Origin: a virus | Taxonomy: Duplodnaviria; Caudoviricetes | IMG/VR virus record: IMGVR_UViG_3300037484_000296 | Span: 1 to 64,000 of that record | Length of the DNA: 64,000 nt | Reading direction: 5' to 3' (one strand) | Shown here: positions 1 through 64,000 of the stretch, in pieces | Layout of the letters: each line of letters begins with the position of its first letter | How positions within the stretch are numbered: the stretch's first letter is position 1 | The notes under the pieces: generated by a model | Database searches by the model: none | Told to the model about the DNA's origin: nothing | The model's input: only the letters and a program-made list of their open reading frames with translations | Translations under genes and position numbers: made by a program

Positions 1-8
1 TTCACAAG

Positions 9-197
9 TTGGCTCATGAAATTGGCCCACAGGCAGAAATCCCAAAACTGCCCGAAAAGCCGCTGACGGAAAAACAGAAGCGGGCGCAAGTGGCTAGGGA
101 TTTTGAGCTGCTTGGGACGCGATGGGCGCTGTTTGAAATGATTGAGAAGAAATTTGCGGAAGCCGAGAAAGAGCATAAGAAGAAGGGGATGGTGTAG
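9..197 (+). CDS. hypothetical protein
   Basis: ORF co-oriented with and abutting the following gene run. Confidence 0.45.
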   Translation: MAHEIGPQAEIPKLPEKPLTEKQKRAQVARDFELLGTRWALFEMIEKKFAEAEKEHKKKGMV

Positions 198-201
198 CAA
201 C

Positions 202-465
202 ATGATAGCCGACGACATTGCAAGGATGCTCTACGATTTGCGACAGGAAATATATGATAGAAAAGCCAGCTATGCAGAACCACGCATGGTCATATATATC
301 GACAATGAAACATGGCGCAAGATGATATCTGAAATCAACGGGCCTGTTTCTCCGGCAGCAATGGGGTTATATGAATCCAAAGGAAAGGAACTATTAGGCT
401 GCCCTATTCATCGCGTTTTAACTGATGGGCATGGCATTAAAGTTTATGAAAATACGACAGAGTAA
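202..465 (+). CDS. hypothetical phage protein
   Basis: ORF 142..465; likely start ATG at 202 after a GGGGATGG purine tract. Confidence 0.55.
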   Translation: MIADDIARMLYDLRQEIYDRKASYAEPRMVIYIDNETWRKMISEINGPVSPAAMGLYESKGKELLGCPIHRVLTDGHGIKVYENTTE

Positions 466-622
466 GAAAAATTCTTGCAAGCGTAAGGTAAAGCATGAAA
501 CTCTTGAAGGCACTCAAACTGCGGCGCAAAAGATGCGCACCAAAACCAGGGATCTTAGAATAGTTGAATACGGATGCCCGTTTTGTGGTTTTTTCCATAT
601 AGGGCATGAGAAATATGTATAG
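425..622 (+). CDS. small Zn-finger-like phage protein
   Basis: Y-x-CPFCGFFHIGH C2H-type motif. Confidence 0.55.
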   Translation: MGMALKFMKIRQSKKNSCKRKVKHETLEGTQTAAQKMRTKTRDLRIVEYGCPFCGFFHIGHEKYV

Positions 623-640
623 CGGGAAGGGAATGGTGTA

Positions 641-919
641 GTGATGCAATTGTCTATTACGAGTTCAGTTAGTAAAGAAAGAATTAAAGGTACATGTGAG
701 CAATGGAAAAACTATGAGCGCTCGGAAATAGCGAGGCACTTTGCATACGATTTGGCGAATAAGCTACAAATAGATTCAAGTTGCATTATTTCCGAGACTA
801 ATGACGACGCAATGGTGACAATGCGCTATGAATTGCATGTTTTCACGCCGGAAGAATTGCGACGCTTAGTTCATGAAATTGAAGGTAAAATTCGGCTGGG
901 ATTGCCGATTATTTATTAA
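641..919 (+). CDS. hypothetical protein
   Basis: ORF with upstream purine-rich RBS, tightly packed. Confidence 0.55.
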   Translation: MMQLSITSSVSKERIKGTCEQWKNYERSEIARHFAYDLANKLQIDSSCIISETNDDAMVTMRYELHVFTPEELRRLVHEIEGKIRLGLPIIY

Positions 920-930
920 CGGAGGCCACA

Positions 931-1614
931 ATGTTATTTCACGGAGAACAAGCGCTTGACATAGCGCGGGGATTGGACAGAAACGGATTTTCGCAGGTCT
1001 ATATCGTCGGCAGGAACGCGGATATTGATACTGGATCGGAAGATATCTGGGACGGACAGGGAACGTATACGCCATTCTCGGTAGCAGGGGCGATATATAT
1101 TTCCAGTTCAAACAACGCCGATAACGCTACCGCCACAATCAACTATCTTGACAGCAACGGGGCCGCGCAAACGGTAGATAAGGCCATCGCTGGGCAAACA
1201 AAGACGGCGGTTGGAGTAACGGCATCGGCCATTAATCTTTCCTCCCTATCGGCGGCATGTGCGGGAGACGTTTACATTTACATCGACGACACGCTAACGG
1301 CGGGCGTTCCTGATACGGCGACAAAGATCCGGGCAAAGATCCTCGCCGGGAACCTTCAAACCTACATGGGGATTTACACTGTCCCGACCGGCTACGCGGC
1401 GGCGCTCGTGGAGTACAGCGGGACTCACTCCGGGATTCAGTTGTGGAGTGTCCCCGCAATCGGCGGCACGGCGGTCTGGAAGGAAGCCTTGAATGGCTAT
1501 CGTCAGTGTCCCCGGCCTATCGCAGTCGGCGAGATGATTAAATTCCGATACACAGCTACCGCCGACAATCAGGATGTGATGGTTTCGGCTACGCTGATTC
1601 TGAAAAAGATTTAA
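931..1614 (+). CDS. putative virion structural protein
   Basis: GGAGG RBS; G/T/A/S-rich beta-type composition; GRNADIDTGSEDIWD motif of a type seen in phage structural proteins. Confidence 0.55.
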   Translation: MLFHGEQALDIARGLDRNGFSQVYIVGRNADIDTGSEDIWDGQGTYTPFSVAGAIYISSSNNADNATATINYLDSNGAAQTVDKAIAGQTKTAVGVTASAINLSSLSAACAGDVYIYIDDTLTAGVPDTATKIRAKILAGNLQTYMGIYTVPTGYAAALVEYSGTHSGIQLWSVPAIGGTAVWKEALNGYRQCPRPIAVGEMIKFRYTATADNQDVMVSATLILKKI

Positions 1615-1635
1615 GAATTTTTAGGGGAGGGAGGA

Positions 1636-2040
1636 ATGGAAAGTCAATCGCAGCGCGGGGACCGCAGGAAGTTGAAGCACCTGTGGGTTGGAAAACGCAA
1701 GGAGTGCAGGGCGGCTTTGAAAATTTACACTCTGTTATTTTCGATGGTATTAATAGCCATACCGCTATTGGTTCTGGGAGATACGCCTGTCCCGGCAGCG
1801 GCGAATGATGGCGGCGTTTTCGGTCTGCATCCAGAACTGATAAAGCTGGCTTTCTACCTGCTATTTGGGCTGACAATATTTCTCCTGAACAAAACTCTTC
1901 GCAGGATAGATCAGAATCAGGCTATTTTGCATTCCAATCAGCGAGAACTTACTCGCGTCCTTACGCAATTGACCACAGCGCACAGCCTCAATCATGGACA
2001 GCCCATTGAAGCACCCAGGCTTGCAGGAGCGGGAGAATAA
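1636..2040 (+). CDS. membrane protein, holin-like
   Basis: Two hydrophobic segments followed by a short coiled coil. Confidence 0.45.
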   Translation: MESQSQRGDRRKLKHLWVGKRKECRAALKIYTLLFSMVLIAIPLLVLGDTPVPAAANDGGVFGLHPELIKLAFYLLFGLTIFLLNKTLRRIDQNQAILHSNQRELTRVLTQLTTAHSLNHGQPIEAPRLAGAGE

Positions 2041-3368
2041 TGAACACCTCCATACCAACAAGAAAATATACAACCGACCTGACATACGAGGAGCTTTCTG
2101 CGCTTGTCTCGGCTGCAAAGCTCAAGCAAGGCGCAAAATACCGATTCCCGTTTCAGACGCGGCATTTGATCCCGAATACCGCAGTCTACAATGTGGGACC
2201 GGTCGAATACCTGATTGCCGAAGCCGCAACTACATCTCAACTGTATTACAAAGTTATCTCTGAAAGTTACCCACGCGATGACATACGTTACAGCCTGACG
2301 GATTTAATGTCTCACAACAACGATAGCGGCGGTGTCGGGGCGGGAACAAAGGGATGTATATATTTTCGCCATGATACCATCCAGGATATTTATGCCGGAG
2401 AGGACTGGCGGGCAACGAAATATCGGTGGTGGGAAAGTTCGCCCGGTAGCGGAATATTTAATGTACGAACCGATAATGGCGGGGCGTATGTAGACCGCTA
2501 CACGTTTAACAATAGCGCTACAGCGGATTACTGCCGCATCATTCACATAGCTCCGTTTGCTGAATTAAATTACTCCGATCCGGAAAATTTGATAAAGTAT
2601 TTTTGTTTGGGCAATAACATTTTCGCGGGCGGGGTAACTCGTGTCGAGGCATTACAAGGATTCCAAGATAATTATTACGGAGCAGGCGCGTCAGATCTGC
2701 GATTTGGGTGGGGCGCGAACGCGCATGTAGTAGGAGAAAACGCAAACTCTAACATAATCGGCGACTGCTGCGCAAATATACGAGCCGGAAATAATTGGCA
2801 AGAGTGCATAATGATCTCCGAAAATAGTGATACTTACATCGGCGACGATGTGGGGTTTGTCACGTGGACGGAGGGAACGGAATCAACATATGTTCCGAGC
2901 GGCACGCAACGCTGCACTATCGATTTACCGGGGAAATTTCCCTATACCGGCAACCCTGCCGACAATATAGTTGTCGGGCAGGTTAATCAAACGGATAAAG
3001 TGGCGACACTTGCCGGGTCTACATTTTCAACCGAGGCCATCAACATTGTTGCTGGCAATATTGACTTGGAAAATTATATGTGGGCGGGGATTATAAATGT
3101 TGCCAGCGGGGGACTTAATTCAATCTCAGGAATGCCGGATTTCGACATTGAGATTCATCCTGTAGCTCCCCTGGTGGTAAGCCCAGTGGAGATGTCAGCC
3201 GTCAGCGCAAATGGTCAAATTGTAGACGATATTCACGCAGGGGCGGCATGGGCGTATTCGGCAAATTCCGCAGACTATTTTTCCGTGCGAAAGCAGACGA
3301 TAACAAACGGAAATGGAACTTTTACCATCGCCCGCGTAATTCTCGCAGTGGGTGGAGTGGCTGACTAG
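2040..3368 (+). CDS. putative tail fibre/spike-like protein
   Basis: 442 aa, N/G/S-rich beta-helix-like central region, coupled to upstream ORF. Confidence 0.5.
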   Translation: MNTSIPTRKYTTDLTYEELSALVSAAKLKQGAKYRFPFQTRHLIPNTAVYNVGPVEYLIAEAATTSQLYYKVISESYPRDDIRYSLTDLMSHNNDSGGVGAGTKGCIYFRHDTIQDIYAGEDWRATKYRWWESSPGSGIFNVRTDNGGAYVDRYTFNNSATADYCRIIHIAPFAELNYSDPENLIKYFCLGNNIFAGGVTRVEALQGFQDNYYGAGASDLRFGWGANAHVVGENANSNIIGDCCANIRAGNNWQECIMISENSDTYIGDDVGFVTWTEGTESTYVPSGTQRCTIDLPGKFPYTGNPADNIVVGQVNQTDKVATLAGSTFSTEAINIVAGNIDLENYMWAGIINVASGGLNSISGMPDFDIEIHPVAPLVVSPVEMSAVSANGQIVDDIHAGAAWAYSANSADYFSVRKQTITNGNGTFTIARVILAVGGVAD

Positions 3369-3392
3369 CTGTAATAAAGGAGAGCGCACAAA

Positions 3393-4133
3393 ATGGCGGT
3401 CAAAACAATAACAACCTCATATGACTCGGAAGTGACTCTTGTCATTACCGTGATTGACGATACATCCGGAGACATCCTGGACGATACCGATGGAGCGTTC
3501 CGTTCTGAGTTGACGGCAGCCTTGCCCACAGTGGCGCTGCTTGAGCACACTATTGCCAATGGTTTCGATACGGACATTCTCGGAAGGTACGAACGCTCTG
3601 AGAACCGAATACCATGGCCTGATGGGAATAAAACTGTCTTATTCCGGGAATCCGGATCAAGCACTGTGCTATTACAACAGGCCATGAGGACCGAAAATGA
3701 TATTGAGGTAGAGTATGCCCTGACCGGGACTTTAGCCGCAGGCGTAACGGTAACAGTAAATCCAACACAGGTAGGGAAGGGAGTGCTTACGCAACTGGTA
3801 ATTAAAACTAGCGGAGCTACCATCAAAGTCAAGCGTGGAGATGTGCATTATCGGGGGTTCAATCTTGGAGCGGATTTTTACAAGGCAAGCGCGAAATACT
3901 ATTTCTGTGCGAAACTCGTACAGACCGACGATAACAGCACGGCAATCGTAAATCGCGAAATGACCGTAACGGATGCGGCGAATTGCTCGATGAACATCAC
4001 GTTTACGTCCGCAGAACTGGCAACGGTAGCGATCTACTTCGCGGAAATAGAGCGTCGGGATTCAGATGGAACCAGCAACCCCCGGGCCTGCTGGGAAGGG
4101 AAGCTTGATATTTCGCAGGATACGAGGCAGTAA
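3393..4133 (+). CDS. virion protein with C-terminal BppU-N-like Ig-type domain
   Basis: AAGGAG RBS; C-terminal pattern IKVKRGD...YFAEIE...EGKLDI resembles BppU N-terminal domains. Confidence 0.45.
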   Translation: MAVKTITTSYDSEVTLVITVIDDTSGDILDDTDGAFRSELTAALPTVALLEHTIANGFDTDILGRYERSENRIPWPDGNKTVLFRESGSSTVLLQQAMRTENDIEVEYALTGTLAAGVTVTVNPTQVGKGVLTQLVIKTSGATIKVKRGDVHYRGFNLGADFYKASAKYYFCAKLVQTDDNSTAIVNREMTVTDAANCSMNITFTSAELATVAIYFAEIERRDSDGTSNPRACWEGKLDISQDTRQ

Positions 4134-4150
4134 ATTAGAAAGGACGGAAC

Positions 4151-4745
4151 ATGAGAGCACAACTTGCCTTCTGGACTACAACTGCAATATTTACTATCCC
4201 TGTGGTGAAACTTCTTTGCATGTTAAATCCTGAAGGGCCAATAGGCGTACTATCTATCGGCGACGCACTAGCTATCGGAACAGCGTCAGCGATGATATCG
4301 TTTCTTTTTGTTCGCGAGGTATTTAGAAAGTAATGTCTGACGGAAAACCATTAAGCATTATCGAATACTACGACCGGACAAAATGGGTGATTGTCGTGTG
4401 CTATCGGCTTTACAAGAAGCGGTACACGGGGCCGGTGATATTCAACTTTCACAGGGGCGATGTGTCTAGGAAGGCCCATGCTTACCGGGAGATTATTGAA
4501 GAGAAGATGGAGTAATTCTGATGAAGGGAATAACTGTTTACGGGTACAAAGCGATCAGATTGCCAGGGGACGGAGGCGATAGAACGATTAGTGATCTTGT
4601 GTACGAATTAATTGATTTGCTTATAGACGAATTAATAATGCAAGGGGCTAAGGTTGCGGAGTGGGATAACAGTGGGAATAAAATTGCGGAGTGGCAATGG
4701 GATAACCAGAAAGGGGCGATAGTTGAAATTTCAATTAACCAATGA
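4151..4745 (+). other. three small hypothetical CDS (4151-4333 membrane peptide; 4333-4515; 4521-4745)
   Basis: Abutting/overlapping ORFs in the ORF track. Confidence 0.5.
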
Positions 4746-5415
4746 GGCATTAGAAAATTACACGACAAGCGGGTCAATGTTTGCAAAACATGGTCCCGAG
4801 GAATTTGTGAAGTTTAATTTCATCTCTGTTGACTCAAGCGGCGTTCAAACGACTGTAATTATGAAATGTGACGACATACCAGTGGCAACCTTGGACCTTC
4901 GCAAGGCAGAGATTGTGTATCTTAGTGGTTTTGACGGAAGGATGCCTATTTCTGTCGTGCAAGAGCAGGGCGAAAAAACGTCCAGTAAAGGGAATAACAT
5001 GGAACAATATCAAGAAAGAGTAGTTGAAGAAAAGAGAGAGTTAGGGGCTAGGAATAAAAAGCTCACGAGTTTTCTTATGTCAGAAAAATTTTATACTCTT
5101 TCTAAAGCAGACCAGAGACTTTTGAACCGCCAACATATGATTATGTGTCAATACGAGGACGTTCTTGAAGAGCGGATCGAAGCGTTTCCGAAAGAAAAGA
5201 AATTGAAAAATTTTGAGGCATTCAACACGGAAGGTCGGGAGAAATATTATACTTTCATGCATAAAAGCAATGAGCCACGTCCTAATGGGATTGAATGCCC
5301 AAACTGCAAGCATGAGCTTGTAGATTCATCTCCGAGATACACAATGTCCAGTATCCCGCCTCAAAAATATGTGCATTGTCCGCAATGCGGCTATAAGGGA
5401 TACAGGGTAGCATGA
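4723..5415 (+). CDS. hypothetical protein with crAss001_48-like helical segment and C-terminal Zn ribbon (start uncertain)
   Basis: MEQYQERVVEEKREL...LNRQ...M.QY..VL.ERI pattern; CPNC...CPQC. Confidence 0.55.
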   Translation: MKFQLTNEALENYTTSGSMFAKHGPEEFVKFNFISVDSSGVQTTVIMKCDDIPVATLDLRKAEIVYLSGFDGRMPISVVQEQGEKTSSKGNNMEQYQERVVEEKRELGARNKKLTSFLMSEKFYTLSKADQRLLNRQHMIMCQYEDVLEERIEAFPKEKKLKNFEAFNTEGREKYYTFMHKSNEPRPNGIECPNCKHELVDSSPRYTMSSIPPQKYVHCPQCGYKGYRVA

Positions 5416-6013
5416 TAAGCGCAGGCACCGCAGAAGACTTTCCCGGATTAAGCCAACGGTGGTCGTGGCATTTTGGGGACGGCGCAGAGCAACCAGCGGG
5501 GACATATAATTACCCTGACCCTGGGATTTATCTTTTCGGCAATGGCGAGAAGTTGGTAGTCAATAAAAAGACCACAAGATATCTTAATCGCAGAATTAAG
5601 AGGTTAAGGAGGCAGGCAATCAAGATGCAAGCGCGGAGAACGGCAGAATGGATTGACGGTGAAATTTTAAAAGGGTTCACTGATTTTGTTTCAAGGTATC
5701 TTTCTGAGGAAAAATCATGCAAATAGAATCATTCACGCTTACCGGGAGTGGGGAGAGAATTAGACATGCGGGAGAGCCGCTTTCGAAAACCAATATAACT
5801 CAGTATATCGCTGAATGCGAGCAGGAGCTTGTGGCGCATGATACGTCCAGAGAAGATAAATGGTTTGTAATTTCTCCAAATATGCTTAGACTGATTAAGT
5901 TCGGCCCAACATTAGCAGAAAGAGAATCATGGATCAGGTCAAAGGCGTATCGCCTCAAGTTGCGCGGCGGGGCGCGGAAGGCGTATATCCGCAGCCGGAG
6001 AAATAGCAGATAG
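5412..6013 (+). other. two hypothetical CDS (5412-5726; 5717-6013)
   Basis: Overlapping start/stop coupling. Confidence 0.5.
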
Positions 6014-6024
6014 GCAAAAATAAG

Positions 6025-6064
6025 TTGACTAGTCCATTTATGACTGATACAATAGAAGTATAGA
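6025..6064 (+). promoter_or_regulatory. sigma70-type promoter upstream of tRNA-Met and head genes
   Basis: TTGACT (6025-30), 17 bp, TACAAT (6048-53); spacer holds AGTC-N7-GACT inverted repeat. Confidence 0.75.
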
Positions 6065-6071
6065 AATAAAT

Positions 6072-6145
6072 TGCGGGAGGGAGGTAGGAATCTCACTCGG
6101 CCTCATAAGCCGAAGCAAGCCGCTCGATCCGGCGTCCCGCTACCA
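6072..6145 (+). tRNA. tRNA-Met(CAT), divergent initiator-like
   Basis: Cloverleaf with anticodon arm TCGGC-CTCATAA-GCCGA, GCGGGA/TCCCGC acceptor, encoded CCA. Confidence 0.75.
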
Positions 6146-6180
6146 AAACTGAATAAGCACTGGCATTACTGAGTATTAAG

Positions 6181-6236
6181 GCCGAATTCTCGAACGGGTG
6201 ACGTTATGCGTCATTCGCGGGGGTTCGGCTTTTTTT
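6181..6236 (+). terminator. intrinsic terminator-like hairpin 1
   Basis: GCCGAA...TTCGGC long stem followed by T7. Confidence 0.65.
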
Positions 6237-6290
6237 GTTTGTTCTTTCTCAACTGAATAGCAACAAGCCACCAACCGTAGTAAGCATACG

Positions 6291-6338
6291 AAGGGCTGTC
6301 TGGAATCCGTAATTGGATCTCCGGGCAGCCCTTTTTTT
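6291..6338 (+). terminator. intrinsic terminator-like hairpin 2
   Basis: AAGGGCTGTCTGGA...TCCGGGCAGCCCTT stem followed by T run. Confidence 0.75.
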
Positions 6339-6431
6339 GTTTCTACCCGACCAATCGGTCCTCCGACTCGGGAGAAACCAGTTTTGCGGAAAACCCGTTC
6401 AACGGACTCCGCACCAGCGACCAATCCATAA

Positions 6432-7526
6432 ATGGACTCGCAAAGAAAGGAACAAGTCATGAGCGACAAAAACGAAAAATCCGCAGTACCGCAGGACGTG
6501 GCACAGCAGAAAGAGGATGCGTACAAGATGCTGGAAGACTTTAAAAAAGTCCCAGAGAATACCGGAGAACCTACTCCGACTCCCCCGGTAGCACCGGCAG
6601 CGCCCCCCGCAGAACCTCCGAAGCCTGAAGATGGAAAACCGGCACCTGAGCCGACTCCCGAACCCGCGGAAGTGGAAACGTTGAAGCAGCAGAACGCGCA
6701 ACTGCTCGATCTTGTCTCTGACCTGAGAAAAGCGCTTTCCGAAGAGAACAACGATACCTGGAAGCACAAGTACGACGTCCTCAACGGAATGATAAAAGCT
6801 AAGGGTCCGAGAGACGCATTGCAGATGAAAGAACTCAAGGCCGAAGTGGAACGGCTGAAAACTGAACTGGCGGCAAAGCCCGCAGCTTCTCAATCAGACA
6901 ATGCTCCACTGACCGAGGAAGAACAGGCGTTCAGGGATGAAATGGGGATTGAAGACTCAACTTTCAGGCGCATGAAAAAGTTGTTCGCCCCCCCTGTTCA
7001 GCCCGCAGCCGCTACAGCAAAACAGCCCGAACCCGAACCGGAGCCCGAACTTGAACCAGAACCGGCCCCGGCGGCAACCCAAGGTGAAGAGAAAAAAGTT
7101 GATTTGGGGACCAGGGCATTTCTGCTACAGCTCAGTTCTTTAGCTCCCGGATGGGATAAGGCGGTGAACAGTGAAGGTTTCAAAACATTCATTGTTCAAA
7201 ACCGGATCTTCTACGACGCCTTGAAGAAAGCCACTGATAACCGAGACGCCGAGAAAACTGCTGAAGTCTACAACTACTACTTCAAATCTGCGATACCTGC
7301 GCCAGTAGCACAAGTGCCCAAGGAAGAAAAACCAAGCCGGGAAGCGGCACCGTCCTCATCTAAGGGCGGCAGTTCGTTGCCGGAACAAAAACAAAAATGG
7401 ACTGTGGAGCGGGTAAGACAGTTTGACGATGATGTACGAACGGGAAAAATTCCAATCGGTTCTGAGGAATACAAAAAACTCAAAGCAGAAAGGGATGAAT
7501 CCTTGTCGATAATAAACATCCGATAA
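6432..7526 (+). CDS. capsid scaffolding protein
   Basis: Pro/Glu-rich, coiled coil, directly upstream of capsid gene. Confidence 0.7.
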   Translation: MDSQRKEQVMSDKNEKSAVPQDVAQQKEDAYKMLEDFKKVPENTGEPTPTPPVAPAAPPAEPPKPEDGKPAPEPTPEPAEVETLKQQNAQLLDLVSDLRKALSEENNDTWKHKYDVLNGMIKAKGPRDALQMKELKAEVERLKTELAAKPAASQSDNAPLTEEEQAFRDEMGIEDSTFRRMKKLFAPPVQPAAATAKQPEPEPEPELEPEPAPAATQGEEKKVDLGTRAFLLQLSSLAPGWDKAVNSEGFKTFIVQNRIFYDALKKATDNRDAEKTAEVYNYYFKSAIPAPVAQVPKEEKPSREAAPSSSKGGSSLPEQKQKWTVERVRQFDDDVRTGKIPIGSEEYKKLKAERDESLSIINIR

Positions 7527-7563
7527 CTGACAGTCTCCTCCATAGCCACAGGAGGAAACTACC

Positions 7564-8577
7564 ATGTACGAAGTTATTGCAATATTGCTGTCCCTGATGT
7601 TCGGCACGGGAATTGTGCTGACATTGGGGCTGAAACTTAATCAGTCCGGCATTGTCGGTCACGCCGCTGACTACCCTGATTACTCGACCGACGATGTAAA
7701 CAAACTGATCCCGATTCTTTTTGCAGGCGAGTCTCGGGAAAACCTGTATGCCCGGACGTGCTTGACCGACATTACGAATACTCGGTTCACCGGCGATATC
7801 AAAAATTTAGGAGATCGCGTAGAAATCCCGACCGATCCCAACGTAACGATCAGTGATTACGTTCGCGGGCAGCTTCTGGATGTTGAGTACCTTGAATCTC
7901 CGGCAATCACGTACACCGTAGATTATGCGAAGTCCTTCAATTTCGCGGTGGACGATATTGACCAGAAACAATTCAAAATCAAGGACTGGGTCGCCCGGTT
8001 CGGAGCTATCGCGGCTCGTGACGTTAAGAACGCCATCGAGTCTCATTTTCTCTCGCTCGTTTACGCCGATGCGGATACCACGACTTCAGGCGCTACGGCA
8101 GGCGCGGACGCCAATATCAACCTCGGCATCACCGGCACCCCGGTAAGCCTGACCTCGACGACCGTAACGGATTACATCGCGGATTGTGCGCAGACCCTTA
8201 CGGACAACAACGTTCCAGAGGAAGACCGCTGGATGGTCATTCCGCCCTTCATGCACACGTTGTTAATGAAGTCTGAGTTCAAGGACGCGGCGGCAATGGG
8301 CACCGGAGAGAGTGCAATGCTCAAAAAGCGCACTGTGGGCATGATTCATGGCTTTCAAATGTACATCTCCACGCTTCTGACCAAGGATGCCGGAACGGCC
8401 AACTATCACATGATATTCGGCAACAAGATGGCAACCAGTTTTGTGAGCCAGTTCGTGAAGGTAGAGAAGTACCGTCCCGAACGCGCATTCTCGGATGCGA
8501 TGAAGGGCCTGAACGTCTACGGATTCAAGACCATTCAGGAACTCGCACTCGGTCACGGCGTAGTCGCCAAGGGCTAA
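7564..8577 (+). CDS. major capsid protein
   Basis: 337 aa after scaffold; DITNTRFTGDIKNLGDRVEIP and GLNVYGFKTI motifs typical of podovirus-type coat proteins; strong GGAGG RBS; hairpin after stop. Confidence 0.85.
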   Translation: MYEVIAILLSLMFGTGIVLTLGLKLNQSGIVGHAADYPDYSTDDVNKLIPILFAGESRENLYARTCLTDITNTRFTGDIKNLGDRVEIPTDPNVTISDYVRGQLLDVEYLESPAITYTVDYAKSFNFAVDDIDQKQFKIKDWVARFGAIAARDVKNAIESHFLSLVYADADTTTSGATAGADANINLGITGTPVSLTSTTVTDYIADCAQTLTDNNVPEEDRWMVIPPFMHTLLMKSEFKDAAAMGTGESAMLKKRTVGMIHGFQMYISTLLTKDAGTANYHMIFGNKMATSFVSQFVKVEKYRPERAFSDAMKGLNVYGFKTIQELALGHGVVAKG

Positions 8578-8644
8578 TAACCCTCGGTAATTGATCAAAC
8601 CCCGGCCCCTGTTTATTCAGGGGCCATAGTTTAGGAGGTTTCAA

Positions 8645-9100
8645 ATGGCAACTCAAGATCTTACGGGCGAAGGCGCATTGCTCGGCAAAAAGCCCTATAA
8701 CGGCATCAACAGAATATACGTCAAGAAAGCGGTGATCGACCTCACGGGCGCGCTGCCTGATGCGGACGGAGAAGTATACCAAGTCCTCGCTATCCCGGCT
8801 GAAACGCTGGTATTGCAGACCAAATGTAAAATCATCACCGCCTCGACAGCGACGACCTACGCAATGGATTTCGGAGACGGATCGGGCGCGAATTCATGGG
8901 ACAACGATGTGAACATGAAGGCTGCAGCCGGCACGTGGACCGAGTCCACGGTAGGCACCGATGCGTATGCGGTAGCGGCCTCAATGGGCAAGTTTTACAG
9001 CGCTGCCGATTCCATTGATGCGGTAATCGACGCCACGACCACCCAGGACGGGCTCGGCCCGAAGTTCGAAGTATCGGCCCTGTGCGTGGACTACAGCTAA
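8645..9100 (+). CDS. head decoration/minor capsid protein
   Basis: Position after capsid gene, AGGAGG RBS, beta-rich 151 aa. Confidence 0.55.
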   Translation: MATQDLTGEGALLGKKPYNGINRIYVKKAVIDLTGALPDADGEVYQVLAIPAETLVLQTKCKIITASTATTYAMDFGDGSGANSWDNDVNMKAAAGTWTESTVGTDAYAVAASMGKFYSAADSIDAVIDATTTQDGLGPKFEVSALCVDYS

Positions 9101-9168
9101 CCATTAACCCACACGGCGGGGCCTAAAAACCCCGCCGGATCTCGAAGTTGGAGTACAGGAGATTTTAA

Positions 9169-11484
9169 ATGAGACCTATCAATAAGGCTTTCATTAAAGA
9201 GCTTCACCTTGGCAGCGAATCCGGTGCCGACACTACGGTGAAGATAAAGGAAAAAGATACGAGCGGGAAGATTACCCGCGCAACTTGTACAACCGTGCCA
9301 AGCACAACCGCCGGATATGCCGTGGGTTGCATTCTCATTCGCACGAGCACCGGTCATATCTACGTCAATACGGGATCGACAACGTCCTGCACGTTTGACG
9401 ATGTCGGCGCTATTGCAAGTTCTGAAATCGACGCCAACGCAATCACGCCGATAAAGATGGGCACTCGCACGGCGGTAGCTTTATCTGATGCGGACGCAAC
9501 CCCTACCATCGCGCAACTCATGACGAGTTCCGTTTTTGTGATTACCCCTACCGTTGCGAGGCTGTTTACCACTCCGACCGCCGCGCTTATGGTCGCGGGG
9601 ATTTCCGGTTGCACGATTGGAACGTGGTTTGATTTTACCATCATCAACCTTGCAGACCTTGACGTTACGTTAACGGCAGGGTCCAATGTAACGCTTTCCG
9701 GTCAGGCTGCGGTGGGAAAGGGTTCGGCAACGTTCCGGGCGGTCGTAACTGCCATTGCGGGAGATGGGGCAATAACAATTTACCGCATGAATGCCACATT
9801 GCTCAACACTGCCCAGACCATAGCGGGCGTAAAGTCTTTTACTTCCCCGATTGTTTATGACCATAACACCACGATTACGGCATTCTCGACGGGCGGGCAG
9901 GCTTCCGCTACGGCACTCACCGGAGAATTCAACAACATTACAACCGTGGCTGCGGATTACGATTCGGTAAAATTGCTTCCCGCCGTACTGGGGCAAAGTC
10001 AGACTGTCAAAAACAGTGGCACAAACATTCTGAGCGTTTTCCCTAATACCGACGACTCGATAAATGCGCTGGCTGCGAATTTATCGGTTGATATTCCGGT
10101 CGGTGGAGAAATGACGTTCCGGTCCATAAGCGCGACGGTTTATGAAACCAACGAGGTCCTTATCTCCCAAGCTCCGTCAACGCAAAAGGGAAGCCTCGTT
10201 GTTAAGGCGGCGGACAGCGCGGGGAATACCACAACGACTATTACAAATGCGAGCCAGACGGCAGCCAGGATTTACACAGTGCCCGATGCTGGGGCAGACG
10301 CGAATTTCATGATGGCTAAGGGATCTCAAACTGTTGATGGCGTAAACTCTTTCACTGCCCCCGTAGTCTACGATCATAACACTACCATCACAGCGTTTTC
10401 CACAGGCGGACAGGCGAGCGCCACTGCCCTGACGGGAGAGTACAACAACATCACCACAGTCGCCGCTGATTATGATTCAGTGAAGCTTTTGGCGGCAGTG
10501 CTTGGACAGGCGCAAACGGTTAAGAATAGCGGCACGAACATCCTCTCAGTGTTCCCGAATACGGATGATTCGATTAACGCATTAGCTGCGAACCTTTCCG
10601 TTGACATACCCGTAGGCGGGGAAATGACCTTTCGGGCAATTTCCGCGACAGTCTACGAAACGAATGAAGTGCTTGTTTCGCAGGCTCCGTCAACACAGAA
10701 AGGCAGCCTTTCGCTCAAGGCGGCTGATAACGCTGCAAACCATGCGGTCGTCATTACCAACGCCTCACATGGTCAAGCAACGGTTCACACCCATCCTGAT
10801 GGTGGCGCGGCTACGGACTATGTGGTTCACTCCACAGCGGCGCTTACATTAGTCGAGGCAGATTATCTTGACACTGCAAGCAGTGCGAATAGCGCAGCTT
10901 CCAAAGCCGTCATTATGGACGCCTCGAACCAGATCCGCACGGTGGCAGACATCGGGACCCCGGCAACGGGTGTGGCTGCTGTTGAGACTGGCTCCGGAAT
11001 ACACAAGACCGTCCTGACGCTCACGCTTACCGGCGACAATGACATAGACGTTGCTGATGGTGCGGATAAGACCAAGGGAACGAAGCTCTATGACTTCCCG
11101 GCAGGCTACATTCGCGTCCTAGGCGCGACATGCGATCTGTCCAACACTACGAATGCGGCCTACAATGCCAACGTGGCTGACCAGTATTTCATCGGCATCG
11201 GCACAGCGGATGGTACGCAAGCGGCAAACGCTGACCTGACAGGGACCGAGCAGGACATCATAGCCAAGACGACCCACGATACAGACAGCGGAGCAGGGGC
11301 CAACACGCAGTTGACGAACACGCTGAAAGCTGTAATGGCAGCGGATGCTGCATTTGACGGCACATCGACGGCAGTTGCGCTGTGGTTGAACATTGCCACG
11401 CCTGACGCCAATACCTCGGGACCGACGACCCATGCGGTAACGGGTACGGTGACGGTCATCTGGGCCAATCTGGGCGACTACTAA
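9169..11484 (+). CDS. large virion surface/fibre-like protein with internal duplication
   Basis: 771 aa, T/A/S-rich; two near-identical ~113-aa modules 513 bp apart. Confidence 0.7.
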   Translation: MRPINKAFIKELHLGSESGADTTVKIKEKDTSGKITRATCTTVPSTTAGYAVGCILIRTSTGHIYVNTGSTTSCTFDDVGAIASSEIDANAITPIKMGTRTAVALSDADATPTIAQLMTSSVFVITPTVARLFTTPTAALMVAGISGCTIGTWFDFTIINLADLDVTLTAGSNVTLSGQAAVGKGSATFRAVVTAIAGDGAITIYRMNATLLNTAQTIAGVKSFTSPIVYDHNTTITAFSTGGQASATALTGEFNNITTVAADYDSVKLLPAVLGQSQTVKNSGTNILSVFPNTDDSINALAANLSVDIPVGGEMTFRSISATVYETNEVLISQAPSTQKGSLVVKAADSAGNTTTTITNASQTAARIYTVPDAGADANFMMAKGSQTVDGVNSFTAPVVYDHNTTITAFSTGGQASATALTGEYNNITTVAADYDSVKLLAAVLGQAQTVKNSGTNILSVFPNTDDSINALAANLSVDIPVGGEMTFRAISATVYETNEVLVSQAPSTQKGSLSLKAADNAANHAVVITNASHGQATVHTHPDGGAATDYVVHSTAALTLVEADYLDTASSANSAASKAVIMDASNQIRTVADIGTPATGVAAVETGSGIHKTVLTLTLTGDNDIDVADGADKTKGTKLYDFPAGYIRVLGATCDLSNTTNAAYNANVADQYFIGIGTADGTQAANADLTGTEQDIIAKTTHDTDSGAGANTQLTNTLKAVMAADAAFDGTSTAVALWLNIATPDANTSGPTTHAVTGTVTVIWANLGDY

Positions 11485-11507
11485 AACAATTTAGCCTGAC
11501 TACCTTC

Positions 11508-11537
11508 AAGGCCGGTTTTCATTCCGGCCTTTCTCTT
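11508..11537 (+). terminator. intrinsic terminator
   Basis: AAGGCCGG-TTTTCATT-CCGGCCTT then pyrimidine run. Confidence 0.6.
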
Positions 11538-11565
11538 AAAATTCTGACACAAGAAAGGAAACATT

Positions 11566-12153
11566 ATGGCTAAGTGGCTGATTCAGAAATTCCCGCAGAA
11601 GGGCATTGGACGCATTTTTGCCTACACAAAGTCTTTGGCAGTCAGAAACGATATGGCTATCTTCGACGACGATCCTCCGAAGTCAATGGTCGTTCATCTC
11701 AATAACGGCCAGCCTGAAAAGGAGAAATTCAAGCCCGTGCCGTACAAGGTGAGCAGTGAATTTTCCAATCGAGGATCTTACGCCTGCCTGCCACCGGAAA
11801 CTCCATCGCTTCCCGGTTCCGCTTCAGCGGCTACCGCAGTGCTGACAGCCGTGCCGGAAGAGACAACCGAAACGGCCATGCCTGAAATTGCCATGCCCGA
11901 GACGGTATCCGACGAACCCGGCGGGGAAACGGCGCCGAACTTGATCCCGACATATACGCCTGAGCAGAAGATGGAAAAACTCGTGAAGGCAATCGGGTCG
12001 TTCAAGGCAGGAAGTGAAGAGCATTTCACCACTCAAGGGCTTCCAAGAGTGGACGCGCTCATTCTCGCACTGGACGGATGCGACGTGACGACTCCCGAGC
12101 GAGACAAAGCCTGGAAGTTGTTTAACGGAAAAGGCAGGGGCAAAGGTAAATAA
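11566..12153 (+). CDS. hypothetical morphogenesis-region protein
   Basis: AAAGGA RBS; low-complexity linker plus small C-terminal helical domain (FTTQGLPRVDAL...ERDKAW). Confidence 0.65.
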   Translation: MAKWLIQKFPQKGIGRIFAYTKSLAVRNDMAIFDDDPPKSMVVHLNNGQPEKEKFKPVPYKVSSEFSNRGSYACLPPETPSLPGSASAATAVLTAVPEETTETAMPEIAMPETVSDEPGGETAPNLIPTYTPEQKMEKLVKAIGSFKAGSEEHFTTQGLPRVDALILALDGCDVTTPERDKAWKLFNGKGRGKGK

Positions 12154-13118
12154 TGGACCTCCAAGGACTCGTAGACGCGGCCCGGCAAATACTGGACGAC
12201 GAGAAGGGTGACGACACAATCAAATCATGGAAGAACTCCGAACTGGTCCGGTACTCCAATAAAGCCGAACGAGAAATAGCGAGACAACTCGAACTCCTGA
12301 GAGATTCGGACACAATCGGATACGTCAACCTCTCCGGTACCGCAGGGCAGATATCAAGCATGTCCGTGTCGAGCGTTACCATTACGTCCGCAGCGGTCTC
12401 GTTTGCTACAAGCGCGGCTGTTACCGCAACCAACCTCGCCGCGAATATCAACGCCTATACGTCCGACCCTGATTACCGCGCTGTTGCACGTGGAACATTG
12501 GTGATTATCAAGGCCAACCCGCAATCAGGCGATTTTCCGACTTCGGGATACACGATTTCTGCGACCGCTTCAGGGGGGATGGCGGCAACGGTTACGAATT
12601 TGCCTGGACTCTGTAGGCACGTAGTTGCTATCGGACAACGCTACCTGTCTCACAACGAAAAGATTGTCAGGATCGTCCGGTTTAAGCCAAGCACTCAATC
12701 AAGGCCCGTGCGAGGTTATGAGCGGGACGATCTTGATGATTTGTTTCCGGGATGGGAGACATATGCGAACGACACGATTCTAAGGTTCTCGCCTGATTAT
12801 GACCAGAATGAAACCGTTGTAATTCCTCCTCCGAGCGCAATCGAATTGATTGAGCAGGAAGTGATTCGTCTTCCGCTTATTGACCTCACAGTTGCCAACA
12901 TGTCAGCTTCCCCGGAAATAGGAGTGAGACATCACGAAACGATTGTTGAAGGAATGTGCAGGGAGGCGTACAGGAAAAATGATGTGGAAACGTTAGACCT
13001 CTCTCGTTCCAATATGCACGAAAGCGAATTTAACCGGCTGATAGAAGAATGGAAGCGAGAGCACAATAAGCGGGGCAATGGTTTCCGGGCGAATCGTATG
13101 CCGGGCGGGGTGATGTAA
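12153..13118 (+). CDS. head-tail adaptor/tail tubular A-like protein
   Basis: N-terminal helices (LVDAARQILDD...W.NSELVRY.N.AEREIA) and C-terminal HHETIVEG...AY.KND.ET pattern. Confidence 0.65.
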   Translation: MDLQGLVDAARQILDDEKGDDTIKSWKNSELVRYSNKAEREIARQLELLRDSDTIGYVNLSGTAGQISSMSVSSVTITSAAVSFATSAAVTATNLAANINAYTSDPDYRAVARGTLVIIKANPQSGDFPTSGYTISATASGGMAATVTNLPGLCRHVVAIGQRYLSHNEKIVRIVRFKPSTQSRPVRGYERDDLDDLFPGWETYANDTILRFSPDYDQNETVVIPPPSAIELIEQEVIRLPLIDLTVANMSASPEIGVRHHETIVEGMCREAYRKNDVETLDLSRSNMHESEFNRLIEEWKREHNKRGNGFRANRMPGGVM

Positions 13119-13135
13119 AAGAAAGGGAAGGAAAA

Positions 13136-13378
13136 GTGAAAAAACAGCCTGACATTTACCTTGTTGATTGGGTTGATAGTTGCGGACGAGACGGATGGCT
13201 TCACGAAGATGAATGCAAGGCTGAAGTGTCCCGATGCCAAACTGTCGGATTCCTTGTGGAAGAAACAAAAGAGGCAATCGCGCTTGCGTTAAACAGAACG
13301 GCTACGGAAGGGCACAGACCATTCGGGGAAATTATTACAATACCCAAGTGCGCAATTCTTAAAAAAGTAAAGAAGTGA
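13136..13378 (+). CDS. hypothetical phage protein
   Basis: GTG start with RBS; VDWVDS...TVGFLVEET...IPK pattern. Confidence 0.6.
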   Translation: MKKQPDIYLVDWVDSCGRDGWLHEDECKAEVSRCQTVGFLVEETKEAIALALNRTATEGHRPFGEIITIPKCAILKKVKK

Positions 13379-13391
13379 AAGGAAAGAAGTA

Positions 13392-13742
13392 ATGGGATTT
13401 CTCTTTGTTGAATGCGATACGGACAAGATTTCTGACGGGGCACATTGTTTCGCGGATCTATACGAAATCCGCAATTTGCTTTTTATCGCACTGATGCGCA
13501 GATACCCGGAACGGTCGTATCGCTCTCTCCGGCATGACGATGGAAGTTGCAGGGAAGGGATGTTTATAGCCGGGCTCACGCTCCCCACGGGGAAGCAGGT
13601 AACGATGCACATGAAAGAAGAGCACTGGCCGCTTTTGCATGGGATTCCTACTCCTGACAAAGCCCCAAAATGGGACGGACACGGATTCAGGGATTCGATG
13701 AACAGGCTTGAAGCATGGTTGGAAACGGAGATTAAGGCTTAA
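13392..13742 (+). CDS. WDGH-motif hypothetical protein
   Basis: KAPKWDGH motif; RBS. Confidence 0.6.
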   Translation: MGFLFVECDTDKISDGAHCFADLYEIRNLLFIALMRRYPERSYRSLRHDDGSCREGMFIAGLTLPTGKQVTMHMKEEHWPLLHGIPTPDKAPKWDGHGFRDSMNRLEAWLETEIKA

Positions 13743-14642
13743 ATGGGCCTGAAGATCACAAAATTCGCAGGCAAGAAAGACTTCGGAGATAAGACCTCCA
13801 CGAAGCCCCCATACCTCCGGGAAATGGAGAACGTTGACCTCGACGATGAAGGTCAAACCATTTCCCGGCGCGATGGGTTCGGGGCTGAACTGATTTCGAG
13901 CACAGGGTATCACAGCCTTTGGCACAACGCGGCACAGACTCTTATGCTCGGGGTAAACGGTACGTCACTGGAACTGATCGACCCTTCCGTGCCGTCTACT
14001 ACGGTCATAAGAACAGGCTTAACCTCGGGCCTTCGCATGGATTACGCGGAGATAAACGAGCAGATTTATTACTCGAACGGTCAGGTTTTAGGGTTCGTTG
14101 ATTATCAGATGGATGGCACTTTCCCGACTGTCACCAAGTTCGGAAGCTCAAGTATGGTCCCCGGGCAACTCCTGGAATTCCTCGACGATCGGCTTTATAC
14201 GGCGCTCGGAGACAGGCTGGCCCATTCCGAATCCCTTGACTTCGGGCGGGCGGTTGCGAGAACGGAATTCCATGGGTTCCCTGGCACGATTACAATGCTC
14301 AAGTCCGTAGCGGACGGAATGTATTTGTCTTACGGAAACTCGACAGTGTTTTTAGTTGGCACCAAACCGGAGGAATTCGTAGTCAAGCCCGTAGCAGACT
14401 ATTCAGCGATACCTTACACAGCATTCAAATTCGACGCCTCGCTCGTTTCAAGCAATGTTCCCCTTCAGGGTGACGCCGTGTTCTGGCAGTCAACAGAAGG
14501 ACCGTGCATAGGGTTTCAGGGCGGGCAGATGCTTAATCTTGCGCTCACAAAGGTAGTTCCTCAAACAGGAATCACCGGGGCCAGCGTCTTACGGGAAAAT
14601 CGAAAGGGCTTCATGCAAGCCGTTTCAGTCATTCAGGAGTGA
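13743..14642 (+). CDS. tail tube/nozzle-like protein
   Basis: LREMENVDLDDEG.TISRRDGF motif typical of nozzle/stabilisation protein N-termini; position after adaptor. Confidence 0.55.
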   Translation: MGLKITKFAGKKDFGDKTSTKPPYLREMENVDLDDEGQTISRRDGFGAELISSTGYHSLWHNAAQTLMLGVNGTSLELIDPSVPSTTVIRTGLTSGLRMDYAEINEQIYYSNGQVLGFVDYQMDGTFPTVTKFGSSSMVPGQLLEFLDDRLYTALGDRLAHSESLDFGRAVARTEFHGFPGTITMLKSVADGMYLSYGNSTVFLVGTKPEEFVVKPVADYSAIPYTAFKFDASLVSSNVPLQGDAVFWQSTEGPCIGFQGGQMLNLALTKVVPQTGITGASVLRENRKGFMQAVSVIQE

Positions 14643-14649
14643 GATTGGG

Positions 14650-14823
14650 ATGGATTATAAAAAATTTTTTGATGAATTCGGACACCTAGAAGTTACGTTC
14701 GAATCTCCTTGTTATGAAATGGTGACGACTCAGGAATTCACCGTTGAACAATTCTATCAGGCAATATTAGCTCGATTGAAATCCGAAACCGAGATATTCG
14801 GGGATCGTATTACCGATAAGTAA
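14650..14823 (+). CDS. small AT-rich hypothetical protein (57 aa, not in ORF track)
   Basis: Hand-translated MDYKKFFDEFGHLEVTFESPCYEM...; fills intergenic gap. Confidence 0.45.
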   Translation: MDYKKFFDEFGHLEVTFESPCYEMVTTQEFTVEQFYQAILARLKSETEIFGDRITDK

Positions 14824-14841
14824 TTTCAGGAGGACCATGCC

Positions 14842-15696
14842 ATGGCACTTTCAGCTTCTACAGGACTACGGAATACCGCTCTTCACACTACTACGGTAAG
14901 AGACGTTTTTAACCGGGGATGCTCAAAACTCAAGATCTTTTCCGGCACGGCTCCGGTTGCTTCCGGGAGTTATGCGGCGGCGGACGCGGCAGAAACCGGG
15001 ACGCTTCTTTGCACGATCACGAATGCCGGGGCTTCAGTCAAGGCTGCGGAAAAGATACGTTTTACTCCGACTACGGCGGGAACGACCGGAACGTGGACGA
15101 TTACGGTCAACGGGGTAGCGTATGAATTTACCGACGACGCCTCTCCTACGGCTACTGAGATATGCACGGGATGGTATCGACTGATCAATACCGCTCAAGG
15201 AGCGGCGGCTAAGTATTTCACAAATTCAACCGATGGCGCGATTACGGCGGGCGGGCGGCTCAATATCCCGGGGACTTATCAGAAATATACCCTGACGGAC
15301 AACACCGGAACGCTGGATATCGCTTCAGCAACAGCGGGAGAAACCTTCGACTACTCGGCAACAGCTACGGGGGCGGGGAATTCCGTGGCGACCGCGAGTC
15401 AAGTATCGGATGCTTACGGACTTCACTTTGAAGCAGTTGCGGATATTGCTTCCGGCATCATCGAAAAACTCTCAACCGAAACATGGGAAGGGACAGTTTT
15501 ATTCGCAGGCACCGCTACTCATTACCGGCTCATTCTGGACGCGGACACCGGGGCGCTCTCCACAACTCAAAAACGCATACAGGGAACCGTGAGTACCGCG
15601 AACGCCGACCTCAACTTTGCGTCAGGCGTTAACTTTGCCGTGGACGATATCAAGCGCGTAAATAGTTTCTCCGTAACATGGCCCGCAGCGGCGTAA
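14842..15696 (+). CDS. virion structural protein
   Basis: AGGAGG RBS; MAL..STGLRN...LKIFSGT.P..ADAAETGTLL pattern. Confidence 0.65.
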   Translation: MALSASTGLRNTALHTTTVRDVFNRGCSKLKIFSGTAPVASGSYAAADAAETGTLLCTITNAGASVKAAEKIRFTPTTAGTTGTWTITVNGVAYEFTDDASPTATEICTGWYRLINTAQGAAAKYFTNSTDGAITAGGRLNIPGTYQKYTLTDNTGTLDIASATAGETFDYSATATGAGNSVATASQVSDAYGLHFEAVADIASGIIEKLSTETWEGTVLFAGTATHYRLILDADTGALSTTQKRIQGTVSTANADLNFASGVNFAVDDIKRVNSFSVTWPAAA

Positions 15697-15709
15697 GAAA
15701 GGATAGCCG

Positions 15710-17683
15710 GTGAAACTTGATCTTCAGGGCGACAAGAGGAAGGCTGGTTCGTGGATTCCATTTGCAGAATCCCGACTTGTCGCGCTCAAGGCAGAAATCA
15801 AAACCTGCAAGACAAAAGAGGCTCTTTCCAAAACGTTCCCGCTTAAAGACGTAGAGGTTTTCATTAAAGCAGGCGGCGGGCAGGAAGACGAAGTCAGGAT
15901 CAGGGGACGCGAGGGCGGAGTCCTGATTATTTGCTATGTCGGAGACAATACGCTCGGATACGAGAAAAAATATTATCAGCTATCCGGAAATGACATCGCG
16001 GAAATATCCGAAGGAGCGGTTTTGGGAAAAGGCTGGTCCATCAAAGACGATGGAGTGTATGGCAAGATTTGGGCGGGCGTGACTCAAGACGATCCCGCAG
16101 CTTATGCCTATACCTACACACCGCCCGGAAATGGTTTAGCTGTTCCTGAAGTTGACAGCGGAATAGCAACGAAGAGAGGCGGGGGCGGGGCAGTCAGAAT
16201 CTTGCTCGCTCAGGCCGTAGAAGACGAGTTGTACGAGGCGTTTCAGTTTTCATTTCCTGGGCCGGTCGTAAGATCAATGGTTGTTCCCGCTGATTCTCTT
16301 ACATTATCCCCCTATAAGCTCAGGGGAAGGCCTTCGCTGTGCAGGTACTCCGCTGGCGGAGTTATCACAATAAATCAGCGAGTGACCGTGGACGCGGGAA
16401 GCATTCTGCGTATTGACCAGTGGAACGGCGATAGATTTCTTGACCGCATTCCAATTGTTCATAGAATTTATCGCACAGCATACGATGGAACGAGAAGCTA
16501 TGCGACTATCAACTCTGACGCCGGGGGAGATTCAGCGGTAATAGCTTCCGTCAATTCCGGAACGGATCAGACGATTATCCGGGCGGAAACGGGCGTAGTT
16601 TCCGGAGATCAAATAGCAGAGCCGATAATTGAGGAAACATACAGCCTTGGCGATACTCCGGGGTTTCTTTCCGAAGGGACAAACTACCATCGTTGCTCAA
16701 ATTCCGCAAGCAATTCATGCGGGATGCTGGACGCGAATTACATCACCGGGAAGACTACTGACGGCTCCGGCTTCACGACAAATTCAGGCGAGAGCACGAT
16801 TGCCGACGATATTAAACTGATTCATGCGGTATCGGAAAACGGACTTACGTATGTACGCATGGAAAAGGATGCAGAGTTTACAGAGCATCAATGCGGGGTG
16901 TATGTAGCGGATCAATTGATAGGCGAATCCGGATGGCAACCGGTCATAACTCTTTACGGCGACGCGCCTCCGCTCGTTGCCGAAGAAAACGGACCCGCGC
17001 TTATTCGCCAGACGGCGTACAGGATTCTTCATGCGCACCATGATTCAAAATTCGATGCGGCTGTTTACCAGAAAATAACATACCTCGATAATTCAAACTC
17101 TCTCCTTTCGTATAAGTGGGAAAGGACTATCGGGGGATCGACAGTCTACGGGCAGTTCAGAAAAACATTGGTGCGCTGGAACGTAGAATACTTCGTAGTT
17201 GTAAACGGGGTAGTTCATGCGCTTCCCTATGAGTGCTTAATGCGCGAATACCGTCTTTCTGTTTTGTCCGAAGATTATGTCGGCGCACCGATTACGATTG
17301 TGAATAGCTATTACCAGACTTTTCCGTGGGTGGATGTCGGCTATGACGATACCGGGAACCCTACCGGGGAAGACAATAAACAAATTACCCGAATTTTCAC
17401 GAATGCCTCGGCAGGAAAGTTAATAGTTGGATACGACGTGTTTCCCGCAGCATGGAAGCACGATCTTTCCTATAACGCGGGAATTGGGGATTTGGGTGTC
17501 GATTTTAACGAAGGGATAATCACCTTTCCTCCTTCCGTGGACGATCATTATATTTCTCCTTCAAATAGGGAATGGAAATTATTCAAGACCGATGGAACGC
17601 TGCTTAGCGACCTGACTACCCCGCAAGATAACGCAGGGCTGGACGTAAAGCGCGTAAACGGCCTGTGCATGGTGAGCATGTAA
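15710..17683 (+). CDS. virion/tail protein
   Basis: 657-aa ORF in tail module. Confidence 0.6.
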   Translation: MKLDLQGDKRKAGSWIPFAESRLVALKAEIKTCKTKEALSKTFPLKDVEVFIKAGGGQEDEVRIRGREGGVLIICYVGDNTLGYEKKYYQLSGNDIAEISEGAVLGKGWSIKDDGVYGKIWAGVTQDDPAAYAYTYTPPGNGLAVPEVDSGIATKRGGGGAVRILLAQAVEDELYEAFQFSFPGPVVRSMVVPADSLTLSPYKLRGRPSLCRYSAGGVITINQRVTVDAGSILRIDQWNGDRFLDRIPIVHRIYRTAYDGTRSYATINSDAGGDSAVIASVNSGTDQTIIRAETGVVSGDQIAEPIIEETYSLGDTPGFLSEGTNYHRCSNSASNSCGMLDANYITGKTTDGSGFTTNSGESTIADDIKLIHAVSENGLTYVRMEKDAEFTEHQCGVYVADQLIGESGWQPVITLYGDAPPLVAEENGPALIRQTAYRILHAHHDSKFDAAVYQKITYLDNSNSLLSYKWERTIGGSTVYGQFRKTLVRWNVEYFVVVNGVVHALPYECLMREYRLSVLSEDYVGAPITIVNSYYQTFPWVDVGYDDTGNPTGEDNKQITRIFTNASAGKLIVGYDVFPAAWKHDLSYNAGIGDLGVDFNEGIITFPPSVDDHYISPSNREWKLFKTDGTLLSDLTTPQDNAGLDVKRVNGLCMVSM

Positions 17684-20158
17684 ATGGGATTTGGAACTGG
17701 ATACCAGCCGATATCACTTACTACACCCGGATCGGTAGGCACTACTGTACCTGACGGAGGCGATGAAGGCGGGCAGGTTGATACAGGCACGGTTGGCGGG
17801 GGGATTGTTGTTGAGGTAAAGACATCATCCTATACCCCCCCCATCGCGGGTTTCAGTTATGTCGCAAAGGCTCAAAAAAAAGTTGTGTTCACAAACTCGA
17901 CACTTGGCGTAGTCCTTCGATATTCTTGGAATTTCGGAGACGGATATACGTCATCAGACGAAAACCCCGTGCATCAATATTCTACCACGGGAACGTTTAC
18001 GGCAAAACTTACGGCAACCGGGGCGGGAAATGCAACGGACATCGCGGAGAGCACTATAACTGTAACCGAAATATCTCCTTCAGCATCGTTTGCCACCGTA
18101 GATAGCGGATTAACTATTTTCTTCGTCAACAATTCCACCGTAGCTTCAGATGTGGTATGGGACTTTGGGGACGGATCAACCTCTGCCGAGGATAGCCCCA
18201 GCCATACGTATTCGGCTGCAGGAACCTATCATGTTCAACTGAGCATGGGGGGATACACGTATGAAAACGATATCGTAGTTACACTGCCGGCCATGAGCAT
18301 AGCGTATACATCAAATTTCGTTGCGAATGGGTATCCAGACCCCAATAGGATGAATGGAATAGCCGCAGACGAAAATTATCTGTATATATGCTCCTTAACC
18401 AGTGTGGGGTACTGGCCTTATTGCAGCAAAAGCGTAGTCCAAATATATAACCGATCCACTTCTGCATATATAGCGGAATTTGGCGCGTTTGGGTCTGGGG
18501 ATGGAGAATTTGGCGGAATAGCTCGCGTAACAATTGATGGATCTTTTATATATGTATGCGATACGGTAAACAACAGAATCCAGGTCTTCAACAAGACAAA
18601 TCCCTACGCCTTCGTCGGCCAATTTGGATCGAGCGGTTCGGGTGATGGGCAGTTCAATGCCCCAAGCGGAATTTCTGTAGATACAAATTTCATTTATGTT
18701 ACCGACTATTCAAACAACAGGGTCCAGATATTCAATAAAACCGCCCCCTATGCTTTTGTAGGAAAATTTGGATCTAGCGGAACAGGTGACGGACAGTTCC
18801 AGGGGCCGGGGGGGATTTTCGTTGATGATAACTATATATACGTATCAAATACGAGCGGGGCCGCGCTGTCCGGGAGAATCCAGATATTCAACAAGGCAAG
18901 CCCTTATTCATTTGTCGGCAAATTCGGCTCTAATGGATCGGGGGACGGGCAGTTCAGCACTGTTCCTTCATTGGCCGTAGATGACAATTACGTATATATA
19001 TCTGATCGCGCAAATTACCGAATACAGATATTCGACAAAGCCGATCCGTATAGCTTTAAAGGAAAGTATGGTGCGTATGGGTCTGGCAACGGGCAATTTA
19101 ATTATCCAGCAGACATATGCGTTTACAGCGGGAAAATATACATAACTGATCTTCTCCTGGCAAAAGAGCAAGAATTCTCCGCAGCCCTCGTAGATATAAG
19201 CCTTCCCGCAGCCATATTTACGCCTTCTACGTATGAAGGTGATGCTCCGCTCACGGTAAATTTCACTAACTCTTCAACTGGTACGGGGCTTACTTATGCA
19301 TGGTCTTTCGGTGACGGGACTACTTCCACAAGTGAAAATCCTTCATGCACTTATGCCGAGGGTGGAGTTTATTTTGTACGGCTTATCGTAACTGATACGA
19401 ATGGCTTTACTTCGCCCGCAACGAAAACCATCAACGTTTTGGGAGAAACTACCGCAACGCTTGTAATAACCCCCCCAATCGCGGCGTTATCAGCCGATGT
19501 AATGATCGGGACCACGGCTACTACCTTTAATTTCACCGATGGGTCTACGGGAACTCCTGCAAGCTGGGATTGGAATTGGGGAGATGGTACGGCCCATGGG
19601 ACTACGCAGAATCCGAGTCATGGGTATATCTCGAACGGTAACTATACCGTAACGCTTACCGTAACCGATGCGAATGGCTGGACCTCTTCGGCAAGTCTCG
19701 AAATAATTGTTTCAGACGACATAACACCTGAAAACAATGCACCTACCGCCGTAATAAGCGCAAATGGATTGAGCGCAACAAGCGGTTTCGCGCCCCTCCC
19801 TGTTGATTTTTCCGCAGACGTTTCTACTGTCTCGCTTTACGAGTGGGATTTCGGAGATGGGTCTACTTCTACCGAAGAAGCTCCGTCTCATATATTCACG
19901 TCTCCCGGAACGTATGAGGTAACGCTTACCGTCAGCAATATTTTTGGAAGCACGACGGCCAGCATAACAATCATCGTGGTCGGGGAAATTACGATAGACC
20001 GGAGCGGAGACTATTACTACATCGTGGACAGGTCAAATCACAAGGTGCTTGTGTATTACACAACAGGGACATATTACGGATGGTTCGGCGGTTACGGGAG
20101 CAGCGCGGGTAAATTAAGCGATCCAACCTGCCTAGTGGTAAACAAGCCGACGTTCTAA
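17684..20158 (+). CDS. tail protein with five PKD domains and NHL-repeat beta-propeller
   Basis: Five W-x-(F/W)-GDG PKD motifs; repeated FVGKFGS.G.GDGQF..P.GI.VD.N.IYV.D..N.R.QIF units. Confidence 0.85.
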   Translation: MGFGTGYQPISLTTPGSVGTTVPDGGDEGGQVDTGTVGGGIVVEVKTSSYTPPIAGFSYVAKAQKKVVFTNSTLGVVLRYSWNFGDGYTSSDENPVHQYSTTGTFTAKLTATGAGNATDIAESTITVTEISPSASFATVDSGLTIFFVNNSTVASDVVWDFGDGSTSAEDSPSHTYSAAGTYHVQLSMGGYTYENDIVVTLPAMSIAYTSNFVANGYPDPNRMNGIAADENYLYICSLTSVGYWPYCSKSVVQIYNRSTSAYIAEFGAFGSGDGEFGGIARVTIDGSFIYVCDTVNNRIQVFNKTNPYAFVGQFGSSGSGDGQFNAPSGISVDTNFIYVTDYSNNRVQIFNKTAPYAFVGKFGSSGTGDGQFQGPGGIFVDDNYIYVSNTSGAALSGRIQIFNKASPYSFVGKFGSNGSGDGQFSTVPSLAVDDNYVYISDRANYRIQIFDKADPYSFKGKYGAYGSGNGQFNYPADICVYSGKIYITDLLLAKEQEFSAALVDISLPAAIFTPSTYEGDAPLTVNFTNSSTGTGLTYAWSFGDGTTSTSENPSCTYAEGGVYFVRLIVTDTNGFTSPATKTINVLGETTATLVITPPIAALSADVMIGTTATTFNFTDGSTGTPASWDWNWGDGTAHGTTQNPSHGYISNGNYTVTLTVTDANGWTSSASLEIIVSDDITPENNAPTAVISANGLSATSGFAPLPVDFSADVSTVSLYEWDFGDGSTSTEEAPSHIFTSPGTYEVTLTVSNIFGSTTASITIIVVGEITIDRSGDYYYIVDRSNHKVLVYYTTGTYYGWFGGYGSSAGKLSDPTCLVVNKPTF

Positions 20159-20174
20159 TAACAGGAGGCATACA

Positions 20175-21089
20175 ATGGCAGTCACATTCACACCAAGCAA
20201 TCACTATTTAGTACAGAGACTCAAAGGGGAGATCAGATGCAAGGCGCAACTCCACGACGTTTCGCTTACCTTCGCGGACGCGACAAACAAAATTACACTT
20301 CCTTCAAGCGCGATTACGGCAGGGTTTGTGGTTGGCGACCGCATTATAACCAACTCGGCCAATGCCGGGAATCAGGGGCCATTTACCATCATCGGTATCG
20401 GAGGCGCGGGAGATGTTGAGCTTACGGTCGATCTGACTTCCACCGGCGGCGTGGTGGCCTTCACGGACGGCACGGAGAACAACCTGACCATCGGAACGTA
20501 TATGGTCAAAGTTCTGCTCATGAGAAGCGGATTCGTGTTTAACCGCGACGACCATGCTACATTGCTGAATCTTACGGCGGCGACCGGGGCGTTTACCCCG
20601 ACATTTGTTGCGGCTACGTCTAAGATAACGCGAGGTTCCGGGAGCTTTATCACGGATGGTTTTGTGGCGGGGAATCAGTTCGCTATAGCGAATTCGGCGA
20701 GTAATAATGGAACGCTCACAATATCCACCGTATCGGCTCTTGAAGTCGTAGTCAATGAGGCCGTTGTTAATGAAGTGGGCGACGGCGATGAAACCATGAC
20801 CGCAGACGATGAATTGGCTACCGGTAACGGGTATACACAGGATACCAAACTCACCGGCATAATGACCATTACCGAAGACGACTCAAACAACGTAGGGGAC
20901 GCCGATTTCCCGACCGTTACATGGACGGCCAGCGTAGGGTCAATCGGTCCTTCTCCGGGCGCTATTTTATACGACGACGCAAGCACGGACAATACAATCA
21001 TCGGGTACTACGCATTCTCCGCTGAAGAAACGGCAACGGTTGGAACGCCGTTTAATTTGGCGGCGGGAAAACTCAGAACATCGTCATAA
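20175..21089 (+). CDS. virion structural protein
   Basis: AGGAGG RBS; VKVLLM...DELATGNGYT...DF.TVTWTA...GAILYDD pattern. Confidence 0.6.
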   Translation: MAVTFTPSNHYLVQRLKGEIRCKAQLHDVSLTFADATNKITLPSSAITAGFVVGDRIITNSANAGNQGPFTIIGIGGAGDVELTVDLTSTGGVVAFTDGTENNLTIGTYMVKVLLMRSGFVFNRDDHATLLNLTAATGAFTPTFVAATSKITRGSGSFITDGFVAGNQFAIANSASNNGTLTISTVSALEVVVNEAVVNEVGDGDETMTADDELATGNGYTQDTKLTGIMTITEDDSNNVGDADFPTVTWTASVGSIGPSPGAILYDDASTDNTIIGYYAFSAEETATVGTPFNLAAGKLRTSS

Positions 21090-21098
21090 GGGGTCCTA

Positions 21099-22688
21099 AT
21101 GGCTGGCGTAGACGTTACCCTGGTTCCGGGAGTAATAGTTGAGTCCGGGTCTGCTGTTAAGTCCCCGGTAAACGTTACTCTTCCGACCGCTTCCATAATA
21201 GAGTCGGGGACGGCTATCAAGTCTCCGGTTAACATTACCCTTCCGACCGCGACGATCACGGAATCCGGAAGGCTCGGAATCCCTGTGGGCATTACCCTGC
21301 CCGTAGCTGTAATTTACGAGATGGGCATCGCCACAACTGCGCCCTATGTCTATGTCGTGGACGCAGGAAACAGCAGGGTAAATGCCTATGACTACAACGG
21401 TGTTTTCAAGTTTTCCTTCGGGTCTTATGGAACCGGAAACGGACAATTCGACAACCCTTATGGAATTGACACGAACGGAACGTATGTTTACGTTACCGAC
21501 TCCGGGAATAACAGGGTTCAAATATTCACCATGTTCGGCGTGTACGTCGGGCAGTTTGGATCTGAAGGTTCGGGAAACGGCGAGTTTAGCAATCCCTTGG
21601 GGATCAGGGTTGACGACCGTTACATATGGGTAGTTGACAGCAATAACAATCGCTTTCAGGTATTCGATCTCTGGGATTACACCTTTTATTATAAGCTCGG
21701 GGAATATGGTTCGGGAACCGATCAGTTTGACGCTCCTACAGATTGCTGGGTAGACGATGTTTACTTCCGCATATTGGACGCGGGAAATGGCGGAAGGATT
21801 ATTGCCTATCCCAAGAATTTCCCGTATGAGGGCATAGGCGAATCATCCCTTGCCGCTCTTACCGGCAGTGCGGAGGGGGAAACCCATACTCCGGGCAGGG
21901 GTGTGGGGATACTTCCTCCCTTTACGCTTGAAGCTGGCGAAGGAATAGGAACAACAATCCAACAGGCAACCGGGGCTCCCGAACTTGCAGGGTTTTCGTC
22001 AAGCGGCGAAGGAATCACTATCGCTATGGGGTCCAGCACTGCGGACCTTCCCGCGCTGGAATCCGATGGGGACTCTATAAGTATAAATCTGGGGTCCGGC
22101 TCTCCGTCGCTCCCTGCGGTTGAGTCTTCGGGAGTGGGAATTTCGATCAACCTGGGGACTTCGGCGGGGCAGTTGGCCGCCCTGATCGTATCCGCCGGGG
22201 CAGAGACTATTCGGGCAACTCCTACCTATTTTGGGGTTGCGGTCAACATGAGAAACAAAGGCATCACTGATTATTCAGGATTTGACTTTAACAGTTTCGC
22301 AATCCTGAACGGGAAATTATACGGAGCGAGCACGACGGGCATTCATCTCCTTGAAGGAGCCGACGACAACGGAACGGACATAGACGCGCATATCAAAACC
22401 GGAACGATAGACCTCCACAGCGAAAACGTAAGAAGGATTGTCGATGCATGGCTGACTCTAAGAATTAACGGAAACGGCACCTTCACGGTTTATGAGGATG
22501 AAGAATCAACCGGATATTCCGAAGCTGTAAACGTTGACAACGAACTGATGCACGACGAACGAGTGAAATTAGCGAAGGGTCTGAAGGGAAGATTTGACGC
22601 ATTTGAATTCGCAAACGCAGGAGGATCGGACTTCGATCTTGCGGGACTTGCCGTAAACACGCGAGAAATAACCAAGAGGCAAAGGTAA
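21099..22688 (+). CDS. tail protein with NHL repeats and nozzle-like C-terminal domain
   Basis: Three to four NHL units (FGSYGTGNGQFDNPYGI); N-terminal VTLPTA..IESG repeats; C-terminal G.DI.A.IKTG.ID segment. Confidence 0.75.
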   Translation: MAGVDVTLVPGVIVESGSAVKSPVNVTLPTASIIESGTAIKSPVNITLPTATITESGRLGIPVGITLPVAVIYEMGIATTAPYVYVVDAGNSRVNAYDYNGVFKFSFGSYGTGNGQFDNPYGIDTNGTYVYVTDSGNNRVQIFTMFGVYVGQFGSEGSGNGEFSNPLGIRVDDRYIWVVDSNNNRFQVFDLWDYTFYYKLGEYGSGTDQFDAPTDCWVDDVYFRILDAGNGGRIIAYPKNFPYEGIGESSLAALTGSAEGETHTPGRGVGILPPFTLEAGEGIGTTIQQATGAPELAGFSSSGEGITIAMGSSTADLPALESDGDSISINLGSGSPSLPAVESSGVGISINLGTSAGQLAALIVSAGAETIRATPTYFGVAVNMRNKGITDYSGFDFNSFAILNGKLYGASTTGIHLLEGADDNGTDIDAHIKTGTIDLHSENVRRIVDAWLTLRINGNGTFTVYEDEESTGYSEAVNVDNELMHDERVKLAKGLKGRFDAFEFANAGGSDFDLAGLAVNTREITKRQR

Positions 22689-22689
22689 A

Positions 22690-24201
22690 ATGAGCGCATT
22701 AGATGATATTGAAGCAAGTGTCCTAGATAGAATTGCGAGTCTTGAGACAGGCTCAACGGCGGCTATTGAGGCTCTCAACGATTACATGGCTACCTTGCAG
22801 AATCTGGCATACCTTATCCCGCCTTATTTTACCCCAAACGAGGCAAAATATAGCGGGACGACTGCCACCTTCAGTAAAGTGGAAAAACCTGACTTCGATC
22901 AACTTGAAAAAGCTGACGATGCAATTGAAGGAATCGACCCCGCTGTTCAATCAGTAGCTAATCTCGACATCCAGACAGGAACCTTGCTTGCTGATTTGCA
23001 GGAGAAATTCGACGACGCAAGCGCCGATCTTCAGGCAATTAAGGAAGATACCGATGAATTATACGGAGAGCATTATCCCCAAATTACTCCGGATCAAAAA
23101 GATTTTGGATTTATCGAAGGAGATTATTCTTCAAATGTTATTGACACGATCTCGGATACACTCAGGGAATCGTTGATAGCCCATCTTGATTATAACAAGC
23201 GCAGTGATATCAGGACAAGCGTTATAAGCAGCATCAATGCTTCAATTGCGAGGGCTCAGGGGAAATCGGATGCAGCGTCAGCGGTAGGGAAAGTTGATTA
23301 CCGGGCGGAAGAAGAGATAGACTTGCTTAACGCGCAATTGTCCTTGATTCAATCCGCTCAAAGCTCGGACTCCGACACAACGCATGGGGTAACGTCTACC
23401 GAGCTCGGATACCATGGCAACGACAGGGCAAGACGGGAAGCGTCGAATCAAAAAGAGATTAATGATGTGATGTCAGAATTTTCAGGAAGGGGGTTCCCGG
23501 ATTTTCCTCAGTATATTCTTGACGACGCTCGTTCTTACATAACCGGAAAACAACAGATCGACGACGAAGACGCGGAAAGAGAAATCACGATTCAGCACTA
23601 TACCCTTGTTCTTGAAAATCAAGCGAGGGCAATTGAAGCAACGTCTCGCTATCATCAGGTTCTTATGGCATGGCATGAGGCAAAAATCGACCGGGCTTTC
23701 AAAGTAGCAAACATCCTGTTCAAACTCGGGCAGGAAATGGCGAATCTCCTGCTTACCGTTTTAAACAGCCAGGCCGACGAACAAAAGAGAAACATGGATA
23801 TCGCCAAAGACAGTCAGGCGATGATTATCGAGGAATTTAAGTCGAATACTCAAAGATTTATTCAGCGAATCGACGCGATTCTTTCACGGGCTGATGGTTA
23901 CTTGAACGCGGCAAGCGCGGAGGGGCAGGTTTACGCAATGCTGGCTCGCGTTTCAGGAAAAACGTTTGAATTCGATCTCGCTGAAAACGAGACGAACATT
24001 AAAACTTTACTCTGGAATATTGATAACTTTCTGAAAGCGGCTGATGAAAACCTTCGCTCCTTTGAGCAAATTGCAAGCATAAGGCTTCGCGCCGCTACTG
24101 CGGGAGCAGAAATGCAGTTAGCTCTTGTTGCGGCGGCAAGGAACAGCATCACCACGGTAGCCTCGCTTGTCACCGGAGAGAAAGTAGAAGGGCAGGAATA
24201 A
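22690..24201 (+). CDS. internal virion (ejection-type) protein
   Basis: Helical/coiled-coil; SGRGF motif shared with next ORF. Confidence 0.55.
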   Translation: MSALDDIEASVLDRIASLETGSTAAIEALNDYMATLQNLAYLIPPYFTPNEAKYSGTTATFSKVEKPDFDQLEKADDAIEGIDPAVQSVANLDIQTGTLLADLQEKFDDASADLQAIKEDTDELYGEHYPQITPDQKDFGFIEGDYSSNVIDTISDTLRESLIAHLDYNKRSDIRTSVISSINASIARAQGKSDAASAVGKVDYRAEEEIDLLNAQLSLIQSAQSSDSDTTHGVTSTELGYHGNDRARREASNQKEINDVMSEFSGRGFPDFPQYILDDARSYITGKQQIDDEDAEREITIQHYTLVLENQARAIEATSRYHQVLMAWHEAKIDRAFKVANILFKLGQEMANLLLTVLNSQADEQKRNMDIAKDSQAMIIEEFKSNTQRFIQRIDAILSRADGYLNAASAEGQVYAMLARVSGKTFEFDLAENETNIKTLLWNIDNFLKAADENLRSFEQIASIRLRAATAGAEMQLALVAAARNSITTVASLVTGEKVEGQE

Positions 24202-24204
24202 TCT

Positions 24205-25497
24205 ATGACCGTAGAATCAACAGTTCAAACCAGATTAACCACGGCAGGAACTATTGAAGACGCCGCCGTAGCTGCGTCAGATAGTTTCATGACCGTATTC
24301 ACCGATCTTGAAGGCGTAAGGGCTCCGGTCGTCACTCCTGCCGAAGTTTCGTTTACGCCGGGCACAGGTTCTATTGATCTACCCTCTCGGCCGGACGGGA
24401 CGAGGCTTGAGAATGCAGTAACAGCCCTCTCGGAGATCGACGGAGAAATAGCTGATTTTGAAACTCTGGAAGCCGACCTTGAAGAAAAATTCTCCGAGGT
24501 TGACACTGTTTTTCAAGACGCCACGATAGCGCTGAAAGATTTGGTAGAACTTTCAAAGCAGATCGTCATTCCGACAAAGAATGATTTTCTTTTTCAAGGG
24601 GGAGAGTATCGGGCGGAAGTTGACGTTGACGATACCTTGAGACTCGTTATCGAAACGGAACTTGAAAAAAACGGCGAAGGGGCTCCATCCGACGTAGAAA
24701 CCGCAATGTATGAAAAGGGGCAGGACCGGAGAGAAATCAAGCGTCAGGAAGACATTGACGAATCGTTCAGCGCACTCTCTGGACGGGGATTTACGAAGCC
24801 TCAAGGCCATCACATGAAAGCAGTCCTGATGATAAACGAAAAGTACCGTCAGGACGATAATCTTTTGAGCAAAAACATCATGATTGCCCAAACGAAACTT
24901 TCTCTTGAAAACAAGTGGAGAATTATAAACGCGGGGATCAGTTATAACCAACTGGCAATTTCGCTCGCGGACAATACGGCACGGAGGGCGCTTGAAACAG
25001 CGTCATTCCTGTTTGGCCTTGATCTTGATTTGATAAAGTACAGGCTTACCTTTCTCGCCCAACAAGTTGATCTCGGAAAAGCCGAAGTCTCGGCAATACT
25101 GGACGCAAAGAAAAACGACGTAGATCAGTACGCGATTACGCTGGTAAAAATTAAAAAGAAACTTGACGGGCTTATTGCGAAAGCAAAAGGATATATCGAA
25201 TCGTATCGTACTGACGGTCAGGTTTACAGCTACGGGATTGAAGCAGCAGGGGAAGAGTCAAGATTCAAACAGAGTGAAAATATTCTTTCTCTGGAAGTCC
25301 AGAAAGCGAATATCACGAACGGAATCATAGCGGCGCAAAACTCGTTGCGGTCTTACATGGCTACTTCGGAAATTCAATTCGGCGCGGCCAAGACCGGAGG
25401 GGATTTCAAGAGGGAAATTGCAGTCGGAATTCTCAGGAGTTTGGCAACGGTGGTTCAATACGACAAGAGCGGCGAACTAAGCAGTCAGGTTGAGTAA
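24205..25497 (+). CDS. internal virion (ejection-type) protein, paralogue of upstream ORF
   Basis: Helical; SGRGF motif; similar N- and C-termini. Confidence 0.55.
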   Translation: MTVESTVQTRLTTAGTIEDAAVAASDSFMTVFTDLEGVRAPVVTPAEVSFTPGTGSIDLPSRPDGTRLENAVTALSEIDGEIADFETLEADLEEKFSEVDTVFQDATIALKDLVELSKQIVIPTKNDFLFQGGEYRAEVDVDDTLRLVIETELEKNGEGAPSDVETAMYEKGQDRREIKRQEDIDESFSALSGRGFTKPQGHHMKAVLMINEKYRQDDNLLSKNIMIAQTKLSLENKWRIINAGISYNQLAISLADNTARRALETASFLFGLDLDLIKYRLTFLAQQVDLGKAEVSAILDAKKNDVDQYAITLVKIKKKLDGLIAKAKGYIESYRTDGQVYSYGIEAAGEESRFKQSENILSLEVQKANITNGIIAAQNSLRSYMATSEIQFGAAKTGGDFKREIAVGILRSLATVVQYDKSGELSSQVE

Positions 25498-25508
25498 CGG
25501 AGGGGATT

Positions 25509-26795
25509 ATGGCAGACAAAATATATAACAATGACGATTTAGATAAGGTGCAGTATCCAGCAGCCGTCCCGAACAGCAATGCGGCAAAAGGGGCTGTAGA
25601 CGCGGCAGATGTGGTTGGATACACCGGACAAGCAGTTGCCTCTGCCTTTCCCGATGTTGGCGGCATGATGCTTAATACAGGCAGTAAGTTAGCTCGGGGG
25701 GTTGCCAAGGCAGGCAATAAAGCCATTGGAGCGGTAACGGGCTACCAATTCCCCGATTCATCCCTTCCTGCAACTGATAATTATTACACGGGGTACACTC
25801 GCGATGCCTTAAACAATGCAAAAACGTCAGCGGGAAGGCTTGCCCGAAGAGTGGGCATGGTTCCTGTAGGATATGACGCCGGAACGCCTATCCCTTCGAA
25901 TAACGGAATGACGGCATACGCAGGAGAAGGGAATGCTATGCCCTCTCTTGATACGATTCCTTCGCACATACCACGAAAATCCGTGCCGATTACCCGACCA
26001 GAAGGTACGGCAAAACAACCCGGCACACAACCCCCTCAAGTGGCAGAAACAACTAAGCCTGGAATGCCGGAAGTCCCTGGGGTTACTGGGCCTCCGAAGT
26101 CCAGTGCCATGCCGGACATCATAACGAACGATTTTCTTGAAAATAGATACGGCGCAATGCCGGATATTTCACAAGAGGAAAACGCGAAAATATTACAGGA
26201 CAGACTTGCCGCAAACAAAGAGGCCCAGAATAGTTATGACCAATATACAAATCTTTGGGGAGGGATACACGGGGTTGATGAAGCTCGGAGAATGCAAAAG
26301 TATGTCGATTCTCAACAACTTCAAAAGCGCCAACTCGACCTTGCCAATGCAAAGATTTTTCAGGACAAGTACGGTATCGACATGACATCGGCACTCAAGA
26401 AAATGGAAATGCAACTGAACGCACCTAAGATCGCGGCGGAAACGGAGAAGTTGACGCAAGAGGCCACGGCGGTACCGAAGTTGGCGGAAGCGGATACGTC
26501 ATACAAGAAGTCTTTGGCTGATAATAAATCTCTTTCTGCAAAAAGTTATCGCGGCCAATGGTTTGTAGATCAAGGGAAAATCCTGACGAACAAACTTTAT
26601 GATCCCTTGACCCCTGAAGAGGAAAAGCCCGCTATCAGAACGGCCTTGACGCAAATTGAAGGAGACCTTGCGGAACTGGAAAACAAGAGGAGCGATACGA
26701 AGCCTGAAGGATTTGACGAAGAAGTAACGAACCCGCAGGGCATTAAAGGCTATCGAAACAAAGAAACTGGGAAAATATGGTTTCCGGGCGCATAA
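25509..26795 (+). CDS. internal virion (ejection-type) protein
   Basis: Low-complexity P/A/G-rich plus coiled coil; precedes the giant gene. Confidence 0.55.
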   Translation: MADKIYNNDDLDKVQYPAAVPNSNAAKGAVDAADVVGYTGQAVASAFPDVGGMMLNTGSKLARGVAKAGNKAIGAVTGYQFPDSSLPATDNYYTGYTRDALNNAKTSAGRLARRVGMVPVGYDAGTPIPSNNGMTAYAGEGNAMPSLDTIPSHIPRKSVPITRPEGTAKQPGTQPPQVAETTKPGMPEVPGVTGPPKSSAMPDIITNDFLENRYGAMPDISQEENAKILQDRLAANKEAQNSYDQYTNLWGGIHGVDEARRMQKYVDSQQLQKRQLDLANAKIFQDKYGIDMTSALKKMEMQLNAPKIAAETEKLTQEATAVPKLAEADTSYKKSLADNKSLSAKSYRGQWFVDQGKILTNKLYDPLTPEEEKPAIRTALTQIEGDLAELENKRSDTKPEGFDEEVTNPQGIKGYRNKETGKIWFPGA

Positions 26796-26826
26796 TTTCC
26801 TCCATTCAAAGACAGGAGTTTAAAAC

Positions 26827-29800
26827 ATGCCGATTGTATCGGATAAAGAGTTTGAAGGGATAAGTTCTGCAAAATCAGGCCAGATTCTTGATGAGTCTGA
26901 CTTTATGAAAATTGCCCCAAATGTCCCCAAACCAGATACGGGAGTTGCGTCTATGGAAGCTCAGGCGTCTACCATTCCGCAGCCTAAGCCTGTTGCGAGC
27001 GCTATGCCTGATTTGTCCACTCCCGTACAGCCGACAAGCGCAATGCCGGACTTGAAACCCGACGCGTCCCCTGTTTCCATAAAGAATGTCGCCAAAACAT
27101 TAGGACAGGGCGCAATGGACGTAGCGGGCGGGGTATCCTATCTTTCGCAATTTGTAAATCCTATGGATCTCGTGCTGAAAGCCGCAGGCCGTAAAACCCT
27201 GGGCGAAAGCGGAATGGAGCTTTCCGAGAAGGCAAGTAAGGCGCTGGAAGAATCTATTCCTGAAGCAGAGCGCCCGAGGCCCATTTTCTCCGAGAATACG
27301 AAAATCATCGAACCGATACTCAAGGGAGAACTTCCGACCATTGAGCTTAACCCTGAAGCAAGATTCAGCGACGTATTCATGCAGGGAGTACGGCAGGTTC
27401 CCCAATTTTTCGGAGGCATTGCGGGAAAATCTGAAAAGGCCGTATCTCTTGCGAATACGATTGGACAAAAGGTACTTCCAAAGCTCGGATCAACGCTTGA
27501 GCAGAAAGCTATCAGTATGGCCGAGAAGCACCTTGCTAAAACGGGGATGAATCTCGGTACAGATGCCGCTCGCAAATATGCAGAAAACATAATCGGGCAG
27601 ACCATCATGCAGGCCGGCATCGGAGCGGCGCAAACCGGAGGCATGGACGCTGCTTCAGCCTATACTGATGTAATGAACATGAAGCCTGAAGAGCTTCAGA
27701 GTACAGAATACAAGGACACCTATAACGATCTTCTTGCAAAAGGGCAAAACCCGGAAGACGCTAAGCGAATTCTTGCCAACGGGATTGCAAATCAGGTTTT
27801 TATTAAAACGGCGCCTTCGGGCATTCCGTCTCAACTTTTGGAATTTGTTCTTCCTGAAATATTGCACGGCGGCAGGCTGAAAAGGTCAGTCAAAGGATTC
27901 CTTGCAGGCGCTCCCGGAGAGGCTTTGCAGGAAGGGTACGAGCAGAGAATCCAGAACGTTGAAGAGCAACGGGCTAATCCTGCAATAAATCCAGAACAAG
28001 GCGTAGCAGAATCAATGCTGCTTGGTGGGTTAATGGGCGGTCTTCCGGGTGCCGCGCAGGGATTAAAAGGACGTCCAGAAGCCAAAAAACCGTATGTGCC
28101 GAACCTTGAGAATCAATATTCCCCCGTCTTCCCGGATCTCACGATACCCCCGGCAGATAAAGCCGCTCCCGCAGCCCCGATAGCTGACTTCGATCTTACC
28201 TCCATGCAGCCGACCGAGCGAGGCCAGAAGATAATTTCCGCCATGCCCCAGATGCAGGCGCTCAAGGAAACCACGGCAGCATGGCGACAGGAAGCGGCTC
28301 AGGGCCGTCCGGCACCGTTTACCGGGCCGGGAACGGCAATGCCGCCCATAGATTTGACCGCGCAGGATATCTTGAGCCAGCAGGCAGAACCGCAGGGCCA
28401 GGAAGAGCGTGGCAGGCCCGTTCCGGTAATTCCGTCATATTCTACAGAGCAATTTGAGCCCGGAACGATCATGGACGCGGAAATTCCGACAAGGGAATTT
28501 ACGCCGCCTCCGCCCTCACAATTCGCTTCATCGGTGGAAAAAGCAAGAGCGAAGCAGGGGCCACGTAAACCGCTTGAAATGGCGAGGCCGACAGAAACGG
28601 CCATGCCTGCTTTAGAAGGCGAGATTATGTCCCCGACAGCGAAGCAAGGGGCCGTTCCTTCATTGGAAAGCAACATCATCGAGGGGAAGGCGATTGAAGA
28701 GGATCGGGAACTTACAAGAAAGATAGATCAGGCCGCGTACAAGGCGGAAATGCCGAAGTCGGAAGCTCAAGCCTCTGCCGGAAACTATCGTCAAGGCGCT
28801 ATCGTGCCTGTTCAGGGCCTCAATTTCCGGGCTGAAACCCCGAGGGGCATGTTCCGGGGAGGAAAGAACAAAGACACCGGGGAAGTTTGGCGAACCAAAA
28901 TGGAAGCTCATTATGGAAAATTAATCGACCTCCCCGGCGCTGATGGGGATGCAATGGACGCCTTCATCGGGCCGAAACCGACCTCCCCGACCGTCTTTGT
29001 GGTAAATCAGGTCAACCCGAAGACGAAAGCCTACGACGAAAATAAAATTATGATCGGATGGGATTCTCTCGAATCAGCCAAACAAGCCTATATGGATCAC
29101 TACGCAAAAGGCTGGCAGGGCTTCGGCGGTATCGTTCCCATGACCGCAGAGCAGTTGAAGCAGTGGGCGACCAAAGAGAACGTGAAGAAGCCTGCCCCGA
29201 TGCTCCCGGCACCGGAAGCGAGGAAGGCGCTACCAGCGCCAGAAATTGCAGGGAAGCCGACAAGTGCAATGCCGGAAAGCTTACAATTGCCGCCCGAAAG
29301 GTTGTCAATTCCCGATCAAAAGGTTGTCAAAAGGCCGGTCCAGGCAGAGCAGAAGGCACTCCCAGCGCCGGAGCCCGTTTCACCGCCCGTTGAAACCGCC
29401 CCGGACAGTGAAACCAAGCCCTCTTTCGACGAACCCCGCGCAAAGAAGCTGATCGAAAAGCAGGGCATGATTTACAAGGGAACGCAGGAAGACGCTGACG
29501 GGAACCCGGTGGACGTTTTATTTAACGATCCTCAGACCGACAACGCAACCTACACGCTCCCGGTCGGCAAAGTAAACGCCATGACCATCGCCCGGAAGAT
29601 CCGAGAGAAGAGGGCAGAGTTTGCGAAAGCGCAGAAACCACAAGAAAAGGTTGTGGAACCGGAGAAAAAAGAAACTCCAATTGTCAAGGAATCCTTACAA
29701 GTTGGCTCCACCGTCCGCGTAGGGAACTCCCCTGAAGTGCATACTATTGAGAGAGAACTTCCCCAAACTGAATCCGAAAAGGAACTCGGAGAAAAGTATT

Positions 29801-32800
29801 TTGACGTAAAGAACTCTAAAGGAGAGATCGATACTTACGAGGCAAAGGATTTAAAGCCCGTAAAAGTAGCGGAGAAAAAAGAGGAGGTGGAAGGCGGCTC
29901 GAAAGTCAGGACGATCCACGCTCTCATTGAATCCGGCGACAAGGAAATTACCCGCAAGGAAATAGCGAACCTCTACGAAGTGAAGCAGAAGCAGCTTTAC
30001 AAAGGCCACATCATGACCGCCGGGGATGTTATCAGGGATTACCTGAAGCCGAACGGGATTAAGGTTGTGGGGAAGAAGACGGAGAAGCCATCTATAAAGA
30101 CAACTTTAACAGTTGCCGGGAAAGGAGGGACGCCGAATGAAAAAGCAGTGCGACAAGAAGATGCCGATGATGCCGCAGCCGAAGCCGGGCAAAAAGAAAA
30201 AGTAGCGACGACAACAGTAAAGTTGGGCGGGAAAACTGAGAAAACGGCCATGCCGGACACCGCCCAGACTTCACATTTTCAAAAACTCAAAAAAGAACTT
30301 GCCTCGCTTAAAGGTAAGAATGACGAACAATCTCAGAAGCGCAGGGTTAACATCCTAGACGAACTCGAATCGTACCAGGAAGAAACTGCGCCTACTCCTG
30401 AAAAAATAAAGTCAGACAGGCAGGCCGCGGATGAATTTTTAAAGAAAAAACTCACTGAATCCCAGATAGCCGGGGTAGCCGTCCGTCAGCAGGAAGAAAT
30501 CCCGAAAGAGGTTGTGAAGGATGCAGTCGAGGCCGCTCCCGGAACGACCGCAAAGGAACTCAAGGCTCAAAAGAAATTCCTGATCGAGCATGTTGACGAG
30601 GCGATTAAGGATGCGCCGGAAGAAATCGAAGGGCTTGACCGAAAAGTTCAGCAAATTAATGACATAAATAATAAAGCAAAAGCGGCTTACGACAAAGCTG
30701 CGAATCTTCGCCACTACAAGAAAGATGAAGATCAAGTACAAAAGTTGTTCTCTGAACGAGAAGCATTTCATAGGCAGGCGCGTGAGATTCAGGCAACTAT
30801 CCCATCCGTAACCATAGAAGTCCCAAATGACGGAAACTTTACCGTATACAATGATAAAGCTACGCTCAAGAAGTTCAAAGAAATTGTAGCGAAGCAATTC
30901 CCGACGACGCCCGAGAAGGCGAAGAACTTGACGCAGCCTAGTGGGAAGGCGAGGGGATACCGAGCTCCGTCAGAACTGGAAGAGGGTATAGACTTCAAGC
31001 TGAATGGAAAGCCTGCATATACTAACGGGCACCTTTTGCTTCTTGGAGAGACAAAGGCGATCCCCGAAACTCTAGCGAAAAGATGGGGCGGGGCAGACAA
31101 AGAGACAAACCAGGAAAACCGCGAACGTCTCGCGGAGCAAGCAAAAAGACTTTTCGCGGAAAACGCAGAAAAAGCGAAGTTGCCCGTTGGCAAGATCAAA
31201 TTCGTCGCGATTGACGAAAAGCCATACAATCCGGCAGATAAGAAGAACGACTTCCCTTACGGAGTGGCCGATTATCCAATTAGAGGGGAGAAGCAAAGTA
31301 CTACAGTTCTTATTTCTGGTGACGTGTCAAACGCGATCAGCACAGACTATTACCAGCACATCATAGACCACTACCCAGATGCAACGTTTAAAATCGGCGT
31401 GGAAATGTCTAAGGGCGACAATATATCCCCGGTCGGCGTCTACAGTAAAGGCAAACACGCAGGCATAGTTATGCCGTGGCGCTCGTCCGACGCGGTACAG
31501 ATTGCCCGCGAACACATGCAGGAAGAAAGCGCAAGCGGAAAGACGGAGAGCGTGAAGGCCCCTAAACAGGAAGAGATAAAGTCCGAGGCCCCGAGGGAAG
31601 CGCCAAAATACGCCTCAAGGGATTCCGACTTCACCAAAATCTCCGACTATATAAGCAAGAACTACGGCTCAAAAGTCAACATTCCCGCCTTCACTTCCAA
31701 GTTGCGGGAAATGGTAAAAAGTGCTACAATTACGGCAGAAAACGCGGAGAAAGTAATAGCTCGCCTGAAAGCAACAGGTGAAGTTACTATCCCCAAGTCG
31801 CAAGTGCTTGAAATAGCGGCAGAAGAGGGAAGCAATGTCACAAGACAAATCAAAGCCGAAAGATCGGGAGATAACTTGCGGGTCCCAGAGTCTTATGGCC
31901 CGCTCGAACTCGAAGCATTCCGCTTGGTTGAAGAAGATTTGGGGCGCACCATTGCCCCCTCTTCCAGAATCAGCCCAATCCAAAAACAAGTAGCAGGCGA
32001 ATGGGAAAAATTCACCGGCACGAAGATTCTTTTTGCCAACAGCAATAACATTCCTTTCGATGGTGCAGTCCCGAAAAAGGGTTACATCATTGTCTCTGAC
32101 GCACTCGATACGCCTCAACTCCTTTCAAAAGTAATCGGTCACGAACTGTTCCATAACATCGAACACGTAGCGAAACTGTCTCCTGAACTCGAAGCCAAGT
32201 ATAAGAACTTTTCCGAGATTGCCAGAAGGCTTATAACCGACGCCAAAGTAAAAGAGTTTATGGAGGTCGAGAATAAGAAGCGTGTAAATCGTCTCGGCAT
32301 GAAGCAGCTTGAGACCGTCGAAGAGGCATGGAGCGAATATGGCGCTCACATTCTGGGAGACGCGATTCGAGACAAGCGATTCTATGAGCGCATGTATCAG
32401 CAGGATCGTAACCTATTTGAAAAGTTTGTTGACTACATTGTAGGAGTATTCAAGAAATTAAAAATCCTTTCTCCTGATGTGGTAGAGAGTGAATATTACT
32501 CCCCCGAACAGGCGGTAAGGCTTATTAATGAATCTTCGGATTTGTTTGCTCAGTATCTTCGGGTAAAAGATGATTTCGGGGTAGTGTCCGGGGAGAGTGC
32601 GCAGGGTCCGGCGTATTCGACGAAACCAAATCAGAAATCACTTGATTCAATTGTGGGCAAATGGGAAAAACTTGGAGTCGCAATAGACGCTTTTGACTAT
32701 CGCAACAAAAAGAATACTCGCATCCCTCGTCAATTATTGTCGATTAACCGAATTGAGGTAGACAGAGACAAGCGCAAGCGCGGACTCGGCACTATGGCGA

Positions 32801-35800
32801 TGCACGACCTGACAGATTTTGCTGATGAGAATGGATTGCGCATCGAGCTTTCCCCGGATGATAGTTTGGGGGCTACGTCAAAAGGCAGGCTCAAAGAATT
32901 CTACAAGCGTTTCGGATTTGTAGAAAACAAAGGGCGCAATAAAGATTTCCGCACTTCGGCAACAATGTACCGTGAAGCTATCACCGCTGAAGGCCAACCC
33001 CTCTACGCCGCTCAAGGCATAGCAGGAAAAGGTATGTCTAAACACGATGCAATTTTCGAGATGAAGAAGTTGGATATCGACTTTGACAATCTGGAAAATT
33101 TTGTCGTTGTGGAAAATGAAGCGAGACTTCCCGAAAACATTCAGAATGATATGTTGTCTAAAGGCCTTTCTGGGACTATTGAAGGGGCCTATGACGCTGA
33201 CGCGAATGCTTTCTATATCATCGCGGGGAATATAGCCTCGGAGAAAAGATTGCAGCAAGTTGTTCAGCATGAGTTAGTTCATAAGGGTCTTCGTAACGTT
33301 CTCGGTCCCAGAATCGAACCCATATTCACCGCGATAGGGAAAAAGTACAGAAACGAAATTCGGGAAATTGCAGACGAATATAACCTGAACGTAAACAAGA
33401 AGACAGAAATGCTCACGGCAGTAGATGAGTTTATAGCCCGATACGGCGAAGAGTACAAGGAACAACCGCTAATCAAACGAATGATCGCAATAGTCCGTAG
33501 CTGGCTTAGGAACCACGGCTTCACAGTAGACTGGTCAGACAACGATATTCTTAACCTTGCCGGTGCCGCCCTTAAAGCCGAGGGCATGGGAGAAGGGGTA
33601 AGGTACTCGTTTGCCGGGAAGAAAGCAAAGGGATTCAACGAGGCTCAAGGGAAGTTCTCCGACCTTGCGGACAGGCAGGAGAGGTTTGAGATTGATGATA
33701 ACAAGGCAGAACTGCAAAATATTAAACTTGATAGCGAAGGAGTAGCGAATAGAACTATTTTACTTTCTGAAGTGCTTAGCCATGCCGAACTCTTTAAGGC
33801 GTATCCTGAATTTAAAAGTATGCTGACAAATATCAGTATTGACCCTAGCCTAGAAGAGAGCAATGGACGATTTGACGAGGGAACGCCTGACACTAAAAGG
33901 TATTTTGGCCGCGAACCTGAAATAACAGTGAATGCTCGTAATTTGGAAGAAGCAAAAGATGTCCTGCTGCATGAAATACAACACGCACTTCAAGTAAGGG
34001 AGAATTTCGCAAAGGGCGGAATGCCAACGGTGGGGGGAGCAACGGAGTTGAAAGACCGCTTTGAAGAAATGCAAGACGAGTATAATCGTTTGAAGAAAAA
34101 ACTGTGGGCCGAGCGAACGACAAGAGAAAATGCACGATTTGGTACGCTTGAGAATGAAATACGATTGCTCGCCAAGAGACTTGAAGGAGAATCAGTTGAT
34201 CGATATCGCCGCCTCTCCGGCGAAGAAGAAGCCCGTCGCGTCTCCGCTCGCGCCGACATGACCGCAGAAGAAAGGCTTGGCACTCCTTACGAACGTACTG
34301 ACCTTAGAGAAGGAGAAGAGAGGATCGTCAGGAGAGAGGGAGGGGTTGCGGAATCTAAAGAATCTGGTAAAATACCCCCCATGACCCCAAAGAAGGGGGC
34401 GGGCGAAAAACCCACTGAGAAAAACCCTGTAACGCCCGGAAGTGGGAATCAAGTTTATCGGTCGCGAGGTCCTGAAGATGCGCAATTAATGCGCGAAGAA
34501 GACCCGAACGGAAGTCTTGCAAACTACGATAAGCAAAGTCAGCGTGAATGGCTACGCGGCGCCAACCCCCCGTCGGATGGTAAAATTACGCTGTATCGCG
34601 CAACGCCGGAAGGAAAAGAAATTGCAGCGGGGGATTATGTAACAAGCAGCCGCAAGTACGCCGAGGACCATATTAAAAACAATCTCGGAGGTGAGGGTAA
34701 GATATCGCAAATCAGCGCAACGCTTGATGATATTTATCCTGCCGATGGGCCGGGAGAGTTTTGGTACGCTCCAAAAAACATCCTCACTGAAAAACCCGAG
34801 AGCAAGCCCGAGGGTGGGAAGTGGACGGCAAAGGGATGGGTAGTTGATTTTAACCCACAGCCTATACTTGATAAGTATGGCCTCAAAAATGGCGATGAAG
34901 ATATTTTACAAAAATTCGCAGGTGAAGGCGGGTTTATAAGCGATCTTTCTCGCTCTCAAGGGGAAAGGTACAACGGCTTAGAGCAGCAAGGTTTTATAGA
35001 AAGGAAGCATCAGGACGTTGGCCCTGGGGAATTAATGGGACAAGGTTTCCCGGCCAAAGAAGTTGATAGGATGATATTGACTGACAGGGGAAGAGAACTC
35101 TTGTCAGGGATTAAGCGTGTCCACCGGGAAGCGGAGAAGAAATTTTTCGATCAATTAGCGTCCTCTGACTCCCCCCGGTCGCCACAGTCGGGCGACCAAG
35201 CAGCACTCTCACGTTCATTTCAGGAAGGAGAAGAAAATGTGCAAGGTAATGAAGGCTTGCCAGAATCCCAACCCGGAATGGGTGAGGTTTATGGAGAGCC
35301 TGGCGCGGGAAGAGAGGGAGTTAATAAACTCAGGCCCGCTTCTGTCGGGAGCGAGCAAGGAGATAGACGAGAGGATAGAACTACTAGAGGCGCTAATGGG
35401 CCGATACTTAGCAACCCGTCCTTCCGCAAATGGTTTGGAAACTCTGTAGTCACCGTGGATGGGAAGGCGGGATCGGAGCCGCTGGTGGTGTATCATGGAA
35501 GCCCGATAAAAGGGTTTGAACAATTTGATAAAAACAAAATAAATCCATATGACCCTGATGGCCCGTATAATGGATTTTATTTTACCTCAGACGAGAAAGA
35601 CGCACGGCGCTCAGGAGACTTCCCGTGGGGCAGGCCCAATACAAAAGGGGGCGGGGAAACGAGAGCGTATTATTTAGCCCTCCAGAATCCCGCGACAAGA
35701 AGCTACGCTCGTAAAGTGGCAAATGAAATTGCAAATACTTGGGAACAAAAGTATCCAGAAGCACGGTCCTTGAATGACGCCGTTAGAATGGATTTGCAGA

Positions 35801-38800
35801 CTCGTGGACACGATGGGATAATTCACGAACCCTATTTTGTTCCGAGCAAAGAAGAATTTGAGCGTAGCGGTAAGGTTTCACTGAACAAGTTTGGTCGAGA
35901 ATTAAGAAAAAGCGAAGAATATCCGGGCGGAGTGGACCTGTATAGCGGGAATGAACATATAACCGGGTATACAGATTTTAATGAAGCTGCGGATATGAAC
36001 AGGCACGGGGTGTTTATTGCTTTTGAACCCACTCAAATCAAATCCGCAACCGGGAACACTGGAGAATTCTCCCCTGAGAACCCCAATATTCTTTACTCCA
36101 AAGCCCGTGGCGCGAAGGTGGCGAGTGAGGCTACCGAAAAACTAACTCCTTATTCAGCAAAGCCGGAAAACAATATTTTCACGGAAATAGCGAGCAACCC
36201 AAAACGGTTCTACAGATCATACCGTCAGTCATTCGCGGATAACGATCTTTCTAAGCTGGAAAGATTGATCGGCCTCCCGCACTGGATTGCCAAAAATTTT
36301 GCAGACTTCGACCGGGTGATGGATGTTGAAGAGATCCGACAAGAAAACAGGGACACCCTGAGAAACGGACTGCTTTCGGCAAGGATCAAGAAGAACAAAG
36401 ACGGAATGCACGAATTCCTTGCCCTCCCGAAAGAGTCAAAGAAGAAGGTTGAAAAGTACCTACTTAAGTCCGACAAGGAAAATAGGGTGATGAATCCCGA
36501 CGAATTGAAGGGGCTCGATACCGAAAGCAAATCGGCCTACTATTCTTGGAAGCGGGCTATGGATGCGGCGCTTGAACTTCGTATGCAGTGGCTTGAAAAA
36601 ATGAACCTGCTTCCTTACGAGGACAAGTCCTGGTTCGAATCGCTCAAAAACGTCACATCTCAAAAGGGAAAGAAGAATAGGGATAAAACTAAAAAACAGG
36701 TACTTTCATCAATACCGGAAGATAGCCATAGAGCTTTCAACGAAGCCTATAACGCGGTGATTTTCGGGAGAACCGAGATTGCCAAGATGCGCAGACAGAT
36801 AGGCCGAATCAAGTTCTATGTGCCCCATCAGAGAGAAGGAAATTATGTAGTTGACGTTCATGATCCGAGAGTAGCAAAGCCGACTGAATGGAATGAGAAG
36901 TTCATGGGTCCGTGGAAGGGAAGGCTCATTTGGTCGGAAAGATCTACAAATAAGGTCAAGGGAACAGAGACCCTGCTGAGACTTCAGCAAAAGTTTCCGG
37001 GCATGAAGATGTCTGAATACGTTTCAAAACAAGTGCCGGAAGAGATTTATCAGGCGATTTCCGAGGCAGCCATTGAAAGGTTCGTCGAGGGCAGTTTGAA
37101 ACGCGCCGAATCCAAGGAAGGGGTATCTCCTGAAGCGGCTCACGCTCTTAGAAATGCGCTCTTTGAAACCGTAACCGACGACCTCAGAAAGCGGGGATGG
37201 GAGAGACACGCTATTCATCGGTCGGAAACATGGGTCGGCGGATATGAAACGGAAAATCTTGACAAGGCTTTTGTTGATTACATGTCCGGGCTGTCCGGGT
37301 CTTTGACAAAGATGGAAGCGGCGTATAGATATACTCAAGCATTAAAGCAAATCGACAAGAAAAAGACCGAACTCTACGCCTATGCGCAGAATTACGTTAA
37401 AAACCTGACCCGAAACCAGACGGATATCGACCGAAAAGTAGGAAAAGCAAAAGCGGCGGCGTTTTTCATGTATATTACCGGGAAATTAAGTATGGTGCCT
37501 ATCCAGCTTACGCAGAACTTCGTTACAGGCATTCCCCAGCTTGGACGCTACACAAGGGGCGCGGGAAGGAAATACAGCAAAGCTATGGCCGACGTAGCGA
37601 CGCAGGGGCGCATTTCTAAGCTTTCCCCTGTCGAGCAAGCTGCTTTAAAGGACTTTCACGACAAGGGATTAGATCAAGCGAAATTCTTAAACGACATTAT
37701 GGGTCAGGTAGACGGCTATACGAAGGGAGCTTGGAATAAGGTTAACCGGGGACTCGGATTGCCCTTTTTCGCAATGGAACATTTTAACCGAAAATCTGCT
37801 TTTCTTGCGGCATACCGTGTTTTTGAGAATAAAAAAAACATCGACAATGAAAAGGGCTATGACGCAGGGGCCTTTAAGAGAGCTACAGATTTTGTACACG
37901 ATACCCATTTTCAGATGGGAAGGGCAAATAAGCCTGAATTGGCAGCCGGGCCGGGGCCAGGCGGGGCATTGCTTAATGCGGCATATACCTTCAACTCCTT
38001 CTCTCACAACTTCGTACTATCTCTCGCGGATGGGTTTAGGACGGGGAACGCAAAAGAGGGGGGATTATTGGCGCTCAGAAGTCTTTTTTGGCTTACTATA
38101 CTTGGCGGAATGACCTCAATACCCTGGTGGGATGACTTTTTGGATATCATGGAGAAACAATTCGGCTGGACTACACGGGCGACCGAGCGAAAATTCCTTC
38201 GAACTATCGGCGGGGAAACGCTGGAAACTTTCGGCATGCACGGGCTCCCGGCGCTTCTTGGATTTGACCTGTCGGGAAGCATGAAAACCGCGATCCCATT
38301 CCATGAGGGAGTTTCCGAGACCGCTATGGGGGTTTATGGTGGACTTCTGGAAAAACTGTCGAGGGGGGCAAAGTCATTCAATCGGGGAGACTATTGGAGG
38401 GCGGCTGAACAGTGGAGCCCGTTATTCCTTGAAAACGCCATGAAGGGCGTAAGAATGTATGGAGAGCCTGCCACCACTCCGGGCGGCAGAATAGTTTATG
38501 ATGCGGAAGGAAATCCGATAACCTTGAACGCAAAGGAGGCCGCAGGACAATTCTTTGGGATCAGGCCGGAAAAGGTATCCACAGCGCAGGCCAAGCGGCA
38601 GGAAATGATAAATACCGTCACCTACTACGCGGAACAGAAACAAGCGATCTACGATGAATTTGCGCTGGCTAATACCGCAGAGAAGCGAGCGAGAGTCATG
38701 AAAAAAGTGCGACAGTTCAATAGTAAAGTGAAAGACTTGAAAGGAGCGGTGCCGCTTATTACGGCGGCAACTTTAAGGCAGTCAATTATGAGAAAGCGCA

Positions 38801-38844
38801 GGCCAGACAAGAGGGCTATGTTATTCGACCGGGCGGTTCAATAA
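26827..38844 (+). CDS. giant polyvalent internal virion protein (iPPase-like, three HExxH peptidase-like, GNAT-like, LPD23-like, ADP-ribosyltransferase-like, C-terminal large polyvalent-type domain)
   Basis: 4005-aa ORF; GADGDAMDAFIGP; HELFH, HELVH, HEIQH; RKRGLGTMAM..L..FAD; RFEIDD; FRKWFGNS...EPLVVYHGS. Confidence 0.85.
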   Translation: MPIVSDKEFEGISSAKSGQILDESDFMKIAPNVPKPDTGVASMEAQASTIPQPKPVASAMPDLSTPVQPTSAMPDLKPDASPVSIKNVAKTLGQGAMDVAGGVSYLSQFVNPMDLVLKAAGRKTLGESGMELSEKASKALEESIPEAERPRPIFSENTKIIEPILKGELPTIELNPEARFSDVFMQGVRQVPQFFGGIAGKSEKAVSLANTIGQKVLPKLGSTLEQKAISMAEKHLAKTGMNLGTDAARKYAENIIGQTIMQAGIGAAQTGGMDAASAYTDVMNMKPEELQSTEYKDTYNDLLAKGQNPEDAKRILANGIANQVFIKTAPSGIPSQLLEFVLPEILHGGRLKRSVKGFLAGAPGEALQEGYEQRIQNVEEQRANPAINPEQGVAESMLLGGLMGGLPGAAQGLKGRPEAKKPYVPNLENQYSPVFPDLTIPPADKAAPAAPIADFDLTSMQPTERGQKIISAMPQMQALKETTAAWRQEAAQGRPAPFTGPGTAMPPIDLTAQDILSQQAEPQGQEERGRPVPVIPSYSTEQFEPGTIMDAEIPTREFTPPPPSQFASSVEKARAKQGPRKPLEMARPTETAMPALEGEIMSPTAKQGAVPSLESNIIEGKAIEEDRELTRKIDQAAYKAEMPKSEAQASAGNYRQGAIVPVQGLNFRAETPRGMFRGGKNKDTGEVWRTKMEAHYGKLIDLPGADGDAMDAFIGPKPTSPTVFVVNQVNPKTKAYDENKIMIGWDSLESAKQAYMDHYAKGWQGFGGIVPMTAEQLKQWATKENVKKPAPMLPAPEARKALPAPEIAGKPTSAMPESLQLPPERLSIPDQKVVKRPVQAEQKALPAPEPVSPPVETAPDSETKPSFDEPRAKKLIEKQGMIYKGTQEDADGNPVDVLFNDPQTDNATYTLPVGKVNAMTIARKIREKRAEFAKAQKPQEKVVEPEKKETPIVKESLQVGSTVRVGNSPEVHTIERELPQTESEKELGEKYFDVKNSKGEIDTYEAKDLKPVKVAEKKEEVEGGSKVRTIHALIESGDKEITRKEIANLYEVKQKQLYKGHIMTAGDVIRDYLKPNGIKVVGKKTEKPSIKTTLTVAGKGGTPNEKAVRQEDADDAAAEAGQKEKVATTTVKLGGKTEKTAMPDTAQTSHFQKLKKELASLKGKNDEQSQKRRVNILDELESYQEETAPTPEKIKSDRQAADEFLKKKLTESQIAGVAVRQQEEIPKEVVKDAVEAAPGTTAKELKAQKKFLIEHVDEAIKDAPEEIEGLDRKVQQINDINNKAKAAYDKAANLRHYKKDEDQVQKLFSEREAFHRQAREIQATIPSVTIEVPNDGNFTVYNDKATLKKFKEIVAKQFPTTPEKAKNLTQPSGKARGYRAPSELEEGIDFKLNGKPAYTNGHLLLLGETKAIPETLAKRWGGADKETNQENRERLAEQAKRLFAENAEKAKLPVGKIKFVAIDEKPYNPADKKNDFPYGVADYPIRGEKQSTTVLISGDVSNAISTDYYQHIIDHYPDATFKIGVEMSKGDNISPVGVYSKGKHAGIVMPWRSSDAVQIAREHMQEESASGKTESVKAPKQEEIKSEAPREAPKYASRDSDFTKISDYISKNYGSKVNIPAFTSKLREMVKSATITAENAEKVIARLKATGEVTIPKSQVLEIAAEEGSNVTRQIKAERSGDNLRVPESYGPLELEAFRLVEEDLGRTIAPSSRISPIQKQVAGEWEKFTGTKILFANSNNIPFDGAVPKKGYIIVSDALDTPQLLSKVIGHELFHNIEHVAKLSPELEAKYKNFSEIARRLITDAKVKEFMEVENKKRVNRLGMKQLETVEEAWSEYGAHILGDAIRDKRFYERMYQQDRNLFEKFVDYIVGVFKKLKILSPDVVESEYYSPEQAVRLINESSDLFAQYLRVKDDFGVVSGESAQGPAYSTKPNQKSLDSIVGKWEKLGVAIDAFDYRNKKNTRIPRQLLSINRIEVDRDKRKRGLGTMAMHDLTDFADENGLRIELSPDDSLGATSKGRLKEFYKRFGFVENKGRNKDFRTSATMYREAITAEGQPLYAAQGIAGKGMSKHDAIFEMKKLDIDFDNLENFVVVENEARLPENIQNDMLSKGLSGTIEGAYDADANAFYIIAGNIASEKRLQQVVQHELVHKGLRNVLGPRIEPIFTAIGKKYRNEIREIADEYNLNVNKKTEMLTAVDEFIARYGEEYKEQPLIKRMIAIVRSWLRNHGFTVDWSDNDILNLAGAALKAEGMGEGVRYSFAGKKAKGFNEAQGKFSDLADRQERFEIDDNKAELQNIKLDSEGVANRTILLSEVLSHAELFKAYPEFKSMLTNISIDPSLEESNGRFDEGTPDTKRYFGREPEITVNARNLEEAKDVLLHEIQHALQVRENFAKGGMPTVGGATELKDRFEEMQDEYNRLKKKLWAERTTRENARFGTLENEIRLLAKRLEGESVDRYRRLSGEEEARRVSARADMTAEERLGTPYERTDLREGEERIVRREGGVAESKESGKIPPMTPKKGAGEKPTEKNPVTPGSGNQVYRSRGPEDAQLMREEDPNGSLANYDKQSQREWLRGANPPSDGKITLYRATPEGKEIAAGDYVTSSRKYAEDHIKNNLGGEGKISQISATLDDIYPADGPGEFWYAPKNILTEKPESKPEGGKWTAKGWVVDFNPQPILDKYGLKNGDEDILQKFAGEGGFISDLSRSQGERYNGLEQQGFIERKHQDVGPGELMGQGFPAKEVDRMILTDRGRELLSGIKRVHREAEKKFFDQLASSDSPRSPQSGDQAALSRSFQEGEENVQGNEGLPESQPGMGEVYGEPGAGREGVNKLRPASVGSEQGDRREDRTTRGANGPILSNPSFRKWFGNSVVTVDGKAGSEPLVVYHGSPIKGFEQFDKNKINPYDPDGPYNGFYFTSDEKDARRSGDFPWGRPNTKGGGETRAYYLALQNPATRSYARKVANEIANTWEQKYPEARSLNDAVRMDLQTRGHDGIIHEPYFVPSKEEFERSGKVSLNKFGRELRKSEEYPGGVDLYSGNEHITGYTDFNEAADMNRHGVFIAFEPTQIKSATGNTGEFSPENPNILYSKARGAKVASEATEKLTPYSAKPENNIFTEIASNPKRFYRSYRQSFADNDLSKLERLIGLPHWIAKNFADFDRVMDVEEIRQENRDTLRNGLLSARIKKNKDGMHEFLALPKESKKKVEKYLLKSDKENRVMNPDELKGLDTESKSAYYSWKRAMDAALELRMQWLEKMNLLPYEDKSWFESLKNVTSQKGKKNRDKTKKQVLSSIPEDSHRAFNEAYNAVIFGRTEIAKMRRQIGRIKFYVPHQREGNYVVDVHDPRVAKPTEWNEKFMGPWKGRLIWSERSTNKVKGTETLLRLQQKFPGMKMSEYVSKQVPEEIYQAISEAAIERFVEGSLKRAESKEGVSPEAAHALRNALFETVTDDLRKRGWERHAIHRSETWVGGYETENLDKAFVDYMSGLSGSLTKMEAAYRYTQALKQIDKKKTELYAYAQNYVKNLTRNQTDIDRKVGKAKAAAFFMYITGKLSMVPIQLTQNFVTGIPQLGRYTRGAGRKYSKAMADVATQGRISKLSPVEQAALKDFHDKGLDQAKFLNDIMGQVDGYTKGAWNKVNRGLGLPFFAMEHFNRKSAFLAAYRVFENKKNIDNEKGYDAGAFKRATDFVHDTHFQMGRANKPELAAGPGPGGALLNAAYTFNSFSHNFVLSLADGFRTGNAKEGGLLALRSLFWLTILGGMTSIPWWDDFLDIMEKQFGWTTRATERKFLRTIGGETLETFGMHGLPALLGFDLSGSMKTAIPFHEGVSETAMGVYGGLLEKLSRGAKSFNRGDYWRAAEQWSPLFLENAMKGVRMYGEPATTPGGRIVYDAEGNPITLNAKEAAGQFFGIRPEKVSTAQAKRQEMINTVTYYAEQKQAIYDEFALANTAEKRARVMKKVRQFNSKVKDLKGAVPLITAATLRQSIMRKRRPDKRAMLFDRAVQ

Positions 38845-38850
38845 TTCCTC

Positions 38851-38890
38851 TTGACCAGTGCGTAGGAAGTGCGTAGAATAGAAGTATAGA
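38851..38890 (+). promoter_or_regulatory. sigma70-type promoter with direct-repeat operator
   Basis: TTGACC (38851-56), 17 bp, TAGAAT (38874-79); AGTGCGTAG at 38857 and 38868. Confidence 0.75.
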
Positions 38891-38909
38891 GGGGAATAAG
38901 GAGTTAAGC

Positions 38910-39624
38910 ATGGTAGAAGCAAATATGCTTGAACAGCAAGTGGTTGCGCTCAAGTGTCGATATTGTAAATCAGAAACCGATCTATTTGGAGCAGATGATG
39001 TTGACAGACTTTGGCATGTCTGTGGCGACCGGGAGCGAAGGCACTATTCTGAATGCGCGATACATGGGAAGCATGTTGACCCATTTTATTTTTGCGGATG
39101 CATTGACAGGCGTGTAGTTATGGAAACGAGATAACACCACAACGACGCGCATCGGAAAGGCCCCATATGGACATCGTTCACATAGACCATGACGGCGATT
39201 ACAGTCATTGCGAAACGCACCATGTCAGAAACAGTGATGCAATAAAATATTACTGCTTTGAATGCAGAAAATATATCGTTCCAGACGAAACCCATAAAAC
39301 CGAAGAAGAGGCAATAGAGATATTAAAGAAGAACGGTACGTGGGAAGTGTTTGAAATGATACGCAGTGCGTATGCCGGGTGAAAAGTAAAATTATAATGG
39401 ACGACTCTGAAAAGCAAATGCGCATTAATAATGCCAATGCACTTCATCAGGCGATTCGTGTGCTGGATGAAGAAATAGATAAACTGCTAATGCCTGTTTT
39501 CCTTGACGCGCAAACTGCAACGGCAGAGGAAATCAAGAAGCTGATTATGGAATTCCCATCAGGAGCGCACCGGACAGATCTACGTGCCCTTTTAATAAAA
39601 AAAGAAAGGCAATGTAGCCCATGA
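38910..39624 (+). other. three small hypothetical CDS (38910-39134 Cys-rich; 39167-39382 Cys/His-rich; 39379-39624)
   Basis: Co-oriented ORFs downstream of promoter with RBS or overlap coupling. Confidence 0.55.
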
Positions 39625-39764
39625 AACGCGAAAACTTCTTCCTAACAGACAAACAAAGCAAGCAGCTTGCAGCCGAGGCCAAGAGGACAGACACGAAGAA
39701 GGCTGAGATTGTCCGTCGCGCACTGGACCTGTATTTTGCGTCGGCGAAGAAAGGCAAGGAATGA
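39621..39764 (+). CDS. ribbon-helix-helix (CopG/Arc-like) DNA-binding protein, 47 aa (not in ORF track)
   Basis: Hand-translated MKRENFFLTDKQSKQLAAEAKRTDTKKAEIVRRALDLYF...; alternating beta strand plus AEIVRRALD helix. Confidence 0.75.
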   Translation: MKRENFFLTDKQSKQLAAEAKRTDTKKAEIVRRALDLYFASAKKGKE

Positions 39765-40408
39765 GCATACCTCTACCAAAGCAATGGCCGTGTCTGGAAA
39801 ATTTTATTTATGAAATTCCGCCAGAGGTCGAAAAGAAAATCAAGACGGGCACTTATGGAATGACCGTTGATTTTGACCATGCTCGCCGGTCGTCCACCTT
39901 GACGCTTACTCAAGATGGAATTGTAATTGCTGTTTTAGATGGGGTAGAGAAAAAGGAGGCAATGGACTAATATGAAGTACCCAATAGAACTATTCGTGTA
40001 CGCGGAGGATGCGCACGACGTCCCCGTTGACGCATGGAGATGTGATGATGTCGATACGGTGCGCTATCTGTGCGCAGACTTAAAATGTGAAGATTGCGGG
40101 AGCCTCAAGGAATGCGAAAGGGGCAAAGTTGGATTGGCGGCCTGCATGTCTATTGTTTGCGCGGAAGGGAATAAATGAAAGAGATTGACGCGGACATTAT
40201 TACTGATTGGATAAAGGGTAATTTAGACAGCGGGAAGTTTCTCGTAGTCTCTCCGTACATATACGACCTATCCCCGGAATCATTGCGATGTCACCCTAAC
40301 TTTATTAAGCAGAAAAAACTTAACCCGCATGAAATAGATGTATTGTACAATCCAGCCACGGGCAGGCCGTGGGTTAGTAAAGCGTTCAATAAGCCAGATC
40401 GTTCATGA
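39761..40408 (+). other. three small hypothetical CDS (39761-39970; 39972-40178; 40175-40408)
   Basis: ATGA overlaps. Confidence 0.55.
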
Positions 40409-40469
40409 TTTTTTTGAACAGTCATAAAAACTAAATAACCAAGACGGATCACCTGAGATTTAATCAGAG

Positions 40470-40512
40470 GCCGGGCCGGAAGATAGCAATTCTTCCGCGA
40501 CCCGGCTTTTTT
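40470..40512 (+). terminator. intrinsic terminator ending the accessory operon
   Basis: GCCGGG-CCGGAAGA...TCTTCCG-CCCGGC then T6. Confidence 0.7.
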
Positions 40513-40538
40513 ATTTTGCGGCAAGGGAGGTTGTCTGA

Positions 40539-41114
40539 ATGAAGATAGCATTGGACCCCGGACACGGGAATGACAAGCCCGGAGCAGTATTTGACCCCGA
40601 TACATCAGTAGAAGGCGATGAAATCAAAGAAAAGGATATAAACCTGGAAGTAGCTTTATCGGCCGGAAGGCATCTCCGCGAAAAAGGCCATTTCGTTCTA
40701 TTCACCCGCGACAAAGACATAGATGTTACCCTGAAGCAGCGCAAGGATATGATTAACCAGTTCAAGCCGGACGCCTTCGTGTCGATTCATTGCAATGCGT
40801 CCGAGAAGCATAATTCAAAAGGGATAGAGGCATTTTACAGGGACGATATCGACTTCCCGCTTGCGAACATTATCCAAAAAGCCCTTGCGCAAATGACCGG
40901 GCTGAAGGATAGAGGCGTATTCAACGATATCGGGGATCTTAAAAAGAGGCTCACCGTTCTCGATGATAGCGAGAAGATACCGGCCACATTAGTCGAACTT
41001 GGCTTCATCGACAACGAAGAGGACCGAAACTATATCACAAATAACATTCAGACGATAGCCGAGATCATCGCTGAAGCTATTCATGGGTGGGCGGTCCAAA
41101 GGGGGATAGCATGA
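40539..41114 (+). CDS. endolysin, N-acetylmuramoyl-L-alanine amidase (Amidase_3)
   Basis: IALDPGHG, EK.INL, FVSIHCNA, LVELGFIDN motifs. Confidence 0.92.
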   Translation: MKIALDPGHGNDKPGAVFDPDTSVEGDEIKEKDINLEVALSAGRHLREKGHFVLFTRDKDIDVTLKQRKDMINQFKPDAFVSIHCNASEKHNSKGIEAFYRDDIDFPLANIIQKALAQMTGLKDRGVFNDIGDLKKRLTVLDDSEKIPATLVELGFIDNEEDRNYITNNIQTIAEIIAEAIHGWAVQRGIA

Positions 41115-41359
41115 TACAGGCAGTCATTTCATTTCTGAAAAGCACGGCGTTCTTCCTCGCTAAAGGTTCGCTAATCATGTGGGGATACACGATCAATATG
41201 GTAGTTCTCTCCTGGTACGCGACTACGCATAGCAAGACAATTGACAGCAGTGTGGCCGCTATGTATATCGCTGCGCTCGGTGCCTTCGTCGGCAAGAAAG
41301 GTTTTGACGAGTACCAGAAGACCAAAGCCACAAAAAAAATGGAGAATGGCGATGTTTGA
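41111..41359 (+). CDS. holin-like membrane protein
   Basis: Two hydrophobic helices, basic C-terminus, between endolysin and spanins. Confidence 0.65.
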   Translation: MIQAVISFLKSTAFFLAKGSLIMWGYTINMVVLSWYATTHSKTIDSSVAAMYIAALGAFVGKKGFDEYQKTKATKKMENGDV

Positions 41360-41744
41360 TAAACTAAAAACTTTTTTCAGCCAGTTCAAGATTTATGTCG
41401 CCGTGGCATTGGTCATATTGTCTTTTGTGGCCGGCGGGTACGTCGTCTACAAACTCAAGCAGCCGGTGATCGACAAGTTGAAGCTGGAAACCCAGGTTTT
41501 CCGAGATGCCAACCTAGTCAGTACGGCCACGATCAGCGCTCTCAAATCGGATGTGACCAAGGCCCATACACAATGCAAAGAACAAATAGATCGTCAGGCT
41601 CGGACGCAACGGAAATTGAAGCAAATTGACGAAGCAGGAGGGAAAGCAAATGTTCAAGTACCTAATAACGGTGGCAGTGGGGACGCTTCTGGTGGCACTC
41701 TTCTTGACCTTGGAAACCGGGTGTTCGACCGTCCCGGTTACTAA
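41346..41744 (+). CDS. inner-membrane spanin (Rz-like)
   Basis: N-terminal TM anchor plus coiled coil. Confidence 0.7.
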   Translation: MAMFDKLKTFFSQFKIYVAVALVILSFVAGGYVVYKLKQPVIDKLKLETQVFRDANLVSTATISALKSDVTKAHTQCKEQIDRQARTQRKLKQIDEAGGKANVQVPNNGGSGDASGGTLLDLGNRVFDRPGY

Positions 41745-41922
41745 AACTGAATATGTTAAGGCAGAGAGGCCCGCACTTCCGGCCAAACCGCAACTTTATA
41801 AAGTGGTGTTCGCGGAGGAAGGAGAATGTTTTCATCTGACTAAAGAGAACTTCCAGAACCTTCTTAAAAACATCACGCTTCTGTTTGGGCACATTGACAC
41901 TTTAGAGGCTGGATGGGAGTAA
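41650..41922 (+). CDS. outer-membrane lipoprotein spanin (Rz1-like)
   Basis: Signal peptide ending ...LETG-C, Pro-rich linker, overlaps Rz-like 3' end. Confidence 0.7.
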   Translation: MFKYLITVAVGTLLVALFLTLETGCSTVPVTKTEYVKAERPALPAKPQLYKVVFAEEGECFHLTKENFQNLLKNITLLFGHIDTLEAGWE

Positions 41923-41941
41923 TTGGCGATGCTTCCATTTA

Positions 41942-42634
41942 TCACTCTGAATTCCCGTAACGTTGCACCCTGTCCGCCTTGTCTTTGCCGTGTTTGCGAA
42001 CCAACTTTTTATACGCGTTTGCCCTGGCCCGGTCATCAGCGGCATCGCGGTTCTTCTTGTCGGCAACTTCTTTTTCGTCGTACATTGCGGCCCACATATT
42101 ATCTGACATGATATCCAGCCCGGCGGTATCGGCTACACCGACTTCACGGGCGTCAACGGTTCCCGGCTCGACTTGCTTGATCGACTTGATGTCCTTTGCG
42201 CTTATGCAGTCCTCGAACAAACTTCGTTGCGTACAATACTGACCGTTCCTTTTTTCAAGGTTGTGCCATACCTGAGCGTAACCGGTTTTGGTGATTATTA
42301 CGTAGTCGTATTCGGTTTCCGCGAAAGCAATAGAACCGAAAAGCAGAATCATAAACAGTGCTATAAACATTTTCATGACGCGCCTCCATAAATTGGGAAT
42401 CGTGGAAATGAAAAAGTTTCGAGTATAATAACAAGCCATCCATAACCAAAAAGGCTTTCTAATGGTAATGGTGCAATCATTGTTGACCGATTCTACCACC
42501 CACGGGCCGTTAGCATAGGGCTTATTGCTGCCTGCTATCTTGATATAATCTCCCTTATGGAAATCTGCGGCAAGGGGATTAATGGTGGTTATGTTGTCAC
42601 TTTTCATATTCCTCGCAAATCTTTCTAGCTTCAT
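41942..42634 (-). CDS. hypothetical protein; probably contains an internal start for a secreted/periplasmic protein
   Basis: Internal GGAGG + ATG before MKMFIALFMILLFGSIAFA signal peptide. Confidence 0.5.
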   Translation of the reverse strand: MKLERFARNMKSDNITTINPLAADFHKGDYIKIAGSNKPYANGPWVVESVNNDCTITIRKPFWLWMACYYTRNFFISTIPNLWRRVMKMFIALFMILLFGSIAFAETEYDYVIITKTGYAQVWHNLEKRNGQYCTQRSLFEDCISAKDIKSIKQVEPGTVDAREVGVADTAGLDIMSDNMWAAMYDEKEVADKKNRDAADDRARANAYKKLVRKHGKDKADRVQRYGNSE

Positions 42635-43010
42635 CTTCTGTTAAAGCTCTCCCTGTTTCCATAAAGCGATAAAATATCTGTGACACTTTTAATGGGGTCA
42701 TTATGAACCCGTCTGGCGTATACGCAATAATTTGTCTGCCAGCAACCCCATCGGCATATAGTACTCCGGAAGAAAATGATGGGGCATCGGACATATCCCA
42801 AGTGACATTGGCGTGATGGATAGGTTCATCATTGATGTCCAATAATTCCGGCGGCGTACCTGCGTAGATCTTTATTTTGGATGCCCCCCCAAAAATCGAC
42901 TTTGCAATATCAGGGTTGAGCGGTTTCGAACTGAGATTTGCCCCTTTTCGCGGAGGCGCTATAGCTCGAAACTCATCCCATAGCCTTTTCGATTCTTCGT
43001 CCATTTCCAT
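42597..43010 (-). CDS. hypothetical protein downstream of structured RNA
   Basis: AGGAG RBS. Confidence 0.65.
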   Translation of the reverse strand: MEMDEESKRLWDEFRAIAPPRKGANLSSKPLNPDIAKSIFGGASKIKIYAGTPPELLDINDEPIHHANVTWDMSDAPSFSSGVLYADGVAGRQIIAYTPDGFIMTPLKVSQIFYRFMETGRALTEDEARKICEEYEK

Positions 43011-43025
43011 TGTCGCTCCTGCTTA

Positions 43026-43195
43026 AATCCCATGCGGGGCACTACGAGCGTATCGGCATCGCCGGTCTGACCGGGCAATCCTCCGTGATCAGCGGTGTTC
43101 CAATCTTTTAACTATTAGGCCCTGGTCAACTTCTTCCCGCCTGTTCCCGCACACGGCCATTACCGTGCATGGTTCGTAGTCTCCCGTATGGGATT
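43026..43195 (-). ncRNA. candidate structured RNA or 5' leader (~170 nt)
   Basis: Terminal inverted repeat (18/21 bp), internal stems, consensus promoter immediately upstream, no ORF. Confidence 0.55.
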
Positions 43196-43207
43196 CATCA
43201 CTCTTAA

Positions 43208-43236
43208 AGTATATCCAAAAGTATTAATATTTTCAA
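43208..43236 (-). promoter_or_regulatory. sigma70-type promoter
   Basis: Minus strand TTGAAA, 17 bp, TATACT. Confidence 0.75.
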
Positions 43237-44891
43237 GGTAAATTTTCTGGCATTATGGCATCTGATTTTAGGCATATGGCATTGCCATCTATCTCTGCTG
43301 GAATGCCGCCGCGATCTATACAGGCAATTTTTTGTTTATGAACGTCATACGCCAAATTGGTCCATCCCCATACCCATCCCCATATCGCGACAGACAATAA
43401 TAAGTAAAACACAACATCAATAAGAGTGCTAGATTTCATTGTCTTCCCTCCATTCTTTCAAGCGCTTTTTGTGCCTCTTTCGCCGCCCATGTTTTCGGAT
43501 GCTCTGCTTCTCCTTTGCAATAAATGCATCCGGAGCCGTCGCAGTAGGTTTCTCCTGCGATCTTTTCTAGGGCTTCGCGGGCTATTACGGTCGTAGTTAT
43601 AGTTGACGGGGGAGACCATCCTAGCTCAATAAGCGCATTACGGACGGCATGATCCGTAAGGTCGAGATGGCGCTTGAACGTCATGTCAAAAATACTCTCC
43701 GTGGCTTCAATTAAATAGGATTTTAACGTGTCTATCTGGAATGAGAGTTTATTGTTTGTCATGATGCTCCTAACTATCAATCCTTCGGCCTTAATACAAA
43801 CCTCTGCCCGTCCGCAGCGGTCACGCCCTCGGTCATTAGATCGAACGACATAGCCTTACCTGATAACTGTAATATTTTTTGCTGTTGCTTCATCATACAT
43901 TCGTGCATCTGGATAATCACCGCCCGGAGCATGGTTAACTCGTCTACCCCAGCGATTAGCGCTGCCCGTCGTGTTGCACATGCGGTTACATTGTTGGTCC
44001 AAACGGCATAGAGGTCTTGATCGTATAGTTCGAACGGTCCTTGATTGTCTGGCATTTAAATGTTCTCCCATTCCTGCTTCTCCGCATTCCATTGCTTATT
44101 GAACTTCTCTTTCATGACGAATGCAATCCACAACTGCTCTGCGGACGGGAAAGCCACTCCACTGTTCATGAAGAAGTGAAATTCCAAGAGCATTAACGAT
44201 ACTGCATTCTTGCCTCGCACAGTGCCAAAATTGTCGATGACCATATCTTGAAGTTGGTCTTGACGAGGCAACCATATGAAATATTCAGAAGCAAGCCCAT
44301 CATGTTTTTGCTCAAAATAATGTCCGCCACGGTCGTGTTCTATCCTGTAGGTAAAATAATTTACGTTTTCAGGGCCAAGATGTTTAGCAAGATTTGTGAT
44401 CTTATCGCAAACAATAGACCACTGGCGGTACAAGCCGTGAGAAAAAATATCGCCAACGTTAATATTTGATTTTAATTCTTCCCATCCATTCTCGTGCAAA
44501 ATCTCCCATGCTGGCTTGCGCCAATAGTTTTGCATCTCTTCTGCTTTAGAACACAATAAAACGTACTCTGGGGAAAGATCCATGGCTATCCTTTCTATTT
44601 GAACGCACAGTTTGGGTTAGAGTTATAGTTCATGGCTAGATCTTCCAGCGTAAGCGCTCCATCGTCCTTAATCTCGCCAACAATTTTATCCAGCAATTCG
44701 TAATATTGCTGATCGCTACCTTCGCCGCAGTCATGACGATTCAAGCAAACTATTTTGCGCTTGCCGTCAGGGGCCAATATGGTGAACCCTCGCTCTATTG
44801 TAGCGTGAGCAACGAATCCTTCTTCGCTTCCAAAGGGGCCGATAACCTTCACTTCTTTCCCAATGATATCGTGGATCAAGTTTTCTTTCAT
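43233..44891 (-). other. five small hypothetical early CDS (43233-43439; 43436-43780; 43777-44055; 44056-44583; 44595-44891)
   Basis: Tightly coupled minus-strand ORFs. Confidence 0.6.
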
Positions 44892-44893
44892 GG

Positions 44894-45268
44894 TTAGCCT
44901 TTCAGTAGTTCAGGGTTTTCATAGATATTCCCAATAACGTGCATCCCTATGTTGTCAACGTCCCATTGCTCAAGAATGGGGAATTCTATACTACTATCCC
45001 ATTTGTGCCGGAAATACTTTTTTCTAAATGCACACTTTTCGAATATGACAATGAAGGTAGAAGGGTCTCCTTTGTAGCCGCAAACATCCCCCTCGAATAT
45101 TTTATTGCCCTTGCAGTCCGTGAGGCCCGTGAACAACATGGGAATCCAGTGATCTCCACTCAAGACAGAATCAAAATACCCTTCCGACTCCCATTCTGCT
45201 TGCAACTCTTTCCATGACAGCATTTGCTTTGCTTCTATATCCCAGGCTCTTATTTCAATGGGGAACAT
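44894..45268 (-). CDS. YopX-family protein
   Basis: IEIRAWD...MLFTGLTD.KG.KIFEGD...VIGNIYENPELL. Confidence 0.88.
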   Translation of the reverse strand: MFPIEIRAWDIEAKQMLSWKELQAEWESEGYFDSVLSGDHWIPMLFTGLTDCKGNKIFEGDVCGYKGDPSTFIVIFEKCAFRKKYFRHKWDSSIEFPILEQWDVDNIGMHVIGNIYENPELLKG

Positions 45269-45270
45269 GG

Positions 45271-46149
45271 TTATCCTTTCTTTTGCTCGTTATTATAATA
45301 GGGCGTGTCTCCCCATTGGAATCCGGGGTCACGGCACATCAATTCGTGCGCCCTCTTATAGATATATTCCAATAAAGCTATATGCTTTTTATATCCATCG
45401 GGTCCGCACCAGTGAAGTTGTCCGCGTTCAATATCTGAGCATCCGTCATATTCCCCTAGCCCGGACATATATTTTTCTGCCTCATCTATGTTTTCCGTGC
45501 TGTCTCCCGGAGAATGGATTGCATTTTTTAGGAGAAAAAATGCTTCGCTGTTATCTTCTGCCCGCATAGCTATTTCGAATACTTCAAAGTCTGCTCGCTC
45601 ATCTTGAACAGACCAGCGGATGCGAAAACCAAATTCTCCGAATATGTCTTCTATTATAATTATTTTACCGGTCTTGTTAATCCGGTTTTCGTTTTTCAAT
45701 GGTTTTATTTGCAACGTCCTTTATGTATTCTTTGTCAAAGTCTTCTTGAGTATACGCAAGGCATTCTCCAAGCCTTGTTGCATAAACCCAGTACGTTTTT
45801 CCACAATGCTCGCACACGCTCTCGAAAAAAGCAGGGCTTTGCTTTGTCATTGAATTGCATACCATGGCGTCACAGTAGGGGCAGTCTCCGAAGATCATGA
45901 TTAGCCTTTCTTCTTATCTGGATAATATTCATCTTTATGGCGCTTAATCAGGAGTACCGTTGCCTTAGCGCACTTTTGAGCACCGTGGATCATGGAATAG
46001 AAATCAGCATCAGGGCATTCCCTGAATTCTCTGAGAAACCTTAGTGATTCTTCGAGTTTTCTTTTTGCTTTGAATATGTCTTCTGGTAGGGTACGCAATG
46101 GCTTCCTTTTAATTGGTCGGGGCGGCCCGATTTGAACGGGCGGCAGCAC
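45271..46149 (-). other. three hypothetical CDS (45271-45714; 45677-45898 Zn-ribbon CPYC/CEHC; 45901-46149, start uncertain)
   Basis: Coupled ORFs. Confidence 0.55.
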
Positions 46150-46190
46150 GGTCCCAGGCCGTGAACTCTACCAGGCTGAGTTACGCCCCG
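46114..46190 (-). tRNA. tRNA-Pro(TGG) with C32/C33 anticodon loop
   Basis: CGGGGCG/CGCCCCG acceptor, ACTC/GAGT D stem, CACGG-CCTGGGA-CCGTG, GCCCG-TTCAAAT-CGGGC, A73, CCA. Confidence 0.9.
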
Positions 46191-46598
46191 ATTGGTTATC
46201 CTTTCACCACCCAAGCACCCACCCGACAACCTTCTCCCCGGCAGCCAAGACGGCCCATGCCGCCCCGCCAACTATCAGGTCATAGTAGGGTATCCCTGCG
46301 CTTACGAAAATAACGAGGTTGAATATTCTAAGGATGTTCATGGTATCCTCCTTTCAATTGCTGCGTTGTTATAGGTTGCGCGAATCATTATTGCTTTGTT
46401 ATGAATGAGAGGATTTATAAGCTTGGTACTCATGTTCAAGTCCTTCGCAGTCATAGACTGGCTCTGTTGATTCTCCCATGATACGCTCCCAATTGTCCGA
46501 AGCCCACCGAAGGAACGTAGGATATTCATTCTTATCAGTTTCAATCTGTTCGCCCGAAATAGGAGTTATTTTTGTAATGGCCATTCTCAAGGTTCCTT

Positions 46599-46772
46599 TC
46601 AAGCTCCATAGAGCAAGCGCCACCCATAAAACATAATGATCAGGTGCATCGTGTTGTCCGTGGCCGTGCATGTCAGCCATCCAAGGCCATTGTGCTTCGA
46701 CTTTCCGAGCGCCATCCAGTTATTTTGGAAAAGGTAGTCACCTGCCAAATGCCCGAGGAATATTTCGATCAT
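46599..46772 (-). pseudogene. DUF3307-like gene with apparent internal deletion (57 aa)
   Basis: Hand-translated MIEIFLGHLAGDYLFQNNWMALGKSK...GWLTC-TATDNTMHLII. Confidence 0.5.
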
Positions 46773-47236
46773 GATTTTTGCTCCTTCTCGCTCGGATAGA
46801 ACGCGAACAAGTTTTTAAACGTACTCTTCACTAATTGCATTTCTTCGCTTTCAACCGGCACATAAGAACAAATTGCAAACGTTTCGTCAAGGTCATACTC
46901 GTCTATATGTTTCTCAATGAAGTCGGCTATGCTCATGACGAAAACTGTACAATTAGGCGTTATAAATTTATCACAGTCTGATTCGTCTACGGAAATAAAC
47001 GCCTTGTGCTTCTGAAAATAAAAGCATTGAGGATTGTACGCGCACCCCAAATCAATCACCGTGAAATGACGGGGAATGATCGCCGCAAGGTTCTCGTAAA
47101 TCTCTGTGAAGCCGAGAAAGTCGGGGGCGATATCGCCTGAGTATTTTTTCAATATCCGCGCATATTGATCTTCCGGCAATAACTCCCGGAGCCTTTTCAG
47201 GTGTAAATTATAGCTTGCTTCGCGTAAATAATTCAT
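46769..47236 (-). CDS. class I SAM-dependent methyltransferase-like protein
   Basis: VIDLGC motif I followed by acidic residue at end of beta2 (FISVD). Confidence 0.5.
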   Translation of the reverse strand: MNYLREASYNLHLKRLRELLPEDQYARILKKYSGDIAPDFLGFTEIYENLAAIIPRHFTVIDLGCAYNPQCFYFQKHKAFISVDESDCDKFITPNCTVFVMSIADFIEKHIDEYDLDETFAICSYVPVESEEMQLVKSTFKNLFAFYPSEKEQKS

Positions 47237-47254
47237 AAGGGCCTTTCTGAAAAT

Positions 47255-47341
47255 TGGTGGGGGTGTAGGGATTCGAACCCCCAGCTCCGAAGAGCCACAG
47301 ATTTACAGTCTGCTCCCGCTCGCCGCCTCGGGCGCACCCCC
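47255..47341 (-). tRNA. tRNA-Tyr(GTA)
   Basis: GCAGA-CTGTAAA-TCTGT anticodon arm, long variable arm, TTCGAAT, G1:C72, A73, CCA. Confidence 0.9.
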
Positions 47342-47386
47342 AACAGACTCAACTACATTCTTTCCTGCATGTTTTTAACGAGGTTT

Positions 47387-48094
47387 TCATGCATCACCAT
47401 TTACAAACAAGTGCCCGATAGCCTCGTTTATAGTATTATATGTTGGCAAAATATCAGTGCGCTCCGTTATTCCTGCATCTGAAACAACTAGAAACGTGCC
47501 ATTCCTTTGTCGTTCGGAAAGGTCGGTTGCCCAGTTCTTCCCGATGCCATACAACATTTCATGCATAGCCGTATGATTCTTGCCGTGTAGCTCTTTATGA
47601 GAAAAAAAATCCCGAGCGTACATCTGAAGACTATTTCTCTCCCAATCTTTCGCCCTCCATAAAAAGGCGTTAACAACATCTCCAACCGGAACGGTAAATG
47701 CCCTGCTATCAAATACCGGAGCGCGATCTGACGGGAATGCTTTATTGAAATGAACTGTCATAGTAGCCGCAGATATGGACACCATTTTAGCGAGGTCATA
47801 ATCGAACCAAGCTTGAGTTTCATTGGAGTCGTAATCGGTCAGGCAAAACGTAGCTTCATCCGACTGAACATATCCGGCCTTAAACCCTTGCATTTCTGAT
47901 GCTGATTCTATTGCGGCATAGAGCATTGCCTGGATCAATTTGCTATCAAACGGCTTTTCGCAGTGCCTCGTAAACGTATGAAATGCCCGCCCATCAACCC
48001 GGATCATAACCGGCATCTTGCGTAATGTCATATAGTGGAATGTTTTTTCGTAACGTTTTATTCTATCGCCTAGCGTCATATGTTCTCCGATCAA
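47387..48094 (-). CDS. Thg1-like protein (tRNA-His guanylyltransferase-like 3'-5' polymerase)
   Basis: IRVDGRAFHTFT, YVQSDE, WFDY...KMVS, FDSRAF, W...RNS motifs. Confidence 0.92.
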   Translation of the reverse strand: MIGEHMTLGDRIKRYEKTFHYMTLRKMPVMIRVDGRAFHTFTRHCEKPFDSKLIQAMLYAAIESASEMQGFKAGYVQSDEATFCLTDYDSNETQAWFDYDLAKMVSISAATMTVHFNKAFPSDRAPVFDSRAFTVPVGDVVNAFLWRAKDWERNSLQMYARDFFSHKELHGKNHTAMHEMLYGIGKNWATDLSERQRNGTFLVVSDAGITERTDILPTYNTINEAIGHLFVNGDA

Positions 48095-49804
48095 AAAGAT
48101 ATCTCGCCTTCATCCACTGCTTCCGGTACCTCCTCGGAATGCCCCTGACCATTGCGCTTCGCATTTCTCCTTGGTTTTGCAACCTCGTTTTCCATTATAG
48201 TTGCTTTTACCGGCCTGTTAGAACAGTACGTGCATGTCTCATCGGAACATGCCGATTCGATCCATTCTCCCGTGTCCATATAATATCTCGCATCATATTG
48301 TGAGCTATACCCTATATCATATTTTATTTTTTCAAGCGCCTTTGCCAACTGCCAGCACATCCAAGAAGCTTCCTCTTTCGTATCGCAGGCAAGCGCAGTA
48401 ATGCAGAACGATTGCCCGTCAACAACCAAGAAAGCATTATGCGCGTCCGGCTCGCCTTCGACAACGCAGGGGCTTATGCGGGTATGTTTCTCCATAATTT
48501 CCACAATGCCCTGCGCCCGATAGTGCTCCGGCGGTATTGGCAGATGCGATACGTCCGGCTTTACAAAATTATCCTGACTTGTGTTCATGCCTCTCCTTAA
48601 ATTCCCCGCCGGCAGGGCTTGATACCTGCTATTTAAATGGATGAAACAATACGACTGCCGCGAAGATTGCCAGCGTTAGTAATTGAACGGGGAAATGCCA
48701 CCAACGCTTTCCTTCTGGGAACATTTGAGTCATTCCGCTAAATCCCACAAATACAAAAATAAGATCTACAGAGATTAGTAATGACAGAAACCATACGATA
48801 GTAAGTAGCGCTTGCATTTTTTCTTCCTTTCCACGCCGCAGCGGGGGATTATCGGGTTAATTCCTTCAGTCTTGCCGCTATCATCGACCTAATCTCTTTA
48901 ACTCTCGTGCCGCCGCGAGAATAATCTTGCGCTGCTTCCAGCATCATATCGGCCTGATTAAGGGCCTGCTCTTCATTCCAAATTTTCATCCCCGGATTTA
49001 CTGATAGCCGCAGTTGATCTAACTTTACAGATTGATCATGGGTAAATATCATATCCCCACATTTTGGGCACTTTTCTGCCTCGACAGTGGCATATTCTGC
49101 CTCATTACACTTTAAGCATTTCATCGTCAATCCTTTCCGTTTTTTGTTCTCATTACCCGTTTCAGAAGTCTGGAAATTAATTTTTTCTTTTCGCGTTCCA
49201 TTGCTCGCCTTTCATTTCCATGCCTATAATAATAGGGGCGGGAGATAGCTACCCTACTCCATTCCATCCGACAAACGCACAAAGCGCACGGTCTTCTACC
49301 CCAAACCTTGCATGCCCTCCTAATATTTCAAGCAGGTCAATTCGGACAACGTGCAAGTCGTTTGGGTGCCGCTTAAACGCTTCGCCAACGTCTTCTGGCG
49401 TGATGTATTCTCGACCGTCTTTTCTGGCTATTTCTACGATGATGTTTGGCGTGTCTTTCATTTGGGGCCTCCAAAGCTATCCTTCTTTTGCAGTAATGAC
49501 TTTTCGGCTGTAGCTGTTCCGATGCCGAGAACGGTCCATACGAATAGAGCGGCGATTGCGAGTGTAATGTTCAATGGGTTATTCCAAATCTCTTTTAATG
49601 GCAGGGCTTCTAAAGCGCGTCAAGGGTTCCTATCTTTTCGTTGAGCGCTTTAATTTCTGCCTCATATTTAGCTACCTCAGTCTGGGCCTGAGTAATTAAT
49701 ACAATCGCGCTGGCAACATATCCATCAGTACGGCAATCTGTCCATGTCCTTGGATCGCGATTTATTTCTTTCAACTTTGCTATTGCTTCATCGAGCTTTT
49801 TCAT
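48091..49804 (-). other. five hypothetical CDS (48091-48588; 48629-48817 membrane; 48849-49130; 49249-49461; 49610-49804)
   Basis: Co-oriented ORFs with RBS. Confidence 0.55.
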
Positions 49805-49829
49805 GGTGGTTCTCGATTCTCCGTTCTCT

Positions 49830-49857
49830 TTCGCGTCTCAAGTTGGAAGCGTTAAAT
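49830..49857 (+). mobile_element. truncated attC-like right half
   Basis: TTCGCG...CAAGTTG-GAAGC-GTTAAAT; TAA of ORF 49852-50037 lies in the GTTA core. Confidence 0.35.
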
Positions 49858-50480
49858 CCTATTCATAGAATCCGCGCACTCTCGGCAAAGCCTCACGGTA
49901 TCGCACAAGACGGAAATAATCGCATTGTCTGGATTCGGCTTGTTTTGCTGTTCGGCAATATAAAATTTTGCCCGTCGCTCAAGTGCTGCAAGTGACCCTT
50001 CGTAGCGCCGTCCGGCTACTTCTGGCAAGTCGTTCATATTATCCTTTCCGGCTGACCGGGAAACTATGGGGCTATGCCCTCAAGCGTTGTAATACATAGT
50101 TTCTCGATCATTTCCTTGAATGCCCTGACGTAGTCTAGCGGCTTACTAGGGTCGTTATCAACGTGGTTAATATCAACTGAGACATTCCCCGCCCATAAAC
50201 ATTTTTCAATAATGATATGATTCGGGATCTGTTTCGCTAGGATTTCAAGTTCGGTCATAAACAATCTCTCCTTTTCTGTTCATCCATCCTGCCGCATAAG
50301 GATTATTGTCTTGCCGTCAGAACAATTGCCGCAACACCAAGAATTGTAAATATCACCGTAGCTGCGAAACAAACGACCTTGTTCCATGTTTGTTTTGCGG
50401 TAGGAATTGCAGCCGCAAATGTGCTCGCTAAAAATAGCCAAAGGAAAAGATTGTCTGTGATCATGCTCGCTTCCTTTCAT
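49852..50480 (-). other. three hypothetical CDS (49852-50037; 50064-50264; 50280-50480 Cys-rich)
   Basis: Co-oriented ORFs. Confidence 0.55.
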
Positions 50481-50532
50481 CCCGGTACCCGCAATAGCAT
50501 TTTTGCCCTGACGTTTGTTACATCTTAAAGTG

Positions 50533-50919
50533 TTATGACATTGCCGCCAGAAGAGCCGCTTTGCAAATTGCTTCCGGTGCCGTCTTTCCTTTAAAACTGA
50601 ATTGCGGCCCGTGGTTCGCGTCCTCGATCATGCATCTGATCCCTCGGTGCGGTTCGTATATCCAGAGATTAACCTCGTTCCCGCGATGGCGCATTGTTTC
50701 AACAACGGACCATGCATCGTTAATTTTTGCGGAAGGGTTAAAATATGACCACTCGAACGGGTTTGATTCAAATGTGACCATCCCGTCAACATACATAGGG
50801 AGTACATATTCGTTTGGAATGCCGTCGTAAACGGTCCACTTCATAACCTTTTCAACTATCAATCGATCAAGGCCTGGTCCCGGTTCCATTGCATTTACTT
50901 CTTCCCATTTCTCGTGCAT
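50533..50919 (-). CDS. phage ABA-sandwich-like domain protein
   Basis: LDRLIVEKVM.W...FNPS..INDAW.VVE...TAPEAICKAAL pattern. Confidence 0.65.
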   Translation of the reverse strand: MHEKWEEVNAMEPGPGLDRLIVEKVMKWTVYDGIPNEYVLPMYVDGMVTFESNPFEWSYFNPSAKINDAWSVVETMRHRGNEVNLWIYEPHRGIRCMIEDANHGPQFSFKGKTAPEAICKAALLAAMS

Positions 50920-51004
50920 ATCAAATCCTTCCTAATCTCCCTCCCTACTTGACATTAATATCCGTCACGGCTCCTATACGGCTTGTGTGGCGGGTTAATG
51001 ATGG

Positions 51005-51250
51005 TTATGGCCTTTGCTTTGCCTCTGCCTCAAACGTGGCCCGAGTTTCAACATCCCATGTTGTTATCTGCTTCCCGTCGTCAACGCGTACCGCGATAGG
51101 TTCCCGTCCAACTTTTTCATAGTGCGCCGACTCACAGATATATTTTTCGACCGCCCTCACAGCAGCATCTTCAGCGCTGTGTACCTCGTTGACCCCTGTG
51201 AGACTTTCCCATCCGTCTTCATGCCAAGATTCAATTTGGACTTTATACAT
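51005..51250 (-). CDS. hypothetical protein in putative decayed cassette
   Basis: AAGGA RBS; stop in GTTATGG core. Confidence 0.65.
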   Translation of the reverse strand: MYKVQIESWHEDGWESLTGVNEVHSAEDAAVRAVEKYICESAHYEKVGREPIAVRVDDGKQITTWDVETRATFEAEAKQRP

Positions 51251-51264
51251 TACATCCTTTCCTT

Positions 51265-51298
51265 ACGCGCTTCGCGGCGTGTCAAATTGGCGTTAAAC
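51265..51298 (+). mobile_element. truncated attC (central hairpin, L', R')
   Basis: 22 bp identical to attC at 58155 (CGCTTCGCGGCGTGTCAAATTG), then TTGGC spacer context and GTTAAAC. Confidence 0.65.
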
Positions 51299-51517
51299 GA
51301 GTTCTATTTCGTCAAGTTCAAATTTCAATTTCATATAATCGTAATTATCCCCTTGAGTTTCCCACACGTTGCCTTCAGCGTCGGTCATTGGCAAGGGGAA
51401 TTGCACACAGGCATATTGTCCGTCAAAGTTATACAACTCGCCTACTGTGTTCTTTGGCGGGCAAGGCGTTCGTAATTCCTTAAACGGTTTTATTACTCGG
51501 ACTTTTATGGTGTCCAT
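51293..51517 (-). CDS. hypothetical protein in putative decayed cassette
   Basis: GGAGG RBS; stop in GTTAAAC core. Confidence 0.65.
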   Translation of the reverse strand: MDTIKVRVIKPFKELRTPCPPKNTVGELYNFDGQYACVQFPLPMTDAEGNVWETQGDNYDYMKLKFELDEIELV

Positions 51518-51634
51518 TTATAGCCTCCCATTGCTCATTAACCTGCGCCCACTATGCGCCCACCCGATTAGAAAACACGCGAAAATGGGCTGTTTTTGAA
51601 TGTACCGGGCTGATTCGTAATCAGCAGGTCCGGA

Positions 51635-52165
51635 TTAAACGTTTGTGCCTTTTAGTCGCTTTCGGCCTTCCCACGGCGCAGCGTTCATGCCCTGCATCAG
51701 TTGCATAATACGCATTGCCCGTGCTCGGCTGTCCGGTGTGTGCTCTTTCTGTCGTTTGTCGTCGTCGCCTTCGTCTGGTGCGAAAAGTCGGTTCGCGTTC
51801 ACAAAAGCGGACATCATATCTTTCAACTGTGACCGCCATGCCTTGCGGTAGTGCCTGAAACAGTCCTCAACGTCAATGGCCTGTGCTTTCGTAAGCTCGA
51901 AGTATATTGCTCTGCCACGCTTCCAGTTCGTGATTTTCTGTGTCTGACAGATGTTCATTGCGACGTGAGATAATAAAGTCACGTCGAGCTTGTCCTTGAA
52001 CGCAAACCGATACGGCTTTTTCTCCTGCGAAATGATTTGATCAAGCGTGATCCCGTGTTTTTCGCAGAGCGCGTCAAGCATTCTCTGTGCGGTTTCTTTT
52101 TCGCCGCCGATGCCTGACCGGGCCAGCGCTTCAATTTTTCTGAGTTTGTCGATTAATAGTTCCAT
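51635..52165 (-). CDS. DUF2786-like N-terminal domain protein
   Basis: IDKLRKIEALA...GEKETAQRML..L.EKHGI pattern. Confidence 0.65.
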   Translation of the reverse strand: MELLIDKLRKIEALARSGIGGEKETAQRMLDALCEKHGITLDQIISQEKKPYRFAFKDKLDVTLLSHVAMNICQTQKITNWKRGRAIYFELTKAQAIDVEDCFRHYRKAWRSQLKDMMSAFVNANRLFAPDEGDDDKRQKEHTPDSRARAMRIMQLMQGMNAAPWEGRKRLKGTNV

Positions 52166-52166
52166 A

Positions 52167-52229
52167 GTTCAACCCCGCACATTATAAAGTTGCCGGACTC
52201 CCACCGGCTGTAGACGACATACGTTATGC
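52167..52229 (+). mobile_element. degenerate attC-like site
   Basis: GTTCAAC and GTTATGC at exact 7-5-8-24-7-5-7 spacing with central GCCGG/CCGGC hairpin; L boxes pair poorly (4/7). Confidence 0.45.
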
Positions 52230-52329
52230 GCTTTTGATCCCCGCCGAATCCTTTATAGGGACGCCCCAAACGGCACACGAGGGTTTGGCACTCGCTCGGC
52301 AGGGAACAGAAACGCACAACCCGAATCTG

Positions 52330-52611
52330 TGTTACATTTTCTGTTACAATTTTGTTACGGAGAAGAGGGAAGAGGTAAAATCAGGCTTGTAAGTGATTGA
52401 AATAGAATAGAATGGGAATGGTGCCGCTGCCCAGGATCGAACTGGGATGGTCAAAGACCGAGAGATTTTAAGTCTCTTTTGCAGCGCTTTATACCCCTTC
52501 GCTATCTGCTTGATTTTACTGTTTTCCCTTTCTCCGCCAAATACTTACCGGCTTTATTCTGTCGGCTATAATTGGCCACAATTGGCCAGACCACCAACCG
52601 TCAGTGTTACA
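52330..52611. promoter_or_regulatory. attP region: 59-bp core identical in form to the 3' half of tRNA-Leu(TAA) (52419-52477, minus strand) plus flanking arm-type repeats
   Basis: Minus strand AGAGA-CTTAAAA-TCTCT, variable arm, CCCAG-TTCGATC-CTGGG, CAGCGGC-A-CCA with no 5' half; TGTTAC at 52330, 52342, 52353, 52605; AATTGGCCA at 52570, 52580. Confidence 0.85.
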
Positions 52612-52645
52612 TTAATGCTACGTTTTTAAATCGGCTACTATTCGT

Positions 52646-53437
52646 TCAAATGCCCCACTCGTTCTCTTTGGGGGCTTCTTTGCTTTCATAGATAATCCAT
52701 TGCCCTTTATGGTCTGGGCGAGGGTCCATGTGCTTATAGCCGGGCTTGCAACCTACGGGCCTTCCTTTTGAGTCGCACGGCGCGAGATCGGAAATTTCAC
52801 AGCCGCATGGCACGTCGGGACAATAAAGTCCGTCGAAACCGTTCTCCGCAAGCCATTTTTCTTTACCTGAAATCATTAAGCTACTCCTTCTCCCGCCATC
52901 TTTGCAAGGGCGGGGGATGATTGTTACTCCATATAGACGGACTTAATTTTTAGCATACGACACGCCATCGTTGCAAAACGTGAATTTGCGCCATCGTACT
53001 TGTATCCAAGCCCGACCAGAAGCGCGATGTCGGCAGTCTCGGCGATAAAATTCAGTTCCTTTCCGTCAACAATGGTCTTATATACAACTTCATCATCTGG
53101 CAATTCCGGGAACCATTTCATTGACGGTTTTTTGTTATGAAGATTATTTACTGCTTTAACCTCGACCATATCGCCTCCCGATAAGTTATTTCTTCTTCCC
53201 CAGCGCCTTCTCTGTTGCCGCCTCGACCCTTTTCTCGTGTTGTTTGCAATAGAGCTCCGCAGGGCCGTGACCGTTTGTGCGGCAGCACTGATCTGGCAGG
53301 CTCCCGCGGCCCGCGCTCCATACTTCGAAGGCGCAATATTTAGGGTTATAAGCGTACCCTCTTGGGTTGCCTCTCCATTTATTGTATCTGTACTCCCGGG
53401 CTTCTTCAAGCGTCTTAGGAGCTTCACTGTCAAACAT
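52646..53437 (-). other. three hypothetical CDS (52646-52876 Cys-rich; 52924-53169; 53186-53437)
   Basis: Co-oriented ORFs with RBS. Confidence 0.6.
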
Positions 53438-53621
53438 TTTTCTTCCTTCCCTTAATCGCCTTCTCAATGCACGGGATCGCAATATCACACATGCCCGGAA
53501 CCCTGCGCATTTTTCTTTCCCAATCCTGATAAGTACGGTATGGGGTATTCAATTCCTCTGCCATTTTCTTTTGAGTGAGCCCTAAGCGCTTCCGGGCTTT
53601 TTTTAATTCTGCGGCTGTCAT
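53430..53621 (-). CDS. XRE-family helix-turn-helix protein
   Basis: LKKARKRLGLTQKKMAEELNTPYRTYQDWERK. Confidence 0.88.
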   Translation of the reverse strand: MTAAELKKARKRLGLTQKKMAEELNTPYRTYQDWERKMRRVPGMCDIAIPCIEKAIKGRKKNV

Positions 53622-53628
53622 GCTTAAT

Positions 53629-53656
53629 ACTATACACGCAATGCGTGTCTTTGTCA
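53629..53656 (-). promoter_or_regulatory. promoter with palindromic operator, leaderless start
   Basis: Minus strand TTGACA, 16 bp, TATAGT; ACACGCA-A-TGCGTGT palindrome; ATG 7 nt after -10. Confidence 0.7.
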
Positions 53657-53684
53657 ATATGTTTTTTCATAGGGGCGGAGTTTT

Positions 53685-54851
53685 CTATTTATTATGTCGC
53701 CTAATTTCCTCTTCCTGTTTCTTCAAATATTCTAGCGTCTTATCGGCTACGCTCTTCTGTTCTTCCTCGCCGGTGATATTATACCGGGTAAACATGGAGC
53801 CCGTTTTCCAGCCGCCGATTTGCTTAATGTCTTCCTCGGGATTTCCGGCGTTCTTCATATTCTTCGCTGCGCTTCGTCTGATATCGTGGAAGATGGTTTC
53901 ATTCGCCTTTTTGAATTTGTTCTCTTTGCAGGATCGACACTTTAAATCCTCTCGCTTTTCTCCGAGAGAGAGATATTCAAAGTTGCCGCACTTTTTACAT
54001 TTGAACCGGATCTTTTGCCCGGTCCTCATTAACGCGGATTCCCATGCTGTGCGAAAATCCGTCACACGCTTCCCCTTGAGGTTGACGATATATTCACATT
54101 CAGGATATTCCCGCTCGGTTTTTTGTACCCAATCGAACACTTCTTGATAGAATTGACCTCTGAGGAAAAACCCTCGCTGTTCGTTATTCTTGGTCTCTTC
54201 CAGCAAAACGTAGCCGGTGATTTTGTTGAACTGATGGATTTTGAGCGTGAAAACTTCCGTCTTCCGTACTGTGCTAGCATATGAAATGAGTAGCGCTATT
54301 TGCAAATAGTCCGGCAGTTCCGGCTTAAACCTTAAATAAAATTCATGGTCAATGAATCCCTTTCTTACGTTGTTCTCTTCCAACTTTATTATTTTGGGTA
54401 TCCGCGCTACAAGCTGCGGCTCGTGATTAAAGCCTAAAGAAAACATTCGTTGAAGTGCCGACAGATAGCGATTTATATATGCGTTAGAATCTCCCTTGTT
54501 CTGACAAAATATAATAAATGATTTGATACGAGAGGGGATATGGATAGCTTTTTCTTTCTTGCCGAAAAACTTTTCCATGCGCTTGATTCTGTTGATTTGG
54601 CTGGTTAGAGACTTGCGATTATTGATCGTGTAATCTTCAATAAGAAGGCGGGAGAGGTCTTCAAAATCAACCTCGTCGATTTTCTTGCCCTTGTATTCAT
54701 GCTTTAAAACTTCGGCTTCGCGAATAGAAAGTTGCGCCTCGGCTTCTCTTTTTTTTGTCCACTTGGGCGATCCATGCTCATATTGTCTTTTTTTGTGCTG
54801 ATCGACAAACCAGATATGCCAGTACTTCTTGCGCCTGTATACGCCTCCCAT
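53685..54851 (-). CDS. int: tyrosine integrase with Zn-ribbon insertion
   Basis: Catalytic set R (STVRKTE), K (TKNN), HDIRR, GGWKT, Y (FTRYNI); N-terminal arm-binding-like domain; nearby attP. Confidence 0.92.
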   Translation of the reverse strand: MGGVYRRKKYWHIWFVDQHKKRQYEHGSPKWTKKREAEAQLSIREAEVLKHEYKGKKIDEVDFEDLSRLLIEDYTINNRKSLTSQINRIKRMEKFFGKKEKAIHIPSRIKSFIIFCQNKGDSNAYINRYLSALQRMFSLGFNHEPQLVARIPKIIKLEENNVRKGFIDHEFYLRFKPELPDYLQIALLISYASTVRKTEVFTLKIHQFNKITGYVLLEETKNNEQRGFFLRGQFYQEVFDWVQKTEREYPECEYIVNLKGKRVTDFRTAWESALMRTGQKIRFKCKKCGNFEYLSLGEKREDLKCRSCKENKFKKANETIFHDIRRSAAKNMKNAGNPEEDIKQIGGWKTGSMFTRYNITGEEEQKSVADKTLEYLKKQEEEIRRHNK

Positions 54852-54861
54852 AGGTTATCCT

Positions 54862-55056
54862 CTATCTGCCGTATGATTTTTTATCCCAGCACTCCTGGCA
54901 CTTATCGCCCAAAAGATGAAGGGCAAAAGCGATGATCTTTTCCCGGTCCCATTCCCTCAGGAGGTGAGCGGTAATCATTTTTTCATCATTGAGCACTTCG
55001 ACTGCTTTTCTTACTCCTGCCTCATACGATGTTTTACACATAGCCACCTCGATCAT
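54862..55056 (-). CDS. hypothetical protein in putative cassette 1
   Basis: Likely start MIEVAM or MCKTSY adjacent to attC R'' box. Confidence 0.55.
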   Translation of the reverse strand: MIEVAMCKTSYEAGVRKAVEVLNDEKMITAHLLREWDREKIIAFALHLLGDKCQECWDKKSYGR

Positions 55057-55106
55057 AACGAGTCGTTTGTTTCGGTCGCTCCGCGCAGGACAACTCGTCG
55101 TTATGC
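55053..55106 (+). mobile_element. attC: integron attC site (54 bp)
   Basis: TCATAAC-GAGTC-GTT(T)GTTT-15 nt-GGACAAC-TCGTC-GTTATGC; canonical spacing, extra base at L'' position 4. Confidence 0.75.
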
Positions 55107-55331
55107 TATAAATTTCCACATGACGTAGATCAACCCATTGTGCAAAGAATCTAAATCGCAAACACAGGAATCCTCACCATGCGTCATTAAAGTTTCCCCT
55201 CTTTTTGTTATAGCGATATAATCAGCGATATTACCTCCTTCATCGCATACCATCAACCAGAGGCCTTCTTTATCTGGTTTTGTTTCGCTATATCCTTGCT
55301 TTTTTCTGTATTCAATGCTTTTCTTTTCCAT
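55101..55331 (-). CDS. hypothetical protein in cassette 2
   Basis: AAGGAG RBS; MEKKSIEYRKKQGYSETKPDKEGLWLMVCDE...; flanked by two attC sites. Confidence 0.7.
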   Translation of the reverse strand: MEKKSIEYRKKQGYSETKPDKEGLWLMVCDEGGNIADYIAITKRGETLMTHGEDSCVCDLDSLHNGLIYVMWKFIA

Positions 55332-55351
55332 GCGACTCCTTCCCGACGAGC

Positions 55352-55405
55352 GCATAACAAAACGCTCGAAATTGACGCTTCGCGCAAGTCAGCTAAGCGT
55401 TAGAC
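55352..55405 (+). mobile_element. attC: integron attC site (54 bp)
   Basis: GCATAAC-AAAAC-GCT(C)GAAA-15 nt hairpin-AGTCAGC-TAAGC-GTTAGAC; extra C at L'' position 4. Confidence 0.85.
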
Positions 55406-55645
55406 CGCCTTCACTACGCCGTCCTCTAAAAACTTATCGAGATCTGCCATGCGGCGATAGTGAATACGCGCTCCTTTCTTGACGTAAGATATCTCATGCT
55501 TATACCGCAATTCCCTGATTGCCGTCAGCGACCGGCCAATGTAAAGCGCGGCCTCCCATTCTTCAAGGGTAGGCTTCCGAGAAATTACCGTATAGTATGC
55601 GGCTTGTTTATCCAGGGTCAATGCTTCGTATTCTTTCTGGGTCAT
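55400..55645 (-). CDS. excisionase-like winged-helix protein
   Basis: LEEWEAALYIGRS...IRELRYKHEISYVKKGARIHYRRMADLDKFL pattern (HTH_17/Xis-like); upstream of int. Confidence 0.7.
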   Translation of the reverse strand: MTQKEYEALTLDKQAAYYTVISRKPTLEEWEAALYIGRSLTAIRELRYKHEISYVKKGARIHYRRMADLDKFLEDGVVKAV

Positions 55646-55681
55646 ATTATTCCAATCCTGTAAACATTGTCAAGGTGTCTC

Positions 55682-55864
55682 TCAGACTTCAATAAAAGCA
55701 ATCCCGCATGAAGGGCAGGCGTAAAGAAGTTTCTGGTCTAAACGATAACTATCGTCACGCTCTACTTTCACCGGCAGAGAATAAAACGCGCCCTTTTTAC
55801 CTTGAACTACGTCCAGGCGTTCTCCTTCCCATCCTGACAGATAACCACAATGCGGACATTTCAT
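55682..55864 (-). CDS. small Zn-ribbon protein
   Basis: CPHC...CPSC. Confidence 0.65.
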   Translation of the reverse strand: MKCPHCGYLSGWEGERLDVVQGKKGAFYSLPVKVERDDSYRLDQKLLYACPSCGIAFIEV

Positions 55865-55879
55865 GTTATTGCTCCTTTG

Positions 55880-56052
55880 CTAAGCCAACTTACATTTCCT
55901 TATACTATTCCGAGAAACTATTTCACGTTGCCCGTTTTCAAACTCAACCATGATACTGTTTTTTTACCGCGAACTATAACGCGGCATTTCTTGCCCTTGA
56001 GTGTTTTGCGTTTTTCGTTGTTGCCCCAAGCGAAAATAAATCCGTATTCCAC
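55880..56052 (-). pseudogene. small gene frameshifted in an A7 run
   Basis: 173 bp GTG...TAG; one extra A gives MEYGFIFAWGNNEKRKTLKGKKCRVIVRGKKNSIMVEFENGQREIVSRNSIRKCKLA. Confidence 0.55.
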
Positions 56053-56053
56053 G

Positions 56054-57477
56054 TTACTTACTCGCTTCACATTTCGGTTCCGGCTTCACTTTAGACGGAA
56101 ACAGCCTTGGTTTATCGTGCCAAACAGTCGGCATTTCTCCTGGCTTCAACGGATTTTCGTTGTGCGATACGCAGTGCCGCAGAGCGCAAAATACTTCATA
56201 GCACAGGTGGGCTTGTTTTCCGGATTTTTCGCTCATGATCCCGTAATAAGCGTTTTGCTCAAGGTCTGGGAAAAGAATCCGCTTGAGATGTTCCAGCACA
56301 GCGTCAAGCCCCTTAGCTCTCTGGTTCTCCCATGAATCGTTTTTCCCCTCAAACTGATTGGAGATTTCATTAGTTTGCCCCATTGCAATACGCTCGTATA
56401 ATTCGAGGGCGGCAAGTACTGCATAGGCGTGTTCTTTGCTTATGGTTAAGGTGTACATTGTCCCTCCCGCTATTTATCCAGCGCTATATTAATGCAGGCC
56501 AGCGTTGACATTGCCATTTTTCACATATCCTCGCCGACGTAATGCGTCCGGCTGTCTTCTATAATTCCCCGTGCGTCTCCGAGAATTCTTTGCAACTTCT
56601 CCACCTGACACCACGGGCAGGGATACTCATGGCTATTTGCAAGATATTCACGAAGAAGGACGAGTATTATTATGTCGGCAGGATGTTCCCGTACCGATCC
56701 TGATTGCTCTATTATTTTTATTGCTTCATCGAGTTTTGGCATTCGCGTTATCTCCATGCCCGCCAAACAACAAAACAAATAGCTATGCAAAGTAGGATAG
56801 ACTTGCCGAGTAATAAAGCGTTTGGGCCTATATCTATTATCATTTCTCAACCTCTACGCGCTCACCGTCTGATTCGTTCATTTGCATGGCTTCCAGAAAT
56901 ACGACTGCGGCCTTTGCCTATGTGACGGCTTCTTTGATTGTAAGTTGGCGAGTTATGGTGCCCCTGCCATTACATTCTATACAACTGTCTGCCGGGATAT
57001 TGCCATGAGGCGACCATGGACATTTTTTAATCGCTACCAACCCCGAAGGAAGCGCAAGCATAGACTCCGCTTCACCGTTAGCCGTTTTCAACTCAACATT
57101 CATTGCCCTGCCGCAAGTCATGCGACAGTGCGTTACGATCCATTCTGCTATTGTGGATTTTAGTTTGTCCATTGTATCAACCTATCCTTCCGCAAAACCG
57201 ATTTAATACCTGGTTATGCGTATATATCTTGGATTAGTTCAGCAACAATACTCATGACTTTTACGCGGAACATGGGATCATTCCGGTATCGGTCTATAGC
57301 CCCTTTCTCCATTTCCACAATATCGCTGGCCGTACAGGTTTCAAGATTAACCGTATGCACCCTGTCAAAGTAGTGCAATCGTCGTGCAATAATATCCGTG
57401 AAGGCGTCAGCTATACTTCTGCGGGACCGCGCAACCACCGGATCGACAGCGCCCGCATTTTCATTCTGTGTTTGCAT
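56054..57477 (-). other. four hypothetical CDS (56054-56458; 56521-56850; 56918-57172; 57214-57477)
   Basis: Co-oriented ORFs with RBS. Confidence 0.55.
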
Positions 57478-57869
57478 TCGATCCTTCTTTCTCCCGGCGC
57501 GTCAGCCGGGTGTTCATCGGCGCTGCGTGGATGTAGAATTTCGTCACTTAACTTGGTGTAGCGTCACATGAGTTTTGCCGTTTTTATAGTAGTGTACCCA
57601 TGCCTGAACTTTATCTATTAACGATATTAATAGGCCGGCCGTTACCAGTGCTGCTAATACTCCGAAGTAGATAGACCAAAACATGTTATTCTCCTTTCTC
57701 GTTCCTCAATTCTCTGATATTGCAGCGCCACCGTCACGCCCGCTGTTGCGGGCGTAGCGAATGATCGCCCCATTGTGTGCTACCATCGCCGCCGAAGACG
57801 TGGTGCGGTTTCGATCTTTACGACCTTCCCGTCTGGATCGATAAGACGAATGCCTCCCTGCCTCATCAA

Positions 57870-57921
57870 TGAAAACTCTATAGCGTCCGCGCTTCGCTTG
57901 CGCGTGACGCTCGCGTTATCT
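57870..57921 (+). mobile_element. attC: attC site with degenerate R''
   Basis: CGT(C)CGCG-CTTCGCTTGCG-CGTGACG-CTCGC-GTTATCT; L boxes pair 7/7 with one G.T. Confidence 0.65.
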
Positions 57922-58143
57922 GCTTACCCGCTTTACGCGAACCGCATCTATCCAAATCTTCTTTTCGTTCGGAGTTATAATTCTTATGCGGTCCTCATAC
58001 GTTTGCTCGACCATGCCTTGCCGCCCATACCCACCGTGATCGTAAAACACAACCGACCCTTGCGGAAAGCTCATCGCCGTGGCCGCAGAAAGCAGCACTC
58101 GCGCCTTCCGTAGATTTTCGTATGCTTTTTCAAAATGTCGCAT
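57916..58143 (-). CDS. hypothetical protein in cassette 3
   Basis: ORF fills the space between two attC sites; stop in GTTATCT core. Confidence 0.7.
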   Translation of the reverse strand: MRHFEKAYENLRKARVLLSAATAMSFPQGSVVFYDHGGYGRQGMVEQTYEDRIRIITPNEKKIWIDAVRVKRVSR

Positions 58144-58154
58144 GGCAACCTCGC

Positions 58155-58211
58155 AGATAACAATAAAATCGACAACGACACGCTTCGCGGCGTGTCAAAT
58201 TGTCGTTATTC
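58155..58211 (+). mobile_element. attC: integron attC site (57 bp)
   Basis: AGATAAC-AATAA-AAT(C)GACA-18 nt-TGTCAAA-TTGTC-GTTATTC. Confidence 0.85.
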
Positions 58212-58279
58212 TTCCGTACCTCGTATCTCCTGCAAAGTTGGCCTCTGTTCGTATTTCGAGAAACCTTCTGGCCGGCATT

Positions 58280-59173
58280 TTACCTTCCCGCCTTGGTTTT
58301 GTTGCTTTTTGCTTCCACGCCGGGAATGTCGAGCCTTGCCTTATATGAGGTTGCTTGCCGGTTAAGAAATACCTGATCGGCGGCTATGGCCTGAATTGGG
58401 GCTCTCTTTGCTGTTGAGCTCCACTTGCGAATGAAAGATATGATTTCCTTTTTAGATACACTTTCCGGCATCTTCTCCGCAAGGTCGAGCAATTCAGTGC
58501 AGGTTGACTCGTGTGCAACTGCCTTGCAAAGCAATCCGAGATTAGTTACTGCGGCGCTCCATCTTTCCTGTGTAAAGTTACTCTTTGAAGCCGTCCATGA
58601 TGATCCTACCCTTGGGGCTACGACCGGGGCAGGGGTATCAAGCACTTTTACCGCCTCTTTTTGGATCTCGTCGGCTTCCTCTTGGTTGCCAGAGTCGGCA
58701 AGGTGCTTCGCTTCCAACTCTAGGGCAGCGGCGGCGGCGACCCTTTCTTCTTCCTCTCGTTTCCGAGCTTCTTCCTGGGCCTGACGCTCTTTCTCTTGCC
58801 TGATCCGTTCCTGTTCGTCTTCCCATGCGATAAGTTTGCTGTTGAAAATGTCCTTTGCCTTCTCGTATTCCTCGATGGGAGTTCGGAACAAGTCCATAAT
58901 CTGCGCTTTGGCCTCATCCATCGGCCTCGTGATTGCAAGGCGCTTGTCAGTCAGAGACTTAATGCGCTTCTTTATAGTGCTCAGTTCTTCGCCGCAAGTG
59001 GTATGATCTTCCGGCGTGATAATTATAGCCTGAGTAGCCTTGGAAACAACGCTGCTTGCAAGCTGCAAATCAGCCTTTGTGTCGGGCGCGATTGTAGTTG
59101 ACGGTACGGCAGGGGTGGCGTCCATGATAGTTTTCTTTTCCTGCACTTCGGGCAATGTTGTGGTCGGGGTCAT
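58280..59173 (-). CDS. coiled-coil phage protein of recombination module
   Basis: Long heptad/EK-rich helix; adjacent to exonuclease. Confidence 0.7.
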   Translation of the reverse strand: MTPTTTLPEVQEKKTIMDATPAVPSTTIAPDTKADLQLASSVVSKATQAIIITPEDHTTCGEELSTIKKRIKSLTDKRLAITRPMDEAKAQIMDLFRTPIEEYEKAKDIFNSKLIAWEDEQERIRQEKERQAQEEARKREEEERVAAAAALELEAKHLADSGNQEEADEIQKEAVKVLDTPAPVVAPRVGSSWTASKSNFTQERWSAAVTNLGLLCKAVAHESTCTELLDLAEKMPESVSKKEIISFIRKWSSTAKRAPIQAIAADQVFLNRQATSYKARLDIPGVEAKSNKTKAGR

Positions 59174-59175
59174 GG

Positions 59176-59370
59176 CTATTTCATCCTTTCATTGATAAAT
59201 TTGAAAACGCCTTTTTCGAAAAGCGTTATCATCGCGGTTTCAAAAATGTACTGCTTGTAATTGTTGTCTGCGTAATAGTCCGGGCTATCAACAAAATTGA
59301 GATAGTCCTGACAAAGTTTCTGTAAGTCAATCAAGCAGGGATCTTCTTTTAATGCAGGTTGTTCTGCCAT
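59176..59370 (-). CDS. hypothetical protein
   Basis: GGAG RBS. Confidence 0.55.
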   Translation of the reverse strand: MAEQPALKEDPCLIDLQKLCQDYLNFVDSPDYYADNNYKQYIFETAMITLFEKGVFKFINERMK

Positions 59371-59382
59371 ATAAATAACTCC

Positions 59383-59985
59383 TTATTTGCTGTTCTTAAA
59401 CCGATTCCATCCGAGCGCCATGAGAAAGCTATCACGCGCCGCCATTACTTCTCTTACGCTGTACTGATCTACCATCGGGAAACTGCCGTCCTCGTTGAGG
59501 TAAACCACCTTCCGGGCTTCCGGCCCCATGTAAAGGTCGCGGTCTATCTTATTGGCCTGACAAAGCCCGTAGTAGGCTCCTAGTTGTGCTAGGTCGGCTT
59601 TTTTGTATACGCCGGTTTTGATGTCAAGTAGCGGCAAGCGATCCAGGGTGCCCGCAAATCCATAGACTTCATCGCACATCATGACTTCAACTTGCTGTGG
59701 AGCGTATTGAATGGTTTGCGCTTCCCTGAATCTTTTCCATGACTCAAAATATCCCTTGATTTCGTCGTCTAAGGGGACTTCTTCGTCAAGATTGTCAAGG
59801 TCAAAAAGGGCAGTCGCTAGATGTGCCATGCGTCCGCGCTCTGCGGCCCTGGGGCTGCAAAATTCAATTCCCGGCATACCGCCCTCAAGCTGGATTATCG
59901 TCGTCGTCCCGTCGAATTCTCGGACCTTCCTGCCCTCGTCGTCAACGTGGTAGTACCGATGTTCTTCTGTGCAAATGAGCTTCAT
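59383..59985 (-). CDS. PD-(D/E)XK exonuclease
   Basis: GFAGTLD...LLDIKTG...QLGAY motifs. Confidence 0.8.
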   Translation of the reverse strand: MKLICTEEHRYYHVDDEGRKVREFDGTTTIIQLEGGMPGIEFCSPRAAERGRMAHLATALFDLDNLDEEVPLDDEIKGYFESWKRFREAQTIQYAPQQVEVMMCDEVYGFAGTLDRLPLLDIKTGVYKKADLAQLGAYYGLCQANKIDRDLYMGPEARKVVYLNEDGSFPMVDQYSVREVMAARDSFLMALGWNRFKNSK

Positions 59986-60875
59986 TAGGCCGGGTTCTCC
60001 GCAGACGGTTCAATTTTCTCGATGGCCTCGATATCAAGCCCGTACTGGCTTTTCTTATAGGCGATCTTCACCTTAATGCCCGCTGCCTGCGCTTCCTCTG
60101 CGGTAGCCTTGAATGTATCCGAAAAGGTATTGTACGCGGTCCCGGCCCCGTCAAATATCCGGTGGGGACCCTTGCCCGCCTTGGGGGTAATTTTGGAAAT
60201 GCCGGTGATAATCGGGTCGTGACTGTCGGGTTTCGTTGTCGTTTCTCCTTTGGCCTTGGGCGGAGCGATGGGGGGCTTATCCCCGCCTGCTTCCCGCTGG
60301 TTATACGACACTTTGCTCTTTACCATATCCTGCGTGATCCCGGCATATTTTTCAAGATCGTCCCATGTGAGGTTGCGAATGCCGAGAATGCGCGTGATGC
60401 CATTTCCGTAAAGGTTCGTCAAAGCTGCCTTCTTCACGTCTCCTCTGTCTATGCTGGACGGGGGAAGGAGTTTTCTTTCGTCCTTTACCCCAGCGGCACT
60501 TTTGACATACTCATATTTATTGAAAAACGGGTCTTTGCTTGAGCGTGTCCCCTCTACTTCAATTGTTCTGCCCCCGAGAGAAAAAAATCCCTTAACGCTG
60601 TAAGTAAAATGTCCATCCGATTCCTCGTCATTTTGCGGCACGTCAATGCGCCATGAGATATTGAACAGGTTTGCTATCTTCTCGGATCCAGAAGCCTGCA
60701 AATAAGGCTTACCGTTCTGGTCCGTCCAGTCCATTGCGTTTGTAACCTTGAGTGCAATTTGTTTGATCTTAATAACTGCATCAATACGCTTCTCTGCCTG
60801 ATCGGCCATTGCGATTAAAAAATCATCTGCAATGGGGGCTAAATCTTCGTTCTGTACCTGTAATTCCGTGCTCAT
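59985..60875 (-). CDS. putative single-strand annealing/recombination protein
   Basis: Coupled to exonuclease; GKPYLQASGSEKIANLF motif; flexible C-terminal tail. Confidence 0.6.
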   Translation of the reverse strand: MSTELQVQNEDLAPIADDFLIAMADQAEKRIDAVIKIKQIALKVTNAMDWTDQNGKPYLQASGSEKIANLFNISWRIDVPQNDEESDGHFTYSVKGFFSLGGRTIEVEGTRSSKDPFFNKYEYVKSAAGVKDERKLLPPSSIDRGDVKKAALTNLYGNGITRILGIRNLTWDDLEKYAGITQDMVKSKVSYNQREAGGDKPPIAPPKAKGETTTKPDSHDPIITGISKITPKAGKGPHRIFDGAGTAYNTFSDTFKATAEEAQAAGIKVKIAYKKSQYGLDIEAIEKIEPSAENPA

Positions 60876-60892
60876 GTTTTCTCCTTTTCTCC

Positions 60893-62986
60893 TTACGCCA
60901 TATGCAGGTCAAACCATGCTTCCCGCATCGCGCTATTTCTCTCATCCCTGAAAGTTTCAGCCCGTTCGTCTGAATGTTTCCGGGCGGCTTCCTCAAGTAC
61001 GATTACAAGATCAAGTTCAACTCTCCGCTTCAAGCGGGAGAATGACTGTCGTAGCCCGCTCTTTGTCGGATACCATACGCAAGTAACGTTTATGTTAAAA
61101 TACCGGTCATAGGAATATTCAATGATGCAACCGTGATATTCTTTTCCGTTGAGTATGAACGGATTATGGAATTCTGCGTTCATGGAGCGCCTCCTGGTTA
61201 TGGCCTGTTTAATAAATGGTCATTTTCTATAGTGCATACTGCATGTTGTCATATATTTTCTGGTTACAGCAACTTTGTCGTCAACCGGATACCCACAGCA
61301 GGCCTCTTTCCAACACTCGTGAACATCGCAGGCGCGAACACAGGAATCTATGCTTCTACAATCAGGGCACCCCGTGATGGTATCGTCTGAATCGAATGGA
61401 TTTATTGCAGAGAGTAGCTTATCCTCTGTACCTTTCCATCCACATTCTCTACATACACACTTATCCGGCATTACGCCCCCCCATTACCGAGTTGCATCTA
61501 TAAATTGACACCGCTCAACGGGATGGGCCTTTCCATACGCGTTGCTTTATCGCCTCATATGCCTCTTTTTCTTTTTGTGTCCATCCTGGGCCTGGGGTGC
61601 CAACAAACTGAATGCCTAGTGGGCCTTTCGGCAACTGCCCCCAAGCGGTATGCAAAACGGTTAGTTTCTAAACTGTCTGTGATACATTACCAATGACCCG
61701 GCAACCGCAACGTTGTAGCTATTCGCGCGTATGCTTTCCTTCTCCGTTGCAGCTATAGCACGAACTGATACTCACCCGCCCGACGCCAAACGGTACCGTG
61801 ATTGATCCTTTTCCATGACAAACTCTACAACATACTTTTTCCTTTTCGGCCCTAAGTTCTGCCTTGGCCTTGCTAAGTTCATCGCAAAGCGGATTTTCGG
61901 AAGGAGCATGAAAAGCCATTCCGTAATTTTCGTGCGCTCCTTGCACATCTTCAGCTGCCATCTTTATCTGATCGGCTGTTGCGCTTATGCCGTGCTCTTC
62001 AAACGAAGACGCGAGGCATTCACGCCAGTAATCATTGGGATTCACGAGGCCCTCGCTTTCTCGCCGCCCGCCAGCGTTCTTTCCATTGCTATTTCCAGGG
62101 CTATATCTATCTCCCGCGCTGGATTGCGAGGGTGCCAGCAACCGTATTCTGAATCATAATAACAGCCTTTTTCTGTGCAATAGGGGTGCGTTCCTTGTGC
62201 TCCGCAGTGTTCATCGAAAAACGCTTGAATTGTATGCATGACATTTCCTCCTTGTCGTTATCTGTGAAAAACATTTTGCAAACAGAATAGGCCGCTGCCG
62301 AGATTATCGAGAAGACGGGGGATAATGGGTTCATGTTTTTATCCTCTCGACATGGCACGGGCAACCTTCTCCCTCGTCTCCCTGCATAAAAGTTTTACGC
62401 GGGGGCCAAGAAAAGCCGTATGCTTTTGTCACCGAATGCGGGAGTTTTATTTCTGGAATGGGGACGGTGCATTTATAGCTGTCATGCCCATAGACTCTTA
62501 TCTTCCCATTATTCAATGGAGGAACATTAAGCCAGCCGCAATTTTTACAGTTGTTCATATTTCCCTCTCCCTTTCCTTCGGTATCATCATCAGCCCTAAC
62601 TCAGTTTTGTAAAATATGCAGTCCTTGCCTAATTCTTTTTCCAGCCTGATAAGCTCGGCACACTTTGAATCGGGCAGGGCTTCGGCTACTGAAACAATTA
62701 AGGATCTGGGTATGATGGTTAGGGTTGGCATGGGGTAATATTATTCTGTGGCCCGACGCCCACCCGTTAGCTGATCTGCATGTATTTCCGCCAATACCGT
62801 GTGATGCACATTGGCCCATATGCCCCGAAACACAACTAGACGGTGCGGCACTTTTTTAACCTTAGAAGTGGCAATGGAAAATGCTTTTATAGCTCCCTCG
62901 TCGTTGTATGCGCCTTCTAGTTTTAATGTTTTTAGATAGTCTAATTGCCACCCAAAAAATGTGTGCTTCTGAACTTGGTAGCTCAT
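60893..62986 (-). other. run of small hypothetical early CDS (60893-61183; 61220-61471; 61719-62141 with DnaJ-type CxxCxGxG; 62042-62239; 62331-62558; 62741-62986)
   Basis: Co-oriented ORFs, several Cys-rich. Confidence 0.55.
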
Positions 62987-63354
62987 ACCCCATCCTTTCT
63001 GCGTTCTCGCCTCAGAAGGTGCGAAGATCGGCGGCTTCCTATTCGCCGTGCAAAGCTTATGGTCAGCTAAGGCTCTCAATGCCTGTATTGGAGGTTCTGC
63101 ACTACACGTCCACAGGTACAGTTGATGTGCCTTATTCCGTCAAATCGCACCATCTCAAGCGAGAACTGTTAAAGATTCATAATATCAGTAGACAACTTAG
63201 CCGCCAGCTCTGCCGCGTTATGTCGCGTCTCTCGCTCTACTTCTTTTGCGAAGAGCCTGAGTGCTCGTTCAAGGTCGTCACCTTTTGCTTGGTTTATTTC
63301 TTCCTTGAAATTGTCGATGATCTTTTTTATGAAAGTGTCTTGTGCCATATATTT

Positions 63355-63851
63355 TTACTCCTGTACCCCTGATTTCTCATGCTCTTCCCATTGCAGAACG
63401 GCTTTCGGCTTATTCGCCCAATCAGCAGGGGAGCCTTCCGAAGAGGCGGCAAAGTCAATCTCCATTGTCTGTCCGTCCTTGATAATGCGAGGAACGCCGT
63501 ATGAAGATTCCAAGCCGTCCACGGGATCATATTGATGAACGAATTCCCAGAATTCTTCCATTGGAATTTCTATCGTGCCTTCAAGATGTGACATGGTTAT
63601 TTCTCCGCCCTCACCATCTGTTATTTCAAAACATCTTGCAGCCATTGCAGCGCGTCCCGCTCCAGATTATCTTTCCATCCCCTGCCGCTGTATGTTTCAC
63701 TGTTGAGCGTACATCCCCACGTATTGTAGCCGCCTCGATATCCCCGCCGCTTATAATCTATCGTCACCATGCCTTGCTTGTCCGGGGCAAAGAAAACCGT
63801 AAAATCGTTGCCTATAAATTCATGGGTCCATCCTTGCGGAAGCGAAATCAT
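63355..63851 (-). other. two hypothetical CDS (63355-63594; 63621-63851)
   Basis: Each preceded by a copy of a 21-bp repeat carrying the RBS. Confidence 0.6.
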
Positions 63852-63870
63852 TTCTCCGGCCTCACCATCT
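63599..63870. repeat. 21-bp direct repeat (63599-63619 and 63850-63870)
   Basis: ATTTCTCCG(C/G)CCTCACCATCT, 20/21 identical. Confidence 0.8.
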
Positions 63871-64000
63871 TAATTGCTTCATCAGGTTCCGCGAGCTGGT
63901 ACTTGTACCAATCTGCCGGAGTTTTCATGGATAATGTTTTTGTAGGCATGGGAGCCTCCTTTATGCGATAACGTCAGGGAAATAACCCATTTCTGAGAAC

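Follow-up and report, generated by a model that had tools for sequence, protein, structure and literature searches.

Probable integron-type gene cassettes with reversed genes in a temperate sediment phage without an integron integrase

Introduction

Integrons are the textbook bacterial system of gene capture, in which the cassettes must face the promoter beside attI. IntegronFinder (PMC4889954) uses the term CALIN where two or more attC sites share a strand, are separated by less than 4 kb and have no integron integrase nearby, and in the same study Cury et al. (2016) distinguished an inverted group of integron integrases (Treponema and others), which departs from the rule of divergent intI and cassettes. 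Clusters of attC sites have also been published for phage genomes (Qi et al. 2023, PMC9892861). In that work the arrays of the phages TJE1 and PH101 were called typical, and IntI1 was shown to recombine phage attC sites at G|TT, the bottom strand being more active, while the strand of the ORFs relative to the attC polarity is not discussed. Further, cassette insertion outside of att sites (the attG route) was described by Loot et al. for IntI1 and E. coli chromosomes, not for phages, and attC loss by replication slippage was proposed (10.1101/2022.09.11.507474).

The genome described here, G000 (IMGVR_UViG_3300037484_000296), belongs to a temperate sediment phage, has a length of 90 kb and is complete according to CheckV. 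The window analysed in detail is a stretch of 64,000 nt of this record, and all genes around the attC sites in it are on the minus strand. We consider it likely that G000 carries integron-type gene cassettes in the form of a CALIN, i.e. an attC cluster without an integron integrase. Like the phage CALINs of Qi et al. (PMC9892861), it has no IntI and harbours small orphan genes and DNA methyltransferases as cargo. It differs from them in that every scorable site, on both arms, is antisense to the genes, in that its arrays are larger (12 sites in total pass a model), and in that two cassettes lie directly between xis and int. Phage attC clusters as such are known already; what G000 adds is the layout with reversed genes, and this layout recurs in other phages.

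Results and discussion

Genomic setting

No match to the integron integrase model TIGR02249 (E<=0.001) was found anywhere in the 90-kb genome, so that the absence of IntI, which a previous sequence-only reading had noted for the window, extends to the complete record. With four plus-strand sites within 3.2 kb and no integron integrase, the array is a CALIN by the IntegronFinder definition. It is not a complete integron: attI, Pc and intI are lacking, and the integrase adjoining the sites is a general phage integrase. This phage tyrosine integrase (53685..54851, minus strand) matches PHROG 1 with E 5.5e-23. An excisionase-like HTH gene (55400..55645, minus strand) was assigned by Pfam HTH_17 with E 2.8e-5, which is below the curated cut-off, and its stop codon lies inside the R' core of the attC site at 55352. 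The gene is preceded by a promoter-like site (55646..55673, minus strand), a consensus match only, with 11 of 12 matching positions and an extended -10 TG. This site could drive the downstream cassette genes.

attC sites between early genes

The sequence-only reading had described three complete attC sites and a near-complete one, and had proposed to check them with covariance models and by folding of their bottom strands. We used two models. R1 rests solely on real attC sites of class 1 integrons, 11 in number, with the top strand corresponding to the ORF sense, while R2 is a family model trained on sites of the G000 family, excluding those at 55053 and 57870. The E-values of both models are rough because the calibration was shortened. 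In addition, a 3'-half weight matrix was trained on sites outside the window; its background is approximately 10-12 or less.

R1 matched the three complete sites end-to-end with exactly the ends given before, although the match at 55053 is borderline. The site at 55352..55405 (top strand plus) reached 30 bits (E 2.7e-5, model positions 1-70) and that at 58155..58211 (top strand plus) 19.6 bits (E 0.018); their high R2 scores of 49.8 and 47.9 bits carry no weight, being those of training members. The weaker site at 55053..55106 (top strand plus) obtained 13.4 bits and E 0.88 with R1. It was not a training member of R2, which matched it with 20.1 bits (E 0.009), and its 3'-half matrix score of 15.9 is the second best on the plus strand genome-wide. 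The near-complete site (57870..57921, plus strand) gave no R1 match at E<=10; R2, which was not trained on it, matched 57864-57921 on the plus strand with 19.3 bits (E 0.015), and the 3'-half matrix score was 13.4. Its R'' box is degenerate, with AAC alone kept.

All four sites open with a 7-mer ending in AAC and close with a 7-mer starting with GTT, and the variable positions of these R boxes agree only partly with RYYYAAC/GTTRRRY. The proposed 7-5-8-centre-7-5-7 geometry with the extra base at L'' position 4 fits the plus strand at 55053, 55352 and 58155, but the L boxes pair at only 5 of 7 positions. In real attC sites 6-7 of 7 pairs are formed, and the same holds for six of the seven G000 sites on the other transcription arm. 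Folding of the bottom strands gave a mixed picture: the site at 58155 (-13.6 kcal/mol, z -4.15) is similar to the control, the aadA1 attC (z -4.22), followed by the site at 57870 (z -2.38), whereas those at 55053 (z -1.73) and 55352 (z -0.60) fold no better than shuffled sequences. The sites on the other arm fold at z -5 to -6.

In comparison to attC sites of class 1 integrons (aadA1, aadA2, blaVIM, cmlA1, estX and others), those of G000 have the same R''/R' ends AAC/GTT, the 5-nt spacer, an L'' of 8 nt in which the fourth base would be the extra one, the variable centre and the chained complementary cores; their GC-rich centre resembles the aadA type. Their L boxes are weaker. These are genuine integron-type attC sites, located between some of the early genes.

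Cassette boundaries and junction footprint

Two single-gene cassettes are cleanly delimited. The first (55101..55399, plus strand) begins with the TT that follows the G in one R' and reaches as far as the G in the next, and its cargo is a 76-aa ORF (55101-55331, minus strand, frame checked) for which family searches gave no match. Its leading core, 55100-55106, complements the R'' at 55352-55358 exactly and differs from the R' of the site at 55352. The second (57916..58205, plus coordinates) contains a 75-aa ORF (57916-58143, minus strand), an orphan when compared to 5.8 billion proteins; here the complementarity of leading core and R'' extends over 9 nt, and again the site at 58155 has a different R'. 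A third, tentative cassette (54855..55100, plus coordinates) was identified by sequence reading. It starts at an R'-like GTT core (54854-54860) located between the ORF 54862-55041 (59 aa, minus strand, TAG stop) and the start of int, which are 10 nt apart, and this core is complementary to the R'' of the site at 55053 at only 5 of 7 positions, which is weak.

At both junctions in the window, R'' matches the leading core at 4/4 variable positions, versus 2/4 for the R' of the same site. Across 17 junctions of G000 and of two further phage contigs (G001 and G002, see below) the previous R' was matched at 59 of 68 variable core positions and the own R' at 27 of 68 (permutation p<5e-5), with complementarity over 7-13 nt. 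An R'' that is complementary to the core at the far end of the cassette, and not to the R' of its own site, is the classic cassette footprint. This footprint bears directly on the question whether the elements are ordinary regulatory hairpins (terminators, RNA processing sites or stabilising stems) whose resemblance to attC is accidental or convergent. Their location between genes, their overlap with stop codons and their expected folding in the mRNA would suit such hairpins. This explanation leaves unexplained, however, why R'' matches a core 250-900 nt away instead of its own partner, and why near-identical sites are present in unrelated phages with different genes. Moreover, a terminator scan yielded 13 hits versus 11.2 expected, none of them at an attC on the minus (gene) strand. 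We regard the hairpin explanation as largely refuted and give it hardly any credit.

The sites bound single-gene cassettes. The earlier statement that the early region is organised as a cassette system is nevertheless too strong, since the 8.4-kb region contains four sites and one half-site among approximately 25 genes, and only two cassettes are clean.

Genes are antisense to the attC sites

All seven class 1 cassettes that were scored have a top-strand ORF with the attC behind it. In G000 the ORF is on the bottom strand, and the attC precedes it in the mRNA sense. The uniform polarity in the window, with top strands on plus and genes on minus, had been recognised before, and the models bear it out: R1 and R2 match the plus strand only, with no opposite-strand R1 match at 55352, 58155 or 55053. 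Eight further sites are located on the other transcription arm, where their polarity is likewise opposite to that of the genes. Genome-wide, 11 sites pass a model at E<=0.2; they form four clusters on both divergent arms, and all are antisense to the genes of their arm. The longest ORF is antisense (on the bottom strand) in all seven intervals between adjacent sites, while the ORFs of the class 1 controls and of phage TJE1 score as sense by the same procedure. Recognisable genes on the antisense strand are Dam, Phage_ABA_S and HTH_17. The canonical order, an ORF on the top strand followed by attC, is not found in G000.

Could the polarity have been misassigned? The cassettes would then be canonical ones, in which a top-strand ORF precedes its site. 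The attC sites are near-palindromic, and a simple count of L-box pairs ties at 55053 (5 vs 5) and even favours the minus strand at 57870 (3 vs 6). Against this, each model matches a single strand only, and at 55352 and 58155 the extra base is found in the arm that plus polarity demands (at 58155 by sequence reading). In line with this, R1 recovered the three published attC sites of TJE1 on the gene strand, as a positive control, and agreed with the published, experimentally strand-tested bottom strands of PH101. Last but not least, the duplicated unit of G002 described below has its site upstream of the ORF, and intI is where this polarity predicts it. Taken together, a misassignment is very improbable, and we proceed with the reversed layout.

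The inverted integrase group of Cury et al. (PMC4889954) differs from this layout: in G002 and in the metagenome contig L023 the canonical opposition of intI and attC sites is retained, and the ORFs are flipped instead. Counterparts were found among sequenced phages. Pseudoalteromonas phage H101/PH101 (NC_029094) has four attC sites on plus and its annotated genes on minus, the published bottom strands mapping to the minus strand, and Myoviridae sp. ctTUS972 (MW202573) has four attC sites on minus and its genes on plus. Both are inverted like G000, but neither phage is related to it, and their attC sequences are different. In both, the inversion was judged from hypothetical genes as annotated in the databases.

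The same attC types in unrelated phage contigs

Two otherwise unrelated IMG/VR phage contigs carry attC types of G000. The first, G001 (GC 55%), has only attC sites in common with it (92-97% identity), among them a site with 96% identity over 48 nt to that at 55352. A cassette of G001 also contains a homologue, 53% identical, of the 61-aa protein encoded at 49852-50037. A contig that shares no other DNA with G000 holds both this site and, in a cassette of its own, this homologue, and exchange is plausible.

The second contig, G002 (IMGVR_UViG_3300037483_001258; GC 58%, Mu-like transposase, contractile tail), represents a phage-borne complete integron. Its IntI scores 270.7 bits versus the curated cut-off of 265. 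The three attC sites are opposite to the intI strand, and the ORFs are upstream of and co-directional with intI. A unit of 715 nt, comprising one attC and one ORF, is perfectly duplicated, and the duplicate stops precisely at the crossover next to the intI 5' end, i.e. at the attI side. This duplicate defines the mobile unit and its polarity independently of any model, and as judged from the sequence a phage-borne IntI has acted there on inverted cassettes. G002 is a genuine but different phage with an IntI of its own. What it has in common with G000 are the two attC types, alike in their spacers and L'' starts, as well as inverted ORFs and methyltransferase cargo.

These data also speak to the possibility that another enzyme, such as the adjoining phage tyrosine integrase or a Xer-like host recombinase, recombines the hairpins in place of a classical IntI. 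The lack of IntI in G000 and the two cassettes directly between xis and int would suit such an enzyme. Yet the remaining arrays of G000 are far from int, the sites fit the class 1 attC model, published phage attC sites of the same kind are recombined by IntI1 (PMC9892861), and the same attC types accompany a bona fide IntI in G002, where a cassette has been duplicated on the attI side. We consider another enzyme improbable and favour an integron integrase as the agent.

Half-sites and decay

Several decayed halves had also been proposed. Only one, an attC 3' half at 51265..51298 (plus strand; centre, L' and R', with the R''/L'' half missing), was retained, with 94% identity over 31 nt to 58178-58208 and a 3'-half matrix score of 14.1. 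The five others fail the matrix scan. The sequence at 49830..49858 (plus strand) is absent from the 25 best scores genome-wide, that at 57201 is on the wrong strand and does not exceed the background, and those at 50955, 51605 and 52167 are absent from the matches. The description of nine early genes ending in a core proved accurate: all nine stops are TAA, on the minus strand and within (G/A)TTA. In the transcription arm of the window, 15 of 30 TAA stops are followed by C, compared to 21% expected (p ~4e-4).

The cassettes could be fossils: IntI would have acted on the sites in the past, recombination in this phage would have ceased, and the sites would persist only as intergenic spacers or mRNA hairpins. 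At 55352 and 55053 both the L boxes and the folds are weak; this, the half-site at 51265 and the excess of stops with a following C but no attached hairpin would be in line with this, as would the proposal of attC loss by replication slippage (10.1101/2022.09.11.507474). Also, the circular cassettes and empty junctions that one might hope to see were not detected: contigs from two sediment runs contain no variant forms, although contigs cannot show rare ones. On the other hand, the site at 55352 is 96% conserved in an unrelated phage, the site at 58155 folds on par with the aadA1 attC, and those on the other arm fold even more strongly. We hold the fossil explanation to be possible but not the preferred one.

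Proposed mechanism

Read in the mRNA sense (minus strand), each mobile unit begins with the attC, which would be folded, and continues with a ribosome-binding site and a small ORF. The three bases of its TAA stop directly abut the crossover. In contrast to ordinary cassettes, the ORF is therefore on the attC bottom strand. We propose that the host or a co-resident phage provides IntI in trans. The enzyme would bind attC bottom strands in their folded form, with strand exchange at the conserved GTT. Circles would thereby be excised, or would be inserted with a resident attC as the target or else an isolated GTT, for example at the junction of the xis stop and the int start. The attG route of Loot et al. 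(10.1101/2022.09.11.507474) suits this entry of a first cassette at GWT without attI; it makes no prediction of inverted ORFs. The cargo would be expressed by read-through from early phage promoters, and later loss of the hairpins would give rise to half-sites and to stops with a following C. A host integrase acting in trans, as originally suggested, is one option only, since the sole cognate-looking IntI that we found is encoded by a phage, G002. That IntI would recombine such folded bottom strands receives indirect support from the cassette duplicated at the IntI side of G002, and in G000 an IntI may act at the present time.

It is tempting to speculate, with due reserve, that phages keep an integron lineage of their own, with a cassette pool whose genes are on the attC bottom strand. 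Some phages, like G002, would encode the mobilising integrase and others, like G000, would obtain IntI in trans, so that accessory genes would be shuffled among co-infecting phages largely independently of host integrons. If so, the phage's own transcription would express the cargo. Furthermore, transcription and replication co-directional with the genes would render the recombinogenic bottom strand single-stranded, as non-template strand and as lagging-strand template, and this exposure would tie cassette turnover to phage growth.

The recurrence of cassettes with reversed genes in phages is of interest for several reasons. It implies that cassettes need not be suited to Pc-driven expression, and it touches the unsolved question of cassette origin. 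Phages may trade accessory genes as cassettes, and the recognisable cargo, methyltransferases, could counter restriction. Further, standard integron surveys assume that cassette genes are on the attC strand, and phage cargo may therefore be mis-described.

Putative attachment site

Close relatives of G000, which were sought for a comparison of gene gain and loss at the cores, were not found. By sequence reading we identified the 3' half of a tRNA-Leu(TAA) gene at 52412..52475 (minus strand), where ARAGORN detects no full tRNA and for which there is no exact match among 185,579 reference genomes. This tRNA half is probably the attP core.

attC sites in the minus arm of the phage genome

The 90,267-bp IMG/VR record, of which the window is the first 64 kb, is rated complete by CheckV. 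It is the genome of a tailed temperate phage (here G000) and encodes a major head protein, a large terminase, a portal-like head-tail connector protein, an exonuclease and a tyrosine integrase. The genes are divided between a plus arm, which starts at about 66.7 kb and continues across the record end as far as 41.7 kb, and a minus arm from 66.5 to 42 kb. The attC cluster of the window sits in the minus arm.

The sites were compared with reference attCs of known polarity, which are independent of the phage. A 60-nt aadA1 attC query matched 1,962 plasmid records at at least 99% identity, with 100% identity among the matches listed. The set of real attCs consisted of 16 sites behind annotated resistance genes in class 1 integrons on plasmids (eight regions fetched, seven used). 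Alignment of the full set with MAFFT proved too ragged for modelling, and the model was built on 11 attCs of 60-72 nt, which aligned cleanly. The resulting covariance model, R1, comprises an R box, an L box with a bulge and two centre pairs, and it was run over all 90 kb of G000 with the filters off. R1 hits from two phages were used to train a family model, R2.

R1 gave full-length matches at 55053-55106, 55352-55405 and 58155-58211, all on the plus strand and each without a match on the opposite strand. Their ends are identical to those of the three complete attC sites described in the sequence-only reading. R2, applied to sites outside its training set, recovered 55053 (E 0.009) and 57864-57921 (E 0.015), again on plus; the latter match covers the near-complete site at 57870. 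The local genes are on the minus strand, and the proposed opposite polarity of sites and genes was confirmed by both models. Therefore, the sites are attC-like by an outside standard and oriented against the local genes.

L-box pairs were simply counted, with the bulge placed at position 4. Real attCs reached 6-7 of seven when the top strand was scored and 3-5 when the reverse was scored. The count was 5/7 for both 55053 and 55352, and 58155, read by eye, also has 5/7. Folding of the bottom strands, which had been suggested as a check, gave a divided answer: 58155 folds as well as aadA1 and 55352 no better than shuffles. Of the half-sites formerly regarded as decayed, 51265-51298 was supported and the rest were not. 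The repeat 51265/58178 had no exact match in IMG/VR. A reading of the sites as terminators was rejected by a terminator scan.

At 46937-46965, two minus-strand ORFs are separated by 24 nt, and this gap ends in an R'-like core that includes a TAA stop. Its 3'-half matrix score ranks third on the plus strand of the genome, and it may represent a collapsed attC.

A second array with inverted polarity

R1 found eight more sites, seven at 76.8-79.8 kb and one at 71.4 kb. All eight matches are on the minus strand, in a part of the genome with plus-strand genes. The seven form an array just upstream of the terminase genes at genome positions 76826-79817 (12826-15817 of L001, the remainder of the genome), and the lone attC lies at 71374-71431 (L001:7374-7431); the top strand is minus in both cases. 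Two further second-array sites, not used for training, were found by R2 on the minus strand. The second array is the better preserved of the two. Bottom-strand folding gave z values of -5 to -6 here, and six of its seven sites have 6-7 of the seven L-box pairs on the strand chosen by R1. The plus-strand genes at this locus include a Dam-like methylase. Thus, attC polarity in G000 is opposite to that of the local genes in four separate clusters, located in both arms.

Cassettes and their footprint

In a cassette array, R'' is expected to complement the six bases left at the cassette's own start and not the adjacent R'. At 17 junctions from three phages, 59 of 68 variable core positions followed this rule, as opposed to 27/68 with the R' of the site itself, and none of 20,000 permutations was as high as 59/68. 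In the window, the junctions 55100/55352 and 57915/58155 are perfectly complementary over 7 and 9 nt, respectively, and thereby define two clean cassettes, 55101-55399 and 57916-58205. Each contains a single small ORF on the minus strand, which has its own ribosome-binding site and, in the mRNA sense, a TAA stop as the last bases. The 75-aa protein of the 57916-58205 cassette has no homologue among 5.8 billion proteins. A putative third cassette is suggested by a GTT core between the start of int and the next ORF, which are separated by 10 nt. Taking out these units would bring the stop of xis beside the start of int.

On the minus arm, 15 of 30 TAA stops are followed by C (p about 4e-4), and this excess is compatible with, although no proof of, older, eroded cassettes. 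TAA followed by C is also the commonest stop context of this arm (41900-64000, extended to genome position 66600; 15/60 genes), and it is not enriched overall on the plus arm.

A 3.3-kb contig from one of the sediment runs connects 57550 directly with 57696. The 145 nt left out contain most of a 46-aa membrane-like ORF (57544-57684), and this strain variant has its ends off the attC cores.

Related arrays in phages and metagenomes

A 36-nt attC core from the second array matched one IMG/VR contig, the phage contig G001. It carries nine attCs on one strand. In the seven intervals between them, the longest ORF is antisense four times and ambiguous three times. G001 has a GC content of 55%, as against 48% in G000, and the DNA common to the two is confined to attC sites (92-97% identity), the 55352 site of the window included. 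One cassette protein of G001 is 53% identical to the protein encoded at 49852-50037 in G000.

A looser attC pattern retrieved 27 metagenome contigs, with some arrays canonical and some antisense, and one further viral contig, G002. Apart from G002 (below), the metagenome contig L023 (Ga0074195_1017904) also encodes an IntI homologue (2400-3257), with 36% identity to IntI1 over 289 aa. Three attCs accompany this gene on the other strand, and one fits the pattern derived from the 55352 site; the ORF orientation is ambiguous.

Two sediment runs are the likely sources of the phage, and their assembled contigs were searched. Neither a cassette-less site nor a circle was found in these contigs, which cannot exclude such forms. 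Low-depth contigs from the same samples have the 55352 type of site in other surroundings, an observation that is consistent with a shared pool but does not prove movement.

G002 (IMGVR_UViG_3300037483_001258) is a real myovirus-like phage harbouring a complete integron with IntI and cassettes (L046:12504-16459, a region of G002). Its integron integrase scores above the curated NCBIfam cut-off and, used as a query, matched only itself in IMG/VR. Three attCs are opposite to the intI strand, and the ORFs, a DNA methyltransferase among them, are co-directional with intI. A 715-nt perfect duplicate, made up of one attC and the ORF behind it in the mRNA sense, ends exactly at the crossover and adjoins the 5' end of intI. 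Such an arrangement is expected if an excised cassette is re-inserted at attI. The duplicate shows that the attC precedes the gene within the mobile unit, and this result does not depend on any model.

Comparison with published phage integrons

Arrays of attCs in phages are not new, since 17 CALINs (clusters of attCs without integron integrase) and three complete integrons were described in phages by Qi et al. 2023, who also showed recombination of phage attCs by IntI1 (PMC9892861). The text of that paper does not address ORF strand in relation to attC polarity. In Tetrasphaera phage TJE1, R1 found the three published attCs on the gene strand, which is the canonical arrangement. The TJE1 and PH101 bottom strands synthesised and tested by Qi et al. 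map to the bottom strand predicted by R1 (PMC9892861 supplement). Two of the published phage CALINs, PH101 (NC_029094, 75919-77987) and MW202573 (2069-3738), are inverted, with attC top strands opposite to the annotated genes. In PH101, the gene strand contains the published bottom strands that were strand-tested. For Polaribacter phage P12002L the best R1 match was not below E 1.6; it is considered mixed because one of its two published sites lies on each strand. The "inverted integrase group" of the literature (PMC4889954) is different from the inverted-ORF layout described here.

Possible mechanism

Cassettes could plausibly have entered the genome without attI, by attC x attC exchange or by the attG route (10.1101/2022.09.11.507474). 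Loss of the hairpin by slippage was proposed in the same work. The phage's own integrase was rejected as IntI, as the 90-kb genome has no IntI-family match. The integrase source, present-day activity and expression in G000 are what we infer. One may speculate that, with the genes inverted, transcription and replication would leave the bottom strand exposed.

Host and further features of the genome

Near the integrase, at 52412-52475, lies the 3' half of a tRNA-Leu(TAA) whose variable arm is long. It is probably the attP core. Two scans of 185,579 reference genomes, one per GTDB species, gave no exact match to it, and the host lineage may therefore be unsampled. With the integrase, the large terminase and the exonuclease as queries, no relatives of G000 were found in IMG/VR. 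Two tRNA genes, tRNA-Pro(TGG) at 46114-46190 and tRNA-Tyr(GTA) at 47255-47341, lie on the minus strand among the early genes, and the virion module contains one ORF of 4,005 aa (26827-38844).

Follow-up and report, generated by a model that had tools for sequence, protein, structure and literature searches.

The attC sites of integrons carry outer boxes of the form RYYYAAC (R'') and GTTRRRY (R'), and an integron cassette begins with a TTRRRY that was formerly paired with its own R''. Small accessory genes bounded by stem-loops are also known between conserved phage genes, as PeSL cassettes in T4-type phages and as morons; for these the presumed route of movement is homologous or illegitimate recombination, and they bring promoters with them. 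In the design of attC, the arm across from the cleaved bottom-strand AAC carries an extra base (Nivina 2016, PMC5027507). Among phages, 17 CALINs have been described, IntI1 recombined five of the six phage attC sites that were tested, and the cassettes of TJE1 and PH101 share one direction, as is typical of bacterial arrays (Qi et al. 2023, PMC9892861). IntI also inserts cassettes at secondary attG sites, which have a GWT core (Loot et al., bioRxiv 10.1101/2022.09.11.507474). Reports of integron sites in phages are recent and cover few genomes, and at the locus described here the evidence for assembly cassette by cassette is unusually clean, with exact empty junctions and near-perfect footprints.

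We analysed a window consisting of the first 64 kb of a single viral contig of 90,267 bp (C1), which originates from sediment metagenomes, is 100% complete according to CheckV, has a G+C content of 47.8% and is without a terminal repeat. Between 49 and 61 kb the genes are directed along the minus strand, and an insert of 545 nt lies here between an xis-like gene and the integrase gene int, replacing a stop-NNN-start arrangement. We consider it probable that positions 54855-55399 represent two integron-type cassettes, former circles that each brought one small gene and one attC site, inserted at G|TT, probably by a host IntI acting in trans. The features of the locus are as follows.

53685-54851, minus strand: int, encoding a 388-aa tyrosine integrase with a Zn-ribbon insertion (PF00589, 48.8 bits; phrog_1, 5.5e-23).
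54854-54860, plus strand: left junction GTTATCC; its minus strand, GGATAAC, contributes the inferred Shine-Dalgarno GAGGA, 6 nt from the ATG of int.
54855-55100, plus strand: inferred cassette 1, 246 nt, with leading TTATCC, orfB in antisense and its own attC up to G55100.
54862-55056, minus strand: orfB, 64 aa, from the ORF list, with RBS GAGGTGG and stop TAG at 54864-54862.
55053-55106, top strand plus: attC-type site 1, 54 nt, with R'' TCATAAC, L'' GTTTGTTT with an extra T, L' GGACAAC and R' GTTATGC.
55101-55399, plus strand: inferred cassette 2, 299 nt, with leading TTATGC, orfA in antisense and its own attC up to G55399.
55101-55331, minus strand: orfA, 76 aa, with RBS GGAAGGAG and a TAA stop in the reverse complement of R' of site 1.
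55352-55405, top strand plus: attC-type site 2, 54 nt, with R'' GCATAAC, spacer AAAAC and L'' GCTCGAAA with an extra C.
Within 55352-55405: right half of site 2, with L' AGTCAGC and R' GTTAGAC.
55400-55645, minus strand: xis-like gene, 81 aa, HTH_17-type, with its TAA stop inside R' of site 2.
55646-55673, minus strand: promoter-like site just upstream of xis, TTGACA-16-AATAAT with TG, 11/12 consensus matches.

The int product is the sole tyrosine recombinase of the phage and is of the lambda type, not IntI. No second PF00589 protein was found in the phage even at E<=10, a second, small Xer-like recombinase was sought in the phage without result, and the IntI profile TIGR02249 has no match anywhere in the phage genome. 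The xis-like protein matches PF12728 (HTH_17) at 24.7 bits, slightly below the 27-bit cut-off; the synteny of its gene with int is kept in five relatives, with xis homologues directly 5' of int in the viral contigs L001, L013, L004 and L154, and there are no assay data on excisionase activity. The promoter-like site would likely drive xis-orfA-orfB-int, a function inferred from its sequence alone. The orfA product belongs to a distant family of 67-77-aa proteins with 40-51% identity, whose members sit in contigs without attC sites, and has no Pfam, PHROG or NCBIfam match; orfA matches in long proteins appeared spurious and were discarded. For orfB, an orphan, no homologue and no family were found, and a word search recovered no close homologues of either gene. 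ARAGORN reported no tRNA at the proposed attP.

The earlier note on this DNA, made from its letters alone, had proposed two attC sites here, and both were confirmed at 55053-55106 and 55352-55405, with 54 nt each. We observed that the two are identical at approximately 33 of 54 positions in register by eye and at 32 of 54 in windows offset by one base, with no other 54-mer of the 90-kb genome exceeding 28-29 of 54. The sites are 299 nt apart and the criterion for a CALIN (at least two attC close together, intI not nearby) is met, while the complete-integron test (intI with the extra domain, attI and Pc beside the array) is not met in the phage. The note had also placed the xis-like stop inside R' of site 2, correctly, with TAA at 55402-55400 of the minus strand, within GTTAGAC. 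Under a covariance model of phage sites, R1, site 1 scores 51.8 bits and site 2 scores 59.4 bits, values that are not independent evidence because both sites were in the training set. The bottom strand of site 1 forms one hairpin that pairs the R box, at -9.6 kcal/mol, and the fold stability of the sites is ordinary against shuffles (z -1.0 to -1.7); the attC signal comes from geometry, covariation and footprints rather than from hairpin stability. The identification of both sites as attC-type is supported by their architecture, without data on recombination by IntI.

A pattern scan located near-identical (~90%) copies of site 2 in the viral contigs L008 and L009, in which the L box is paired at 7/7 positions as compared with 5/7 in site 2, so site 2 may be decaying. 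Contigs of two sediment runs also match site 2 alone, and neither flank. Such copies, present both in further viral contigs and among the contigs of this sediment, would be a source of homology for a different origin, in which the 545-nt block came by homologous or illegitimate exchange with another phage array and the hairpins served as linkers, as in PeSL- or moron-like shuffling, and mosaicism is common in phages (PMC9892861). We regard this origin as very unlikely in view of the borders and footprints of the block, which are described below.

To place the two sites in a wider family, we used an nhmmer profile seeded with three sites, followed by R1, which was built from phage sites only. 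The three-site profile retrieved more sites in the same genome and in one relative, and in total there are at least 11 attC-type sites in this 90-kb phage, with similar arrays in related viral contigs. Seven sites lie within 3 kb at C1 76826-79817, all on the minus strand and two of them weak (E 0.55 and 4.9); five sites of this array at 76.8-79.8 kb were recovered by R1 without having been trained on, the other two being trained or weak. R1 also found seven further sites in L008 and L009, all on one strand, and the untrained sites found by the nhmmer seed and the covariance model occupy one strand per array throughout. Pattern matches in the contigs L007 and L010 were put down to chance, R1 having found nothing in either at E<=1. 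The "decayed half sites" that had been suggested at 49830, 50955, 51605, 52167, 57201 and 57870 fell below model significance and cannot be upheld; only 51229-51298 surfaces among the candidates of this kind, with E 0.26 under R1. The cargo of the other arrays includes a Dam cassette (C1 76883-77299), an N6_N4 methyltransferase in L009 and an RNA ligase.

Alignment of 13 sites revealed a common plan, namely R'' (..TAAC), 5 nt, L'' of 8 nt, a variable and GC-rich centre, L' of 7 nt, 5 nt and R' (GTTA..). The fourth L'' base is unpaired and is a C in 12 of the 13 sites. Pairing in the L helix reaches 90%, and six of its seven pairs show compensatory changes. The observed covariation was reached by 0 of 500 shuffles, and slid controls were 25-39% paired as against 74% for the true plan. 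A/AAC and GTT/A are near-invariant across the 13 sites, the R box pairs only through TAAC/GTTA, and its outer three bases are unpaired within a site, as they should be for sites in an array. Exceptions are three L008 sites, in which ATTA replaces GTTA, and the left spacer, which is 6 nt in two aligned sites (c79055 and L001) where the spacers are otherwise 5 nt on both sides. The top strands have a negative GC skew in 13/13 sites, and the extra base is where attC has it, across from the arm with the cleaved bottom-strand AAC. The phage sites have one evident extra base and a length of 49-69 nt; classical attC sites have two or three extra bases, and 49-69 nt is at or below the classical minimum length.

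Within one array the sites share a strand even where the genes of a cassette face the opposite way (C1 77804-78497), indicating that site polarity is a property of the DNA and not of the RNA. This bears on the possibility that the hairpins are RNA-level elements, such as terminators or RNase III-type sites, that were never recombined and resemble attC by convergence. The hairpins are intergenic and belong to the transcribed strand, a U-rich run comes after several of them on the coding strand (58155, 55352), and attC sites are thought to hold weak terminators (PMC9892861). On the other hand, a scan for terminators did not report any of these sites on the coding strand, there is no Rfam family match, and the criteria for terminator or RNase III hairpins (a stable stem and an orientation that follows the gene) are not met. 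Furthermore, the cassette footprints and exact empty junctions described below require recombination of DNA, and the model that detects these sites also detects integron arrays. Given this, we find it hardly credible that the hairpins act in RNA alone.

The integron arrays in question came from bacterial genomes that were scanned first with the pattern and then with R1, 14 genomes serving as controls. Most pattern matches in bacterial genomes failed the R1 model, which singled out five Gammaproteobacteria, two of them Oleispira. All five R1-positive genomes carry IntI, with TIGR02249 scores of 410-450 bits against a cut-off of 265 bits, and 0 of the 14 control genomes are above this cut-off. 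When the DNA on either side of two of the gammaproteobacterial intI genes (420-450 bits) was examined, R1 found three and six sites, all nine of them on the cassette side and on the strand expected of an attC top strand, and zero sites on the far side of the two genes. This result indicates that a single sequence-structure model describes both the phage sites and genuine attC sites, and it calibrates the strand assignment. Among bacteria, the attC-like sites that most resemble these come from marine and sediment Gammaproteobacteria.

Next, the junction between xis and int was compared with that of relatives. The earlier note had claimed that joining G54854 to T55400 restores xis-TAA-CCT-ATG-int, and this is borne out, with removal of 54855-55399 leaving ...GCG GTC TAA CCT ATG GGA GGC GTA TAC on the minus strand. 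The relatives with adjacent xis and int that the note had recommended looking for were found in L001 (Int 49% identical, xis 44%), which reads ...GTG TAA ATT ATG GGC GGT GTA TAC, and in L013 (Int 62%, xis 50%), which reads ...AAA TAA ACT ATG GGA TCA GTA TAT. We observed the empty junction, a stop, three bases and ATG, in both, without the insert ORFs and at the predicted place; in neither of these two was the junction located elsewhere, which would have refuted the proposal. A stop, three bases and a start are therefore the conserved state of this junction, and the ancestral plus strand would read AGG|TTAGAC. In L004 the xis-int junction has a 52-nt gap and in L154 it contains a lone attC-type site of 32.6 bits, so the junction seems to have been hit repeatedly. 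Both borders of the 545-nt block are exactly G|TT, the restored junction matches the relatives to the base, and the ancestral junction in L001 and L013 has no attC partner, all of which speak against homologous exchange with another array.

The exact 20-mer of the predicted empty junction is absent from the viral contigs, blastn of the region against the phage collection gave zero matches, and Int searches of viral contigs found no close relatives, while a metagenome scan yielded two short contigs. The joints skipping 54855-55399 that the note had asked for were absent from the assembled contigs of the sediment runs, as was a circular-cassette junction. This search was confined to assembled contigs and speaks neither for nor against excision today, and present-day mobility remains an inference. 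Separately, one contig skips 145 nt at 57550-57696.

The footprint expected of circle integration was read from the sequence. As had been noted, GCATAAC of site 2 is the exact complement of GTTATGC (55100-55106), the leading core of its own cassette, and not of the downstream GTTAGAC. This pattern is general, with the leading core matching the cassette's own R'' at 52 of 60 outer-three-base positions in 20 phage cassettes, compared with 13/60 for R'' against R' of the same site and 20.3/60 for random pairing (P<1e-5). The footprint is perfect in six of the six cassettes of the 76.8-79.8-kb array, and the cassette at 57916-58205 is perfect against its leading core GTTATCT. Furthermore, L009 contains two paralogous two-gene modules whose homology begins and ends exactly at G|TTA. 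Homologous exchange between different sites would not yield the complement of its own R'' in each cassette. At the locus itself the footprint is 7/7 for cassette 2 and 5/7 for cassette 1 (1/3 outer bases). The left border of cassette 1 had been called less certain on the grounds that GTTATCC matches the complement of TCATAAC at only 5/7, which is the case; the boundary was placed by the restored junction known from relatives. The int-proximal border now reads GAGGATAAC-CT-ATG, in which we infer GAGGA to be the RBS of int, and the 5/7 mismatch may be explained by this, because an exact R'' complement would give no Shine-Dalgarno. The core of the earlier reading, that attC-bounded cassettes entered as circles and that their removal restores xis-int, is supported by the relatives, by the test of R1 beside intI and by the footprints.

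With regard to the mechanism of insertion, cassette circles would enter by a tyrosine-recombinase crossover between G and TT. The target would be the plus-strand GTT that is the complement of AAC, formed by the xis TAA and the next C, so the xis stop would be kept intact and genes added to the operon. This target fits the GWT core of attG sites, the comparison being limited to the core and leaving out the flanking CRGM at +6 to +9. The two extra genes would then join the xis-int transcript. It is plausible that the insert, by breaking the stop-NNN-start coupling, changed the Int:Xis ratio, which is speculation, with no expression data, and the same holds for the idea of the earlier note that the number of cassettes could tune Int:Xis expression.

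The identity of the enzyme is likewise inferred. Since the phage is without IntI, the likeliest catalyst is the IntI of a host that carries an integron, acting in trans. Alternatively, these could be real cassette sites worked by an enzyme other than IntI, either the Zn-ribbon Int of the phage or a Xer-type enzyme of the host, as part of an integron-like system of the phages. IntI is absent from this phage and from the L008 and L009 contigs, the array adjoins the 5' end of int with the attC top strands directed away, as in an integron, and the inversion of cassette polarity is systematic in these phages. However, the geometry beside int is automatic because the crossover sits after the TAA stop, and the main arrays (76.8-79.8 kb, 58 kb and 71 kb) are distant from int. 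Homologues of Int are found in contigs with zero or one site (L013, L004, L001), and L008 has eight sites and no PF00589 match, although this contig is only 46% complete. The phage sites also share one model with attC arrays beside true intI genes. We therefore judge an enzyme other than IntI to be unlikely, and retain host IntI acting in trans as the preferred reading.

We also investigated the direction of the cassette genes, a polarity that was not emphasised in the earlier note. In true integron arrays, 11 of 11 cassette-filling ORFs are on the attC top strand. In the phages, the reverse complement of R' supplies the TAA stop of an ORF of 40 codons or more at 22 of 30 sites; the bottom strand carries orfA, orfB and most ORFs of the phage cassettes, and the canonical criterion of a promoterless top-strand ORF is not met. 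One phage cassette, at C1 77804-78497, has the canonical gene polarity. In this phage group the coding strand is thus the one that resembles the recombinogenic bottom strand. The inverted polarity implies that the mobile unit is an attC site plus the gene downstream, with the crossover right after the TAA stop. Antisense cassettes would be silent in a normal integron and are unexpected if integron-derived, which counts against the preferred reading. We found no published description of such an arrangement. One possible, tentative account, to which we give somewhat less than even weight, is that a temperate lineage of sediment phages keeps its own pool of "inverted" cassettes, in which the coding strand is recombinogenic and each attC moves together with the gene that follows. 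Gene ends of the form TAA-C would be harmless docking sites, at which host IntI or an unrecognised phage enzyme slots genes into operons, including the lysogeny switch, and these would be genes that a bacterial integron leaves silent and that only the phage expresses.

Several points count against the interpretation of the locus as two integron-type cassettes inserted by host IntI, namely the absence of a phage IntI, the 5/7 left footprint, hairpins no stabler than shuffles, the single extra base, the sites of 49-69 nt, the antisense ORFs and the 5/7 L box of site 2. As far as our literature search showed, cassettes within an xis-int operon that controls prophage excision are new, as is a systematic reversal of gene polarity that puts the crossover at stop codons. 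These findings suggest that phages can trade genes as integron cassettes. If host IntI does shuffle phage genes, integrons and phages share a currency of gene exchange, which bears on how phages gain methyltransferases and counter-defence genes and on the movement of cassettes between bacteria; the inverted design bears on the origin of cassettes and attC sites.

Finally, we compared the locus with the described systems. Classical integrons share with it the R and L boxes, the 5-nt spacers, the extra C (bottom-strand G) in L'', the GC-rich variable centre, the G|TT crossover, the circle footprint and the negative top-strand GC skew (13/13), whereas the phage is without intI, attI and Pc, has one evident extrahelical base per site and shows inverted gene polarity. 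PeSL cassettes and morons are likewise small genes bounded by stem-loops between conserved phage genes, and differ in that here the sites show the geometry of attC and footprints at G|TT. With attG insertions, SALINs and small CALINs, the locus has in common one or two cassettes at a GWT core in ordinary DNA with a nearby promoter, but here the target belongs to phage DNA and falls on a stop codon. The phage CALINs of Qi et al. agree with it in attC-bounded cassettes, a phage without intI and DNA methyltransferase cargo, whereas here the cassettes lie inside the xis-int operon, the sites are 49-69 nt long, the phage is uncultured and almost every ORF runs antisense to the top strand of its attC.

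Six cassettes bounded by the sites of an attC-type array beyond the window carry perfect circle footprints, the leading core of each being complementary to its own R'' box. This array and two further cassette regions, one in the window and one in another viral contig (L009), are as follows:

G000:C1 (the whole phage contig) 76826-79817, equal to L011:12926-15917 in the second numbering, outside the window, all minus strand: attC-type array of seven sites, matches to the covariance model trained on the phage sites
Window 57916-58211: cassette standing alone, whose antisense ORF (57916-58143) encodes 75 aa
L009:2411-2993 and 5097-5697: a pair of paralogous modules, each of two genes (50 aa; 89/95 aa) plus an attC and a promoter-like site

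Within the array, two of the seven sites match the model only weakly (E 0.55 and 4.9), and the sites at 78632-78688 and 79378-79434 form a near-identical pair. Among the cassettes, one has a Dam methyltransferase (76883-77299) as cargo, and the gene for the small terminase (80560-81120) lies beyond the array end. We also observed a strong solitary attC-type site on the minus strand, distant from arrays (G000:C1 71374-71431 = L011:7474-7531; 44.9 bits).

The single cassette in the window has a leading core, GTTATCT (57915), that is the exact complement of its own R'', AGATAAC (58155). Upstream, at ~57870, no site was detected by the model, and only a 3' half remains. In one contig of the sediment run X1, 145 nt are skipped at window 57550-57696, with no attC-type site at the borders of the skip; could this be a variant without the 46-aa ORF at 57544-57684? 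Elsewhere in the window, a 4005-aa open reading frame (26827-38844, plus strand) lies amid structural genes.

The integrase contains a zinc-ribbon insertion (CxxC...CxxC; window 53880-54010) directly ahead of its HxxR box, with weak matches to Zn_ribbon_8 and FmdB; the insertion was found in P0001-P0003 and is apparently missing from relatives of 349-352 aa. ARAGORN called no tRNA in window 52000-53000, which spans the proposed attP and proposed tRNA-Leu 3' fragment (52330-52622), although such a fragment would go uncalled. In L154, a further viral contig, ten N (1385-1394) fall exactly where the xis stop codon and the first bases of the lone attC-type site are expected, and the junction is therefore unreadable to the base.

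The hairpins flanking the 176-aa gene at window 51635-52165 are degenerate and under model significance, whereas its close homologue at L009:4516-5031 forms an intact cassette with a good attC site on either side, which suggests that old cassettes became fixed and decayed. In the L009 modules, whose promoter-like site reads TTGACA-17-TAGTAT, both limits of the homology fall exactly at G|TTA, and on that basis they look like a duplicated two-gene cassette with its own putative promoter.

Follow-up and report, generated by a model that had tools for sequence, protein, structure and literature searches.

The window analysed here comprises the first 64 kb of a 90,267-bp IMG/VR virus record, which is rated as complete by CheckV. 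From 1 to 41.7 kb the + strand carries large genes, among them a lone ORF of 4005 aa (26827-38844) with a strong AT skew. Between 41.9 and 64 kb the minus strand encodes small early genes, two tRNAs (Pro, 46114-46190; Tyr, 47255-47341), a recombination module, an HTH_17 xis-like gene and a tyrosine integrase. The unit under study is located within this minus-strand early block and has a 297-aa gene (58280-59173, PHROG 'exonuclease') on one side and small ORFs on the other.

The unit, which we term the cassette, measures 290 bp (57916-58205, + strand) and runs from the TT of a leading core to the G of a right-hand box. Its borders follow from a complementarity rule described below, together with the borders seen in a homologous cassette on the groundwater contigs L005 and L006. 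Upstream lies an attC-like hairpin site of 52 nt (57870-57921, +) that forms part of the left neighbouring unit. Its G+C-rich stem of 5+5 bp contains a single bulged T and folds with -13.3 kcal/mol as ssDNA. The right-hand box of this site is a hybrid, as its G is its own and the following six bases are the first bases of the cassette. The leading core GTTATCTGC (57915-57923, +) is a 9-nt perfect reverse complement of positions 58153-58161, and the crossover at this core would lie between G57915 and T57916.

The cargo gene is encoded on the minus strand (57916-58143) and specifies a protein of 75 aa. Its TAA stop codon (TTA on the + strand, 57916-57918) falls within the leading core. As can be read directly from the sequence, the ATG at 58143 is preceded by an 11-nt leader (58144-58154, minus) with a GAGG ribosome-binding motif at 58152-58149. 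In front of the gene lies the cassette's own attC-like site of 57 nt (58155-58211, +). It consists of a left box (58155-58161), two stems (58170-58175/58200-58205 and 58177-58184/58189-58196) and a right box (58205-58211), and the hairpin folds with -11.8 kcal/mol as ssDNA. The right box is again a hybrid, with the crossover probably at 58205|58206, a position that is directly observed only in the relatives.

The original prediction was built on three 7-mers, GTTATCT (57915-57921), AGATAAC (58155-58161) and GTTATTC (58205-58211), of which the second was said to complement the first and to differ from the third. Both statements hold. The left box is complementary to the leading core at 9/9 positions, two more than claimed, and to its own right box at 5/7. 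The ORF had also been described as filling the cassette with its stop in the leading core, and indeed it occupies 228 of the 290 bp and ends at the position given above.

A strain-level mosaic adjoins the cassette. One 3.4-kb contig from a single sediment run swaps the 145 bases at 57551-57695, which encode a 46-aa membrane-like ORF, for 146 unrelated bases, and it diverges again past 57729.

Folds, cores and the junction rule

The 58155 site has the inverted boxes of an attC site, one ending in AAC and one starting with GTT, placed around stems of 6 and 8 bp. Known attC sites range from about 57 to 141 nt, and its 57 nt lie within this range. When joined as in a circle, the site folds with -15.8 to -16.4 kcal/mol for the top strand and with -17.4 to -18.4 kcal/mol for the bottom strand, closed by a 9-bp stem. 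In a 61-nt construct (-15.8 kcal/mol) this closing stem is followed by a one-sided loop of 9 nt, the 6-bp stem, bulges and the 8-bp stem. The one-sided loop stands in place of the classical spacer and L box, both of which are missing from the stable fold. Enforcing the classical parse of R box, 5-nt spacer and L box gives -9.6 as compared to -15.8 kcal/mol, which is about 6 kcal/mol worse.

GTTATCT, GTTATTC and AGATAAC each break the consensus GTTRRRY/RYYYAAC at two of its three R/Y positions. Other sites of the genome, with the cores GTTAGGC and GTTAGAC, do fit GTTRRRY. In addition, a search for IntI in the 90,267-bp record yielded no match to TIGR02249 at E<=0.001, and this phage genome holds no complete integron, i.e., intI and attI in one element. 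Given such cores, the penalty for the classical parse and a genome without IntI, calling the locus a 'textbook' cassette was an overstatement.

Each of the three 7-mers is present in 7-8 copies in 90 kb, the expectation for any 7-mer. A loose footprint, defined as a core followed by its reverse complement within 1.5 kb and then by a second GTT box, gave 144 matches in the genome versus 117.9±15.3 in shuffled sequences. The 7-mer footprint by itself is therefore not significant.

A junction test was carried out on eleven listed hairpin sites of the genome, which form 8 adjacent junctions. The sites were picked by hand and not by IntegronFinder. The complementarity rule is exact at 6/8 junctions, with perfect runs of 7, 9, 13, 8, 9 and 7 nt, and one further junction is complementary at 6/7. 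Upon permutation of the boxes among the junctions, only 39 of 200,000 permutations reached 6/8. The cassette is thus one instance of a real genome-wide pattern. A second exact junction inside the window (55100/55352) is found between xis and int.

Outside the window, a seven-site hairpin array on the + strand (genome 76837-79817; 4838-7818 of contig L002) directly follows the replication genes (Phage_rep_O). Within this array, each left box is exactly complementary to the right box one site earlier. The array cargo includes a Dam-family methylase (PF05869), whose stop codon falls within the box that follows, and ORFs of 124, 81 and 101 aa. Two further cargo genes (140 and 119 aa) form a reversed pair, and the strand that encodes them bears a promoter-like TTGACA. 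Two of the array sites (D, 78632-78688, and F, 79378-79434) are near-identical hairpins adjoining unrelated genes. Dense GGTAAC/GTTACC-type repeats, resembling origin iterons, occupy genome positions 75615-75760 (3616-3760 of L002) in the gene for replication protein O. One of the repeat copies complements the left box with which the array opens, a match that we regard as coincidental.

The xis gene (55400-55645) is separated from int (53685-54851) by a gap of 548 bp, which contains two small ORFs and hairpin sites at 55053-55106 and 55352-55405. In three relatives (L027-L029; xis 44-56% and int 48-49% identical) the corresponding spacing is 3-52 nt. Judged by this comparison, something has been inserted in the xis-int gap of this phage as well.

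The cargo gene and its relatives

A word-indexed protein search with the cargo protein returned the protein itself as the sole match, and an exhaustive HMMER search recovered 19 relatives at E<=0.001, which are 26-52% identical and mostly 75-90 aa long. The structure prediction proposed along with the original prediction was carried out as well. AlphaFold, run on an alignment of 17 sequences, predicts an N-terminal helix (residues 2-25) that packs against an SH3/Sm-like barrel of five strands (pLDDT 97, pTM 0.79). This model supersedes a poor one obtained from the single sequence (pLDDT 55). With 19 relatives and a confident alignment-based model, the cargo ORF is a real, conserved gene.

Pfam, PHROGs and NCBIfam name no family for the protein, and Foldseek found no match to its fold at E<=0.001 in PDB or BFVD. 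Weak resemblances were seen to Hfq, Tudor, SH3 and MscS-beta in PDB and to uncharacterised phage proteins in BFVD, and the neighbours in the ESM Atlas are unnamed phage and bacterial clusters only. A hint at defence or counter-defence, also part of the original prediction, finds no support in any family or fold match. The cargo is a small, confidently folded protein with no assigned function and as such a reasonable candidate for functional screening.

One relative (P0004; 49% identity by phmmer, 47% by tblastn) is encoded on the groundwater contigs L005-L008, where it lies among small genes that follow one another on a single strand. The gene is identical on L005 and L006, and its neighbours differ on both sides. 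The two contigs become identical at the AAC ahead of a three-way hairpin of 118 nt, which precedes the gene, and they part again at an AAC(G) about 30 nt past the stop. Within this unit, the bases after the hairpin and the bases before the final AAC are 14-nt perfect complements. Conserved flanks reaching past the G|TT borders in homologues had been named as an observation that would speak against a cassette. Instead, the identity between L005 and L006 ends exactly at these borders. A more distant homologue on L011 shows the same architecture. Its hairpin is homologous and differs by compensatory changes in the stem, its leader is conserved, and a complementarity of 11 nt is present.

Taken together, L005, L006 and L011 present three unrelated upstream genes and three unrelated downstream genes, and what they have in common is the gene with its front hairpin. 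The mobile unit in the relatives is therefore the hairpin plus the gene behind it. Homologues on L004 and L010 reside in tight operons without hairpins and hence the gene family is not always cassette-borne.

P0004 is the second unit upstream of an IntI in L005/L024. The integrase of this array scores 338.9 bits against TIGR02249 (cut-off 265) and matches IntI4 (PDB 2A3V) with an E of 1e-57. The L005/L024 contigs look phage-like, with a weak Phage_CP76 match, Acb2/Tad1, DUF5131, a second integrase, a DnaG-type primase and a DNA methylase, all on one strand. Of the proteins encoded on the IntI-bearing contigs L023 and L024, 33 were compared with the phage genome, and the cargo homologue alone gave a match, as expected for a gene travelling as a cassette.

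Several units of the L005/L024 array have conserved ends and no clear hairpin of their own. A duplicated 103-aa unit (L005 2043-2421 and 3262-3640, also in L024) is bordered by AAC on both sides and likewise has no clear hairpin of its own. One copy adjoins intI, and the contigs break inside the repeat.

The hairpin of the 58155 site belongs to a family with members on L006 (1238-1290), on L022 (726-778), a 76-kb viral contig without IntI, and on L003 (about 1093-1147), and with a half-site near 51265 of the window. The 57870 hairpin has a relative at about 3672-3725 of the array contig L006. Sequence relatives of the two hairpins on either side of the phage cassette thus occur in the groundwater arrays and in L022. 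In the gene-sense reading, 22 bases of the half-site (about 51230-51300) are identical to the left arm and loop of the 58155 hairpin. In place of the second arm it has the ribosome site of the gene that follows, which gives it the look of a decayed copy from the same site family. Screening 185,579 species genomes with a pattern for the 58155 family returned 10 scattered matches in unrelated phyla, which were taken as chance hits of a G+C-rich pattern.

No IntI was found in a second viral contig carrying these hairpins (G001). Comparison of this contig with one large protein of the phage gave no match, and a single protein does not settle whether the two are related. Neither blastn against a phage database nor searches of viral contigs with the 75-aa and 297-aa proteins gave a usable close relative of the phage, and hence none with an empty site. 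The contigs of two sediment runs bearing the locus, possibly the source of the record, contained the integrated form and no excised or empty one. As contigs are blind to rare forms, this has no bearing on mobility.

Polarity, alternatives and a proposed route

The complementarity rule is symmetric on both strands and therefore the boxes cannot tell which of the two flanking hairpins belongs to the gene. Two observations bear on this question. Firstly, the front hairpin stays with the gene in the relatives. Secondly, the 58155 family shows an asymmetry of its own. Between L006 and L022 the sequence identity stops at the AAC upstream and runs 12 nt past the GTT on the gene side, and an unpaired surplus of 7-9 nt is always present on the 3' arm of the gene-sense strand. 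In classical attC sites, the recombining bottom strand carries the extrahelical bases on that arm. Both observations support a site whose top strand is the + strand, with the hairpin placed before a gene that would be antisense to it, in line with what the original prediction had proposed. The gene would then not lie on the attC top strand, where bacterial cassettes have it. For this phage the assignment is made by analogy, as the 118-nt hairpin of the relatives is not homologous to the 57-nt one. The bulge sides among the eleven sites of the genome are inconsistent and do not set the polarity of all sites.

The same kind of cassette could instead have the classical polarity, with the minus strand as top strand, a cassette running from 58160 to 57876 and the hairpin at 57921-57870 as its own site. 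This arrangement satisfies the boxes equally well and produces a layout like that of bacterial cassettes (short leader, gene, stop 2 nt before an AAC-ending box, hairpin, GTT box), and the sole bulged base of the 57870 hairpin is on the arm expected for it. We consider it unlikely, since in L005, L006 and L011 the rear hairpin varies with the neighbourhood and the front one goes with the gene. Moreover, the borders of identity in the 58155 family run past GTT on the gene side and halt at AAC on the other, and the large unpaired surplus sits on the arm that fits the inverted polarity.

A different explanation dispenses with site-specific recombination. The gene would be an ordinary phage moron between terminator or RNA-stability hairpins, and the 9-nt complementarity would be due to chance or to RNA structure. 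On the sense RNA, a hairpin (58205-58170) is followed by a U-rich run and then by the ribosome site, and the fold of the region has a z of -2.4. Such a terminator-like stem with U run is seen at the 58155 site on the minus strand provided that the bulged extended stem is counted. In keeping with a moron, the loose 7-mer footprints remain at chance level, and attC sites and terminators are known to look alike (Qi et al. 2023, PMC9892861). However, the homologous hairpins of L006 and L022 lack the U run, and Rfam, which contains no attC model, gave no family match for 57500-58500. The exact junctions at 6/8, the shift of homologous gene and hairpin between unrelated neighbourhoods with borders exactly at AAC, and the IntI-linked array of the relatives are likewise at odds with a moron. 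We regard this explanation as very unlikely.

The integrase of the phage itself (53685-54851, minus) is an ordinary phage-type tyrosine integrase and not an IntI (phrog_1, 67 homologues). It contains a zinc-ribbon-like insert of 34 residues (283-316) between the catalytic core (Lys region) and the HxxR box, which matches PF09723 and TIGR02605, both below cut-off. The insert is presumably located roughly where IntI has its extra attC-binding segment. That this enzyme, or a host Xer-like one, moved the units in place of IntI is the least probable alternative: the insert, the position of the gene at the end of a cassette-bearing early operon (the place of IntI in L024) and the lack of IntI in the phage genome and in G001 speak for it, whereas the integrase belongs to a common family, its nearest relatives (L027-L029) occur in plain xis-int modules without adjoining hairpin arrays, and the relatives of the cargo gene are found in an array with a true IntI.

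We therefore favour the reading of 57916-58205 as an integron-type cassette, made up of one gene and one attC-like folded site, that sits in backwards polarity in the early operon of a temperate phage and was served by an IntI in trans. We consider this probable. The junction rule at 6/8, the hairpin and gene that move together in the relatives and the IntI-linked array all agree with the original prediction of an integron-type cassette whose circle was integrated at G|TT. Against it count a genome without IntI, off-consensus cores, a non-classical fold and inconsistent bulge sides. Further points against it are a polarity drawn from a non-homologous hairpin, the failure to find a cassette-less relative and the hairpin-less homologues on L004 and L010.

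The route of insertion could be as follows. The cassette would once have been a circle whose hairpin was closed by pairing between the 58153-58161 box and the stretch that today occupies 57915-57923. An integron integrase, provided in trans by a host or by a co-resident phage, would have acted at G|TT to recombine the folded strand with a hairpin site already present at 57870-57915, thereby leaving the cassette between G57915 and T58206. IntI as the maker of this insertion and the choice of the folding strand are both part of the model. The gene would be expressed as part of the early transcript of the phage, in the direction of the xis-int end and with its own GAGG site for translation. On the RNA, the front hairpin could act as a weak terminator or attenuator, although its U run is not conserved in the family.

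Beyond this locus, we give about even odds to a broader scenario. Sediment and groundwater phages may keep their own pool of backwards cassettes, with the hairpin first and the genes toward the integrase. Some of these phages would encode the IntI that shuffles the cassettes. Others, the present phage included, would only acquire them in trans, both as single units at hairpin sites of the early operon and in arrays. The 75-aa gene would then belong to this pool and be exchanged between otherwise unrelated phages.

Relation to known systems

Integrons are known chiefly as bacterial gene-capture devices, and reports of them in phages are few and recent. At the locus described here, a single cassette with clean borders sits in the early operon of a phage, and the family of its gene also occurs beside a true IntI on unrelated phage-like DNA. 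The locus makes the exchange of small early genes among phages by integron-type recombination testable in a concrete case, and its gene polarity runs counter to that of bacterial cassettes. Were such exchange widespread, it would account for some of the mosaic make-up of phage accessory regions. Integron surveys of the standard kind look for sense-strand genes with an IntI close by and would in that case under-count these systems.

Phage morons with intrinsic terminators resemble the locus in that a small accessory gene lies between G+C-rich hairpins in the early operon, one hairpin being U-tailed. In contrast, terminators leave unexplained the 9-nt complementarity across the junction, its recurrence and the precise AAC/GTT borders in the relatives.

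With classical cassettes (class 1; Vibrio IntI4/VchIntIA, VCR, PDB 2A3V) the locus shares the G|TT crossover, one promoterless gene per unit, a site length of 57 nt at the low end of the known range and relatives adjoining an IntI above the TIGR02249 cut-off. As in classical cassettes, the left box complements the first bases of its own cassette and not the adjacent right box. It differs in that the gene is on the strand opposite to the site, the cores are not GTTRRRY, the stable fold has no symmetric unpaired spacer or L box, and the genome has neither IntI nor attI. Transcription is predicted to proceed from phage early promoters toward the integrase end, whereas Pc of classical integrons directs it away from intI.

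The closest precedent is the description of integrons and 17 CALINs in phage genomes, some of the cassettes encoding methylases (Qi et al. 2023, Front Microbiol, PMC9892861). A CALIN is a cluster of attC sites without an integrase. In the same study, phage-borne attC sites were found to recombine with IntI1 (Qi et al. 2023, PMC9892861). Cassettes and attC clusters in phages are thus already published, and the backwards gene polarity seems to be unpublished. Neither a term search of Qi et al. 2023 (PMC9892861) nor a full-text literature search yielded a description of cassette genes that are uniformly antisense to their sites and read toward the integrase. The phage CALINs and single cassettes of that study (PMC9892861) are similar to the present ones in having attC-type hairpins that bound small genes in an IntI-less phage genome, in the orphan DNA methylase cassette, which also occurs in this genome, and in the idea of a bacterial or foreign IntI acting in trans. 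In contrast to that study (PMC9892861), the sites in this genome were picked by hand and not by IntegronFinder, every cassette gene is antisense to the polarity assigned to its site with the hairpin in front, and cassettes are also scattered singly in the early operon rather than just clustered.
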